NCBI GenBank assembly: GCA_965112735.1
Contig: OZ218965.1
Span: 1,240,001-1,304,000, forward strand
Source: Phaeosaccion multiseriatum
Lineage: Eukaryota > Protista > Ochrophyta, other classes
Reading direction: 5' to 3'
DNA length: 64,000 nucleotides
Shown here: positions 1 to 64,000 of the stretch, piece after piece
How the letters are laid out: each line of letters begins with the position of its first letter
Position numbering within the stretch: position 1 is the first letter of the stretch
Notes under the pieces: model-generated
What the model was told of the DNA's origin: nothing
Seen by the model: the letters and a program-made list of their open reading frames with translations, nothing else
Database searches by the model: none
Made by a program: the position numbers and the translations under genes

Positions 1-3646
<3,646 letters not shown>

Positions 3647-4154
3647 GCTCAGCAGCGACGGTGGAAGGGGAAGGGAAGGGGGCTCTCTTGACATACTTTG
3701 AAGCTAGCCGCGCACACGAGCACACACAGAGGGAGGGGAGGCTTATTGACATAATACAATCTATGCGGTGCATTGGCAGGGCCGTCGCACGGTTCCGGGG
3801 CTGGTTCATGAAACGTGGCCACCACCCGCACAGTGTGGGGGGGGTGGTGGTTACAAAAGATTCAAGTGTAAAAACTTGTGCGGTAGCTTACACCGATTGA
3901 TGACATCATTTTAACGCAGCGCAGTGAAGCACGAAACTCCGAAGCACCAACTTGCTCCCCCCCCTCCTCGGCCGACCCTCCCGAACTGAAACGCAAACAC
4001 AGAAACGATGTTGTTTCTCCTCACGAGGTGAGGAGGCGCTGAAAACGTTCCCAATCTTTTTCGTCTACCTTCCATCCCTTCTTTTCTATAATCATTTTCT
4101 ACTAGTACGATAGCTCTACGCACGGCCTCAAGGCGGACGTCGAAAAGGAAAGAA

Positions 4155-5110
4155 ATGCAGACTGGAGTGAAGGAGTTGGGGAAAGGGCTGAATGCAATCA
4201 GGAAGGTGGCAGCTCAAGGACAAGCAGCATTGGAGGCCGTGAGGGAGACTCGAGCAAGGCAGCAGGAGGAGGAGAAGACTCGGCAAGGCGGGATGGACAA
4301 CCAACCCCCCCCCCCGGTGATGGCAACAGCTGTGGTTGTCGCACAGCCCGTGGAGGTGTACGAGGGCGCTAGCGCGCCTCCAATGCGCCAACACGACAGC
4401 AGTGCCAGTAGCCCTCCCCAACCACCACCATCATCGAAGCAGCAGGACCATGATGCAGCCCCCCTTCCACTCGCACAGCGACAGCAACAGCAGCAGCAGC
4501 AGCACGAGCAGCAGCAGCGGCAGCAGCTGGAGGAGCAAGCGCAGTACACGGGCTCGGCGCTGGATGCCCTCGACAATGCAAGAGTGGTGCAGGTGGGGTT
4601 GGGGTTGGCCTACAGAGTTGTGTTGTGTGCGTGGGTGTGTGACGGTGCCGTTTAACCCTGCTTGCCGTTCTCCTCTCCCTCCGTCCTGGTACCTGCCTGG
4701 CTCAGGTGGGGCTGCGACCCGACATGAAGAACAAGCTTCACTCACGAAAGTCCGTGGTCTTCACGTGCCCGTTTTGTGCGCTTCAGGCTCGCACACAGAT
4801 ACAGTAAGTGAGGGAGGATGGAGGGAAGGGGACTGCGGAAGGCTTCGCAGAGCATTTGTAGCGTTGTTGTAGACTCGGCGAGCTCTCCCTTCTCCGCTGA
4901 TAATCGGAAGGAGAGAGAGAAGAGAGGCTGAGGGAGGGAGGGAGGGAGGGAGAGAGAGAGGAAGAGAGAGAGGGGAAGACAGGGAGAGGGAGGCGATCGT
5001 TCAATCGGTCTTTACTTGGAAGTGTCCTCCCTGCACTCACGAGCGAAGCGGTGCCCAGCGGTGCGGTGGCGAGTGGGGCTGTACTTCCACTGCGTCCTTC
5101 CAGCAGGACA

Positions 5111-5168
<58 letters not shown>

Positions 5169-5569
5169 GTATCACCATCTGCCCCGTTTCCTCTCCTCTG
5201 ATCTCTTGCCTCTATCGCTGTCTTGTCTTTACCTGTCCCAGTCTCAAGACTGGCTGCTGTGGAGGATGCTGTCACTTCTGCTCCTTCTGGGTCTACTGCA
5301 TGTGCTTCTTCCCCTGGCTCTCCGTGGGTCTTTCTCGCTGGAGCGAGAGCAGGGACATTCGCCACTCCTGTCCTTCCTGCAAGCGCTATGTAGGGGTTAG
5401 CAAGGGGAGCAAGCTAAGATTGCGCTGCTGCTGGGGCGACAAGGCCAAGAGAAGGAGACAGTTGGTGGATGAGTACGGAGCGTGTTGTTGCTGCTGCGGA
5501 ATTGAGCCTCGCCAGGAGCCCGGTTCGGATGGTCGGCCTGACCTAGAAATGGGGCAGCAACGGCGGTAG
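4155..5569 (+). CDS. LITAF-domain zinc-ribbon membrane protein
   Basis: Exons 4155-4592, 4706-4803 and 5242-5569 splice in frame to ...SVVFTCPFCALQARTQIHLKTG-CCGGCCHFCSFWVYCMCFFPW...DIRHSCPSCKRYVG. This is CxxC, a hydrophobic segment and HxCPxC (the LITAF signature), after a Pro/Gln-rich N-terminus. Confidence 0.88.
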
Positions 5570-6177
5570 TTGAGGAGGAGCAAGAGTAGGGGAATAGGAG
5601 GGGGGGGGCTAAGAGGAAGAGCAAGGGTATGAGGAGCGGAGCGGGATGCTTGCACCGGGGGCAGAATGGAGGGTAGTGACGATGTGGTAAGAGTGGTACT
5701 GCTGGCGGTGGTTAGTGAGGATAGGGGCAGCGGACAGGTCAAGAGCCACCGCTTCCCCTCTCTCGCTCACAAAGCGAGTGTTGTGTTATTCGTGGAGGTG
5801 GAGGTTCAGCTCCGGCATGGGACGATGGGCAGCTACGCATAGCTTGTGCTGGGCTGTGCTGTGCCAGCCCTGTACATGAGGCAAGAAGAGGGAGGGGGGA
5901 GGTGACGGAGCGAGAGGGGAGGGGGGCGACAGATCGAGAGGGGAGGTGTGATGGTCTTGTACGCAAGGATCACAAGAGGGAAAGAGGGAAAGGACGCGCT
6001 CGTGGTCGTCCCGTGGCCCCCTTGGGCGAATTCATTGATGGAATGTATGTACTTTACTACAACGAAGTACTAGTACTACTCTTTTTTTAGTTGTTAGTCC
6101 TTGTCGTCCTCCTGGGGGGGACGTCGCTCCTGCGCTCACCGTGCAAGGGCAAGCACAGTGGGGCAGTCTGGAGACTA

Positions 6178-6275
6178 TCGACCCCTGACGCACTATCCGC
6201 TATCCGCTATCGCCGGCGCCAGCCGATAGTATCGCGCACTATCGAGAATGTGGGCGATAGTGCGTCAGGGGTCGA
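6178..6275. mobile_element. 98-bp MITE-like element / perfect 20-bp terminal inverted repeat
   Basis: TCGACCCCTGACGCACTATC (6178-6197) is the exact reverse complement of GATAGTGCGTCAGGGGTCGA (6256-6275). The interior has repeated CTATC/GATAG words. Intergenic; no clear TSD. Confidence 0.5.
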
Positions 6276-6676
6276 CAGAGACTTAAGGTGCGTAGAAGAT
6301 TGGAGAGAAAGGGGGTTTGACGGGTTGTGGATCGGTTGGATGTCTCGGTTGTGATCGATTGTGATTTCCGTAAGTCAATAATTTTGGTTCCCGGCCCAGC
6401 CTCCCTGCCCTCTCTCCTCAAAATTGTTACAACGCGGGTGGCTCCGCGGCGGCTCCCACCTCGTACGCAGGCCGCAGAGACGCGTCGGTCAATCCATTAG
6501 CAGGGGAAGACATGAGGACCACCAGCCGAATGTGCGTGTGTCTTTTGTAGGCCTAAGTAGCGGTTCGAGGCACTGACTTTAAAAGCGGGAAAGAGAGTCC
6601 CCACCGTCAATGCAAACTTCGGCCAGCATAAGATCGTGACGCCGGGAGGAGGGGGAGTGGAGAAGAGGAGCAAAGC

Positions 6677-7526
6677 ATGGTTCGATACGGTGCCGACAGT
6701 GACGAAGATGAATTTGACTGGGGGTCGGGAGGGGGCGGCAGCAACAAGCCCGACAAAAAGAAGAGAAAAATTACGCCTCGAAAAAAGCAGCAGCAGCAGA
6801 GCCAAGAGGAAGAGGAGGAGGAGAAGGAGAAGGATCAGGAGCTGCGACAGTGGACGTGCTCCTCCTGCACCTTCCTCAACGACGACGCCCTCCAGCAGTG
6901 CGAGATTTGCGATGTGGAGAGAGGCGGGGTCATAGCGGTAGGGGCGACAACAGTGGGCCGGAGAGGGTCCGTGGAGGTGGTGGGAGACTCGGACAATGAC
7001 TTGGACGACTTGATGGGGCTGCAGGATGGACCCACGCGCTCCAGCGGCAAGAAAAAGAGGAAACGAGGAAGCGACACGGACAACGCACAAACAGGTTAGG
7101 AAGGAAGGAGTGTAGGGCTGGGAACCGAGGAAAGGAAGGACCTGTTTTTTTTTCATAGTAAGTGTATCGAGAAATGTGTGCTAGGGTAGGGCTGCACGAA
7201 GGATAGGAAAGGTGTCTGTCTTTCTTAGGAGCCTCTCTCTCACTCTCTGCAAGCAAACAGGCTTGCAAATGGGTGGGAGGGGGGAGGGAAAGGATGGCTC
7301 TGTCAGTCGGTCTTGGCGGCTGTCTTGTTGCGACAAGCTCATCACTGGCCACTGGCCGCATGTTCCCCCACCTTATCGCCGGCTTTGTCCTTACTCCATA
7401 TATTGCCATCCATGGCCTCCTCTCCCCCACCTTATGGCCGGCTTTATCCTTACTCCATCTACTGCCATCAATGGCCTCCTCTTGATGCTTGTTGCCTTGC
7501 CTTCGCCCCACTGTGTGCAACTGCGT

Positions 7527-7602
<76 letters not shown>

Positions 7603-8771
7603 TGTGCACAACAGGGAGCAGCAATGGTTACTTTAGCTCCAACGGCGACGTGGAGGACACGAGCTCCGCCCACAAAGCTGCGAGAAGGGGACCCAAACAG
7701 ACCCACCTCGAGGATGATGACGAGGGGGACGGGGAGGAGGGGGACTCCGATTTGGGGTGGGACGTAGAGGGACTCTTCAACGGGGGATTGTATCTCAATG
7801 TTGACGAGGAGGCGGAGGACCCGCCCCTGATCAAGCGAGGAAGGAGGAGAAGGGGGGGGGTGGATGGTGATACAGCGGCGGGAGGAGGAGGAGGAGGAGG
7901 AGGAGGAGGAGGAGGAGGAGGAGGAGGAGGAGGAGGAGGTGGGGTAGGTGGGAGGGGAGGAGGACAGGGGGAGGAGGGAGGGAAGCATGCTGACGGGAAG
8001 GAGGGGAAGGAGGGGGAGAAGGCGAAGTCTTGCGGGAGGGAGGGGAAGGAAAGGGGGGACAAAGTGAGGAGCGATGGGGGAGGGCAAGCATCCCTCGCTC
8101 GGATCAAGGCAGCAGCAGCGGCGGAGGCAAGAAGAGCAGCTGCGACATGGGCGGCCGACGGAGGGGGGATGGCAGTGGATGGGGGTGGCCCAAGTGGTGA
8201 GGGAGGGGGCGACGCTAGAGGCACGAACGGGGGGGGGCGGCTAGCGAGAGAGGGGTCAGGTGGTGACAAGGAAGGCAAGGGGCGGCAGGGGTGCAGTCAA
8301 GGCGGGGAAGTCGTCAAGAAGCCAAAAAGTGCCCTCAAGCTCAAACTCCAACTCAAGAAATCTGCAGCAGTAGGCGGTGGCACAGCGGCAGCAGCAGCAG
8401 CACCAGCAGCACCAGCAGCAGGTGGTGGTGAGGCAGCAACAGCCGGAGCAGGTGGTGATGCAGCCGCAGGGCCTCCGAGCAACGAGGAGACACTTGACGT
8501 TGACGTGCGCGACGTGGGCAGTGTGGACAGTGTCGACTCTGGCACTCCGAGTGGCAAGGCCAAGAGGAGGGGCAAAGATAAAGGCACGACCCTCTCCACC
8601 TCCCCCGGGGGCGGCAGCACGGACAGCACACCGGGCAGCAAGAGGGAGAAGATTGGGGCCGTGAGGGCCTCTCCTTCCACCCCGGGGACGGCGTCCACCC
8701 TCGGGCTTTCTCCGTCTCCAGGGGGGAAGGAGTCGCCTTCGGAGTCTTCGCGTCCCTCTCCAGGTGGGCAT

Positions 8772-8804
<33 letters not shown>

Positions 8805-9098
8805 GAGGAGGAAGAGGGCTCGGCTTTGAAGGGAGGGCTGGGGGGAAAGGGGGGAAAGGGGGAGCACAAGGAGGACGAACACGAGGAGGAGGAGGATGAG
8901 AAGGAGGAGGAGGAGGAGGAGGAGGAGGAGGAGGAGGAGGAGGAGGAGGAGGAGGAGGAGGAGGAGGAGGAGGAGGAGGAGGAGGAGGGGGAGGAGGGGG
9001 GGGAGGAGGAGGGGGAGGAGGAGGAAACGGACGACGAAGAGACACAGCTGGAGCCAGAGCGGGGGGGGGAAGACCCGCCATCTAACGATGGAGAAGGA

Positions 9099-9132
<34 letters not shown>

Positions 9133-12100
9133 GAGGAGGAGGAGGAGGAGGAGGAGGAGGAGGAGGAGCCGACAGGGGAAGGGGTAAGAGAGAGGGTGGG
9201 AGGGGGTCAGGGGCAGCCGCAGGGACGCAGGCAAGCGGAGGCGGTGGTGACGGGAGGGCGGGGGGGGGGGGCGGCTCCCAAGGTGTGCAACAGGGAGAGG
9301 GCTCGTGCGTCATCGCTGCTACAACCGTTGGTGGTACGCTTGATGGTACGCGACTGGCGACGGCGGAGGGGGAGAGAGAGAAAGAGGCCGACGCTGGTGA
9401 TGATGGTGCTGACGGTGCTCATGAGGGTGATGATGATATTGATGAACAAGCAGGGGCAGGGGTAGAGGCAGAGGCAGAGGCAGACGTAGGGGAAGGGGCG
9501 GTCGGCGAAGTGGTTGCAGCAGCAGTATCAGCAATTGGTGATTCAGCAGCCGATGCTCGTGTTCAGGCAAGGAAGCGGTTCGTGCTATCACAAGGCTCGG
9601 ACGATGACGACGACGACGATGATGATGATGATGAGGAGGAGGAGGAGGAGGAGGAGGAGGACGAGGAGGAGCAAGTGGAGGGGCAGGAGCAACAGGAGCA
9701 GGAGGGACGGGGTGGGGAGGAGGAGCAGGAGGAGGAAGATGACAAGGGGGCGGCGGAGGCCGGCGGTGGTGGTGCCTCGAGTACAGGGCAGGGACGGGGG
9801 CTTAGCAGAGGGGGTGGAGAACGAGCAGCAGCAGCAGCTGGAGAAGGAAAAGGAACAGTTGGTGATACAGCAGGGGCCAAGGGAGCGAGGGCGATGGTGG
9901 TAGCGGACCTACAGGCTAAAGTCAGTGAACCTGGACGTGCCTCTGTCGTCGGTTCTGAAGTCAGTGAAGCTGTGGGGTCGGTGACGATTCCCTTCGCAGA
10001 CAATGGTGCGCAGAAGACGCGGGTGCCCGAGGAGGAAGAGGAGGAGGAGGAGGAGGAGGAGGAGGAGGAGATGGATGTACATGAGGAGGACAGGGGGGAG
10101 GAGGAGGACGAGCAAAGCAGCGGAAGAGGTGGAGGGGCGAGGCGAGAGGAGGGACGAGTGGAGGAATTGCCCGATGCGGACGCTGCTGTTGCTGTTGGTG
10201 CTGCGGAGGACAAGCAGGCATATGGGCAGCGGGTGCTCGGGGGGTATGCTCCGCAAAGTTCACAGGTTGGCGACCGCGACACAGTCGACGACCAATTGGC
10301 GCCCCGCCCGCCTGCCTCCTCCCCCCCCGGGGGGGCTGTGAACAAGGGCAGGAAGCGGCCACGGCAGACCAGTCAGGGGGAGGAGCAGCAGACGAAGGGC
10401 AGCAGTTGGTCATACGGCAGCAGTCCTGACACCAGTAGCAGTAGAGTCGCAGATGGCAGCGGTAGGAGGAGGAGGAGCAGTCCTGACACCAGTAGCAGCA
10501 GTAGCAGGAGGACGAAGAGGGGCGTGTTAGAGGCATACGAGTGGGAATGTAAGCACTGCACCTTCAAGAACCAGGCCGAGCACCTCATGTGTGACGTGTG
10601 CATGCATGAGCGGGCAGAGGCAGCAGTTGGTCATACAGATACAGAAGACACAGACACCAAGAGGGCAGAGCGGGAGAGCCGGAGGAACGGCAGGGAACCC
10701 CCAATCTACAGGGAAGAGGGCTCAGACGAGGAGGGAGAGGGGGTGGAGGAGGTGGAGCGGGGAGGAGAGAGAGGAAGGAGAGAGGAGGAGAGGAGTGGCC
10801 TTAGCGACAGTGAGGAGGAGGAGGAGGAGGAGGAAAGTAGTAGCGCACGTCCGGCCACGACCAAAGCCAACGCCAACCCTAAGAGGCGGCTTAGGAAGAC
10901 CAGCGAGACAGCGGCCGGCGGTGGGGATGAGGGAAAGAGCAAGGGCAAGAGCAAGGGCAAATTCAAGGGCAGGGGCAAAGGGATAGGCACGGGAAAGGCA
11001 GACGGGGATGAGATTGAAGTGGGAAGCAACAGTAGCAGCGATGAGGGTGGGGGATGGGGTGGCAGCGAGAAGGACGACGCCTCTGACGATGTCTCTGAGA
11101 ACGGCTTTGAAGAGTTGGACTTCGGCCAAGCCTCAAAGCCCAAGGGCAAGGGCAAGGGAACGAGCGGTGGTGCCGCCCATGCCTCCTCGTCCAGGTGAGG
11201 GGGTGAGAGGGTGAGCCATCCATCTGCTGCCATCCATCCACTACCATCCAACCCTATCTATCCCTTTCATCCCTCTCTCTCTCTCTCTCTCTTACGCACG
11301 CTGACGCTCGCTCTCGCCTCTGCTCTCGCGCTTGCTCTCCGTTGTTGTGACGCGTGGCTCACCCCACCTCACTCTCCCCTCCTCCCCGCAGCGCGAGAAA
11401 GAAGGCCCGCCTCTGGAATGGAAGCGACGTCGATGGAGACAGCAATGGGGGCAGCGATGACCATGATGATGATGATTCCGACTGCGTGGAGGTGGTGGTG
11501 AATCTGAGCAAGAGCAATGGTAGCAGCAGTGCCAGTGCCAGTGCCAGCGGCAGCAGGGGCAGGCTCAGGGTCGGTCAGGGTCGGGAGCAGGGCCAAGACC
11601 AAGGCCAAGGCCATGCGCGAAGGGTGGGGGTCTCTAGACGTGAGGTACGTTGTCATTTGTGATGCTCTGCCGCCCGCCTTCGGAAGTGCGCCCTCCCAAC
11701 CTTGTTGACTTACTGCTTGACGGCTTGACGGCTCCGCTGCTTCCCTCTCCGCCCATCCACTGCCATCCCCCTGCCATCCAATCCATCCCCAGTGGGACGA
11801 CATCGAAGAGGAGGATTCTTCCGACGACGGCGGTTACAACACAGGGCCTGATCTCAGAGTCTTTCCCTTCTTCGACTCCGCTCAGGAGCTGCAGGTGGGT
11901 GGGTCATGAGTTGCAGTTTGAGTTTAGTAGACCTTTGGGATTAGTTTCAGTTGCGGTTCAGTAGACCCAGGGGTCCAAGGCTCGCGAGTAGTGAGCTCCT
12001 TCGGCGTCACACTGTGGCTGCTGGGTCTTTCTGTTTCTCTTACCCCACTCCCTCCTCCCCCCCCCCTCCACACACACACGCACACACATACATGCACACA

Positions 12101-12717
12101 CGTACACACCATATACACATACACACACGCACACACACGCACACACACGCACACACACACACGCACACACACACACACACGCACACACACGCACACGCAC
12201 ACACACACATACGCACACACATACACAGCGCTCTGCGAAGAAGGGGTGCGCAGTGAACTTCTCTGGAATGGTGTGCCAGAAGGGCTCAGCGACGAGGGCA
12301 GAGGGCGGGACGTACCAGTGTCAGAAGGTGAGAAGAGAGGAGAGAGGAGAGAGGAGGGGTGGGGACAGAACGAGCAGGGGTGAGGAGGTGTGAGGAGAGA
12401 GGAGGACAGAGACAGGAGAAAGGAGAGAGATGAGAGAAAGGAATGGAGGCAATGGAGGCCCTCCTTCTCTTAGAGAGAAGTGAGAGGGAAGGGCGGGGGG
12501 GGGGGGTGGCAAGGGAGACGTCCGTTTCCGTTCCCTCCTGTCGCTCACCTTTGTTTCAACTGACCTGACCCTTTCTTGCTCAGCACCTCTGAGCCTCTGA
12601 GCTTGGGGGAAAAGGCTCGGCCGCTGAATGGAAACGAAAAAGCGGCCTCCAATTGCTCCTCACTCTCCTCTCTCTCTCTCTCTCTCTTCCCTCTCTCTCT
12701 CGCTCTCTCTCCCTCTC

Positions 12718-12763
<46 letters not shown>

Positions 12764-13785
12764 CTCTCTCTCTCGATTCTCTCTGCCTCGCCCTCGCACG
12801 CTGTTTCTGTGTCTTCTTGCTTTCTCTGCCTCCGTACCTCTCGCCTTCTCTCGCTCTCACGCTCTCCGTCCCTCCCCCCCCCCCCCCGCTCTCTTTCCAT
12901 CTCTCTCTACCCGCAGGCTACCAAAGCTTCTCGCGGCAAGAAGGGCCGGAAAGGCAAGACCAAGGCCAAGGGTAAAGGCGCCGCTGCTGCTGCAGGAACA
13001 GGCCCATCAAACGGAGGTCCGCGCAGAGAGCTCGAGTTTGAGTTTGAGTAGTTTGAGTTTCAGGGGGTAAAGGAATCACCTAAGGGACTGAAAGTGTCGA
13101 GTTTGAGGGGGGGGGGGGACTTACAGGTTGTCGACGTTGCGTGTATAGCGTATGAGAATCGTATACCCCCCTGCTGCCTTCTCTCCTCCTCTCCTCTTAC
13201 CTCATCTCTCCTCTTCTATCCCCTCCACTGCCCATCCCCCCCAGCTGGGAAGCAAACGACGATGCCGAGGGCCTTCACCAATCAGCGCTGGGACCAGACG
13301 TCGGGCGAAAGGGGCAGAGGCGGTGCAGCGAGAGGAGCGGGTGAGCCAGGCAGAGAGAGAGGGAGGGAGGTGGAGAGATGGCGGGTAGAGAGTGGGAAGA
13401 GGGAGAGAGGGGAACCGAAGAGAGGCAAAGAGAGGCAGAGAGAGAGAGAGACAAAGAGAGTATCATAAGAGAGAGAGAGAGAGAGGTGGAGAGAGAGAGA
13501 GACGAAGAGAGAGACGGAGAGAGAGAAAACACACACCGAAGAGAGGTTTAGAGAGAGAGAGACGGAGAGAGGGACGGAGGGAGGTTGGCAACACCATTGG
13601 CAGAGTTGTGCTCCTCTCATGATGTTTCACTGCCCTTCTGCCCTCCCCTCTCCTCCAACCTCTGCCTCTGTTCAGGCATCAACGCCTCTCACTTTCACAA
13701 CGACGACTTCATGGACACCTTCTACGATGAGCCCGGGATGGGGGTGACCATGTGGGAGACCCCAGGGGGCATGTCCATAGGATGA
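6677..13785 (+). CDS. Large low-complexity (acidic/Gly-rich) protein with two RanBP2/NZF-type zinc fingers and basic NLS-like clusters
   Basis: Exon 6677-7094 contains [21 protein letters not shown]; the large exon ~7614-11194 contains [21 protein letters not shown]. Further small exons at ~11392-11644, 11793-11894, 12229-12327, 12918-13016, 13244-13340 and 13676-13785 (ends ...[10 protein letters not shown]). Confidence 0.75.
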
Positions 13786-14350
13786 CAGAATGGCACACAC
13801 TGTTCCCGAGGTGGGGAAGGGAGAGTGGATTGTTCATTGATAGGATGAGAGCTGCACTTGCTCAGCTCAGATGGCGAGAGAGAGAGAGAGAGAGAGATAG
13901 AGAGGGATAGAGTTGAGAGGAACCAATCAGTCGACAAGAGCAAAGCAATCCAAAGCAATGCAGCGTTGCCATCTGTGGAGTGTACGGTATCGGCATCGGT
14001 GGGTGTGTCGGTTGGTCGGTTGGTCGGTCGGTCTGCCACAGACCCACCAGGGGGAATGAGGGCCAGTGAAGGCCCAGGCTGTGGTGTTCCCTGGCCCCCT
14101 TGCATACCTTGACAGAAGGTCTCCATTCACCCACCCGCATAAGCTCTCCCTCTCTCTCTCTCTTCAAACGCACTCACACAAGCCTTGTCACTTGTGTAGC
14201 CACACCCGGTCCTTCCATCGTCTTCTAAGATTAAGATTACAGAAGGTTACGTATGTCTGTCTTTTTCCCCATCCTATCCTACTTCCTAAGTGGGGCTGCC
14301 CTCCCTCCAAAGTCGAGCTGCTCTACACCCCGTGTCGAGGGGCCCTACCC

Positions 14351-14446
14351 TCACTCCTCTTTTGGCATCCATCCGTTGGCGATCATGCGTTCTCTCTTAA
14401 GGTACTCTTTTCGCGCCTTGGATCTCTCCCCCACCACCTGGGGGGC

Positions 14447-14490
<44 letters not shown>

Positions 14491-16088
14491 GCGCACAACA
14501 GGGGACGAGAGAGAAAAGGGGAGGGGGAGAGAGAGAGGAAGAGGGACATTTAAGGGAAGGGAAGAGACAGGGATGGGCTTTGTGCAGAGGAAAGGGAAGA
14601 AGGTGCTGTGTTGAGAATGAAAACCCCGGTAATACATGGTACTTACAAGTAACATACATAACACTTAGGTAACACGTACGTACCTGTTTGATTGCGCCCA
14701 TACTCCTCCGCACCTTATACTTTCTGATGGGACTGCGCATGGGAATAGAGTGCCTTCTGGCCAGGTGCTGCGTTGTGTACAGCATGTTGCGTTCTTTGTA
14801 CAGTACAAACCTGTGGTGTGTGTGGGGGGGGGGGGGCGGCAGGGGGGGGACGGGGGGAGGGGGAACTCACTCACTCACGAAGGAAGGAACGACCGAAGGA
14901 ATGAAGGAACGAACGCTCTTACTCACTCTCCCACATACTAAATCACGCACGCAGGCACGCACGAACACCCTCATTCACTCACTCGCTCACTCACTCATTT
15001 GAAAGGCACTTATCAAGCGATCTAACAACCGAACCCGGTTCGGTCAATACAACTCGTCCCCTCACTCACTTGCTCACTCCCCCTCGCCCACGCACTCACT
15101 CACCCACGTACTCACTCACTCCCTAGCACTAACACCAGCACCAGTCATTCGATGGGCGTTAGCACACGACCTAACTACCGAGCAAAATACAAGTCACTCA
15201 CTCGCCCACACATTCTCACTCACTCCCTCTCTCCCTTCCTTCCGTCCTTCCTCCCTGTCTGACACTCTTACCACAGCTTGTGTAGATCTGCAAAACTTTT
15301 CTTGCGAAGGTCGGATGCGGTCCAGGCCCTGATGTGGGGATCCGACACACGTACACGCACACGCACACGCAAAAGGGAGGGGAGACAATCAGTGTGCGAA
15401 GGGGAGGGGATGCGGCGCACCGGCGACCCTCTCTCTCCCTCGCGCTGAATGAACACTACACTGCAATGCCTTAACTCCTTCCTCCGTCTCTCTCTTTCCC
15501 TCTCCCCCTTCCTCTCTCTCCCTTCCTCTCTTTCTCTCTCCCCCCCCCCCCTCTGCCTCTTCCTCTCTCGCTCTCTCACTACTCCCATCTCATTGCACTG
15601 CCCTGCGAAAACAACTCTCTCTTCTTCCTGCCGCAGCCACATTACCCTTTCTCTGATATGCCTCTGATATGCCGGGGCCTAACCCCAGGCATTCAAGGGG
15701 CCCTTCACCCCTATTCTTCTCTCCCTTCCCCTCTCTCTCTCTCTCCCTCCCTTCCTCTGTCTCCCACTTTATACTTATGTCCTCTCCTCCCTTCCCCTCA
15801 CCCGTACCTTCCGGTGATAACGTCTTCATCGAACTTGGTGGGCTCTCTGAACTCCTCCAAGCCCCTCCTGGGTAGTGCCGCCTGGCAGGCCAAAGGGCCC
15901 GTCCCGCTGCTCCTCACGCTCCTCCGAAACAAGCCACTCACTGCCGTCGGCGACCCTGACACTGATCTTCTTGAGCCGCCTGCCGCCCCTACTTCTACTC
16001 CCACTGCTGCTTGTACTGCCTTGCCACTCAGAGAGGCGGCTGCATTCACCACCGACAGCCCCGCCCCCTTGCACAACCGCCGGATCAT
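14351..16088 (-). CDS. MRPL47: Mitochondrial ribosomal protein L47 (uL29m)
   Basis: Exons 16088-15808, 15328-15272, 14810-14684 and 14437-14351 join in frame to ...[35 protein letters not shown]...KVRRSMGAIKQVVGER..., the MRP-L47 signature. The N-terminus is Arg/Ser/Ala-rich like a presequence. Confidence 0.93.
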
Positions 16089-16727
16089 GTCAACAGAAGA
16101 GGACACAAGGGTCACTCTCTGATCCCCTCTCTTTACTTTGCTTGAGCTGCTCTGTTCCTCATCTCTCCCTGTTGGTTCGGCTGAAGTTATGTCAACAACA
16201 CAATGCCCCCCTGGAAATCCTCATTACCTTTGTTGAATACAGTTGCTGAAGGACAAGTAGAAAGACAAGCCCCACCTCTTGGCAGCAAAGGAGTGAAGAA
16301 CACAAGGAAGCGCCGCATTTGATACACACCTTCCCCCTGGTCCGGCCGGAGGTGGCGCTTCCACCGCGGTCCGGCTCAATCTGTGACTAGACTTATTCAA
16401 GGGAGGAGTACATAGGAGGGAGAGGAAGTTTGAGAAGAGACAGCTATGAGCAGTTTTGGCTGGGGCCTCCCCTCGGCAGCTATGGAGTAAGGCGGGAGGC
16501 GTTGACCCACCGTTTGGGAGGGACGGGAGGGCAAGACCGAGAGGAGCAGAGAAGGAGTCGGGAGGAAGGGGGGACTTGAAACGTGCACAGGACTTGGCCG
16601 GGTGGAAGCCGAATCGAATAGAGTTGGGGTCGGGGAAGCAGCTCTTGGCAGCTCAAGTACGGGTTGTGGGTGTGGTGGCTGCCTCTTGCCAACTCAAGCT
16701 CTTTGTGGGAGTGACTGAGTGGGCGGC
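16089..16727. promoter_or_regulatory. Probable bidirectional promoter between MRPL47 and SNF1
   Basis: Head-to-head start codons at 16088(-) and 16728(+) are ~640 bp apart. Inferred from gene geometry only. Confidence 0.45.
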
Positions 16728-25275
<8,548 letters not shown>

Positions 25276-26664
25276 AGCCCAAGGGGGGAGGCGAGAGCAA
25301 CGGTGGAACGTTCTGTCCTGTGATGCTATGGAGCAAGTCGTGCAAAAACTCACACTCACACTCACACTCACACTCACTCTCACTCACGCGATGATGGATT
25401 GAGGATTAGAGTACAGTGTAACGGTATTATAGACGGTATTTAGACGGTATTGTGAGAGGAGGGGGGCGATATGGGCGATGTGGGCGTGGTAGGCATAATC
25501 GGGCAACGGGTAACCGGTGCTTACACGGGCCGAGACCGCCCGGATAGAGGTCGGGAGGGGGAGGGGGGAGGGTAAGGTGTGCAAGGGTGTGCAGAAGGAG
25601 GCGAAGAGAGAGGCCAGAGGAGGGTCGCAGAGGGTGAAGAGAGAGAGAGAGAGAGGGAGAGAGAGAGAGAGGGTTGTCTGCTTGGCCATCGGACTGACAA
25701 GGAGAGGAGAGCAGAGAGCCTAGAACCAAGAAGAATACATCCGTACCCAACAATCGAAACCTTGCTAGGAAGGCACCATGCTGACCCTGCCCCCCTCCCC
25801 TCGAGGGCTCCTCTCGAGCCCTTTCCCTCCTTGATTGGGTCTCAAGAGTGGGCATCTCGATTGGATCCTGTTTCACTTATGTTTCATTATATCAGCCGTC
25901 TCCTGCCCGCCCGGGTGGTGCCCGGCCGAGGTCGACTGCTTCGCAAAAAGCCCACCCACCGTGCGCTGCCAAAGCCGCGCCGATCTAAAGGGAGGCAGTA
26001 AGTCAGTGAGACAGAAACATGCCCTTCAGGGCCTTCGGGGGGGAAAGGTTCTCCAAGAAACTCTCTCCCCGGGGTGTGCCCTTCCACTGCCATCCCTTTA
26101 TGTTTGCCTACCCTTCCACTGCCATCCCTGTATGTTGCCTACCCCTTCCACTGCCATCCCAGATTCGGGCTGCACTGTTTGGGGCGGCACTGAAGCGTTA
26201 GCCCAAGGGCTTCGCTGCTGTCCGCTCCTCCCCACTCGCACCCCTCCTCCTTTGGCTGCTGTATCACCAACTGCTGCTGCAGCCCCTACTGCCATGCTTT
26301 GCCCCAAGGACTTGGGGATGCAGCACCCAGCAGCAGCAGCCGCAGGTGATGGTAAGCGGCAGTTGGTGGTACAGGAGCAGCAGCAGCATTTGGTGGAGCA
26401 CCACCGGTGTGGACCCCGCAGTCTCTCTCTTATCGACAGATTGAGGGTTGAGTGTAGGTTCTCTCTCTCTCTCTCTCTCTTTTTCTTTCTCTCTCTCTCT
26501 CTCTTCGCTCCCTCTCGCTCTCTCGCTCTCTCGTTCTCTCTCTCCCTCTCCTTCACTCTCTCTCTCATCTCTCTCTCTCTCTTTCTCTCTCTCGTTCTCT
26601 CTCTCTCTCCATCAGCAACGCCTTATTGCGTCCTGTGCACCGCCCGAAGCACCGCACAGAGAGG

Positions 26665-26856
26665 CCCTGGCACCATCTGACACCACCTGACACCACCTGA
26701 CACCACCTGGCACCACCTGACACCGCCTGGCACCATCTGACACCACCCTGACACCACCTGACACCGCCTGGCACCATCTGACACCACCTGGCACCACCCT
26801 GACAAATACAAAGCTGCACAGAGAGGCACTGGCACCACCCTGGCACCACCCTGGCC
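26665..26856. repeat. 10-bp tandem repeat (CTG(A/G)CACCAC)n
   Basis: Direct reading of the sequence; intergenic/3' region between SNF1 and the ankyrin gene. Confidence 0.85.
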
Positions 26857-27102
26857 AATACACTACAATGCTGTTGGTAGTGCTCGCTCTCACCCGAGGC
26901 TGCTACTACTCCTCCTGCTGCTGTATCACCAACAGCTGCTGCTGCTGCTGCCACTCTGGACCATTGAGCCACGCAGGTCGAAATCGCCGAATGAATGTCG
27001 ATGTCCTGCGTGCGGCCTTCGCTCTCCGCTCTGCTCCTCCTCATATGGTGCCATCCGCCCCCCCCCCCCCTCCCCGCCTCCTCCCCCTGCTCATTTTCAT
27101 CG

Positions 27103-29336
27103 TCAGGCCCGAGGGGCTACGGCATCGCTCTCTGGGCGATCCCGTGCCGATCCGTCCGCTCCCCCTCCGATCGTATCACTATTTGGTGCCGATGACTCGT
27201 TTACGGCGTCTTCCTGAGCTGGCCCCTGCCCCTCGCACTGCTGCTGTATGACCAACTGCTCTTGCTGTTGGTGGTGCACCCTCCACGCCCTGTCCCGGAG
27301 CATGACGAGCAGCCCCCGCCTCTTCCACGCTGAGCAGTTGGTGATACAGGTAGAGAGGGGTGTGTTGGTTAGTCGCACCCACTCACCCTCCCCATATATA
27401 TATATATACGCCTCAACTCTCACCCGCTTCTCTCTTTCTGCGCATCCTCCTGACGGGTGCATTGATGAGCTGCGTACATATCCCCTCGTGCCCCTTTAGT
27501 TCGGCCAGCAAATGGGCGTTATAGAGGCCGTCGGCAGTCATGGTGTCTAGCTTCGCACCTCCGTCTAAGAGGAGTCGAACCACACCCTCGTGTCCACTCC
27601 GAGCTGCCAACTGTGACGCACGAGAGAGAGAGGATGGGGGGGGGGGGGAGATGAGAGAGAGGGAGAGAGGGAGGATGAGAGAGAGAGAGGGAGAGAGAGA
27701 GGAAGAGGGAGAGAAAAGGAGAGAGAGAGAGGAAGAGGGAGAGAGAGAGAGAGGGAGAAAGAGAGCGAGAGAGGGAGAGAGAGAGACAGGTAGACAAGTA
27801 GCGGAGATACAGAGAGAAGACACCCGCCACGACAGCGACAGGGGGGTGACGGAACGAACAAGGTGGGCATTGCTTGCTTTGTTTACATGTATGCGGAGAT
27901 TACACAGACTTCAGGGTATTCACCACACAGGGTGGGAGGAGAGGGGAGAGGGAGGGAGGGAGGGGGAGGGAGTGAGGGATGGAAGAAGGGAGGGAGAGGA
28001 GGAAGGGAGGAAGAGTGGGAGGGATGGAAGGAGGGATGGGATGGGGGGAGAGAAGTGAGACAATTGGTGATTCGCCTGCGCACCATGAGGGCCGAGTAGC
28101 CGCTGGTGTTGACGGTGTCGAGCGATGTGCCTGCCCCCGCCTTTAGCAGCTCCTTCACGAGCGTCTCTTCTCCGTTGTCCGAGCTAATCATCAGACTGGT
28201 GACACGTTCAGTGGCACATGGGGTGGTGGGTGGGGAGAGTCACGGGCATTGGTCACAACTCTCTCTCTCTCTCTCACTCTCTCTTTCACTCTCTCTCTCT
28301 CACTCTCTTTCACTCTCTCTCTCTCACACACACTCTCTCTCTCTCTCTCTCAGGGTCACAGGCATTGGTCCGAACTCTCTCTCTCTCTCTCTCTTCCCTC
28401 TATGGCGCCAGTCACGCACACCCTGTCGATGGGTACTGTGCCTTCGTTCTCCGCTACCCCGCCTCGCGAAGCCATGTAAGCTTCGGTACTCGCATCGGGC
28501 CCCGGTCTGCCTCCCTAGCCAACCACCACACACATACGAAATTCTGAGGTTGATTCCTACAGGGAAAAAAAGTGAAAAGATTCCCTAGCCAACTAGCACT
28601 ACAAGTGAAAAGATTGCCTAGCCAACTAGCACTACAAGTCAAAAGATTCCCTAGCCAACTGGCACTCACCAAGTCCACCCCTCACTGTCGGCCCAGCCCA
28701 GCTCTGCAGGGGAGAGGGGTGGACCGTTGAGTACTGTCTGTACCGTCGCTAAGTCCCCCTCCTTCACGGCCTTAAAGAGCTGCCGACACTTCAGAGACGC
28801 CACCTTGCGTAGCTATACCATCCCATCCGGGGGGGGGGGCAGGAGGAGGAGGGGGGGGGGTGTGGGGTGGAGGGAGGGAGGTTGTAGGGGTCAAGGCGAT
28901 GAGGAGGAGGGAGCTTGTGCGAATAATCACGAGGAGGAGGGGGATACGGGATGCAAGAGGGAGGGAGGGAAGAGTAAAGACGAGGAGAGAGAGGTTTTGC
29001 AAGAAAAAGAGGGCAGAGAGACGGGGAAGTTGTGGGGGTAACAGGTGTTGCAAATAAAGAGGGTGGAGAGAGTGACGCCGTGGGGGCAAGGATGAGGAGG
29101 AGGGGGGTATTGCAAGGTCATCGGCACAGAGGAAGGGAAGGGAGAGGTTGCGAGCGTAGAGAGAATAATTCCGAAGAGAAACGGCGGAAAAGGTGTTCCC
29201 TCACCATCGACGTCGTGCATCCGCATCCCGCATGGTGGTGGTGGTGGTGGTGGTGGTGGTGGTCATGGTCCTGCGCGAGAAACTCGTGGATGTAGTTGTC
29301 GTGCGTCGCCGGCGTCTGGTGCCGTACGAATCGCAT
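27103..29336 (-). CDS. Ankyrin-repeat protein with N-terminal poly-His
   Basis: Exons 29336-29205 (MRFVRHQ...HHHHHHHHHHAGCGCTTSM), ~28813-28670 (LFKAVKEGDLATVQTVL...DSEGWT), ~28195-28085 (LMISSDNGEETLVKELLKAGA...GYSALM), ~27610-27424 (LAARSGHEGVVRLLLDGGA) and ~27329-27103 (AWKRRGLLVMLR...). The 3' end is uncertain. Confidence 0.8.
28573..28668. repeat. 33-bp tandem repeat x3 in intron
   Basis: AAAAGATT(C/G)CCTAGCCAACTAGCACTACAAGT repeated three times next to the donor site. Confidence 0.85.
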
Positions 29337-29754
29337 GCTCGCTGTCTCCTCTCCCAACCCCACCTCGTCCCTCCTTTTTATCGGCCGCTTATCCCTCCCC
29401 CTCCTCCCACCAGTCCCCAATATCTATCACACTCCTCCTACAATCGATGTTTACTCTACCATAGGCTAAGTTTCTTTCCCCGACAGTGCTTGCTCAAGAG
29501 CGTCTTTCTAACTTTTGATGCTGACCTGGCCCCAATCAACGGCGCGCAGTTTGCCTGGGTCCATTTTCTTTGGCGCGTTCTAGCTAGAAGCGTATGGGTT
29601 CCGGCCAGACACCCAAACTCTAAAAAATTCCAATTTCCTCCTTCTTCCCCTCTTCGCCCTTTTTCCCTTTTCCCTTTTCCCCCAGCAGCAAGGGTACTCA
29701 AAACAAACAAGGAAGCTTGATTACTGTAAGTACCTTTGAAAGCAGTACCTACTC

Positions 29755-30747
29755 ATGGGTGGTGCCAGTGCGGCTGCTTCAGCTGCTCTCGGCCCCGTTG
29801 CCCTTGCCGTAAGTGAGGGGAGCGATGCTCAGACCCTCGAAGCTTGTGAACAGGCCCTGGCTCAGGCTGTATTGCTCTGTAGCGTGATGGAGTGGACTGG
29901 TGGGGGCCACGACTTGTTCGTAGCGGCGGTGAGCAAGGAGTGGAAGGAGCACTACAGACGTCTTCATTGGGCCAAGACAACCCGGGTCAGGAGTGTGGTT
30001 GAGTCTGTGGAGCGTTTGAGGTGGGCCAGGAAGTACGGGTATGAGCTGAGTGTGAAGACTTTTGAGGCTGCGGCACAGTACGGAGATGTGCGTATTTGCA
30101 AGGCTCTTCACAGCATGGGGTGTGCCTGGGGTTGGACCGTATCCAAGGTTACGGTGCGGAATGAAAGGCACGGACTGAGCATCCTCCAATGGCTGCGAGT
30201 GGAGGACCTGCCAAACAAGAAGTTTCGCCCGTGGGATCAGCTCCGTCTTTGTTGCGAAGCTGGCGAGTGCGGGAATTTGGAAGTTCTTACGTGGCTGCTG
30301 TCCGACGAGTTTGAGGGCCCTCCTCAATCTATTATGTGGATGGCGGCTGTAAAGGCGGGGCACTTCAGCGTGTTGGACACGATTGTGCACCATCCCAAGG
30401 TCAGAGCTGAGATGGAGATGACAAAGAACTACAACTGGTGGAGGGATGGGGCTAAATGGGCGGCCGCGGAAGGCAATCTGGAAGTGCTGCAGTGGCTCCA
30501 TGCAAACGCACGGGAGCTGTGCAGGTGGAATGCAGATGTCTGCTATTTGGCAGTCCAGAAGGGCAAGAGTCTCGCTATCCTCAAGTGGCTCCGCTCGGAG
30601 GAGGTCATGTGTCCCTGGGACAGCAGGGCATGCCCACAGGTCGTGGAAAACACACAAGGTCCTGAATGGGGTATCCCCCCTGCCGCCCTTGAGGAGATGA
30701 AGCAGTGGGTGCACGCCAATGGTCACCCCTGCGAGTGCGAGGACTGA
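29755..30747 (+). CDS. F-box-like + ankyrin-like repeat protein, subfamily A copy 1 (intronless)
   Basis: 330-aa ORF with LFVAAVSKEWK (F-box-like end), repeats AA..G.L.VL.WL....cpWd and C-terminal HPCECED. Confidence 0.85.
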   Translation: MGGASAAASAALGPVALAVSEGSDAQTLEACEQALAQAVLLCSVMEWTGGGHDLFVAAVSKEWKEHYRRLHWAKTTRVRSVVESVERLRWARKYGYELSVKTFEAAAQYGDVRICKALHSMGCAWGWTVSKVTVRNERHGLSILQWLRVEDLPNKKFRPWDQLRLCCEAGECGNLEVLTWLLSDEFEGPPQSIMWMAAVKAGHFSVLDTIVHHPKVRAEMEMTKNYNWWRDGAKWAAAEGNLEVLQWLHANARELCRWNADVCYLAVQKGKSLAILKWLRSEEVMCPWDSRACPQVVENTQGPEWGIPPAALEEMKQWVHANGHPCECED

Positions 30748-31874
30748 GTGACCAGGGCATACAGCGTGGCCCCTCCTGCGTCGAGCACCGTCTTGTTTTG
30801 TTTCGCACACGGTGCCATAGAAAGGGGCTTCACTTCAGCCCCTCTCTCTTTGTAAGAAGTGTGCTTCTTCTTCCAGCCGAATCAGTGCATACCGTAGCAT
30901 AACGAATGTATAGATACATACGTCGACTTTGGGCCTAGCACCGGCTTCCTTTCTCCGAAACTCTGAGAAGAGCCTCACACGCCTCTCGCCGCGTAACGGC
31001 AGTACTTGCACTGATATCAGCCAATGGCTTTGGATCGCCCTCTCCTCCTCCTCCTCCTCCCCTCCCTTACTGCGTTGCTTTCCTCAACCCCCCGCGGAGA
31101 GCGCCAAGCAGGAAGTCTATTGTGTGAGCTCTTCATTGCCTGAACCCTGATCACGCATGCCCCCACCAGTCCTGGCCCATTCCGCTTGCCTCGCTGCTCT
31201 GCACGGGCGGGTGGGCGCCTTCCCCAAAGCCAGGGCCGCAATGCTCTGCCCTGCTCCACTCCCAAACGCTCTGGAGGAGCGCATGCAATAGCAATAGTGG
31301 GGCAGCACCACCACTCACACTCACAGTAGAAGGAACACCTCAACTCCACTCTGCAAAAACAACACCCCTATCATACAGACTGCCTTCCCCTTCTGTCCCC
31401 CCTCCGTCTCAGTCTCATCCTGGACCTCATTCCTCTTCCTCTCCGCCTCCTCCTTCCCCCTCCTGTCCAACTTCATCTCCTCTGCGGCTTCGCTCAGCGG
31501 CCCCGCCCGCGCTGCCCCCATCTGACGTGTGTACCCCGTGCTTGCATCATCCCTGAAGCACCACCGTCTTGCTCGAGTGGAGCAGCCAAAGGGGGCTGGG
31601 TCGGTCTGGGTGACGGGGTGTGGGGTCGGGGCAAGAGGGGGCAGGCAGAGGCGGGGAAAGGGGCAGTGAAGAGGATCAGAGAACAGATAGCAGCAGGAGG
31701 AGCTGCAGACAGGCATTCGGTAACCTCAAAAGCACCGCCAAGCCAGAGAGCACTCCCATCCGCCCCGCTCACCTCGACTTGTTGCCCCCCCTATTCGAAG
31801 AGGCTGTCGCCGCCTTCTCAGGGCCGCCTCCCTTCCTACCCGTCCTGCCTCCGTCTTGAAACGCTTCCTGCCAG

Positions 31875-32897
31875 TCAGTCCTCGCAGTCGCAGGGGTGAC
31901 CATTGTCGTGCACCCACTGCTTCATCTCCTCAAAGGCGGCAGGGGACATATCCAAGTCATCACCATCTGCGTCTTTCCAGAACTGTGGGCATGCCAACTC
32001 GTCCCAGGGACACATGACCTCCTCCGAGCGGAGCCACTTCAGGACAGAGAGGCTCTTACCGCTACAAACTGCTTCACCACAGACATCTTCATCCCACGTG
32101 CACAGCTCCCGTGCGTTTGCATGCAGCCACTGCAGCACTTCCACATTGCCTTCCGCGGCCGCCCTGAGAGCCCCATTCCTCCACACGCTGTCCCCCTCAG
32201 CCGCCTCCATCTCAGCTCTGACCTTGGGATGGTGCACAAGCATGTCCAACGCGCGAATGCGCCCCCCGTCTACAGCCCCCGACCACATACCAGGTAGAGG
32301 GCCCTCAAACTCGTCGGACAGCAGCCACGTAAGAACCTCCACATTGCCGCACTCGCCAGCTGAGTACCCGACGGTATCCTGTGACCAAGGACCTTGCTCC
32401 TTGTTGGGGAGATCCTCGGATCGCAGCCACTTGAGAATACGCAGTCCATGCCTAGCATTCCTCACAGCCGCCCTACAGGCCATTGTATCCCAGGGGCAGT
32501 GCATGCGGTGAAGCAGCTCCTCGCACACGCTCACATCTCCGTACTCTGCCGCCGCTCTGAAAGTGTCCACACTCAGCTCGTACCCACATTTCTCCTTGGC
32601 CCACCGCAAGCACCTGACAGACTCCACCACGCTTGGAAGGGAAGTCTCGGCTGAAGGGTGGGCCACGCTGTAGTGCTCTTTCCATTTCTTACATACGGTG
32701 GCGGTGAAGACGTGGCGGCCCTTCCCCACAAGGGCCACGATTCTCTGCAGGACCTCCTCCATTCCCAGGGCCTTGGCACTGGCCACGTACGTCTCCTGCA
32801 CAGCACCTTCTCCCTCGGCAGTCTCCGCGGTATAACTTGTCACACCTTCCTCCGTGCCCAGGCGCTGCCTCTTGGAGGCATCCTCTGCCTCTGCCAT
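31875..32897 (-). CDS. F-box-like + ankyrin-like repeat protein, subfamily B copy 1 (intronless)
   Basis: First ATG at 32897 (MAEAEDASKRQRL); LGMEEVLQRIVALVGKGRHVFTATVCKKWK; same repeat type; ends HPCDCED. Confidence 0.85.
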   Translation of the reverse strand: MAEAEDASKRQRLGTEEGVTSYTAETAEGEGAVQETYVASAKALGMEEVLQRIVALVGKGRHVFTATVCKKWKEHYSVAHPSAETSLPSVVESVRCLRWAKEKCGYELSVDTFRAAAEYGDVSVCEELLHRMHCPWDTMACRAAVRNARHGLRILKWLRSEDLPNKEQGPWSQDTVGYSAGECGNVEVLTWLLSDEFEGPLPGMWSGAVDGGRIRALDMLVHHPKVRAEMEAAEGDSVWRNGALRAAAEGNVEVLQWLHANARELCTWDEDVCGEAVCSGKSLSVLKWLRSEEVMCPWDELACPQFWKDADGDDLDMSPAAFEEMKQWVHDNGHPCDCED

Positions 32898-33484
32898 GGC
32901 GTGTGTGTTGCCCACTTCGCCAGAGTATCTGCAGCGCTTCAAAGAAATGACTAATGGCCCCACCTTCTCTGTGCTATCACGCAGCAATGGCGGCCTTGTT
33001 TGCGCCGGCCCCGCGCTCCGTCTCTTCGGGTCGTGTGGCGACTACAGAGCTCGACTACCAGGCCGACGCTGAACGACCAACTTGCCTTGTATCCCTCTCA
33101 ACTCACTCTCCACGCACCACCTCCGTTCCTCTTCGACCAAGCAGCAGGTAGGAGTGCGGCGCTGAAGAGTGCAGGCTGGAGGAGGCTTAGAGCAGCCAAG
33201 GGCCTGCTGGGAGATGGTGATGGAGTCCATCGAAGTCAACTTGCCCTCCACACTCTTCGGCTCTTCGGGGGGGGGGGGGGGGGTCTCGGCAAAGGCCCAA
33301 CAGCAGGGGAGGTACCGATACCGCCTTTTACTCACACTGCGTGTCATTTCCGTCCTGTCTTTCCCCCTCCCCCTTCCCTTCTCTCGTCGTACCAGGCTTC
33401 GCTGAGGAAAGCTAAAAGGCTTCTTCCCCCCCATCACCTGCCCCACACCGCACATCATACGTGCCAACCAGTCATCCAGAAGAC

Positions 33485-34576
33485 ATGGACGGACCGAGCC
33501 GAAAGCATGGCGGCAAAAGGCTCCAGCCAGCTCCACCCACCGACTCCTCGGCAGGGGAAGTATGTCTGACTTTGCATGGAGGCGGTGGTGCCGGTGCCGC
33601 TTTACTACCTACTCCCGGCCCCGCCGACCTTGCTGGAGGCGAGGGAAGCGATGCTCAGACCTTCGAAGCTTGTGAAGAGGCTCTGGCCCAGGCTGTATTG
33701 CTCAGTAGCGTGATGGAGTGGACTGGTGGGGGCCACGACTTGTTCGTAGCGGCGGTGAGCAAGGAGTGGAAGGAGCACTACAGACGTCTTCATCCGGCCA
33801 AGACAACCCGGATCAGGAGTGTGGTTGAGTCTGAGGAGCGTTTGAGGTGGGCCAGGAAGTACGGGTATGAGCTGAGTGTGAAGACTTTTGGGGCTGCGGC
33901 ACAGTACGGAGACTTGCGTATTTGCAAGGCTCTTCACAGCATGGGGTGTGCCTGGGGTTGGGCCGTATGCAAGGTTACGGTGCGGAATGAAAAGCACGCA
34001 CTGAGCATCCTCCAATGGCTGCGAGCGGAGGACCTGCCCAACAAGGAGCGGTGCCCGTGGGAGCAGCACTTCATTTGTGGCGAAGCTGGCAAGTGCGGCC
34101 ATGTGGAGGTTCTTACGTGGCTGCTGTCCGACGAGTTTGAGGGCCCTCCTCAATTTGATATGTGGGTGGGGGCTGTGCAGGCGGGGCGCATTCGCGTGCT
34201 GGACATGCTTGTGCACCATCCCAAGGTCAGAGCTGAGATGGAGGCGGCTGAGGGGGACAGCGAGTGGAGGTGGGGGGCTCTCTGGGCGGCCCAGGAAGGC
34301 AATCTGGAAATGCTGCAGTGGCTGCATGCAAACGCACGGGAGCTGTGCAGGTGGGATGAAGATGTCACTACTGCAGCAGTTTATAGCGGTGAGAGCCTCT
34401 CTGTCCTGAAGTGGCTCCGCTCGGAGGAGGTCATGTGTCCCTGGGACAGAAGGGCATGCCCAAAAGTCGTGAAAAACCAATTTGGTCAATATGGATGGGA
34501 TATGGCCCCTGCCGCCTTTGAGGAGATGAAGCAGTGGGTACACGACAATGGTCACCCCTGCGAGTGCGAGGACTGA
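33485..34576 (+). CDS. F-box-like + ankyrin-like repeat protein, subfamily A copy 2
   Basis: ATG at 33485 (MDGPSRKHGGKRL); intact paralog of A1. Confidence 0.87.
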   Translation: MDGPSRKHGGKRLQPAPPTDSSAGEVCLTLHGGGGAGAALLPTPGPADLAGGEGSDAQTFEACEEALAQAVLLSSVMEWTGGGHDLFVAAVSKEWKEHYRRLHPAKTTRIRSVVESEERLRWARKYGYELSVKTFGAAAQYGDLRICKALHSMGCAWGWAVCKVTVRNEKHALSILQWLRAEDLPNKERCPWEQHFICGEAGKCGHVEVLTWLLSDEFEGPPQFDMWVGAVQAGRIRVLDMLVHHPKVRAEMEAAEGDSEWRWGALWAAQEGNLEMLQWLHANARELCRWDEDVTTAAVYSGESLSVLKWLRSEEVMCPWDRRACPKVVKNQFGQYGWDMAPAAFEEMKQWVHDNGHPCECED

Positions 34577-35662
34577 GTGACCACGGCAGACAGCGCGGCC
34601 CCTCCTGCGTCAAGCATCGTCTTGTTTCGCACACGGTGCCATAGAAAGGGGCTTCACTTCAGCCCCTCTCTCTTTGTTACTAGTGTGTTTCTTCTTCCAG
34701 CCGAATCAATGGATACCATAAAGCTTAACACGTACGTATAATATATAGACAGTTTGACTTGGCCCTTTCCCTCTGCGAAGCCTTTGGTCGAGCAGTGCCA
34801 CGCACCCCTCTCCAATGACATATTTGAAACGCCCTTCCCCTTTCTCATCTTCTACTGCTGCCCTTATTCAACCCCCCGCGGAGAGCGCCAAGCAGGAAGT
34901 CTATTGTGTGAGCTCTTCATTGCCTTAACCCTAATCACGCATGCCCCCACAAGGCCTGGCCCATTCCGCTTGCCTCGCTGCTCTGCACGGGCGGGTGGGC
35001 GCCTTCCCCAAAGCCAGGGCCGCAACGCTCTGCCCTGCTCCACTCCCAAACGCTCTGGAGGAGCGCATGCAATAGCAATAGTGGGGCAGCACCACCACTC
35101 ACACTCACAGTAGAAGGAACACCTCAACTAACTCCACTTTGCAAAAACAACACCCCTATCATACAGACTGCCTTCCCCTTCTGTCCCCCCTCCGTCTCAG
35201 TCTCATCCTGGACCTCATTCCTCTTCCTCTCCGCCTCCTCCTTCCCCCTCCTGTCCTTCTTCATCTCCTCTGCGGCTTCGCTCAGCTGCCCCGCCCGCGC
35301 TGCCCCCATCTGACGTGTGTACCCCGTGCTTGCATCATCCCTGAAGCACCACCGTCTTGCTCGAGTGGAGCAGCCAAAGGGGGCTGGGTCGGTCTGGGCG
35401 ACGGGCTGTGGGGTCGGGGCAAGAGGGGGCAGGCAGAGGCGGGGAAGGGGGCAGGGAAGAGGATCAGAGAACAGATAGCAGCAGAACAAGCAGCAGATGG
35501 GCATTCGGTAACCTCGAAAGCACCGCCAAGCCAGAGAGCACTCCCATCCGCCCCGCTCACCTCGACTTGTTGCCCCCCCTATTCGAAGAGGCTGTCGCCG
35601 CCTTCTCAGGGCCGCCTCCCTTCCTACCCGTCCTGCCTCCGTCTCGAAACGCTTCCTGCCAG

Positions 35663-36700
35663 TCAGTCCTCGCAGTCGCAGGGGTGACCATTGGCGTGCA
35701 CCCACTGCTTCATCTCCTCAAAGACGGCAGGGGGCATATCCCAGTCATCACCATATGCGTCTTTCCAGTACTGTTGGCATGCGCGCTCGTCCCAGGGACA
35801 CATGACCTCCTCCGAGCGGAGCCACTTCAGGACAGAGAGGCTCCCCCACTTTGTTGCTGCAGTAGTGACACCTTCATCCCACGTGCACAGCTCCCGTGCG
35901 TTTGCATGTAGCCACTGCAGCACTTCCAGATTGCCTTCCTGGGCCGCCCAGAGAGCCCCCCTCGTCCATCCCACAGCCGCCCCCATCTCAGCTACCTTCG
36001 GATGGTGCACAAGCATGTCCAACGCGCGAATGCACCCCCTCTTTACAGCCCCCTTCCACATATAATATTGAGGAGGGCCCTCAAACTCGTCGGACAGCAG
36101 CCACGTAAGAACCTCCACATTGCCGCACTCGCCAGCTGAGTACCCGACCCAATCCTGTGACCAAGGACCTTGCTCCTCGTTGGGGAGGTCCTCGGATCGC
36201 AGCCACTGGAGAAAACGCAGTCCATGCAGCCATTGGAGAATACGCTGTCCATGCCTAGCATTCCTCACAGCCGCCCTACAGGCCGTTGTATCCCAGGGGC
36301 AGTGCATGTGGTGAAGCAGCTCCTCGCACACGCTCACATCTCCGTACTCTGCCGCCGCTCTGAAAGTGTCCACACTCAGCTCGTACCCACATTTCTCCTT
36401 GGCCCACTGCAAGCACCTGACAGACTCCACCACGCTTGGAAGGGAAGTCTCGGCTGAAGGGTGGGCCACGCTGTAGTGCTCTTTCCATTCCCTACATACG
36501 GTGGCGGTGAAGACGTGGCGGCCCTTCCCCACAAGGGGCATGATTTTCTGCAGGACCTCCTCCATTCCCAGGGCCTTGGCACTGGCCACGTACGTCTCCT
36601 GCACAGCACCTTCTCCCTCGGCAGTCTCCGCGGTACAACTTGTCACACCTTCCTCCGTGCCCAGGCGCTGCCTCTTGGAGGCATCCTCTGCCTCTGCCAT
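35663..36700 (-). CDS. F-box-like + ankyrin-like repeat protein, subfamily B copy 2
   Basis: ATG at 36700; intact paralog of B1 with an in-frame 27-nt duplication and small in-frame deletions. Confidence 0.87.
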   Translation of the reverse strand: MAEAEDASKRQRLGTEEGVTSCTAETAEGEGAVQETYVASAKALGMEEVLQKIMPLVGKGRHVFTATVCREWKEHYSVAHPSAETSLPSVVESVRCLQWAKEKCGYELSVDTFRAAAEYGDVSVCEELLHHMHCPWDTTACRAAVRNARHGQRILQWLHGLRFLQWLRSEDLPNEEQGPWSQDWVGYSAGECGNVEVLTWLLSDEFEGPPQYYMWKGAVKRGCIRALDMLVHHPKVAEMGAAVGWTRGALWAAQEGNLEVLQWLHANARELCTWDEGVTTAATKWGSLSVLKWLRSEEVMCPWDERACQQYWKDAYGDDWDMPPAVFEEMKQWVHANGHPCDCED

Positions 36701-37298
36701 GGCGTGTGTGTTGCCCACTTCGCCAGAGTATCTGCAGCGCTTCAACGAAATGACTAATGGCCCCACCTTCTCTGTTCCATCATGCAGCAATGGCGGCCTT
36801 GTTTCCGCCGGCCCCGCGCTCCGTCTCTTCGGGTGGTGTGGCGACTACAGAGCTCGACTACCAGGCCGACTCTGAACGACCAACTTGCCTTGTATCCCTC
36901 TCAACTCACTCTCCACGCACCACCTCCGTTCCTCTTCGACCAAGCAGCAGGTAGGAGTGTGGCGCTGTAGAGTGCAGGCTGGAGGAGGCTTAGAGCAGTC
37001 GAGGCCGTGCTGGGAGATGGTGATCGAGTCCATCGAAGTCAACTTGCCCTCCACACTCTTCGGCTCTTCGGGGGGGGGGGGGTGTCTCGGCAAAGGCCCA
37101 ACAGCAGGGGAGGTACCGATGCCGCCTTTTCCTCACACTGCGTGTCATTTCCGTCCTGTCAATCCCCCTCCCCCTTCCCTTCTCTCGTCGTACCAGGCTT
37201 CGCTGAGGAAAGCTAAAGGGCTTCTTCCCCCCCATCACCTGCCCCGCACCGCGCATCATAAGTGTCAAGCAGTCATCTAGAGTGGGACCGCGGAAGAC

Positions 37299-38384
37299 AT
37301 GGACGGACCGAGCCGAAAGCATGGCGGCAAAAGGCTCCAGCCAGCTCCACCCACCGACTCCTCGGCAGGGGAAGTATGTCTGACTTTGCATGGAGGCGGT
37401 GGTGCCGGTGCCGCTGTGGCGGCTTCTCCCGGTCCCGCTGCACTTGCTGGAGGCGAGGGAAGCGATGCTCAGACCTTCGAAGCTTGTGAAGAGGCTCTGG
37501 CCCAGTCTGTAATGCTCAGTAGCGTGATGGAGTGGACTGGTGGGGGCCACGACTTGTTCGTAGCGGCGGTGAGCAAGGAGTGGGAGGAGCACTACAGACG
37601 TCTTCATCCGGCCAAGACAACCCGGATCAGGAGTGTGGTTGAGTCTGAGGAGTGTTTGAGGTGGGCCAGGAAGTACGGGTATGAGCTGAATGTGAAGACT
37701 TTTGAGGCTGCGGCACAGTACGGAGACTTGCGTATTTGCAAGGCTCTTCACAGCATGGGGTGTGCCTGGGGTTTGACCGTATGCAAGGTTGCGGTGAGGA
37801 ATGAAAAGCACGGACTGAGCATCCTCCAATGGCTGCGATCCGAGGACCTACCCAGCAAGGAGCGGTGCCCGTGTGAGCAGCACTTAATTTGTGGCCAAGC
37901 TGGCAAGTGCGGCCATGTGGAGGTTCTTACGTGGCTGCTGTCCGACGAGTTTGAGGGCCCTCCTCAATTTGATATGTGGGTGGGGGCTGTGCGGGCGGGG
38001 CGCATTCGCGTGTTGGACATGCTTGTGCACCATCCCAAGATCAGAGCTAAGATGGAGGCGGCAGGTAACTACAGCGGGTGGAGGTGGGGGGCTAGCTGGG
38101 CGGCCCAGGAAGGCAATCTGGAAGTGCTGCAGTGGCTGCATGCAAACGCACGGGAGCTGTGCAGGTGGGATGAAGATGTCTGTTTTGAAGCAGTTTGTAG
38201 CGGTAAGAGCCTCTCTGTCCTGAAGTGGCTCCGCTCGGAGGAGGTCATGTGTCCCTGGGACAGAAGGGCATGCCCACGAGTCAACGCACATGGCCCATAT
38301 GGATGGGATATGCCCCCTGCCGCCTTTGAGGAGATGAAGCTGTGGGTGCACGCCAATGGTCACCCCTGCGAGTGCGAGGACTGA
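37299..38384 (+). CDS. F-box-like + ankyrin-like repeat protein, subfamily A copy 3
   Basis: 361-aa intact ORF; paralog of A1/A2. Confidence 0.87.
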   Translation: MDGPSRKHGGKRLQPAPPTDSSAGEVCLTLHGGGGAGAAVAASPGPAALAGGEGSDAQTFEACEEALAQSVMLSSVMEWTGGGHDLFVAAVSKEWEEHYRRLHPAKTTRIRSVVESEECLRWARKYGYELNVKTFEAAAQYGDLRICKALHSMGCAWGLTVCKVAVRNEKHGLSILQWLRSEDLPSKERCPCEQHLICGQAGKCGHVEVLTWLLSDEFEGPPQFDMWVGAVRAGRIRVLDMLVHHPKIRAKMEAAGNYSGWRWGASWAAQEGNLEVLQWLHANARELCRWDEDVCFEAVCSGKSLSVLKWLRSEEVMCPWDRRACPRVNAHGPYGWDMPPAAFEEMKLWVHANGHPCECED

Positions 38385-39466
38385 GTGACCACGGCAGACA
38401 GCGCGGCCCCTCCTGCGTCAAGCATCGTCTTGTTTCGCACACGGTGCCATAGAAAGGGGCTTCACTTCAGCCCCTCTCTCTTTGTGAGAAGTGTGCTTCT
38501 TCTTCCAGCCGAATCAATGGATACCATAAAGCTTAACACGTACGTATAATATATAGACAGTTTGACTTGGCCCTTTCCCTCTGCGAAGCCTTTGGTCGAG
38601 CAGTGCCACGCACCCCTCTCCAATGACTTATTTGAAACGCCCTTCCCCTTTCTCATCTTCTACTGCTGCCCTTATTCAACCCCCCGCGGAGAGCGCCAAG
38701 CAGGAAGTCTATTGTGTGAGCTCTTCATTGCCTTAACCCTAATCACGCATGCCCCCACAAGGCCTGCCCCATTCCGCTTGCCTCGCTGCTCTGCACGGGC
38801 GGGTGGGCGCCTTCCCCAAAGCCAGGGCCGCAATGCTCTGCCCTGTTCCACTCCCAAACGCTCTGGAGGAGCGCATGCAATAGCAATAGTGGGGCAGCAC
38901 CACCACTCACACTCACAGTAGAAGGAACACCTCAACTCCACTTTGCAAAAATAACAACCCTATCATACAGACTGCCTTCCCCTTCTGTCCCCCCTCCGTC
39001 TCATTCTTACCCTGGACCTCATTCCTCTTCCTCTCCGCCTCCTCCTTCCCCCTCCCGTCCTTCTTCATCTCCTCTGCGGCTTCGCTCAGCGGCCCCGCCC
39101 GCGCTGCCCCCACCCGACGTGTGTACCCCGTGCTTGCATCATCCCTGAAGCACCACCGTCTTGCTCGAGTGGAGCAGCCAAAGGGGGCTGGGTCGGTCTG
39201 GGTGACGGGCTGTGGGGTGGGGGCAAGAGGGGGCAGGCAGAGGCGGGAAAGGGAGCAGTGAAGAGGATCAGAGAACAGATAGCAGCAGAACAAGCAGCAG
39301 ATGGGCATTCGGTAACCTCAAAAGCACCGCCAAGCCAGAGAGCACTCCCATCCGCCCCGCTCACCTCGACTTGTTGCCCCCCCTATTCGAAGAGGCTGTC
39401 GCCGCCTTCTCAGGGCCGCCTCCCTTCCTACCCGTCCTGCCTCCGTCTCGAAACGCTTCCTGCCAG

Positions 39467-40492
39467 TCAGTCCTCGCAGTCGCAGGGGTGACCATTGTCG
39501 TGCACCCACTGCTTCATCTCCTCAAAGGCGGCAGGGGGCATATACCAGAGATCATCGACTCTGTCTTTAATGTACTCCGGGCATGCCGACTCGTCCCAGG
39601 GACACATGACCTCCTCCGAGCGGAGCCACTTCAGGACAGAGAGGCTCCTCCCGTGGAAAATTGCTTCAAAACAGACATCTTCATCCCACCTGCACAGCTC
39701 CCGTGCGTTTGCATGCAGCCACTGCAGCACTTCCAGATTGCCTTCCTCGGCCGCCCTGAGAGCCCCATCCCTCCACCCGCTGAGGTCCCCTGCCGCCTCC
39801 ATCTCAGCTCTGACCTTCGGATGGTGCACAAGCATGTCCAACGCGCGAATGCACCCCGCCTGCACAGCCCCCTCCCACATATAATATAGAGGAGGGCTCT
39901 CAAACTCGTCGGACAGCAGCCACGTAAGAACCTCGACATTGCCGCACTCGCCAGCTTCGTGCCCGACGTCATTCTGTGACCAAGGACCTTGCTCCTTGTT
40001 GGGGAGGTCCTCGGATCGCAGCCACTGGAGAATACGCAGTCCATGCCTAGCATTCCTCACAGCCGCCCCACAGGCCGTTGTATCCCAGGGGCAGTGCATG
40101 CGGTGAAGCAGCTCCTCGCACACGCTCACATCTCCGTACTCTGCCGCCGCTCTGGAAGTGCCCACACTCAGCTCGAACCCACATTTCTCCTTGGCCCACT
40201 GCAAGCACTTGACAGACTCCACCACGCTTGGAAGGGAAGTCTCGGCTGAAGGGTGGGCCATGCTGTAGTGCTCTTTCCATTCCCTACATACCGTGGCGGT
40301 GAAGACGTGGCGGCCCTTCCCCACAAGGGGCATGATTTTCTGCAGGACCTCCTCCATTCCCAGGGCCTTGGCACTGGCCACGTACGTCTCCTGCACAGCA
40401 CCTTCGCCCTCGGCAGTCTCCGCGGTATAACTTGTCACACCTTCCTCCGTGCCCAGGCGCTGCCTCTTGGAGGCATCCTCTGCCTCTGCCAT
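39467..40492 (-). CDS. F-box-like + ankyrin-like repeat protein, subfamily B copy 3
   Basis: ATG at 40492 (MAEAEDASKRQRL); intact paralog of B1/B2. Confidence 0.87.
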   Translation of the reverse strand: MAEAEDASKRQRLGTEEGVTSYTAETAEGEGAVQETYVASAKALGMEEVLQKIMPLVGKGRHVFTATVCREWKEHYSMAHPSAETSLPSVVESVKCLQWAKEKCGFELSVGTSRAAAEYGDVSVCEELLHRMHCPWDTTACGAAVRNARHGLRILQWLRSEDLPNKEQGPWSQNDVGHEAGECGNVEVLTWLLSDEFESPPLYYMWEGAVQAGCIRALDMLVHHPKVRAEMEAAGDLSGWRDGALRAAEEGNLEVLQWLHANARELCRWDEDVCFEAIFHGRSLSVLKWLRSEEVMCPWDESACPEYIKDRVDDLWYMPPAAFEEMKQWVHDNGHPCDCED

Positions 40493-41392
40493 GGCGTGTG
40501 TGTTGCCCACTTCGCCAGAGTATCTGCAGCGCTTCAAAGAAATGACTAATGGCCCCACCTTCTCTGTGCTATCATGCAGCAATGGCGGCCTTGTTTGCGC
40601 CGGCCCCGCGCTGCCTCCGTCTCTTCGGGTCGTGTGGCGACTACAGATGTCCACTATCATCAGCATCACCATCACTACACTCTTCTTTCCGCTGTTACTG
40701 AGAGGTCAATTCCTCCGGGGTCAAGCACCATTTCTCCCTTACTTCAATGAGGCCGGCACTCATTTATTTACGCGGGAAATGCTCACATCACCCTGCTGCT
40801 GCTGCTGTTGCTGTCTTTGGTTGTGGGAAGGGAGAAGAAGAAGGAGGAGGCTTTGCGGCCTTCGTCGGCATCACTCATTACGGCACTTTGCCTGTTTTCT
40901 GAACTCTCTTTCTTCCCGCTGTTATTGAGAGGTCAATTCCTTCCTTGAATACCTGCCGGGGCCGACGCTGAACGACCAACTTGCCTTGTATCCCTCTCAA
41001 CTCACTCTCCACGCACCACCTCCGTTCCTCTTCGACCAAGCAGCAGGTAGGAGTGTGGCGCTGAAGAGTGCAGGCTGGAGGAGGCTTAGAGCAGTCGAGG
41101 CCGTGCGGAGAGATGGTGATCGAGTCCATCGAATTCAGCTTCCATCCCCTCCCCTTCTCTTCGGCTCTTCGGGGGGGGTCTCGGCAAAGGCCCAACAGCA
41201 GGGGAGGTACCGATGCCGCCTTTTCCTCACACTGCGTGTCATTTCCGTCCTGTCAATCCCCCTCCCCCTTCTCTTCTCTCGTCGTACCAGGCTTCGCTGA
41301 GGAAAGCTAAAAGGCTTCTTCCCCCCCATCACCTGCCCCACACCGCACATCATACGTGCCAACCAGTCATCCAGAGTGGGACCGCAGAAGAC

Positions 41393-42481
41393 ATGGACGT
41401 ACCGAGCCGAAAGCATGGCGGCAAAAGGCTCCAGCCAGCTCCACCCACCGACTCCTCGGCAGGGGAAGTATGTCTGACTTTGCATGGAGGCGGTGGTGCC
41501 GGTGCCGCTGTGGCGGCTTCCCCCGGTCCCGCTGCCCTTGCTGGAGGCGAGGGAAGCGATGCTCAGACCTTCGAAGCTTGTGAAGAGGCTCTGGCCCAGG
41601 CTGTAATGCTCCGTAGCGTGATGGAGTGGACTGGTGGGGGCCACGACTTGTTCGTAGCGGCGGTGAGCAAGGAGTGGAAGGAGCACTACAGACGTCTTCA
41701 TTGGGCCAAGACAACCCGGATCAGGAGTGTGGTTGAGTCTGAGGAGCGTTTGAGGTGGGCCCTGAAGTACGGGTATGAGCTGAGTGTGAAGACTTTTGAG
41801 GCTGCGGCACAGTACGGAGACTTGCGTATTTGCAAGGCTCTTCACAGCATGGGGTGTGCCTGGGGTCGGGCCGTATGCATAGCTGCGGTGAGGAATGAAA
41901 GGCACGCACTGAGCATCCTCCAATGGCTGCGAGCGGAGGACCTGCCCAACAAGGAGCGGTGCCCGTGGCGGCTGTACTCCATTTGTGGCGAAGCTGGCAA
42001 GTGCGGCCATGTGGAGGTTCTTACGTGGCTGCTGTCCGACGAGTTTGAGGGCCCTCCTGAATTTGATATGTTGGAGGGGGCTGTAAAGGCGGGGCGCATT
42101 CGCGTGTTGGACATGGTTGTGCACCATCCCAAGGTCAGAGCTGAGATGGAGGCGGCTGAGGGGGACAGCGAGTGGAGGTGGGGAGATTTCTGGGCAGCCA
42201 GGCAAGGCAATCTGGAAGTGCTGCAGTGGCTGCATGCAAACGCACGGATCGAGCTGTGCACGTGGGATGAAGATGTCTGTGCTGAAGCAGTTCGTGGCGG
42301 TAAGAGCCTCTCTGTCCTGAAATGGCTCCGCTCGGAGGAGGTCATGTGTCCCTGGAACGAGTCGGCCTGCCCACAGTACTTTGAAGGAGTGATTCATGGA
42401 TGGGATATGCCCCCTGCCGCCTTTGAGGAGATGAAGCAGTGGGTGCACGCCAATGGTCACCCCTGCGACTGCGAGGACTGA
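41393..42481 (+). CDS. F-box-like + ankyrin-like repeat protein, subfamily A copy 4
   Basis: ATG at 41393 (MDVPSRKHGGKRL); intact; carries the B-type C-terminus (CDCED). Confidence 0.87.
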   Translation: MDVPSRKHGGKRLQPAPPTDSSAGEVCLTLHGGGGAGAAVAASPGPAALAGGEGSDAQTFEACEEALAQAVMLRSVMEWTGGGHDLFVAAVSKEWKEHYRRLHWAKTTRIRSVVESEERLRWALKYGYELSVKTFEAAAQYGDLRICKALHSMGCAWGRAVCIAAVRNERHALSILQWLRAEDLPNKERCPWRLYSICGEAGKCGHVEVLTWLLSDEFEGPPEFDMLEGAVKAGRIRVLDMVVHHPKVRAEMEAAEGDSEWRWGDFWAARQGNLEVLQWLHANARIELCTWDEDVCAEAVRGGKSLSVLKWLRSEEVMCPWNESACPQYFEGVIHGWDMPPAAFEEMKQWVHANGHPCDCED

Positions 42482-42687
42482 GTGACCAGGGCAGACAGCG
42501 CGGCCCCTCCTGCGTCAAGCATCGTCTTGTTTCGCACACGGTGCCATAGAAAGGGGCTTCACTTCAGCCCCTCTCTCTTTGTGAGAAGTGTGCTTCTTCA
42601 AAAAATCGATATGTCGATATTTGATGTCGATCTTTGCATGTCCCTGTCGTCCACAATCAATTACATTGGAAGAGAGAAAAAGAGAGC

Positions 42688-44148
42688 ATGAGTAAAAAAA
42701 GCATCCTGGATACGCTGACGGAGGAGGAGCGGGAGGACTACGAGGAGGCTTTCAAGTGCGTCGAAATGCCCGCCCTTCTATTTGTAGCTCTCACTTGCCT
42801 CCTCCTGATCGATCCCTGATCCCTTCCCTCTTCCCCAAGTGTCGTTGTCTTCTGTTTATGGACTGAATTGCGTGCAATGCTCTGCTCCGCCGCAACCACC
42901 CCTTTGCGAACTGTCGATTGCCACTCTCTCTTTGCGAGCTGTGAAAGGCCATTCCCCACTCTTCCTTCAACCCCCCCCCCCCGCCCCTTCTCCCTCCCTC
43001 TTCCCTTGTCTCTGCACTGCAGGAACTTCGACAAGGATGGAGACAATACAATTTCCCAGGAGGTGAGGGGAGGGGAGGGGAGGGGAGGGGAGGAGCGAGC
43101 AGGCAGTAGCAGCTAACGCCTTTGTCGTATAGCTCAGCCCCCTTCACGGATTCCGGACTGTGCCCTAAAATGAGAGCTATATCGGCGGCCAGGCCGACAA
43201 GGCAGCGGCCGCCCTTAATATTGATCGGACTCTTCATTCGCTAATGCGTGTGCGATGCTGCCGCTGCTGCTGAATCACCAAATATCGTGCTTCTCGGGTG
43301 CCACTCAGGAGCTGGGTACCGTGATGCGAAGCCTCGGCTACAAGCAAACGGACGCGCAGCTGGAGGAGATGTTCAAGTCTGTGGATGAGGATAAATCCGG
43401 CGAAATGTACGGGCGTGTGGGTACAGGGGAGAGGGAGGAAGGGAGGGGGAATGCGGGGACGTCGAGGGCAGTAAGAGCCTGGTGGGGAGGAAAGTAGTGA
43501 TTGGGGACCTGTGAAGCCGTGCCTTGCCGCTGCAACGGTGTCTTAACGCTTTTCTTACGGCACCCACCACCGCTCCCCCCTTTGCAGCGACTTTGAAGAG
43601 TTTGTGACGATGATGAAGAGGTCGGACGTGAAGACGGACTACGAAACAGAGCTACTCGAGGCATTCGAGTTCTTCGATCAGGTATATCGGGCTGGGAGAC
43701 GGAGGGAAGAGCAAGGAGGGAAGGGGGGGGTCGGGAGAGGGAGGGCAGAGTAAGGAGGGAAGGTCTTCTGGACGGAGGGTAGGAGGTAATGCGCAGCACC
43801 GCAGCCTCAAGCCATTGTCCTTGTGGTGGCGCCTTTCTCTCCCGAGTGAGAATGGCACCATATATCAATCATAGTGATGTGCTGCTGTGACCATCAACCA
43901 CCCCCCTTCCTTCTTCCCCTGCACTTGTTAGGATGGCAACGGACAGATTACGCCGGACGAGCTGGCGGACATTATGCGTGGGCTTGGCGCCAAGCTGTCG
44001 GAGAATGAGGTCAAGATGCTTATCGACTCCGCAGGTGAGGCGGGGCAAGCCCTGCTTTTTTCATCTCCCCAGCTCTCCCCACCTGCGGCTCTGTACGGCT
44101 CTGCTGGAGTTGCAGTTTCAGCTTCCTCGGCCGAAGAGGGAGGGGGGA

Positions 44149-44203
<55 letters not shown>

Positions 44204-44920
44204 TGTGTGTGTCCGGACGCGCACGGTCCAAGCCGTGGGTTTCCGAGACGCAATGGAGATTTGGCCTGGCCTGCGCGGATGGGGTGTAGTGAAGGACTCA
44301 ACTGTGCACCTGCCATCCTCCCCCTGCCCTCAACTGTGCACCTGCCATCCTCCCCCTGCCCTCAACTGTGCACCTGCCATCCTCCCCCTGCCCTCAACTG
44401 TGCACCTGCCATCCTCCCCCTCCCCCTGCCCACCCTCCCTTCAGATAACGACAAAGACGGCAAGATTGGCTTTGACGAGTTCTCAAGGGTAAGTGTGGTT
44501 GATGTGCCTTCTTCCGTCTCAACCACGAGTCAGTCCTGTGTACACACACACACACGCACACGCACACGCACACACACACGCACACACACACTCACACACA
44601 CACACACGCACACACACACACACACACACACAGAAACGTACACGCACACACATACACACACACAGAAACGCACACCCACACACATACATACACACACACA
44701 CATACACACACACATACACACACACACACATACACACACGCACACACACTCACACAAACACACACACACACACACACACATACACACACACACGAACGCG
44801 CCCGAGCCGAGGAATGGTGGAGGGTCCCCAGCGCAGGTGCCCTTTCCGTGTTTGCATCCCTCTGATGTCGCGTGGTCAACACCTGCCTGCCCGTCTCTCC
44901 CTCAGGTCATGTCCAACTAG
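42688..44920 (+). CDS. Calmodulin-like protein, four EF-hands, 7 exons
   Basis: Spliced product MSKKSILDTLTEEEREDYEEAFK|NFDKDGDNTISQE|ELGTVMRSLGYKQTDAQLEEMFKSVDEDKSGEI|DFEEFVTMM...LLEAFEFFDQ|DGNGQITPDEL...IDSA|DNDKDGKIGFDEFSR|VMSN*. Four canonical loops, but divergent from true calmodulin. Confidence 0.92.
44297..44420. repeat. 32-bp tandem repeat x~4 in calmodulin-like intron
   Basis: CTCAACTGTGCACCTGCCATCCTCCCCCTGCC repeated just upstream of the acceptor. Confidence 0.88.
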
Positions 44921-45480
44921 GCAGATGGATACCCAAAACATTCGGCAGCGCCTCGTTCCGTTTTGAATTTCAGGTTGTTGGTGTGGTCTCCAAGGGAGAA
45001 GGAGGGACTTGGCTCCACAGCCCAGGCCCAAGCAATCGACCGTGGCGCCGCTGAGCAGATGATAATGATGATGAGATGATGAGCGGGTCATTCGAGAGAA
45101 TCGTCCCGTTGAGTGTGGTAGTGGGGGCCGCCCCCCAGGGTTCGGCATGACCCCCCTCGGGGACGTGTGGTGCAGCAGGCTATGGACAGTACGAGGCGAG
45201 GCAAGGCTTTTTCTTCTGTGGTTGGCTCTGGCTCCTTCGGGTGTTCGTTCGGTGTAGCTGCACGACCGCCCTTCCTGGGACGAGGCGATGCAAGGCTTTT
45301 TCTTCTGTGGTTTGCTGTGGTTCCTTCAGGGGTTCGTTCGGTGTAGCTTCACTTCACTCCGTTGTGGGTCCGTCCCAGGAAGACTTGCTGTGCTGTGATT
45401 CGGTCAAACCATTGGCGATGGTACCTGATGGACACAAGTGTGCGCGAGTGCTGGACTCTTGTATCCAGGTGTACATCACC

Positions 45481-45518
<38 letters not shown>

Positions 45519-46091
45519 GTGGAGAGCCAGCGGCCAATTCCGACTCAAAAGCAGGGGCCTGGCCCCCCAGGGAGGGAAGAGAGGTTGAGTAAAGAGGGTC
45601 GGGGGGCGGGGGGGGGGGAGGGTTCCCTGGACTTGGGGGTCTCGTTTCTTCGTTTGTTCGTTGGCTCGGTCGCGAAACGCATACACTAAATAAACTAAAT
45701 AGAAATAGAGGGCTTTTGTGCACTTTCTTGTGCTCGTGGCTCGGGATGAAGCGCTCGGGGGGTGGGGGAGCTCCTGTTCTATCCGAGGCGAAGAGGGGCT
45801 GACCATACACCAGTTGACCCTCGACCACACAAGTAGACTTCACATACACCAGTTGACCCTCGACCACACAAGAAGGTCGTACCGCTCCCTAGCAACACGG
45901 CACAGCTTTGGTTTGCTTTGTTTGCTATGTTGACTGACTTGTCGGTGTTCCAATGCAATTTAATTCTAATGCTATTTTGTAAGTTGTTTTGTCCATTAGA
46001 AGAATAACACTTCCCGGGTCATTTTTGGCAGGACAACGTGGGGCCTGCACGGCCGAATTTCTCTCTTGAAAGTCCCAGACCCTACACATGC

Positions 46092-46555
46092 ATGGTGTTG
46101 ATGGTGTGTGATGGTGTGTGATGGTGTGTGATGGTGTGTGATGGTGTGTTGATGGTGTGTGATGGTGTGTGATGGTGTGTGATGGTGTGTGATGGTGTGT
46201 GATGGTGTGTGATGGTGTGTGATGGTGTGTGATGGTGTGTTGATGGTGTGTTGATGGTGTGTGATGGTGTGTTGATGGTGTGTTGATGGTGTGTGATGGT
46301 GTGTTGATGGTGTGTGATGGTGTGTGATGGTGTGTTGATGGTGTGTGATGGTGTGTGATGGTGTGTGATGGTGTGTTGATGGTGTGTGATGGTGTGTTGA
46401 TGGTGTGTGATGGTGTGTGATGGTGTGTTGATGGTGTGTTGATGGTGTGTTGATGGTGTGTTGATGGTGTGTGATGGTGTGTGATGGTGTGTGATGGTGT
46501 GTTGATGGTGTGTGATGGTGTGTTGATGGTGTGTTGATGGTGTGTTGATGGTGTG
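46092..46555. repeat. 10/11-bp satellite (GATGGTGTGT / GATGGTGTGTT)n
   Basis: About 460 bp made of two interspersed unit lengths; intergenic. Confidence 0.92.
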
Positions 46556-47738
46556 GAGTCTGCAAACCGCACAGCCGTAAATCCATACATCCAGAAATGG
46601 TGGGCCTTACACCCGTTGTGCCTTCCTTTTCCACAGACCCCACACAATGTGTTGGGGGTTGCTAGTCATCTTTGCTCTCTACTGTGTGCGAGTTTCTGGA
46701 CCAGCAAGTAGAGCGCCCACATAAGCCTCTCTGACCCAGAGGGAGTGGTTGGGGCTACCAGCAGCCCCAGCACTTGCTTGTAGCAGGAGCACCAGCAAGG
46801 GAGGCAAAGGGGGGTGGCAGCAGAGCAGTCACCAGGGGAGGAAGCCAGGCGCGGCAGCTGCGGTAGATACAGCTAAGGAACAAGGGGTGACAGCAGGAGA
46901 GGCGGGCGCGGCGACAGCTTCCTCTACAGACTCTCTCATGGACACCCCATTTGTTTAGTGTCTCGACTTCTGGGCCATTTTCAGTCACATTCTCTCATGT
47001 GTCCCACCACCTTTGAAAGGCGCTGAAGCGCTGAAGCGGCTACTCCTACTGACCTGACAAGCACAACACGTTGATGTGCTCTATTCCCGTATCGCTCCCT
47101 TCCTCCTCTCCCGCCAAATATCTCACCACAATGAGCTCGCCACCTTTAGCAACTCACCCTATCAGGCATCCGATGGGAGGCTTGGCCTCTATAGAAGCTC
47201 CCCCACATATCAGTGAAGCGTTCCTGCGCAAAGATGTACATTATTGGAGCGCAGAGAGCTGTTGTGAGGAGGGGAAAGTAGATCCTTTCATCAGCTCTTC
47301 CGTGCTACTTTGGGAAGATTGTCGGGTGCAGCTTGAAGAGATGGACGGCACGAACCACCTATAAAGCTGGCCACTCGAGCAAGTCATTGAACGATCAAGT
47401 GCATATTTCCCATCTCTCTCTCCTTCTCCCTTCTTCACACAACAAAGTACCCGACGTGCTCACTGTGCCCTCAAATTTCGCCTCCCCTTCTCACCGACGT
47501 TTGAAAGCAATCCAAGGCGTATTTTACATTACCAGGGACGCACAGCCTAGAACTCACTCTTGTCTCCCCATATACCCCACCCTCTCTCTCCTCCGTCTAT
47601 TGTAGCTCTCGCGCGGGAAGAAGAGAGTTAAGCAATTTTTAGAACAGATTCCATTTGGGTAAAAAAGTCAACAAAAGATCACCGGGGGGCGTACGTGAAA
47701 CACAAAAGGGTGGTCGCCCGGATCCACCGCCCAGATCC

Positions 47739-50700
47739 ATGAGGTTTGGGGGCTTTGAGGGCAATGAGGTGAGCTTTCTTCGATGATACCATCCACGCGC
47801 ATCTCGCTAGGCTCATGAAGCCATAGCCATGGGGAGCTGAGGTGGTTCGCCGGTCGTGCTCCAGCCTTTTTCATCTCGCTCCCCGGAAAGCTCATATGCT
47901 CTGAGTGATTTTTTGACATGACAGCAGACTGCCCCGCCCCTGTTTTTGTTGCTGTGATGTCCTTGTCATCCACACTCTAACCCTCCTCCCACAAACTCCT
48001 CCTGTCGGACCACACACACACCAGGAGCGAGAGCTCCTCGATGCCATCGAAGAGGACGCCGATGGAGAGTGCGCAGACCGCCCCAATGCCGCCGTGGTGG
48101 AGGCGGTGCAGGCCTTCGTGGCAGCCAAGGGCTCCGAGGCACTGGACAAGCCTCTCCACCCGGGAAACATGACTGCCCTCCAAGCCGCCATCGCCGCTGG
48201 CAAGGGCGGCATCGTCCCCCTGCTCCTGGCAGAGGGTGCCTCTGCGGACGCGCACGACAAAGACGTGCTCCCCAACCAGGGCAGCCGAACTCCGCTAACC
48301 CCTCTCGCGATGGCGGCCGAGGGGGGAGACGAGGAGATGGTCCGAGCTCTGCTGGCAGGTGGCGCCACCGTCAACCTCGCCTCTGTCAAGGGCCACACCC
48401 CTCTGCTGCAGGTAACCAAAGCTATGCCTTGGAACTCCCTAATCATCCTGTTGCTGCTGCTACTGCTGCTGCTGCTGGACTTGTTAGTGTGCTGTACTAT
48501 CCCCAACCCACTGGCTCCTCCCTCTTCCTTGTGCTTGTGCTTGTAGGCGGCGATGAACGGTCACCCTGGTGTGGTAGGGCTCCTCCTCTCTGCCGAGGCC
48601 GCAGTGGACGTACAGAACGATGAGCGTTGCACTCCACTCATCATGGCGGCGTTAGAGGGGCACCAAGATGTGAGTAGCGGTGTTCGTAACCGTAAGCGTA
48701 CGTTGTGTAACCGTGTAAACCGTCTCAACGCAGTTGTCCTGTCTTCGTTTGTGTGCATCACGCACCACTCTGCCCACCACATGCTCTGGCGCCATTCATA
48801 CACACGTAACCTTACATACACCCGTGCCTCGTCACTCCCAATCTCTATCTCTCTCTCTATATATATATATATATCTCTCCCTCTCTCTCTGTCTCTATCT
48901 CTATCTCTATCACTCTCTCTGTCTCTCTCTCTATACTCTCTCTCTCCATCTCTCTCGCGCTCTCTCATCTGATCCTCATCTCTCTCTCTCTCTCTCTACA
49001 TATATATGTATGTCAGGTGGTGCAACAGCTGCTCGACGCCGGTGCCGACGTGAACCGAGCGAGCTCCACCACCCCCCTCGCCGCCGCCGTGCTGGGCAGG
49101 CAGTCGCACGTGGTTCACCAACTCATCAACGTAGGGGCAGACGTGGGCGGGGGGGGGCTCGAACCCACGCCGCTCTTCCTCGCCACTGCCGTGGGGGAAG
49201 AAGGGCTCGTGGAGACTCTGCTGGCGGCAGGGGCAAAGGCGATCGGCATGGGTCTGTTGTCCTTGGCGTGCGATGGTGGCCACGCGGCCATCGTAGGCCT
49301 GCTCCTGGGGGCCGGGGTGAAGGCGGACGAGTGCAGGGAGGGAGAGACACCGCTCTACATCTCCGCGGCCAAGGGGGACGCCGCGATTGTGGGCAAGCTG
49401 CTCGAGGCAGGGGCGGCCCCCGACGAGACCAAGAATGGCATGACGCCGCTCTTTGTTGCCGCCATGAAGGGACATGCCGATGCGGTGACCCTCTTGGTCA
49501 AGGGAGGGGCGGAGGTGGACCAGGCTAGCACGGAAGGCCTCACGCCCCTGCAGACGGCGGCGGCGGCAGGCCACTCCGACACAGTCAAGGCACTGCTGGC
49601 GTGTGGGGCCACGGTGGGGCAGAGGGGTCTGGATGGGGTGGGTGGGCTGCACTTGGCGGCTGCGGCAGGGCACGATGAGGTGAGTGGGGGAAGTGGTGAG
49701 GGTGAGGGGGAGGAGGGGAGGGAGGGAGAGGGAGGGGGGAGGAGGGAGGGAGAGGGAGGGAGGGAGGAGGGAAAGGGAAGGAGGGGTGGTGGTTTTTTCT
49801 TTCTTCCCATCTTACGCAAAAAGCTTTGGCATCCCGCAGCACTCGAATTCCCCCTGTGTTTCGTAGTATCCGACATGGGCTTTCGGTGATCGATTTTATT
49901 ATCCCCCTGCTGAAACCTAAAGCTATACGTAACCCTTACGTAATCTAAAGCATACGTAACCCTTCCGTACGTTCCTGCCTAACACGCACAGGTGGTGCGG
50001 CAGCTGCTCGCGGCCGGTGCTCCGGTGCACACACAGGATACACAGGGAGACACCCCGCTGTACAAGGTAGGTGACGTCATTATGCTTACGTAATGGTTAC
50101 GTACTTGTCGGGAGTGGTGTGTGTGTGTGTGTGTACGGAGAGGAGAGGTGTTGCCTCGCCTCACGGCTGTTTTAGGCCCCAGCCTCCCCCACTTCCGCCC
50201 CCTTCCCTCCCCGCACTGGCTCAGTGCCGCACGCATCCCCTCTGTGCCCCCCCCCCCCCCCCCCCCCCTTTCTCCCTTCCCCCTCTCTCTTACCTCTCCC
50301 CCGACTCCCTCGCTCCTCCCTATCCCACCTCTCCCCCTCCCCTAATACAAAACACTTATGTATATATATATCCTTCTCCCTCTCCTCCCGTCCCCTCCCC
50401 TCCCCTCCCCTCCCCTCCCTTCTCCCTCCCCTCCCCTCTCTCCTTCTCCCTCCCCTCCCCTCCCCTCTCCTCTCAGGCTGCACGCGTGGGTCACAGCGGC
50501 GTGGTGAACCAACTCCTCGCGGCAGGAGCCATCGCCAATGGAGAGGCGGGCGCAGCCGATGGGGCACGAGCCCTGGCCAAAGCCTGCTCCGAAGGGCGAT
50601 CCGCTTGTGTGCACGAGTTGTTGACATACCGCGCCGATGTCAAGAAGGCCATCGCACACGCGAGGAGGAAGAGCTGGCCGCATGTAGGGAAGCGACTCGC

Positions 50701-51148
50701 AGCGCAGGCCAAGGAGCACGAGACGAGGCAGGCTCAGCTTGAGGTGGTGCGGGTGAGGGACGCCAAGAAGCAGGCCGTGGACTTGGAGGCCTACTTGGAC
50801 GGTCTGCCCGTTGTTGGGCTCATGCGCTTCGTGGACGGGGCGCTCTTCCCGGGGGGGCCAAACGCTCGCCCGAGGGGGGAAGAGGAGGAGGGGGAGGGGG
50901 CGCAGTTGGGTGTACATGGCTACCAGCACCAGCACCAGCACCAGCACCGCCCCCAGCCGGGGCCTTGCATGGGTCAAGGACACCAGGGGGGGCATCAGCC
51001 TTGTTGTGGGGAGGGTCAGGGTCAGGGTCAGCAGGGTCATGATCAGGAGCGGTCTCTCGGGGAACGGGGTGTGCGTGCGTGCGTGCTCTTGACCATGGCG
51101 GAGGAGATGGTGGGGGGGACCTGTAGTGAGACGGAGGAGAGGCCGTGA
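47739..51148 (+). CDS. Multi-ankyrin-repeat protein (>10 repeats)
   Basis: Putative micro-exon 47739-47768 (MRFGGFEGNE), then ~48025-48411, 48547-48669, 49018-49679, 49992-50067 and 50477-51148, with repeated TPL..AA..GH..VV..LL.AGA.V motifs. Start and 3' end are tentative. Confidence 0.85.
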
Positions 51149-52826
51149 GGTACCAGGGAGGGAGGGAGGGAGGGGGAGGGAGGGAGTGGATGGGGGGGGG
51201 GGGGGGGGGGCAGAGGGAAGGAGAGGGAAGGGGTAGAGGAGGGCAAGTAGACAAAGAGAGGGACGGGGGGGTGGGGGGCAGATGGATGGCACTCTACTGC
51301 CTTAGGGTATACAAAGCAGCACACAGAAGGGCTTCGAAGAGAATAGGGATGGCAGCGCACTGCTTGATGGATGAAGTGGAGAAGGGGGGGGGGGGGGGGC
51401 ACAGGGGTGGTCAGAGGCCCTATGTGGACAGACACAGGGGTGTGGACTAAGCGGAGGATGGTGCGGTAGACAGACACTGGGAGGTATGGACTATCTGCGG
51501 TGGACAGACACAGGGAGGTATGGACTATCTGCGGCAGACAGACACAGGGAGGTATGGACTAAGCGGGGGATGGTGCGGTAGACTGTACGTAGCTGGACGA
51601 GGGAGTTCAACACAAACGGAAAGACAAGCCACAAACGGAATGACAAGGGAGCGTTTAACACAAATGGAAAGAGAGGGGAGCTAAACAAACACACCCGAGT
51701 TGCTTCTTGCTTCTTCGTCCCTGAGGTGGGGTAGGCCTCAGCGCTTGCATTGCCTTTTTTATCGTTGCCTTCGATATTTCATGTCGACATCGATTTATGA
51801 TCTCGATCTCTGTTCTCGCCGCGGTGTGAAGTAAGTCGAGCGAAGAGAGGGCGGGCGCTTAGAAGAGGGCATGGCACCACAACCCTCTGGTGTCCCTCTT
51901 GCCTTCTTCCATGTCCAACAACAGTCAGACAAGAGTCGGACAGCAGTCAGAGAGCAGAGCAAAGAGCTGGGAGGGCATGAAATGAGCACTGCTCTTCATC
52001 CTGCTGTCCATGGCACTGAGAGGAGTGTGTGTGTGCGTGCGTGCGTGCGTGTGTGCGTGTGTGCGTGTGTGCGTGCGTGTGTGCGTGTGTGCGTGTGTGC
52101 GTGTGTGCGTGTGTGTGTGTGTGTGCGTGCGTGTGTGGGTGTGTGCGTGTGTGCGTGCGTGTGTGCGTGCGTGCGTGTGTGCGTGTGTGCGTGTGTGTGT
52201 GCGTGCGTGTGTGCGTGCGTGCGTGCGTGCGTGTGTGCGTGTGTGCGTGCGTGTGTGCGTGTGTGCGTGTGTGCGTGTGTGTGCGTGTGTGCATGTGTCC
52301 GTGCGTGCGTGCGTGCGTGCGTGCGTGCGTGTGTGCGTGCATAGCTCATCACGCCAATGGGGATTGGGCGTAGTGGGTGTGTGGAGCGTGGAGCGTGGAG
52401 CGGGGTCCAAAGGGATGGGCGACCCAAGACGGTGGCGGGTGTGTCTACGCCCTCTGCAGGCCTAGTAGCATATATGCCAGGCGGAATACAACGGGGCCTC
52501 CTCGAATTATGTAGTAGTAGTAGCTGGCTATGGCTTATCTCCCTTTTGAACTGGCTGGCTACGGCCGGTGTGCTGAACGGCTTAGCGAGTCCCCCGTCCC
52601 CATCGCATTTAGGGCTTACGCGAGAAGTCAACAAGTAGGTAGAGAAGAAGAGAAAGAGGAGAAGCCACAGAATAAATGAACCCTTCTTCTTCCGTGTACG
52701 GCTACTATGGTGTAGTAGTATTATCAGTATCGTAGGCTTTCGGCCCTTAGGCTTTACCATCATTAGCTTTCGCCTGAGTATTTTGCACTTTCTTAGCAGC
52801 AGGCTTCCTCAGCTTTAGCTTTAGCT

Positions 52827-55519
52827 TTAGCTGCCCTCCCCCCCTAGTCCCTTTCTCGAGACCCTTTTGGGCGAGCCCCCTCGGGCATTCGCATTCGACC
52901 CCCCCCTGGGGTCCGCCACAACCCCCTCGGGCAGAGGCAGCTGCAGCGACAGCACCCCCCCCCCGCCCCCTGCGGCAAGCTTGTTGGCGGCCCTGAGGGT
53001 CTTGTTCTTGAGCTCGTCCCTCGTCAGGGGCCTCTCGTCGTCCTCCACCTCGTCCTCCTCCCCTGGCACATAAGGGGATGGCAGTGGATGGGCAGGGAGG
53101 AAGATGATGATGATGGTGATGGGAGTGGATGGGCAGAGAGAGAGATGGCAGTGGATGGATGGGCACGCGAGTGTCAGCAGGGTCGGTCCAGGCGTATGGG
53201 CACACGGAGGGGCACAAGACGCTTAAGGGCTGCCTCCCATCCCTCCCTCCCTCCCTCTTTCTCTAATGTGTACGTATGTGTGTGTATGTATGCATGTGTG
53301 TGCGTGTGTGTGTGTGCGTGTGTGTGCGTGTGCGTGTGTGTGTGCGTGCGTGTATGTGTGTGCGTGCGTGTGTTGTGTGTGCACGTGCTCTTCCCACCCA
53401 CCTGAGCTGTAATCGTCCCAACTCGGAGGCTGCACCACGAGCTTGCGGCTCCCTGTCGCTGCGGTGGATTGGGAGAGGGATGGCAGTGGATGGTGGTGGA
53501 TGGCAGTGGATGGCAATGGATGGCAATGGATGGCAGTGGATGGGGAGGGGATGGGGAGGGGCAGCGGTGTATGGATGGAGTGTCGCAGTGGGACGAGGGA
53601 GAGGGGGGGGAGGGGAGGGATGAAGCCACCGGATAGCAGTGGATAGAGAGGGGTGGGGAAGATGGCAGTGGATGGGGGTGGGGGCGTTACGTTACATGTA
53701 CAAATGTAGAGCGGGCTTAATGTCTGAGGGCATGCTCGCCACTTTCCTCTCTCTGAGCCTCTGTCTAAGGGCATGCTCGCCACTTTCCACTCTCTGAGCC
53801 TCTCTCTGAGGCTCTGTCTGAGGGCATGCTCGCCACTTTCCTTTCTCTGAGGCTCTCTCGGAGTCTCTCTCTGGTCCAGTCTTCCCCTTGCTCGGGCCCA
53901 CTCCCCTCCTCTCTCTACTCCGCCCCCCCCCCTCCTCTCCCTGCTCCAGCCCCCCACCCTCTCCCTGCTCCTGCCTCCCCCTCCCCTCCCCTCCCCTCTC
54001 TTGCCCTCTCTGGCCCTCTCTGGCCTACCTGGATTGGGAGAAGCGCTGCTCCCCCCAGCGCCTGCTCCCATGAGTCCCTCGTCGCTGCTGCCCCCGTTGG
54101 CTGCCATCCCCCCCTGTCCTGACACCACCTGTGCCTCCTCTGTGGGGCGTGAAATGTTCTGCGAGGACGCATACGTGGCGAGAATCTCTCCCGTTCGCTG
54201 CTCGATGAGGCCGAGGTACTGCAGCATGTTGGACTCCGTCACGCCTGTCACAGATGGCACGCGATGTGGGGGGGGTTGGTAGGACAGAGGGTGGAGGAGC
54301 AGCCAAGTGAGAGTCAGAGGGGTGTGGGGTGTGGAACATTTTTGTTCTTGTTTTGCGACTCTCACCAACCCCTGCCGACGCACCAACACACCCACCAATG
54401 CACTCCCTCCTCTGTCCCGACACCCCATACCCACCCACACCGCTCCGTCCCGACGCCATGTCCTGACACCGCTTACCCCTAACCACCCGCTGTCCTGACA
54501 CCACTTACCCCCAACCACCCTCTGTCCTGACACCGCTTACCCCTAACCACCCTCTGTCCTGACACCACTTACCCCCAACCACCCTCTGTCCTGACACCGC
54601 TTACCCCTAACCACTCTCTGTCCTGACACCACTTACCCCTAACCACCCTCTGTCCTGACACCGCTTACCCCTAACCACCCGCTGTCCTGACACCGCTTAC
54701 CCCTAACCACCCTCTGTCCTGACACCGCTTACCCCTAACCACCCGCTGTCCTGACACCGCTTACCCCTAACCACCCGCTGTCCTGACACCACTTACCCCT
54801 AACCACCCTCTGTCCTGACACCGCTTACCCCTAACCACCCTCTGTCCTGACACCACTTACCCCCAACCACCCTCTGTCCTGACACCGCTTACCCCTAACC
54901 ACTCTCTGTCCTGACACCACTTACCCCTAACCACCCTCTGTCCTGACACCGCTTACCCCTAACCACCCGCTGTCCTGACACCGCTTACCCCTAACCACCC
55001 TCTGTCCTGACACCGCTTACCCCTAACCACCCGCTGTCCTGACACCGCTTACCCCTAACCACCCTCTGTCCTGACACCGCTTACCCCTAACCACCCTCTG
55101 TCCTGACACCGCTTACCCCTAACCACCCGCTGTCCTGACACCGCTTACCTTGGTTTCCGAGCACCTCCTCCATGGTGCCGCTCGCACCTCCGCCCGACGC
55201 GATGCGCGTGAAGATCCCGTGGATGCCCGTCTGGCAGTGGGCGGATGGTAGGGGATGGCAGGGGATGGCAGGGCATGGCAGTCGATGGCAGGGGAGGGCA
55301 GGGGAGGGGAGGGGATGGTAGTGGATGGTAGTGGATGGCAGTGGATGGCAGGGGATGGCAGTGAGATGAGAGTGGACGGCAGTGGATGGCAGTGGATGGG
55401 TGCTTGAGGGTCGTGGGCACGGATCTGCGCAGGGCCTTTCATTCGTATGCATATTTCATCTCAGCAGCTCGGCAGGTCAGGTTGGGCAGGCAGCGTGTAT
55501 GGGTAGGCATATGGGCAGG

Positions 55520-55550
<31 letters not shown>

Positions 55551-55615
55551 ACAAGCAGGTAAACACCCCAATCAGAGAGAGAGAGAGAGAGCAGAGAGAG
55601 AGAGAGAGAGAGAGA

Positions 55616-55652
<37 letters not shown>

Positions 55653-57165
55653 AGAGAGAGAGATTTGACTAACCTTGAGTGCGTTGACGGTCTTCATGGC
55701 TGCCTGATATCGCGTGTCGAAGTCGTCGGCCTTGTCTTGGGTGCGAGCAAGCTGCTCCTCCAGCCCACGCAGCACCTGGGGAGGAGGGATGGCAGTGGAT
55801 GGGGGCATTGAGATGGGGCAATGAGTGCGATTGATATGCACATATGCACACACATTTGCGAGAATGTGCAGTACAGTAGTTCAGGCATATGGGCAGCTCG
55901 TACAGTAGTTCAGGCATATGGGCAGCTCGTATAGATGCATGTGATTGTAGAGAAGGGGGAGGGATATCCTCCTCTCCCACACACACACACATACATACGT
56001 AATTCTTAGGTTGATTCCTATACGTCCATTCCCCCTCTTCCTCTATGACTTTTAAAGGCTTTATCTTGGCTTCGTGTATCGTCTTCACACACGAGTCTGT
56101 AAGGATGAGACCGATACAAAGCCCCTTATATACAGTTGTAGCCTTATCACTCTCCCGAAATGAAGGAGGGGGGCATCCGTTTCCCCTTGGCCTCGATACC
56201 TAAACTCGACATCGAGTATCGAGTATCGACTACTCCAAATACTCCAAAACAAACGCTTGACTGACCTTCTTGCGCTGCGTGTCTGTGCTGACTCCCTGCC
56301 CCTTGTACTTCTCCGTCTCCCCTCTCGTCTCGCCGATCATAATCTCGAGCCTTTCGATCTCGGTATTGAGGTCGTTGATGTAGTTGAACAAGCTGATGGA
56401 TGGTTCCAAATGGATGTGTGAATAAGGGGGGGTCGGGATGATGAGGCAAAATCAGGTGTGTGGCTGTGAGCAGGCTGTCCAGCGGAACCTTGGCACCGTG
56501 ACAGTAGGGAGGGGGTGCGCAAACCAAACCGCTTCAAGACGGTGACAAGACCGCTTCAAGACGGTTACGAATGAGGGTGGTAGACGGACGGACCAAAAGG
56601 CCGCAGACCATGGACCAATGAATGGACGGACCGACCCCACATCCACTGCCATCCCCTCCATCCACTCCCATCCCCACCCCTCCCACCCCCACCCCATCCA
56701 CTGCCATCCCCACCTGAAGTTGCGCTCCTCGCTCTCCACGAAGAGAGTCAGTACCTCCCGGAGGCTTTCCGCGCCTGTCTCCTGTTGGATCTTCTGTAAC
56801 GCCGCCTCACACGTCAGCCTCCCCGCAGCCTCTCCCTCCACCCCCCCCTTGCCTTTCCCGCCAAGACCAAGACCAAGGCCCATCCCTAGCCCGCCCTCCC
56901 ACTCGCCGAGGACGCCCTTGTCCTCTCCATCCACTGCCATCCCTCCCTCCTCCACCTTGCTGGTCCCCTCGGAGGCATGGCCGGGCCTGCCTGTGGAGCT
57001 GAGCTGCCTCTTCCTCAGGCTCTCTCGGAGCTTCCTGTCGGCCTCGATGAGCTTGCTTAGCTCTCTCCACTCAGACTCGAACTCGTCCCTGTCTTTCACC
57101 GCCTGTTGCCTCAGCGCCACCATCTCGCTCTGCGCCTTGTCTCGAGCCTGTGTGTATCACCAACA

Positions 57166-57199
<34 letters not shown>

Positions 57200-57200
57200 C

Positions 57201-57231
<31 letters not shown>

Positions 57232-57488
57232 GAGGTGTCAAGGGCGGTGGAGGAGTGGAGGGGTGGAGGGGGGTGGATGGGGGTGGATGGGGGTGGATGG
57301 GTGGATGGGTGTGGATGGGTGTGGATGGGGGTTGGTGAACTTGTGTGTGAGTGCCTGCGAGTGTGCTTTCGTCCCCGAAACTCCCTCCATGCCTCCTAAA
57401 ATTCAGCCTGCCGCCTCCAAGAGCGAGCGAGTCCACGTACACACACACACACACACACACACACATGTTGGTGATACACACACACACA

Positions 57489-57524
<36 letters not shown>

Positions 57525-59173
57525 CTCTCTCTCACACACACATACACGCACCCACCCAAACACCCATTCCCTCACCCTGTCACCCCCCCACGCACGCACC
57601 CACTACCCCCCCCCATCCACTGCCATCCACCCACCCCTTACGTATCCTCTTATACCTGATAGGCGTTGTTACTGTCGTCGATGATGGCGCCCATCTCCTT
57701 CTTCTTCTCGTGCAACTCCCTCTCGAGTTTCTTGTAGATACCGTCGAACACCACCCTCTCCCTCCTGCGTTGGTAGAAACAAGTTAAGTGAGTCAAAGGA
57801 AAGCAAAGCGTTGAGGGTTGTGTGGAGTAAGTCAATGATTCAGTTTCAAGTCAGTAAACAAGTGCCACTCTTGTGTGGCTTAATATACTATGCCCAATAT
57901 TTCCCCTCACACCCCCTCGTTGCGTGCGTTACCTAGCGGCGTCGATCTTCTCCCTGAGGCCTTTGTTGAAGGAGAGAGACTCGTTGAACTTCATCAAAGC
58001 CTTGTCCAAGCGGTTCTCCAGAATGCGAATCTGCGGGGTTAGGGAAGCATGAGGGGAGGGAGGGCGGCAGAGGTTAACTCCTATGGCTTTATCGCTCCCT
58101 CTGTTTGTATGTATGAAACTGCATCTGAGGACTCCGGGTACAGATATACAGACAGATGAATGAGGCAAGAAACTGCATCAGAGGACTCCGGACACAGATA
58201 TATAGACAGATGAATGAGGCAAGAAACTGCATCAGAGGACTCCGGACACAGATATATAGACAGATGAATGAGGCAAGAAACTGCATCAGAGGACTCCGGA
58301 CACAGATATATAGACAGATGAATGAGGCAAGAAACTGCATCAGAGGACTCCGGACACAGATATATAGACAGATGAATGAGGCAAGAAACTGCATCAGAGG
58401 ACACCGGACACAGATATATAGACAGATGAATGAGGCAAGAAACTGCATCAGAGGACTCCGGACACAGATATTTAGACAGATGAATGAGGCGAGAAACCGC
58501 ATCAGAGGACTCCGGGCACAGATATATAGACAGATGAATGAGGCGACAAACTGCATCAGAGGACTCCGGACAGGCTGGGCGGAGGCTGTACGCTCCTCTC
58601 CAACCCTTGCGCAGATTTTTGAATAGGATGGAGTCGGTAAGCACAGATCTCCCCCTACGACAGCCCAGGCCAGAGGGGAGCGAAAGAACCCTCACTTCAG
58701 GCCTCCCTGAGCTGCTGTCGGTTTCCCAAGGTCTCGGCGTCTCCCCGTCTCTCTCTCGATGCTCCCTACTTCCTCTCTCGATGCCCCCTACTTCCTCTCT
58801 CGATGCCCCCTACTTCCTCTCTCAATGCTCCCTACTTCCTCTCTCGATGCCCCCTACTTCCTCTCGATGCTCCCTACTTCCTCTCTCGATGCCCCCTACT
58901 TCCTCTCTCGAATGCCTTGCCTGCTTGGTGATGAGTTCGTTGTTTTCGTGAGAGGCGTTGATGCCTCCCATGCGCTGCCGCTGCTCCAGCACCCTGAGAG
59001 GGGGAGAGGAGGGAGGGGAGGGAGGAGAGGCAGGAGAGAGGCGGAGCGAGTCAGAGCGGGCACCTTTCCCTTATGCATGCACCGCACCAGAAGCAGCGCA
59101 CGTACATACCACATACACACACACAGAGAGAGAGAGAGAGAGGTGGAGAGAGGGAGAACGAGAGAGAGAGAAC

Positions 59174-59205
<32 letters not shown>

Positions 59206-60097
59206 CAGACAGACAGAGAGAGAGGGCGAGAGGGGCCCTCCTCTTCCCCTTCGCTAAGCTCGACTACCCGCCACACGCCTCTTCCCCTCCCCCCCACTAA
59301 ACCCTCACCAAACACAGACATTTACCTCGCTTGTGTGGCGCTGACCTCCGCATCGAGCTGCTCTATCCTGCGCTTCTCCTTCTCGATCTTGCGTGCGAAG
59401 AGGTCTGCCTGGTCCTGCAGCCGTTGGATCTCCGCCACCGCGGCGGGGTTGGTCACGTATCTGGGGGTCAGGTCCGGGTGCGTGTGTGTCAGGGCAGGGA
59501 GGTCGCGGAGCGGAGCGGGTCAGACAAGAGAGGGTGGATCTTGCACAGCACTTGATACATACAGCAGCATATGTGACTAGCACAGCTGCCCTTCACCTCC
59601 CCCTGCTCCCCTCCTGCTTCATGCACTCGACTGTGGACTGTGGACTGCAATGCGTACAGTCATCTCGCAAGCCTGCCCTGGCAGACAGAGCGTAGCTATG
59701 TCAAAAACAAGCAGAGATAATTTGTGCCTCTGAGCGGTAGGAGGAGGCCGACCGTGAGATCTCTATCCCTTTCTCTAAGCTCGGCCTGGGAGGCTATTGC
59801 CCGCACTCCCAGCTCCCACCCCTTCTCGTCGTCACACCACCACCGACACCACAAACAAAAAGAGCAGGAACAAAACGAACGTCTCACCCTTTCCTCTTCC
59901 CTCCACTCGTGGCATGTCCTAGTATCTCCTCTCCTCCTCCCCTCTGTCCCTCACCTGGCCTCCCTGCTCTCCCTTGCCAAGTCCGTCTTGAGCATCTCGT
60001 TACCATGCTTGATGTCGTCGATGACTGCCCGCTGCTTCCGCACCCTGTTGATGGCATTGTCCTCGTACTTGGTGAGGCCCTTTTTCTGCCAAGACAT
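52827..60097 (-). CDS. ODA1: Outer dynein arm docking complex subunit DC2 (ODA1 / ODAD1-CCDC114-like coiled-coil protein)
   Basis: About 12 exons give RQRMGGINASHENNELITKQ|IRILENRLDKALMKFNESLSFNKGLREKIDAAR|RERVVFDGIYKKLEREL..., FVESEERNF|SLFNYINDLNTEIERLE, GVTESNMLQYLGLIEQRT and DDERPLTRDEL, motifs characteristic of ODA-DC2. ATG at 60097; last exon boundary tentative. Confidence 0.88.
54461..55148. repeat. 32-bp minisatellite x21.5 beginning at an ODA1 splice donor
   Basis: Unit TCCTGACACC(G/A)CTTACCCC(T/C)AACCACCC(T/G)CTG; starts at 54461, 54493, 54525 ... 55133. Confidence 0.95.
58116..58572. repeat. 54-bp minisatellite x~8.4 in ODA1 intron
   Basis: Unit AAACTGCATCAGAGGACTCCGGACACAGATATATAGACAGATGAATGAGGCAAG, period 54, no spacers. 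Confidence 0.95.
58750..58910. repeat. ~22-bp tandem repeat x~7 next to the GC donor
   Basis: CTCTCGATGC(T/C)CCCTACTTC units. Confidence 0.85.
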
Positions 60098-60564
60098 GGC
60101 CGCCCGCCTCTGCTGCTGCTGTCGCTACACCTTGTCGCCCCGCTCGTCACCCTGTCCAGATCAATCCGTGTATTGGGCTGCTTGCCGCTCGACCTCAGAG
60201 CTTGTCAGGGGGTCCCCCGAAGCTGGCACCTGTCCTCATAATCTGACCAAGGGAAAATGAGCTGCGAAGGGAGGCTTCCCAGGTATTTACTCTCTGGACA
60301 ACGAGAGAGCGAGAAACGAAGGTTGCAGTTTCGGAATTCACTAACTTAGGCAACCCCCACGAGACTGAAACTGAATCTGGGCCGTCTCAAGCAGCGACAT
60401 TTTTTTTTTTTAAGTACCCTGGCAAGAAAGCCCATTTGAAGGGACGGTGAGAAGCGACAGATGGAAGGCACACCAGTGAAGGCCTTCGGGGCTGGCCGTA
60501 CCAAGCAAGATGAACATAAATTGCACAGCCATAAAGCAATAAAGCAAGCTTCCTTTTCCCCCCG

Positions 60565-60599
<35 letters not shown>

Positions 60600-60989
60600 C
60601 TGGCGTCAGTTGCCTCAGTGTTCGGTTCACTTGTTGACCCTCAACAATGACGATACCCTATATGGAACCGTGCCAACTGTGGCGATATTGAGACCTCTGG
60701 CGGGGTCACTCCTACACAGCGTCACACGATGCGTCCACCTCCACCCGCCTTGGCTGCGACGCAATGCCGTTCCCCGCCCCTCCACTGCCATCTGACGGTT
60801 TCGTGCCTCTCTCTCTCTCTCTGCCGCTCCATGCCCCCCCCCACTCCTTAGTGCTGCCCCGTGTGGCGTGGGACAGGCAGTTAGTGCCTGATGCGCCAGC
60901 GAGTCACGCAGTTACTCCGTGCCTTGTGTCAGTCAGCCAATGCCTGGTATCAATCAGTCAATCAGTCAATCAGTCATTCCGTCATTCCG

Positions 60990-62061
60990 TCATTCCGCGG
61001 TGAGGATGGCGGTGAGCTCCTCCACAGCGGGCACGTCCAGAATGAGGTGCGTCTTCTTCAGAATGGAGTACACGTTGGCCTCCTGTGCCAGTTGTGAGTG
61101 GGGCAGAGCGTTGGTACGTACGTAAGTGAGCGAGTGGATCGGGTTCTCGAGGCAGTAAGCGCGTGCTGAGGTACCACGCCTTCCCCCTTCACATCTATAC
61201 CTCGACACACCGAATCTATATGCCAAGTCGATCGATATGCTAAGTCGCATCTGCATGCCAAGTCGATCGATGTGCTGAAAGTCGACATCACTTCACATGC
61301 CACTCACCTTGCGGGGCATGACATCGACGTAGAAGAGGTTGCTCGTGGCGTTGAGGAGCTTCGGGCACACCTCCCCCCCACCTAAGGAACGACAGGGACA
61401 GGCCAGGCCGTTGCAGTTGCAGTTGTCGTTGCAGTTGCAGTCAGTGAGTCAGTGAGTCAGTTAGTGAGTCGGTGAGTCAGTATGAGTCAGGCATGGAAAG
61501 GCAAGGTGGCACCCATCCACATGCGTGGGCCTGCCGAGGCGCCTACGTACTCTGCAGCCCTCGCTCCCTCCCGACCCTCCAATCACACCCAATTACACCC
61601 AATTACACTCTCTCGTCCCTTTCCCCTCCATGCCCTCCCTCCGCCTCCTTTCCATCCACTGCCATCCCTCACCTGCGAGCATGCAGCTGTCCTGCCAACC
61701 GTGTGAAGACACAACATTCGCGATGTGCTTGGTCTTGGGCTTCTTCGCAGACAGCTTGTCCACGACCTTGGGATATGGCAATGGATGGGTTGAAGGGTGG
61801 ATGGCAGTGGATGGGCGAGAGAGGAGGGCGTGCCATGTTGCGGGTTGTGGGTGAGGTGAGGGGAGAGGGGTTAAGAGGGGGGGGGAGGGGCAGGGGGGAG
61901 ACAGCACGAGGTACCATGCAGAGGACAACACGGCAGCAAAAAACAGTGAGGAAGACAACACGAGGGCAGGAGGCGCAGAGTCAAAGGGACGGCACACGCG
62001 CTGCTCGCAGCCACGCCCAGCCCTGCCCCCTTCGTTCCGCAAGCCCAAGGAATGACCCAAG

Positions 62062-62100
<39 letters not shown>

Positions 62101-62117
62101 GTCTGCCCAAGCCTCCG

Positions 62118-62149
<32 letters not shown>

Positions 62150-62170
62150 ACTCTGTCTGCCCAAGCCTCC

Positions 62171-62205
<35 letters not shown>

Positions 62206-64000
62206 TCTCTCTCTATCTGCCTCATGCCCTCGCCACTCACAGTGAGGTTCCCTTCCCTTAGCTTGGTCGAGAGGGCCACCTTGAGGCCCAACTTGACGTA
62301 CTTCTTGTTCAACTTGTAGCTCCAGTCCTTCGGCACCGGACCGTGCGCCTGACGGGGGCACAAAAAGGACACATGGGGAGGGGGGGGGGGTACGGAAACA
62401 GATACCCAGGGAGGCACAGATACACCCAGGACCCAGGGGGGCACAACCGACAGGGAGGTATCAGAGGACCGGAGCGAGTGTGGGTGCGTGAGAGGGGATG
62501 GCAGCGGACGGAGAGGAGTAGACGCACCTTCACACCGCCCCGGAACTGTCCCGCTCGGGAGTGGCCCACTCGGGCTCGGCCAGAGCCTGAGATAGAGAGC
62601 AGCAGCAGCAGTTGGTGATACAGTAGCAGCAGCAGGAGCACGAAGGGGGGGTCGGTGAGGAAAAAGCGACACACAAGAGTCGTTCGAGTGGCAGACGACA
62701 AAGGCAAGGGCAGGGAGGAAGGAGAGACGCGCTTCGCCTCCCTCCCTGTGGGGAGGAGGAAAGGGCGGTTTGGTCGTTGGCAGGGGTGCTTCCTCCCTGT
62801 GGGGAGGAGGAAAGGGCGGTTCGGTCGTTGGCTGGGGTACTTCCTCACCTTTTTGCTGGCGCAGCTTTCTCCCGCTGCCTCGAGTCTGTTCCACGGCGGG
62901 TGAAGGGATTTTGATAGAAAGAGAAGAGGAGGAGGAGAAGGAGGAGGAGGAGGAGGAGGAGAAGGAGGAGGAGGAGGAGGAGGAGGAGGAGGAGGAGGAG
63001 GAGGAGGAGAAGGAGGAGGAGGAGGAAGCTGAGTGCAGGGTTGGAGGGGAGGGACGGTTCACCACGTATGGGGGCGCGAAACAAAAATCTTCCTTCCATC
63101 CACTGCCATCGACAGTCTCTGCTACACTCCCCCCCCCTACCGCCCCCACACCAAGCGTCTTGAAACTCGAACTGGAACTGAAACTGAAAGTGAAACTGAC
63201 CTCGCTGATGTTTTTGACCTTGGCCGTGCCAGAGCGTTTGCAAGCCCTCTGCCACCGAACAACCTCGTGCAGTACGTCCCTACAGGGGATGGCAGTGGAT
63301 GGCGACAGGGAATGGGGATGGGGATGGCAGTGGATGGGGGAGACGGGTGTGAACGGAAGTCGTGGGGGGCGGCAACATGGACGATGATGGACGATCGAAG
63401 TAAAGGCAACAGTATCTTCTTGTCCTGGGGCCTGTCTTCGGCGTGTCAAAGGAGAGGGAGAAGCGCTACATGTGTCGAGAGGAGGGCATGGCATGGAACG
63501 AGGTGCCCAGCCGGCCAAGGAGAGGGTATGGCATGGAACTAGGTGCCCAGCCGGCCCAAGGCTCCTTCCTCTCTGGGCGCCTGATGCTGCGGGTTCGCTC
63601 GCTCACTTGTCCTCACCTCCGAATTGGTTGTCCGAACACCCTAATGTCCAGCTCCAGGGTGCTTCTCTCGTCCTCCACTCCCCCCCCCTGCTCCTCCTCC
63701 TGCTCCTCCTCCTCCTGCTCCTGCTCTTCCCCCTGCTCCTCCTCCTGTTCACCCTCCTGCGCGACAGTTTCCTTCTTGGCCTCCTTCTTTGCCTTCTTCT
63801 TCTTGGCCTTCTTCTTGATTTTGCCGAACGGCGTGACTTGCACGCTCAGCAGGTGCGGTCCGTCCAAGAGAGGCGCGGGCCGCGAAGGCGGCTGCACCAC
63901 CACCCCGGCAAGGGCCGCCGCCTTCGCTTGGGCGTCCTCCTCTGGGGAGGCAGGGAGGCAGGGGGGAAGGGGCGGAGGAAGGGGAGGGGAAAGGGTGAGA
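60990..64000 (-). CDS. MRPL4: Mitochondrial ribosomal protein L4 (uL4m), 5'-partial
   Basis: Exons give VFGQPIR|RDVLHEVVRWQRACKRSGTAKVKNISE|TRGSGRKLRQQK|GSGRARVGHSRAGQFRGGVK|AHGPVPKDWSYKLNKKYVKLGLKVALSTKLREGNLT|VVD...ANVYSILKKTHLILDVPAVEEL. This is a bacterial-type uL4 that is nuclear and spliced; the mitochondrial assignment is inferred. Confidence 0.9.

Follow-up and report, generated by a model that had tools for sequence, protein, structure and literature searches.

What kind of proteins are encoded by an array of seven alternately oriented genes, and what makes them change, are the questions raised by this locus, which lies in a 64-kb stretch of DNA analysed here as a whole (the window). 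From the sequence, the genes had been predicted to encode F-box-like/ankyrin-like ubiquitin-ligase adaptors under diversifying selection at their substrate-binding face (hereafter, the original prediction). We give a probability of about 0.55 to the reading that they encode SCF-type F-box-like/ankyrin adaptors diversifying their predicted binding face, probably in a pathogen-driven conflict, which would make their role an immune one. To our knowledge, little is known about the intracellular recognition of viruses or parasites by stramenopile algae.

As indicated in Table 1, an ORF scan recovered seven intact ORFs of 330 to 363 aa between positions 29755 and 42481, in the order A+, B-, A+, B-, A+, B-, A+ (four A genes on the plus strand and three B genes on the minus strand). 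All of them end with a TGA codon and none contains an internal stop. The arrangement was the one originally described, and unit comparison confirmed a repeat of about 3.8 kb with a DNA identity of 86-93% from unit to unit; the invariant blocks quoted at that time, as well as the seven strings that follow ELC.W, were present exactly as given. Within the 64-kb window we found neither array copies beyond the seven genes nor, outside the array, donor fragments for the A/B patches described below. Compared with A2-A4, the A1 gene is shorter by about 33 codons at its start, where their basic stretch lies, and it has its own upstream DNA. The genes had also been called intronless, which is correct for the coding sequence; in the leader of A2-A4, a candidate 84-nt GT-AG intron was identified. 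The frame upstream of this candidate intron is not conserved between A2-A4, and a longer spliced N-terminus of the A proteins was ruled out, since frames and stops differ from copy to copy. The head-to-head spacers are presumed to be shared promoter regions.

Table 1. Positions of the array genes, of their recognised parts and of the spacers in the 64-kb window.
Feature	Positions	Strand	Remarks
A1	29755..30747	+	330 aa; most divergent among A copies
B1	31875..32897	-	340 aa
A2	33485..34576	+	363 aa
B2	35663..36700	-	345 aa; compared with B3, 27-nt in-frame duplication and three in-frame deletions
A3	37299..38384	+	361 aa; structure-modelled copy, mean pLDDT 90.6
B3	39467..40492	-	341 aa
A4	41393..42481	+	362 aa; B-type alleles near end, alignment codons 334, 340, 343, 372
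F-box-like three-helix heads, A type	A1 29848..29964, A2 33674..33790, A3 37488..37604, A4 41582..41698	+	
F-box-like heads, B type	B1 32661..32777, B2 36464..36580, B3 40256..40372	-	
Shared rear arm, A type (alignment codon 213 to stop)	A1 30262..30747, A2 34088..34576, A3 37902..38384, A4 41996..42481	+	
Shared rear arm, B type	B1 31875..32357, B2 35663..36133, B3 39467..39952	-	inverted relative to A arms and 83-89% identical to them
Tail-to-tail spacers, about 1.1 kb	30748..31874, 34577..35662, 38385..39466	.	orientation identical in all three units
Head-to-head spacers, about 0.6 kb	32898..33484, 36701..37298, 40493..41392	.	last with 300-bp insertion
Candidate 84-nt GT-AG intron, 5' leader	A2 33312..33395, A3 37113..37196, A4 41207..41290	+	

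The internal indels of the coding sequences were all multiples of three (9 of 9), as compared with 4 of 13 in the spacers (hypergeometric p about 0.0014, computed by hand). From at least 327 changes, about 14.7 stop codons would be expected if the genes were neutral, and none was observed (P0 4e-7). The reading frames are therefore maintained, as the claim of intact genes with in-frame indels implied. The spacers had been said to be near-identical. This was true of most of them, with a divergence of 2% (c2/c3 tail-to-tail) to about 5% (divergent spacers), which is the range of the within-type dS (0.04-0.08), but not of the first tail-to-tail spacer (c1), which diverges by 10% and carries a replaced block of about 200 bp, nor of the third head-to-head spacer with its insertion.

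Looking at the proteins, the ankyrin-like assignment proved sound. All seven gave an Ank_4 match (26.7-37.9 bits for a cut-off of 22.7), and the A3 protein was modelled (pLDDT 90.6) as a helical head followed by about seven helix pairs, whose best PDB matches were ankyrin proteins and DARPins (TM up to 0.53). Among viral models, the best matches of A3 were ankyrin and F-box-ankyrin proteins of Pandoravirus, Cedratvirus and Pithovirus. The TPLH motif was absent from the register table and the A3 model contained no strand of at least three residues that could form a beta-hairpin, meaning that the repeats are of a CPW-type ankyrin variant. The array proteins belong to an ankyrin family termed "CPW-type", which is shared by algae, protists and giant viruses and has the consensus repeat AA..G..L.WL...GCPW; relatives with about 30% identity were recovered from algae, protists and an oomycete, as well as from Pithovirus and metagenomes, and those in databases include Tribonema, Chaetoceros and Chloropicon.

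The N-terminal head had been called F-box-like on the basis of a pattern ending in VCK.W, which fits the B type, while the A type reads VSKEW. The Leu-Pro start typical of F-boxes is replaced in both A and B, and when each of the seven heads was searched alone, none matched the Pfam F-box at E<=10. The head of B1, the sole head modelled alone, had F-box chains as its top nine fold matches but with a low Z (3.2-4.3) and an rmsd of 1.8-4.9 A; its matches include Skp2 and Legionella AnkB. The missing Pfam matches, the replaced start and the low Z would suit binders that are under selection without a working coupling to SCF, the head being a degenerate F-box relic that serves as an N-cap or binds another partner, and the proteins acting as decoys, inhibitors or sensors. 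We regard this alternative as a real possibility, if an unlikely one, given that the head has been retained in dozens of distant proteins (named relatives include Tribonema and Heterococcus), that A and B heads differ by a dN of 0.56 for a dS of 1.8, and that the head profile matched only F-box proteins in the PDB (24 of 24 matches, best E 7e-4). In addition, 32 of 69 relatives have a head matching Pfam F-box PF00646, and the seven heads of the array scored 40-48 bits on a family profile built without them. Among recent copies the head showed an omega of 1.5 with few changes, and no measurable purifying selection. The F-box-like assignment thus survives through the family profile and the predicted fold, and not through direct Pfam matches; from these two lines we take the constant three-helix head of the proteins to be F-box-like by descent and, probably, by fold, with a putative docking on SKP1.

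If the array proteins are SCF adaptors, the head would dock on SKP1-cullin 1, the variable groove would bind proteins that change and are probably foreign (of viral or parasite origin), and these would be passed on for ubiquitination, as in the F-box families of nematodes and plants. Positive selection has been described in the nematode (FTH/FBA2) and plant families (Thomas 2006, cited in PMC3984280 and PMC12062965), and the selection pattern of the array matches theirs. Those families share with the array an N-terminal F-box-type head, a fast-changing C-terminal binding domain and gene birth and death; unlike them, the array has a CPW-type ankyrin solenoid, a degenerate head whose SKP1 binding is putative, and a probable stramenopile host. 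The same adaptors might have diversified against endogenous or other non-pathogen targets, namely selfish elements or partners in self/non-self or mating recognition. Classes of target are indistinguishable from sequence, and the basic N-terminal stretches of A2-A4 and B might point to targets in the nucleus; nevertheless, large F-box families that change fast with codon precision are usually interpreted in terms of a conflict between host and parasite (PMC3984280 and PMC12062965), and we consider targets of this kind improbable.

The architecture that we favour also occurs in pathogen proteins. Legionella AnkB (PDB 5k35) and the F-box/ankyrin proteins of Pandoravirus, Pithovirus and Cedratvirus have, as is predicted for the array, an N-terminal F-box fold followed by ankyrin repeats, but they are encoded by the pathogen, whereas the array is a selected set among intron-rich host genes. 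The chlorovirus proteins A682L and A607R are Skp1-binding ankyrin proteins (PMC7019647); as in the array, where the link is putative, ankyrin repeats are tied to SCF in an algal setting, but their Skp1-binding motif is C-terminal and viral, while that of the array would be N-terminal and host-encoded. A search of the openly accessible literature returned no paper on a CPW-type F-box-like/ankyrin family in stramenopiles. If our reading is true, such a host family, selected with codon precision, would correspond to the SCF repertoires of nematodes and plants, and would use a fold known chiefly from proteins of giant viruses and Legionella.

The selection itself was measured with self-written GY94-type codon models, and not with PAML. 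Whole-gene dN/dS was about 1.0-1.2 among A2-A4, 1.4-1.7 among the B genes and 0.43-0.54 between A and B. Comparison of M8 with M8a gave 2dlnL values of 44 (A2-A4), 102 (B) and 70 (A1-A4). Since such site tests are inflated by multi-base changes and by conversion, additional controls were made. The values remained at 29-31 when multi-hit changes were allowed, and at 29 and 57 with a free rate per 20-codon window. When the rate of both types of change could be raised codon by codon, the support for omega>1 was p 0.067/0.045 for A and 0.0004/0.009 for B. Positive selection thus holds up under the multi-hit and regional-rate models and is weaker under single-codon rates.

We then located the sites with omega>1, and they were concentrated on the inner helices and not evenly spread. 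With an inner/outer partition taken from the helices of the model and chosen after the pattern was seen, the inner helices had an omega of 3.5-3.75 (p about 1e-5; 3.75 and p 2e-5 with their own branch lengths), whereas the outer helices of repeats 4-7 had an omega of 0.37. Variability peaked at register positions 6, 9, 13 and 14 with a periodicity of 90-100 degrees (p 0.0002), meaning that the variable positions lie on one helix face; positions 13 and 14 are among those randomised in DARPin libraries. These results support the claim of diversifying selection on one face, and show that, in the inner helices of repeats 4-7, amino-acid replacements are favoured on a single side, the predicted binding face.

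Could a neutral patchwork, in which surface residues are under relaxed constraint and short tracts converted from distant paralogs imitate positive selection, produce the same picture? Tract import does inflate the site test: sixty neutral simulations with imported tracts gave 20-40% of false positives at a nominal 5%. The weaker signal under the per-codon rate model goes in the same direction, as does the pS of 0.157 at invariant codons adjoining hot codons, as compared with 0.074 elsewhere. The maximum of the simulations was 20, however, and the real values were 2 to 5 times this maximum; hot codons alternate with invariant ones at helical spacing; and in the inner helices pN (0.216) exceeded both pS (0.087) and the spacer divergence (0.02-0.05), which was the comparison of variable sites with spacers called for by the original prediction. 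We thus hold a purely neutral origin to be very improbable. In the C-terminal loop omega was 1.7 (not significant) and synonymous change was also high (pS 0.24), which points to tract import at that place. DGR-like targeted mutagenesis was discarded, as the changed bases (G 35, A 31, T 22, C 21) had no adenine bias.

The relation between the two types, missed by the earlier reading and new here, depends on the part of the gene considered. Over the front 60%, A and B differ by a dS of 1.4-1.8 (1.81 and 1.39) and a dN of 0.36-0.56, as compared with a dS of 0.12 over the last 163 codons or so. Fixed differences between the types numbered 146 in alignment codons 34-212 and 2 in codons 213-375, and the A-B branch had a length of 0.76 changes per site in front and of about 0.02 behind. 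In the rear arm (codons 213-375), 26 of 52 informative sites were polymorphic in both types, and the similarity of the arms stops at the stop codon. According to these data, the fronts of A and B are those of old paralogs, and the rear arms are nearly alike. Several multi-codon patches cross the types: codons 307-309 are common to A2 and B2, codons 281-309 to A3 and B3, and codons 257-273 to A2, A4 and B1, while A4 has the B allele at alignment codon 372 (pairwise run tests of the shared patches, p 0.002-0.04, uncorrected). Donors elsewhere in the genome could explain these patches equally well. The rear-arm tree still weakly separates A from B (87/87), and monophyly of A in the rear arm was not rejected, only an A2-A4 clade being weakly so (p-AU 0.04).

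The simplest history would begin with one type acquiring its rear half from the other, through a chimera or a long conversion tract; the A/B pair would then have been amplified through unequal crossing-over, and ectopic conversion among the copies, probably also with family members elsewhere, would continue to shuffle binding-face patches, the new ones being retained by selection. A bolder version, which seems doubtful to us, is that of an anti-pathogen algal SCF repertoire in which the tail-to-tail inverted pairs are a standing diversity generator: two constant fronts would share one pool of rear arms, reshuffled by conversion between inverted copies so frequently that differences would arise from strain to strain or inside a culture. 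The rear arms are indeed inverted repeats about 1.1 kb apart. Facing A and B arms were no closer than others (0.83-0.89 identity in either case), and a search for a flipped spacer revealed no inversion in this assembly. In another eukaryote, clusters of the CPW-type family contain intact and fragmented copies, and one is inverted; a comparable shared arm was discarded for this inverted cluster (L004), whose copies have no DNA similarity to each other.

Lineage-specific tandem expansion of ankyrin-repeat genes is found in Bathycoccus, Tribonema, Chaetoceros and Chloropicon as in the array. The Bathycoccus ankyrin family (HOM000035) has expanded to 149 copies; it is at least a parallel to the family of the array, and the accessible part of the source (PMC3491373) reports no F-box head, selection test or exchange for it. 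The ROCO-LRR and NB-ARC-TPR candidate receptors of Ectocarpus (PMC3341825) are, like the array, stramenopile repeat-protein families with diversifying selection and repeat shuffling. In these brown-algal receptors the repeats are encoded by one exon each and accompanied by a signalling domain, whereas the array genes have no coding introns, exchange within the exon and would encode degradation adaptors. Together with the chlorovirus Skp1-binding proteins, the ankyrin expansions and these receptors are the closest parallels among algae.

The window has the aspect of eukaryotic chromosomal DNA, rich in microsatellites and with about 58% GC; the array itself is poor in microsatellites. That the array derives from giant-virus DNA, or that collapsed haplotypes were assembled into a mosaic, is hardly credible: the viral-model matches of A3, the absence of coding introns and the few microsatellites would fit a viral relic, but viral relatives are just 17-30% identical, close relatives of the head occur in Tribonema, Heterococcus and intron-rich contigs, and a scan of ten flanking ORFs showed no viral gene, while the differences between copies are codon-structured and in frame, unlike assembly errors. 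An endogenous giant-virus element was likewise ruled out by the spliced, host-type neighbours and by the GC and CpG of the array, which are those of its flanks. The array is best explained as a host-chromosomal, locally amplified gene cluster. Its neighbours are intron-rich: canonical ankyrin genes and a gene for ribosomal L4 were recognised nearby from their exons, and the start of a spliced calmodulin-like gene lies about 200 bp past A4.

The plus-strand genes A2, A3 and A4 of the F-box-like/ankyrin array each have a candidate 5' leader intron: an upstream stretch of 84 nt, conserved among the three, that has GT-AG ends and a pyrimidine tract. As for A1, its true form may differ from the ORF as read; a GTAAGT donor-like hexamer lies early in its coding sequence (29807–29815, A1 only) and a second one about 30 bp 5' of the ATG. 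Short basic stretches resembling nuclear localisation signals are present at the N-termini of A2–A4 and of the minus-strand genes B1–B3, and absent from A1. All seven proteins end in an invariant, Cys/His-rich C-terminal cap (last ~45 codons, ending HPCxCED) that could, at a guess, bind zinc.

Features in and around the array and in the metagenome loci (positions in the latter counted within each locus)
Feature	Position	Strand	Remark
Candidate 5' leader intron, GT-AG, 84 nt	33312–33395 (A2), 37113–37196 (A3), 41207–41290 (A4)		upstream of each gene
Long imperfect hairpin	35195–35490	+	same place in other tail-to-tail spacers
300-bp insertion	40660–40960		last head-to-head spacer (B3/A4)
Canonical ankyrin-repeat gene, spliced, exons	27416–28812	-	one side of array
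Canonical ankyrin-repeat gene, spliced, exons	47917–50700	+	other side of array
Calmodulin-like EF-hand gene	42689–44450	+	intron-rich; start ~200 bp past A4
Homogeneous minisatellite	46092–46555		31-bp unit, 15 copies
Homogeneous minisatellite	54459–55149		32-bp unit, 21.6 copies, 95% matches
Ribosomal protein L4 exons	62151–63518	-
CPW-type ankyrin clusters	L003 10001–12945, L004 5493–10462, L005 8283–11101		single metagenome sample

The spacer hairpin, a region picked post hoc, gave a z of -3.35 on the plus strand compared with -0.7 on the minus strand, a signal probably driven by a pyrimidine tract opposite a purine tract, with G-U pairs. The spacer insertion contains a 32-bp direct repeat (40683–40714 and 40910–40941), and no further copy of the insertion was found elsewhere in the window. 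The 3' flank homology of the array stops at 42599. The ribosomal protein L4 exons could help to place the host.

The canonical ankyrin-repeat genes flanking the array are distinct from its CPW-type family. The latter also makes up the several metagenome clusters, each with one intact and at least one fragmented copy amid intron-rich genes; these copies represent birth and death of the CPW-type family in another eukaryote.

Follow-up and report, generated by a model that had tools for sequence, protein, structure and literature searches.

Seven neighboring F-box-like/ankyrin genes of two subfamilies, A and B, lie in the window (the whole 64-kb stretch of DNA analyzed), which probably comes from a stramenopile alga. 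We consider it likely that ordinary gene conversion has partially homogenized this family as a whole, in combination with diversifying selection, and that the A/B array was amplified as a unit. Recognition proteins are remixed in this way elsewhere too, and we do not regard the inverted pairs as purpose-built units for shuffling.

Layout of the Array

The genes follow the order A1 B1 A2 B2 A3 B3 A4 with alternating orientation, and the array repeats as a 3.8-kb tandem unit. All seven ORFs are open and intact, each with its own ATG and apparently without introns. All indels among the copies are in frame, and stops are absent. The features are:

29755-30747 (+), A1, F-box-like/ankyrin gene; most divergent copy, with its own 5′ flank and a shorter N-terminus
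30748-31874, tail-to-tail spacer 1, 1127 nt
31875-32897 (−), B1 gene, 340 aa
32898-33484, head-to-head intergenic region
33485-34576 (+), A2 gene, 363 aa counted from the likely ATG
34577-35662, tail-to-tail spacer 2, 1086 nt; A-type 3′ flank plus an unrelated B-type 3′ flank
35663-36700 (−), B2 gene; in-frame 27-nt duplication at about 36227-36253
36701-37298, head-to-head intergenic region B2/A3
37299-38384 (+), A3 gene, 361 aa
38385-39466, tail-to-tail spacer 3, 1082 nt
39467-40492 (−), B3 gene, 341 aa
40493-41392, head-to-head intergenic region
41393-42481 (+), A4 gene, 362 aa; B-type C-terminal segment despite the lack of a B partner downstream

The head-to-head regions may serve as shared promoters. 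Flanks and 5′ halves are 93–98% alike within each subfamily, and every A keeps the A-type 3′ flank as every B keeps the B-type. Spacers 2 and 3 are 98% identical; spacer 1 is 90% alike, due to a private 230-nt part. No gene fragments were found elsewhere in the 64-kb window.

The A/B Boundary

Identity between A and B genes was ∼61% in the 5′ part and 82–89% in the 3′ part. The boundary was sharp, with a changepoint at aligned nt 437-442 (A2 34081, B2 36140, A3 37895, B3 39959); sites without an allele common to A and B made up 133 of 437 before it and 2 of 496 after it. The A-B synonymous difference (pS) was 0.65 over the first 437 aligned nt vs. 0.12 over the last ∼495 nt, the latter being the within-subfamily level. 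At fourfold sites, the A-B difference was 0.37 (5′) vs. 0.098 (3′), and the difference within a subfamily was 0.028 (5′) vs. 0.098 (3′). Homology between A and B ended at the stop codon (TGA). The 5′ halves are homologous too, merely old, and by sequence comparison A and B are old paralogues. The homogenized arms are:

34081-34576 (+), A2 arm, running from the repeat-4 outer helix to the end of the coding sequence (stop codon), from the changepoint and synonymous rates
35663-36140 (−), B2 arm, from the changepoint and synonymous rates
30255-30747, 37895-38384 and 41989-42481, equivalent arms of A1, A3 and A4
31875-32364 and 39467-39959, equivalent arms of B1 and B3

The preliminary description had proposed diverged 5′ halves and similar tails of ∼550 nt, so that each tail-to-tail pair is an inverted repeat around a 1.1-kb spacer. 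The contrast and the spacer lengths were confirmed; the similar tail, however, measures about 495 nt, and the arms are imperfect (82–89% identity; 90% over 379 nt in the best-matching pair). Tail-to-tail partners were 83–88% identical, short of the near-perfect arms of palindrome conversion. Among the paralogues non-coding DNA is more alike than coding DNA (flanks 95–98% vs. 3′ coding 81–93%). Because the 3′ halves diverge less than the 5′ halves between the subfamilies but more than them inside each subfamily, the pattern is predicted neither by purifying selection nor by one founding chimera.

Recombination in the 3′ Half

PHI was significant in the 3′ half (p≤0.0015) and not in the 5′ half. 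Simulation on a single tree with site rates was rejected on four of five statistics (0/400 each), and in AU tests the segment trees mostly rejected one another. Two synonymous variants cut across the subfamilies (aligned nt 534 and 606), and the C-terminal segment of A4 grouped with the B genes (99% bootstrap). A single GENECONV-like 3′ tract passed the global 0.05 level. The whole 3′ half taken as one block still gave a tree compatible with A|B, and homogenization is therefore incomplete. The relevant segments are:

38187-38259 (+), best 3′ conversion tract, A3 with the non-neighbor B1 (32003-32075), 76 identical nt, global p=0.018
34101-34148 (+), framework block, DNA-identical in A2-A4 and B1/B2
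34394-34447, second DNA-identical framework block, in A2, A3 and B1-B3

PHI, tract test, AU tests and simulation bear out the earlier proposal that segments have been copied non-reciprocally between the 3′ halves of A and B genes, which is well supported at the sequence level. The argument for non-reciprocity is that two genes carry a patch in common instead of having traded it, and that the 3′ flanks have not been exchanged. The common orientation of the spacers had been taken to favor it; the orientation is as described, but it says little on this point, since the spacers descend from a recent unit duplication.

Predicted Protein and Selection

Pfam Ank_4 was matched above cut-off. The structure predicted from 40 sequences (pLDDT 89.6; a single-sequence fold, at pLDDT 47, was unusable) had ankyrin-repeat proteins as its top structural matches (Z up to 14), and the modeled fold is a helix-turn-helix ankyrin stack. 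The head differs between A and B:

33677-33790 (+), F-box-like head of A2; the family profile matches F-box proteins

With the family head profile, 8 of 10 PDB matches were F-box proteins (best E=0.008), and the matches include FBXO22, TIR1, FBXW7 and FBXO4. Pfam F-box was matched weakly by 8 of 25 family members and not by the B1 head, and the individual heads of the window's own genes gave no F-box match. We give even chances to a putative role as substrate adaptor in an SCF-type ubiquitin ligase, one directed at fast-changing, perhaps viral, targets.

Comparison of M2a with M1a gave an LRT of 91–119 with omega about 10 at 14–16% of codons, in a type of test that recombination can inflate. 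The selected sites fall at i, i+3/4 and i+7 on inner helices of the predicted ankyrin model (pLDDT-90):

34151-34495 (+), positively selected codons, which fall into four blocks (34151-34180, 34271-34294, 34367-34387, 34451-34495) on the C-cap and the repeat 5-7 inner helices

Conversion had been put forward as the generator of this diversity. Of the 75 codon alleles at the selected sites, 48 occur in a single gene and 18 are common to A and B, and the repeat-3/4 helices, which are not exchanged, also vary; conversion is therefore not the main generator and, on these sequences, reshuffles diversity more than it creates it.

Shared Patches and the Partner Question

The quoted DNA motifs and peptide patches were all present with the distribution first described:

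34363-34378 (+), A2 patch VTTAA; only other carrier B2 (35855-35870); four exclusive sites within 8 nt
38178-38192 (+), A3 patch VCFEA; only other carrier B3 (39662-39676)

The DNA motifs of VTTAA and VCFEA each occur exactly twice in the window. GALWAAQEG is common to A2 and B2, and MEAAG..SGWR occurs only in A3 and B3. Other patches cross units (EAVCSGKS in B1 and A3; AEGDS in B1, A2 and A4; HDNG in B1, A2 and B3; CDCED in A4 and all B genes).

Rare variants had been said to follow the physical pair, with exchange running specifically from arm to arm. Partner-biased conversion of this kind, in which each tail-to-tail pair folds back and supplies the preferred donor and acceptor, accords with arms a mere 1.1 kb apart, with exclusive cross-subfamily alleles that tie A2 only to B2 (5 sites) and A3 only to B3 (2 sites), and with an 86-nt span of polymorphic-site identity between A3 and B3 (global p=0.06). 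When A-B assignments were permuted, however, tail-to-tail partners showed no significant excess (p=0.21 for exclusive sites, 0.25 for events, 0.38 for identity and 0.17 for residual identity); the test has little power on three pairs (p cannot fall below 0.04), and a mild partner bias is compatible with it. Moreover, A1 shares three exclusive sites each with B2 and B3 vs. one with B1, B1 is the closest B gene to each of A2, A3 and A4, the best tract joins A3 to B1, and A4 is B-like at its end without a partner. The claim about physical pairs was not upheld, nor was that of arm-to-arm exchange, and we judge partner-biased conversion to be unlikely.

Even less probable is that the inverted A/B layout is a selected device. 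Conversion would then be fast enough to give clonal lineages new binding surfaces, ubiquitin-ligase heads of two functionally different kinds (e.g., degrader and decoy) would be kept on the same changing targets, and the alga would possess a paired-adaptor form of immune diversification.

Relatives in Public Contigs

Dozens more relatives were present in public contigs, and in each run 19–25 contigs passed into other flanking sequence where the gene ends, at the stop codon. In a contig from a second study, the A4 repeat-6 patch is joined to a repeat-5 patch absent from all seven genes, in a paralogue or an allele. Contig joints of the “opposite strand” type were considered as inversions; they were out of register, at single-copy depth in several runs, and were read as other paralogues. 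No related locus was confirmed in metagenome and viral contigs, exact protein look-up returned no record, and searches found no close orthologues. Among public sequencing runs no RNA run was found. The same repeat type occurs in Chloropicon, in Pandoravirus/Cedratvirus models and in Chrysoparadoxa. Two Chrysoparadoxa relatives have the C-terminal cap in common; both are single genes, with no inverted partner beside them.

Other Explanations

A single founding chimera (B formed from a foreign 5′ half and an A 3′ half) followed by tandem amplification, with patches as convergent substitutions or retained ancestral states, may well explain the origin of the boundary, and agrees with its sharpness and with a whole-3′ tree that does not reject A|B. 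It predicts, however, a 3′ within-subfamily synonymous divergence near 0.03, as against the observed 0.098, and many fixed 3′ A/B differences, as against 2; the rejection of a single tree by simulation, the identical multi-codon patches and the cross-cutting synonymous sites also count against it. As sole cause the founding chimera is disfavored, and we hold it very unlikely.

We attach little credence to a dedicated, programmed diversification (vlsE/VSG/VLR-like or DGR-like) that would produce new mosaics within a clone. Sharp tract limits that stop precisely where the coding sequence does, the many codons changed at several nucleotides and G-quadruplex-like runs in each spacer would suit it. 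In the window, however, all seven ORFs are intact, which leaves neither silent cassettes nor a single expression site, and no recombinase or reverse transcriptase was found among ten large ORFs scanned. The substitution spectrum is flat across bases (no adenine or cytosine bias), not adenine-specific as in a DGR-like system, and no invariant template was found. G-quadruplex motifs were not enriched; with 7 in the array and 106 across the 64-kb window, they are rarer within the array.

That mixing of reads from similar copies during assembly or polishing created false shared patches is highly improbable: the best runs' contigs hold just 54–65% of sampled words and the A2 patch was not seen directly in Logan contigs, which neither confirm nor refute individual patches, but contig assembly drops variants in repeats, the contigs themselves hold further mosaics, the copies differ by 7–19% in the arms, all indels are in frame without stops, and variation lies on one structural face.

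Proposed Mechanism

Partial homogenization by ordinary conversion would proceed as follows: (i) the A(BA)3 order would have arisen when a 3.8-kb unit with members of two old subfamilies was amplified, for which unequal crossover between A copies in direct orientation is the simplest route; (ii) recombination between direct repeats keeps flanks and 5′ halves alike within each subfamily, as observed; (iii) any A and any B may undergo ectopic conversion wherever they have stayed highly similar, namely in the stretch that begins with the repeat-4 outer helix and closes with the stop codon, in which exchange was detected, so that the 3′ half behaves as a single common pool, and relatives elsewhere in the genome are probably also donors; and (iv) new residues would come from point mutation and diversifying selection on the inner-helix binding face, for which there is statistical support, with short conversion tracts recombining them beneath two different heads.

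Comparison with Known Systems

Vertebrate paired receptors and plant R genes already show this pattern of partial homogenization, and the mechanism is ordinary. A limited literature search found no published report of such homogenization in algal F-box-like/ankyrin genes. In merohomogenized paired leukocyte receptors (KLRC/NKG2, Ly49, PIR: PMC3210942; CEACAM and inverted Siglec/LILR clusters: PMC2832619), as here, conversion affects only the ligand-binding part, the other part stays divergent, tracts are patchy and the arrangement is inverted. In contrast to these receptors, both heads of the array are F-box-like, the proteins are intracellular, the genes are apparently intronless, and the boundary lies inside the repeat stack, which leaves repeats 1-4 subfamily-specific.

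Plant Type I R genes (RGC2, R1, RPP8; PMC3679737) likewise form clusters of chimeric paralogues that often exchange sequence; homogenization is stronger in their non-coding than in their coding DNA, and diversifying selection acts on the binding face of the repeats. They are NB-LRR rather than F-box-like/ankyrin genes, and A-B exchange here is limited to half the gene.

In palindromes and inverted pairs (human Y P6: PMC3723533; Caenorhabditis convergent/divergent pairs: PMC1803023) conversion also keeps inverted arms around a spacer alike. Those arms are partner-specific and nearly perfect, with over 99.9% identity in Y palindromes (PMC3723533, PMC1803023), whereas the arms of the array are 82–89% alike, 0.5 kb long, restricted to coding sequence and show no partner specificity. 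In rapidly evolving F-box families (Caenorhabditis, PMC8120010), too, an N-terminal F-box-like head is combined with a C-terminal part that binds substrate and evolves under positive selection. The repeat type of the array, whose own adaptor role is putative, is also present in F-box/ankyrin proteins of Chloropicon, Chrysoparadoxa and giant viruses. Podospora HNWD genes (PMC2873952) and Ectocarpus ROCO/LRR genes with exon shuffling (PMC3341825) shuffle whole repeat units or exons; in contrast, repeat number is fixed in the array, and sub-repeat patches move in register.

Among these systems, the array is an unusually clean, small case of partial homogenization, in which the ankyrin stack is divided by a sharp boundary: the head and repeats 1-4 are specific to the subfamily, and the binding half beyond them is pooled and positively selected. 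For intracellular recognition in stramenopiles the array is a candidate open to testing, and its variants of the ankyrin binding face form a natural set.

The A/B Array and Its Surroundings

The window is eukaryotic, with 58% GC, many simple repeats and GT-AG introns in the genes near the array. Seven F-box-like/ankyrin genes of two subfamilies (A and B) are arranged as follows:

29755-42481, A/B array: A1(+) B1(-) A2(+) B2(-) A3(+) B3(-) A4(+), a 3.8-kb unit in tandem

Reading frames are open in all seven genes and every indel is in frame; a 27-nt duplication in B2 (36227-36253) copies part of a repeat-3 helix. Six genes (A2-A4 and B1-B3) have a short basic, nuclear-localization-like motif in their N-terminal extensions (33485-33530; 32860-32897); it is absent from A1. 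Spacer 1 (between the tails of A1 and B1) holds a ∼230-nt private segment (30848-31080) unlike spacers 2 (A2/B2) and 3 (A3/B3). The 5′ flank and start of A1 are its own as well, which identifies A1 as the ancestral edge of the array. The head-to-head region of B3/A4 carries a ∼300-nt insertion (40656-40955) that neither of the other units has; the insertion contains a 32-nt direct repeat (40683-40714, 40910-40941) and is possibly a small mobile-element remnant. The A-type 3′ flank of A4 (within 42482-42700) ends at 42599 after ∼118 nt. Only ∼90 nt farther on, with its ATG at 42688, begins an EF-hand gene that, read by eye, is calmodulin/centrin-like and rich in introns; the array adjoins what seems to be a housekeeping gene. 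Elsewhere we observed unrelated ankyrin-like coding pieces at 28060-28190 (-, read by eye) and 50093-51148 (+, weak Pfam Ank_2 hit), a low-complexity ORF of 1328 codons with no Pfam hit (7212-11198, +), a minisatellite of near-identical 32-nt copies (54331-55302) and, near the window end, a ribosomal protein L4 exon (62148-63518, -).

The family appears to be large, judging by public contigs: in each run, 19-25 of them match the gene as far as its stop codon and then continue into flanks that are not alike. One contig from a second study combines the repeat-6 patch of A4 with a repeat-5 patch found in none of the seven genes. Both database relatives whose best match extends into the A/B C-terminal cap are from Chrysoparadoxa australica, in line with a stramenopile alga as the source.

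A-B Exchange Is Confined to the 3′ Half

Homology between A and B spans the aligned coding region from end to end, but similarity falls into two regimes that meet at aligned nt 437 (34081 in A2, 36140 in B2), just past the inner helix of repeat 4. Of the 437 sites before this point, 133 have no allele common to A and B, compared with 2 of 496 thereafter; A-B identity is 61% on the 5′ side and 82-89% on the 3′ side. The similar tails and all motifs quoted in the preliminary description were found, the motifs distributed as it reported, but this arm measures ∼495 rather than ∼550 nt; it ends exactly at the TGA, and the 3′ flanks of A and B are unrelated.

The A-B synonymous difference drops from 0.65 (5′) to 0.12 (3′), the within-subfamily value. 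Silent divergence is not something that conservation of the protein can erase. At fourfold sites, the 5′ and 3′ values were 0.37 and 0.098 between subfamilies, and 0.028 and 0.098 within them. A single founding chimera, subsequently amplified, predicts a 3′ within-subfamily fourfold value near 0.03 and many fixed A/B differences in the 3′ half, where we found only the two.

By the PHI test, recombination was significant in the 3′ half (p≤0.0015) but not in the 5′ half (p≈0.08). Of 400 simulations of the 3′ half under a single tree whose site rates were fitted, none matched the data in overall incompatibility, in how compatible sites cluster, in the five adjacent cross-subfamily runs or in the 4-site exclusive patch (0/400 each); the single tree was compatible with the data solely in the number of fixed differences. 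Trees of successive segments mostly reject each other. At aligned nt 534 and 606, synonymous variants cross the A/B line; convergent selection would not yield these. Only a single 3′ tract (A3-B1, p=0.018) passed the global threshold, while three others reached 0.06-0.07; the undivided 3′ half is still compatible with an A|B tree, and mixing is therefore partial. Conversion of half the gene between these inverted paralogue subfamilies, which are under diversifying selection, is real and statistically solid.

In the 5′ half, a few A alleles have the B state in two-base clusters (approximately 37839-37841 in A3, 30087-30088 in A1), possible micro-conversions past the boundary. Taken together, 9 of the 24 variants of this sort agree with B, which is close to the chance level.

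Exchange Does Not Detectably Follow Tail-to-Tail Partners

Conversion had been proposed to act arm to arm inside tail-to-tail pairs and so to generate diversity. Such pairs carry 8 of the 18 exclusive A+B sites, and over the 24 possible A-B assignments pair-following was not detectable (p = 0.21 for sites, 0.25 for events, 0.38 for identity and 0.17 for residual identity). A2-B2 and A3-B3 appear partner-specific, but B2 and B3 each have more in common with A1 than its own partner B1 does, the best tract links A3 with B1, and A4, though without a partner downstream, clusters with B genes in its last segment (99% bootstrap). The three spacers do share one orientation; this is mostly a legacy of the duplication of whole units, spacers 2 and 3 being 98% identical.

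Selection Acts on the Ankyrin Stack

A structure model built from 40 sequences (pLDDT 89.6) is an ankyrin stack, with structural matches of Z up to 14; in a viral library, Pandoravirus and Cedratvirus ankyrin proteins were nearest. Judged by sequence profile, the N-terminal head is F-box-like at the family level (F-box proteins in 8 of 10 PDB hits, best E=0.008); the B1 head alone gave no F-box score.

M2a was favored over M1a on one tree (LRT 119) and on four segment trees (91), with omega ∼10 at 14-16% of codons. On the model, the selected codons show helical spacing and occupy the inner helices of repeats 5-7 as well as the C-cap; in established ankyrin structures, inner helices form the concave binding face. 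Among 75 codon alleles at selected sites, 48 are private, 18 common across A/B and 9 common within a subfamily, and the inner helices of repeats 3 and 4 vary too, despite hardly any A-B exchange there. The variants thus come from mutation and selection, or are imported from copies beyond the window, and conversion recombines them; the data do not support pair-specific conversion as the generator.

Proposed Mechanism and Comparison With Known Systems

The data establish (i) two old subfamilies, tandem amplification and exchange between A and B that is limited to the 3′ half; and (ii) mosaic tracts of tens of nucleotides, with amino-acid change in excess on the binding face. The A(BA)3 order may have arisen via unequal crossover between direct A copies. 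Conversion would be homology-dependent, stalling where divergence is high, and donors outside the array may contribute. The proteins would be SCF substrate adaptors against changing targets.

Hallmarks of programmed diversification systems were not found: the search met no silent cassettes in the window, no base-specific mutagenesis and, among the ten large ORFs scanned, no recombinase or reverse transcriptase. Inverted gene pairs maintained alike are known (PMC1803023; PMC3723533); in contrast, the A/B arms are neither near-perfect nor, by our tests, partner-specific. F-box substrate-binding domains are known to come under positive selection (PMC8120010). In plant Type I R genes, frequent exchange homogenizes non-coding DNA and not the selected coding face (PMC3679737), and the A/B array works the same way; it also resembles the merohomogenization of paired leukocyte receptors (PMC3210942; PMC2832619).
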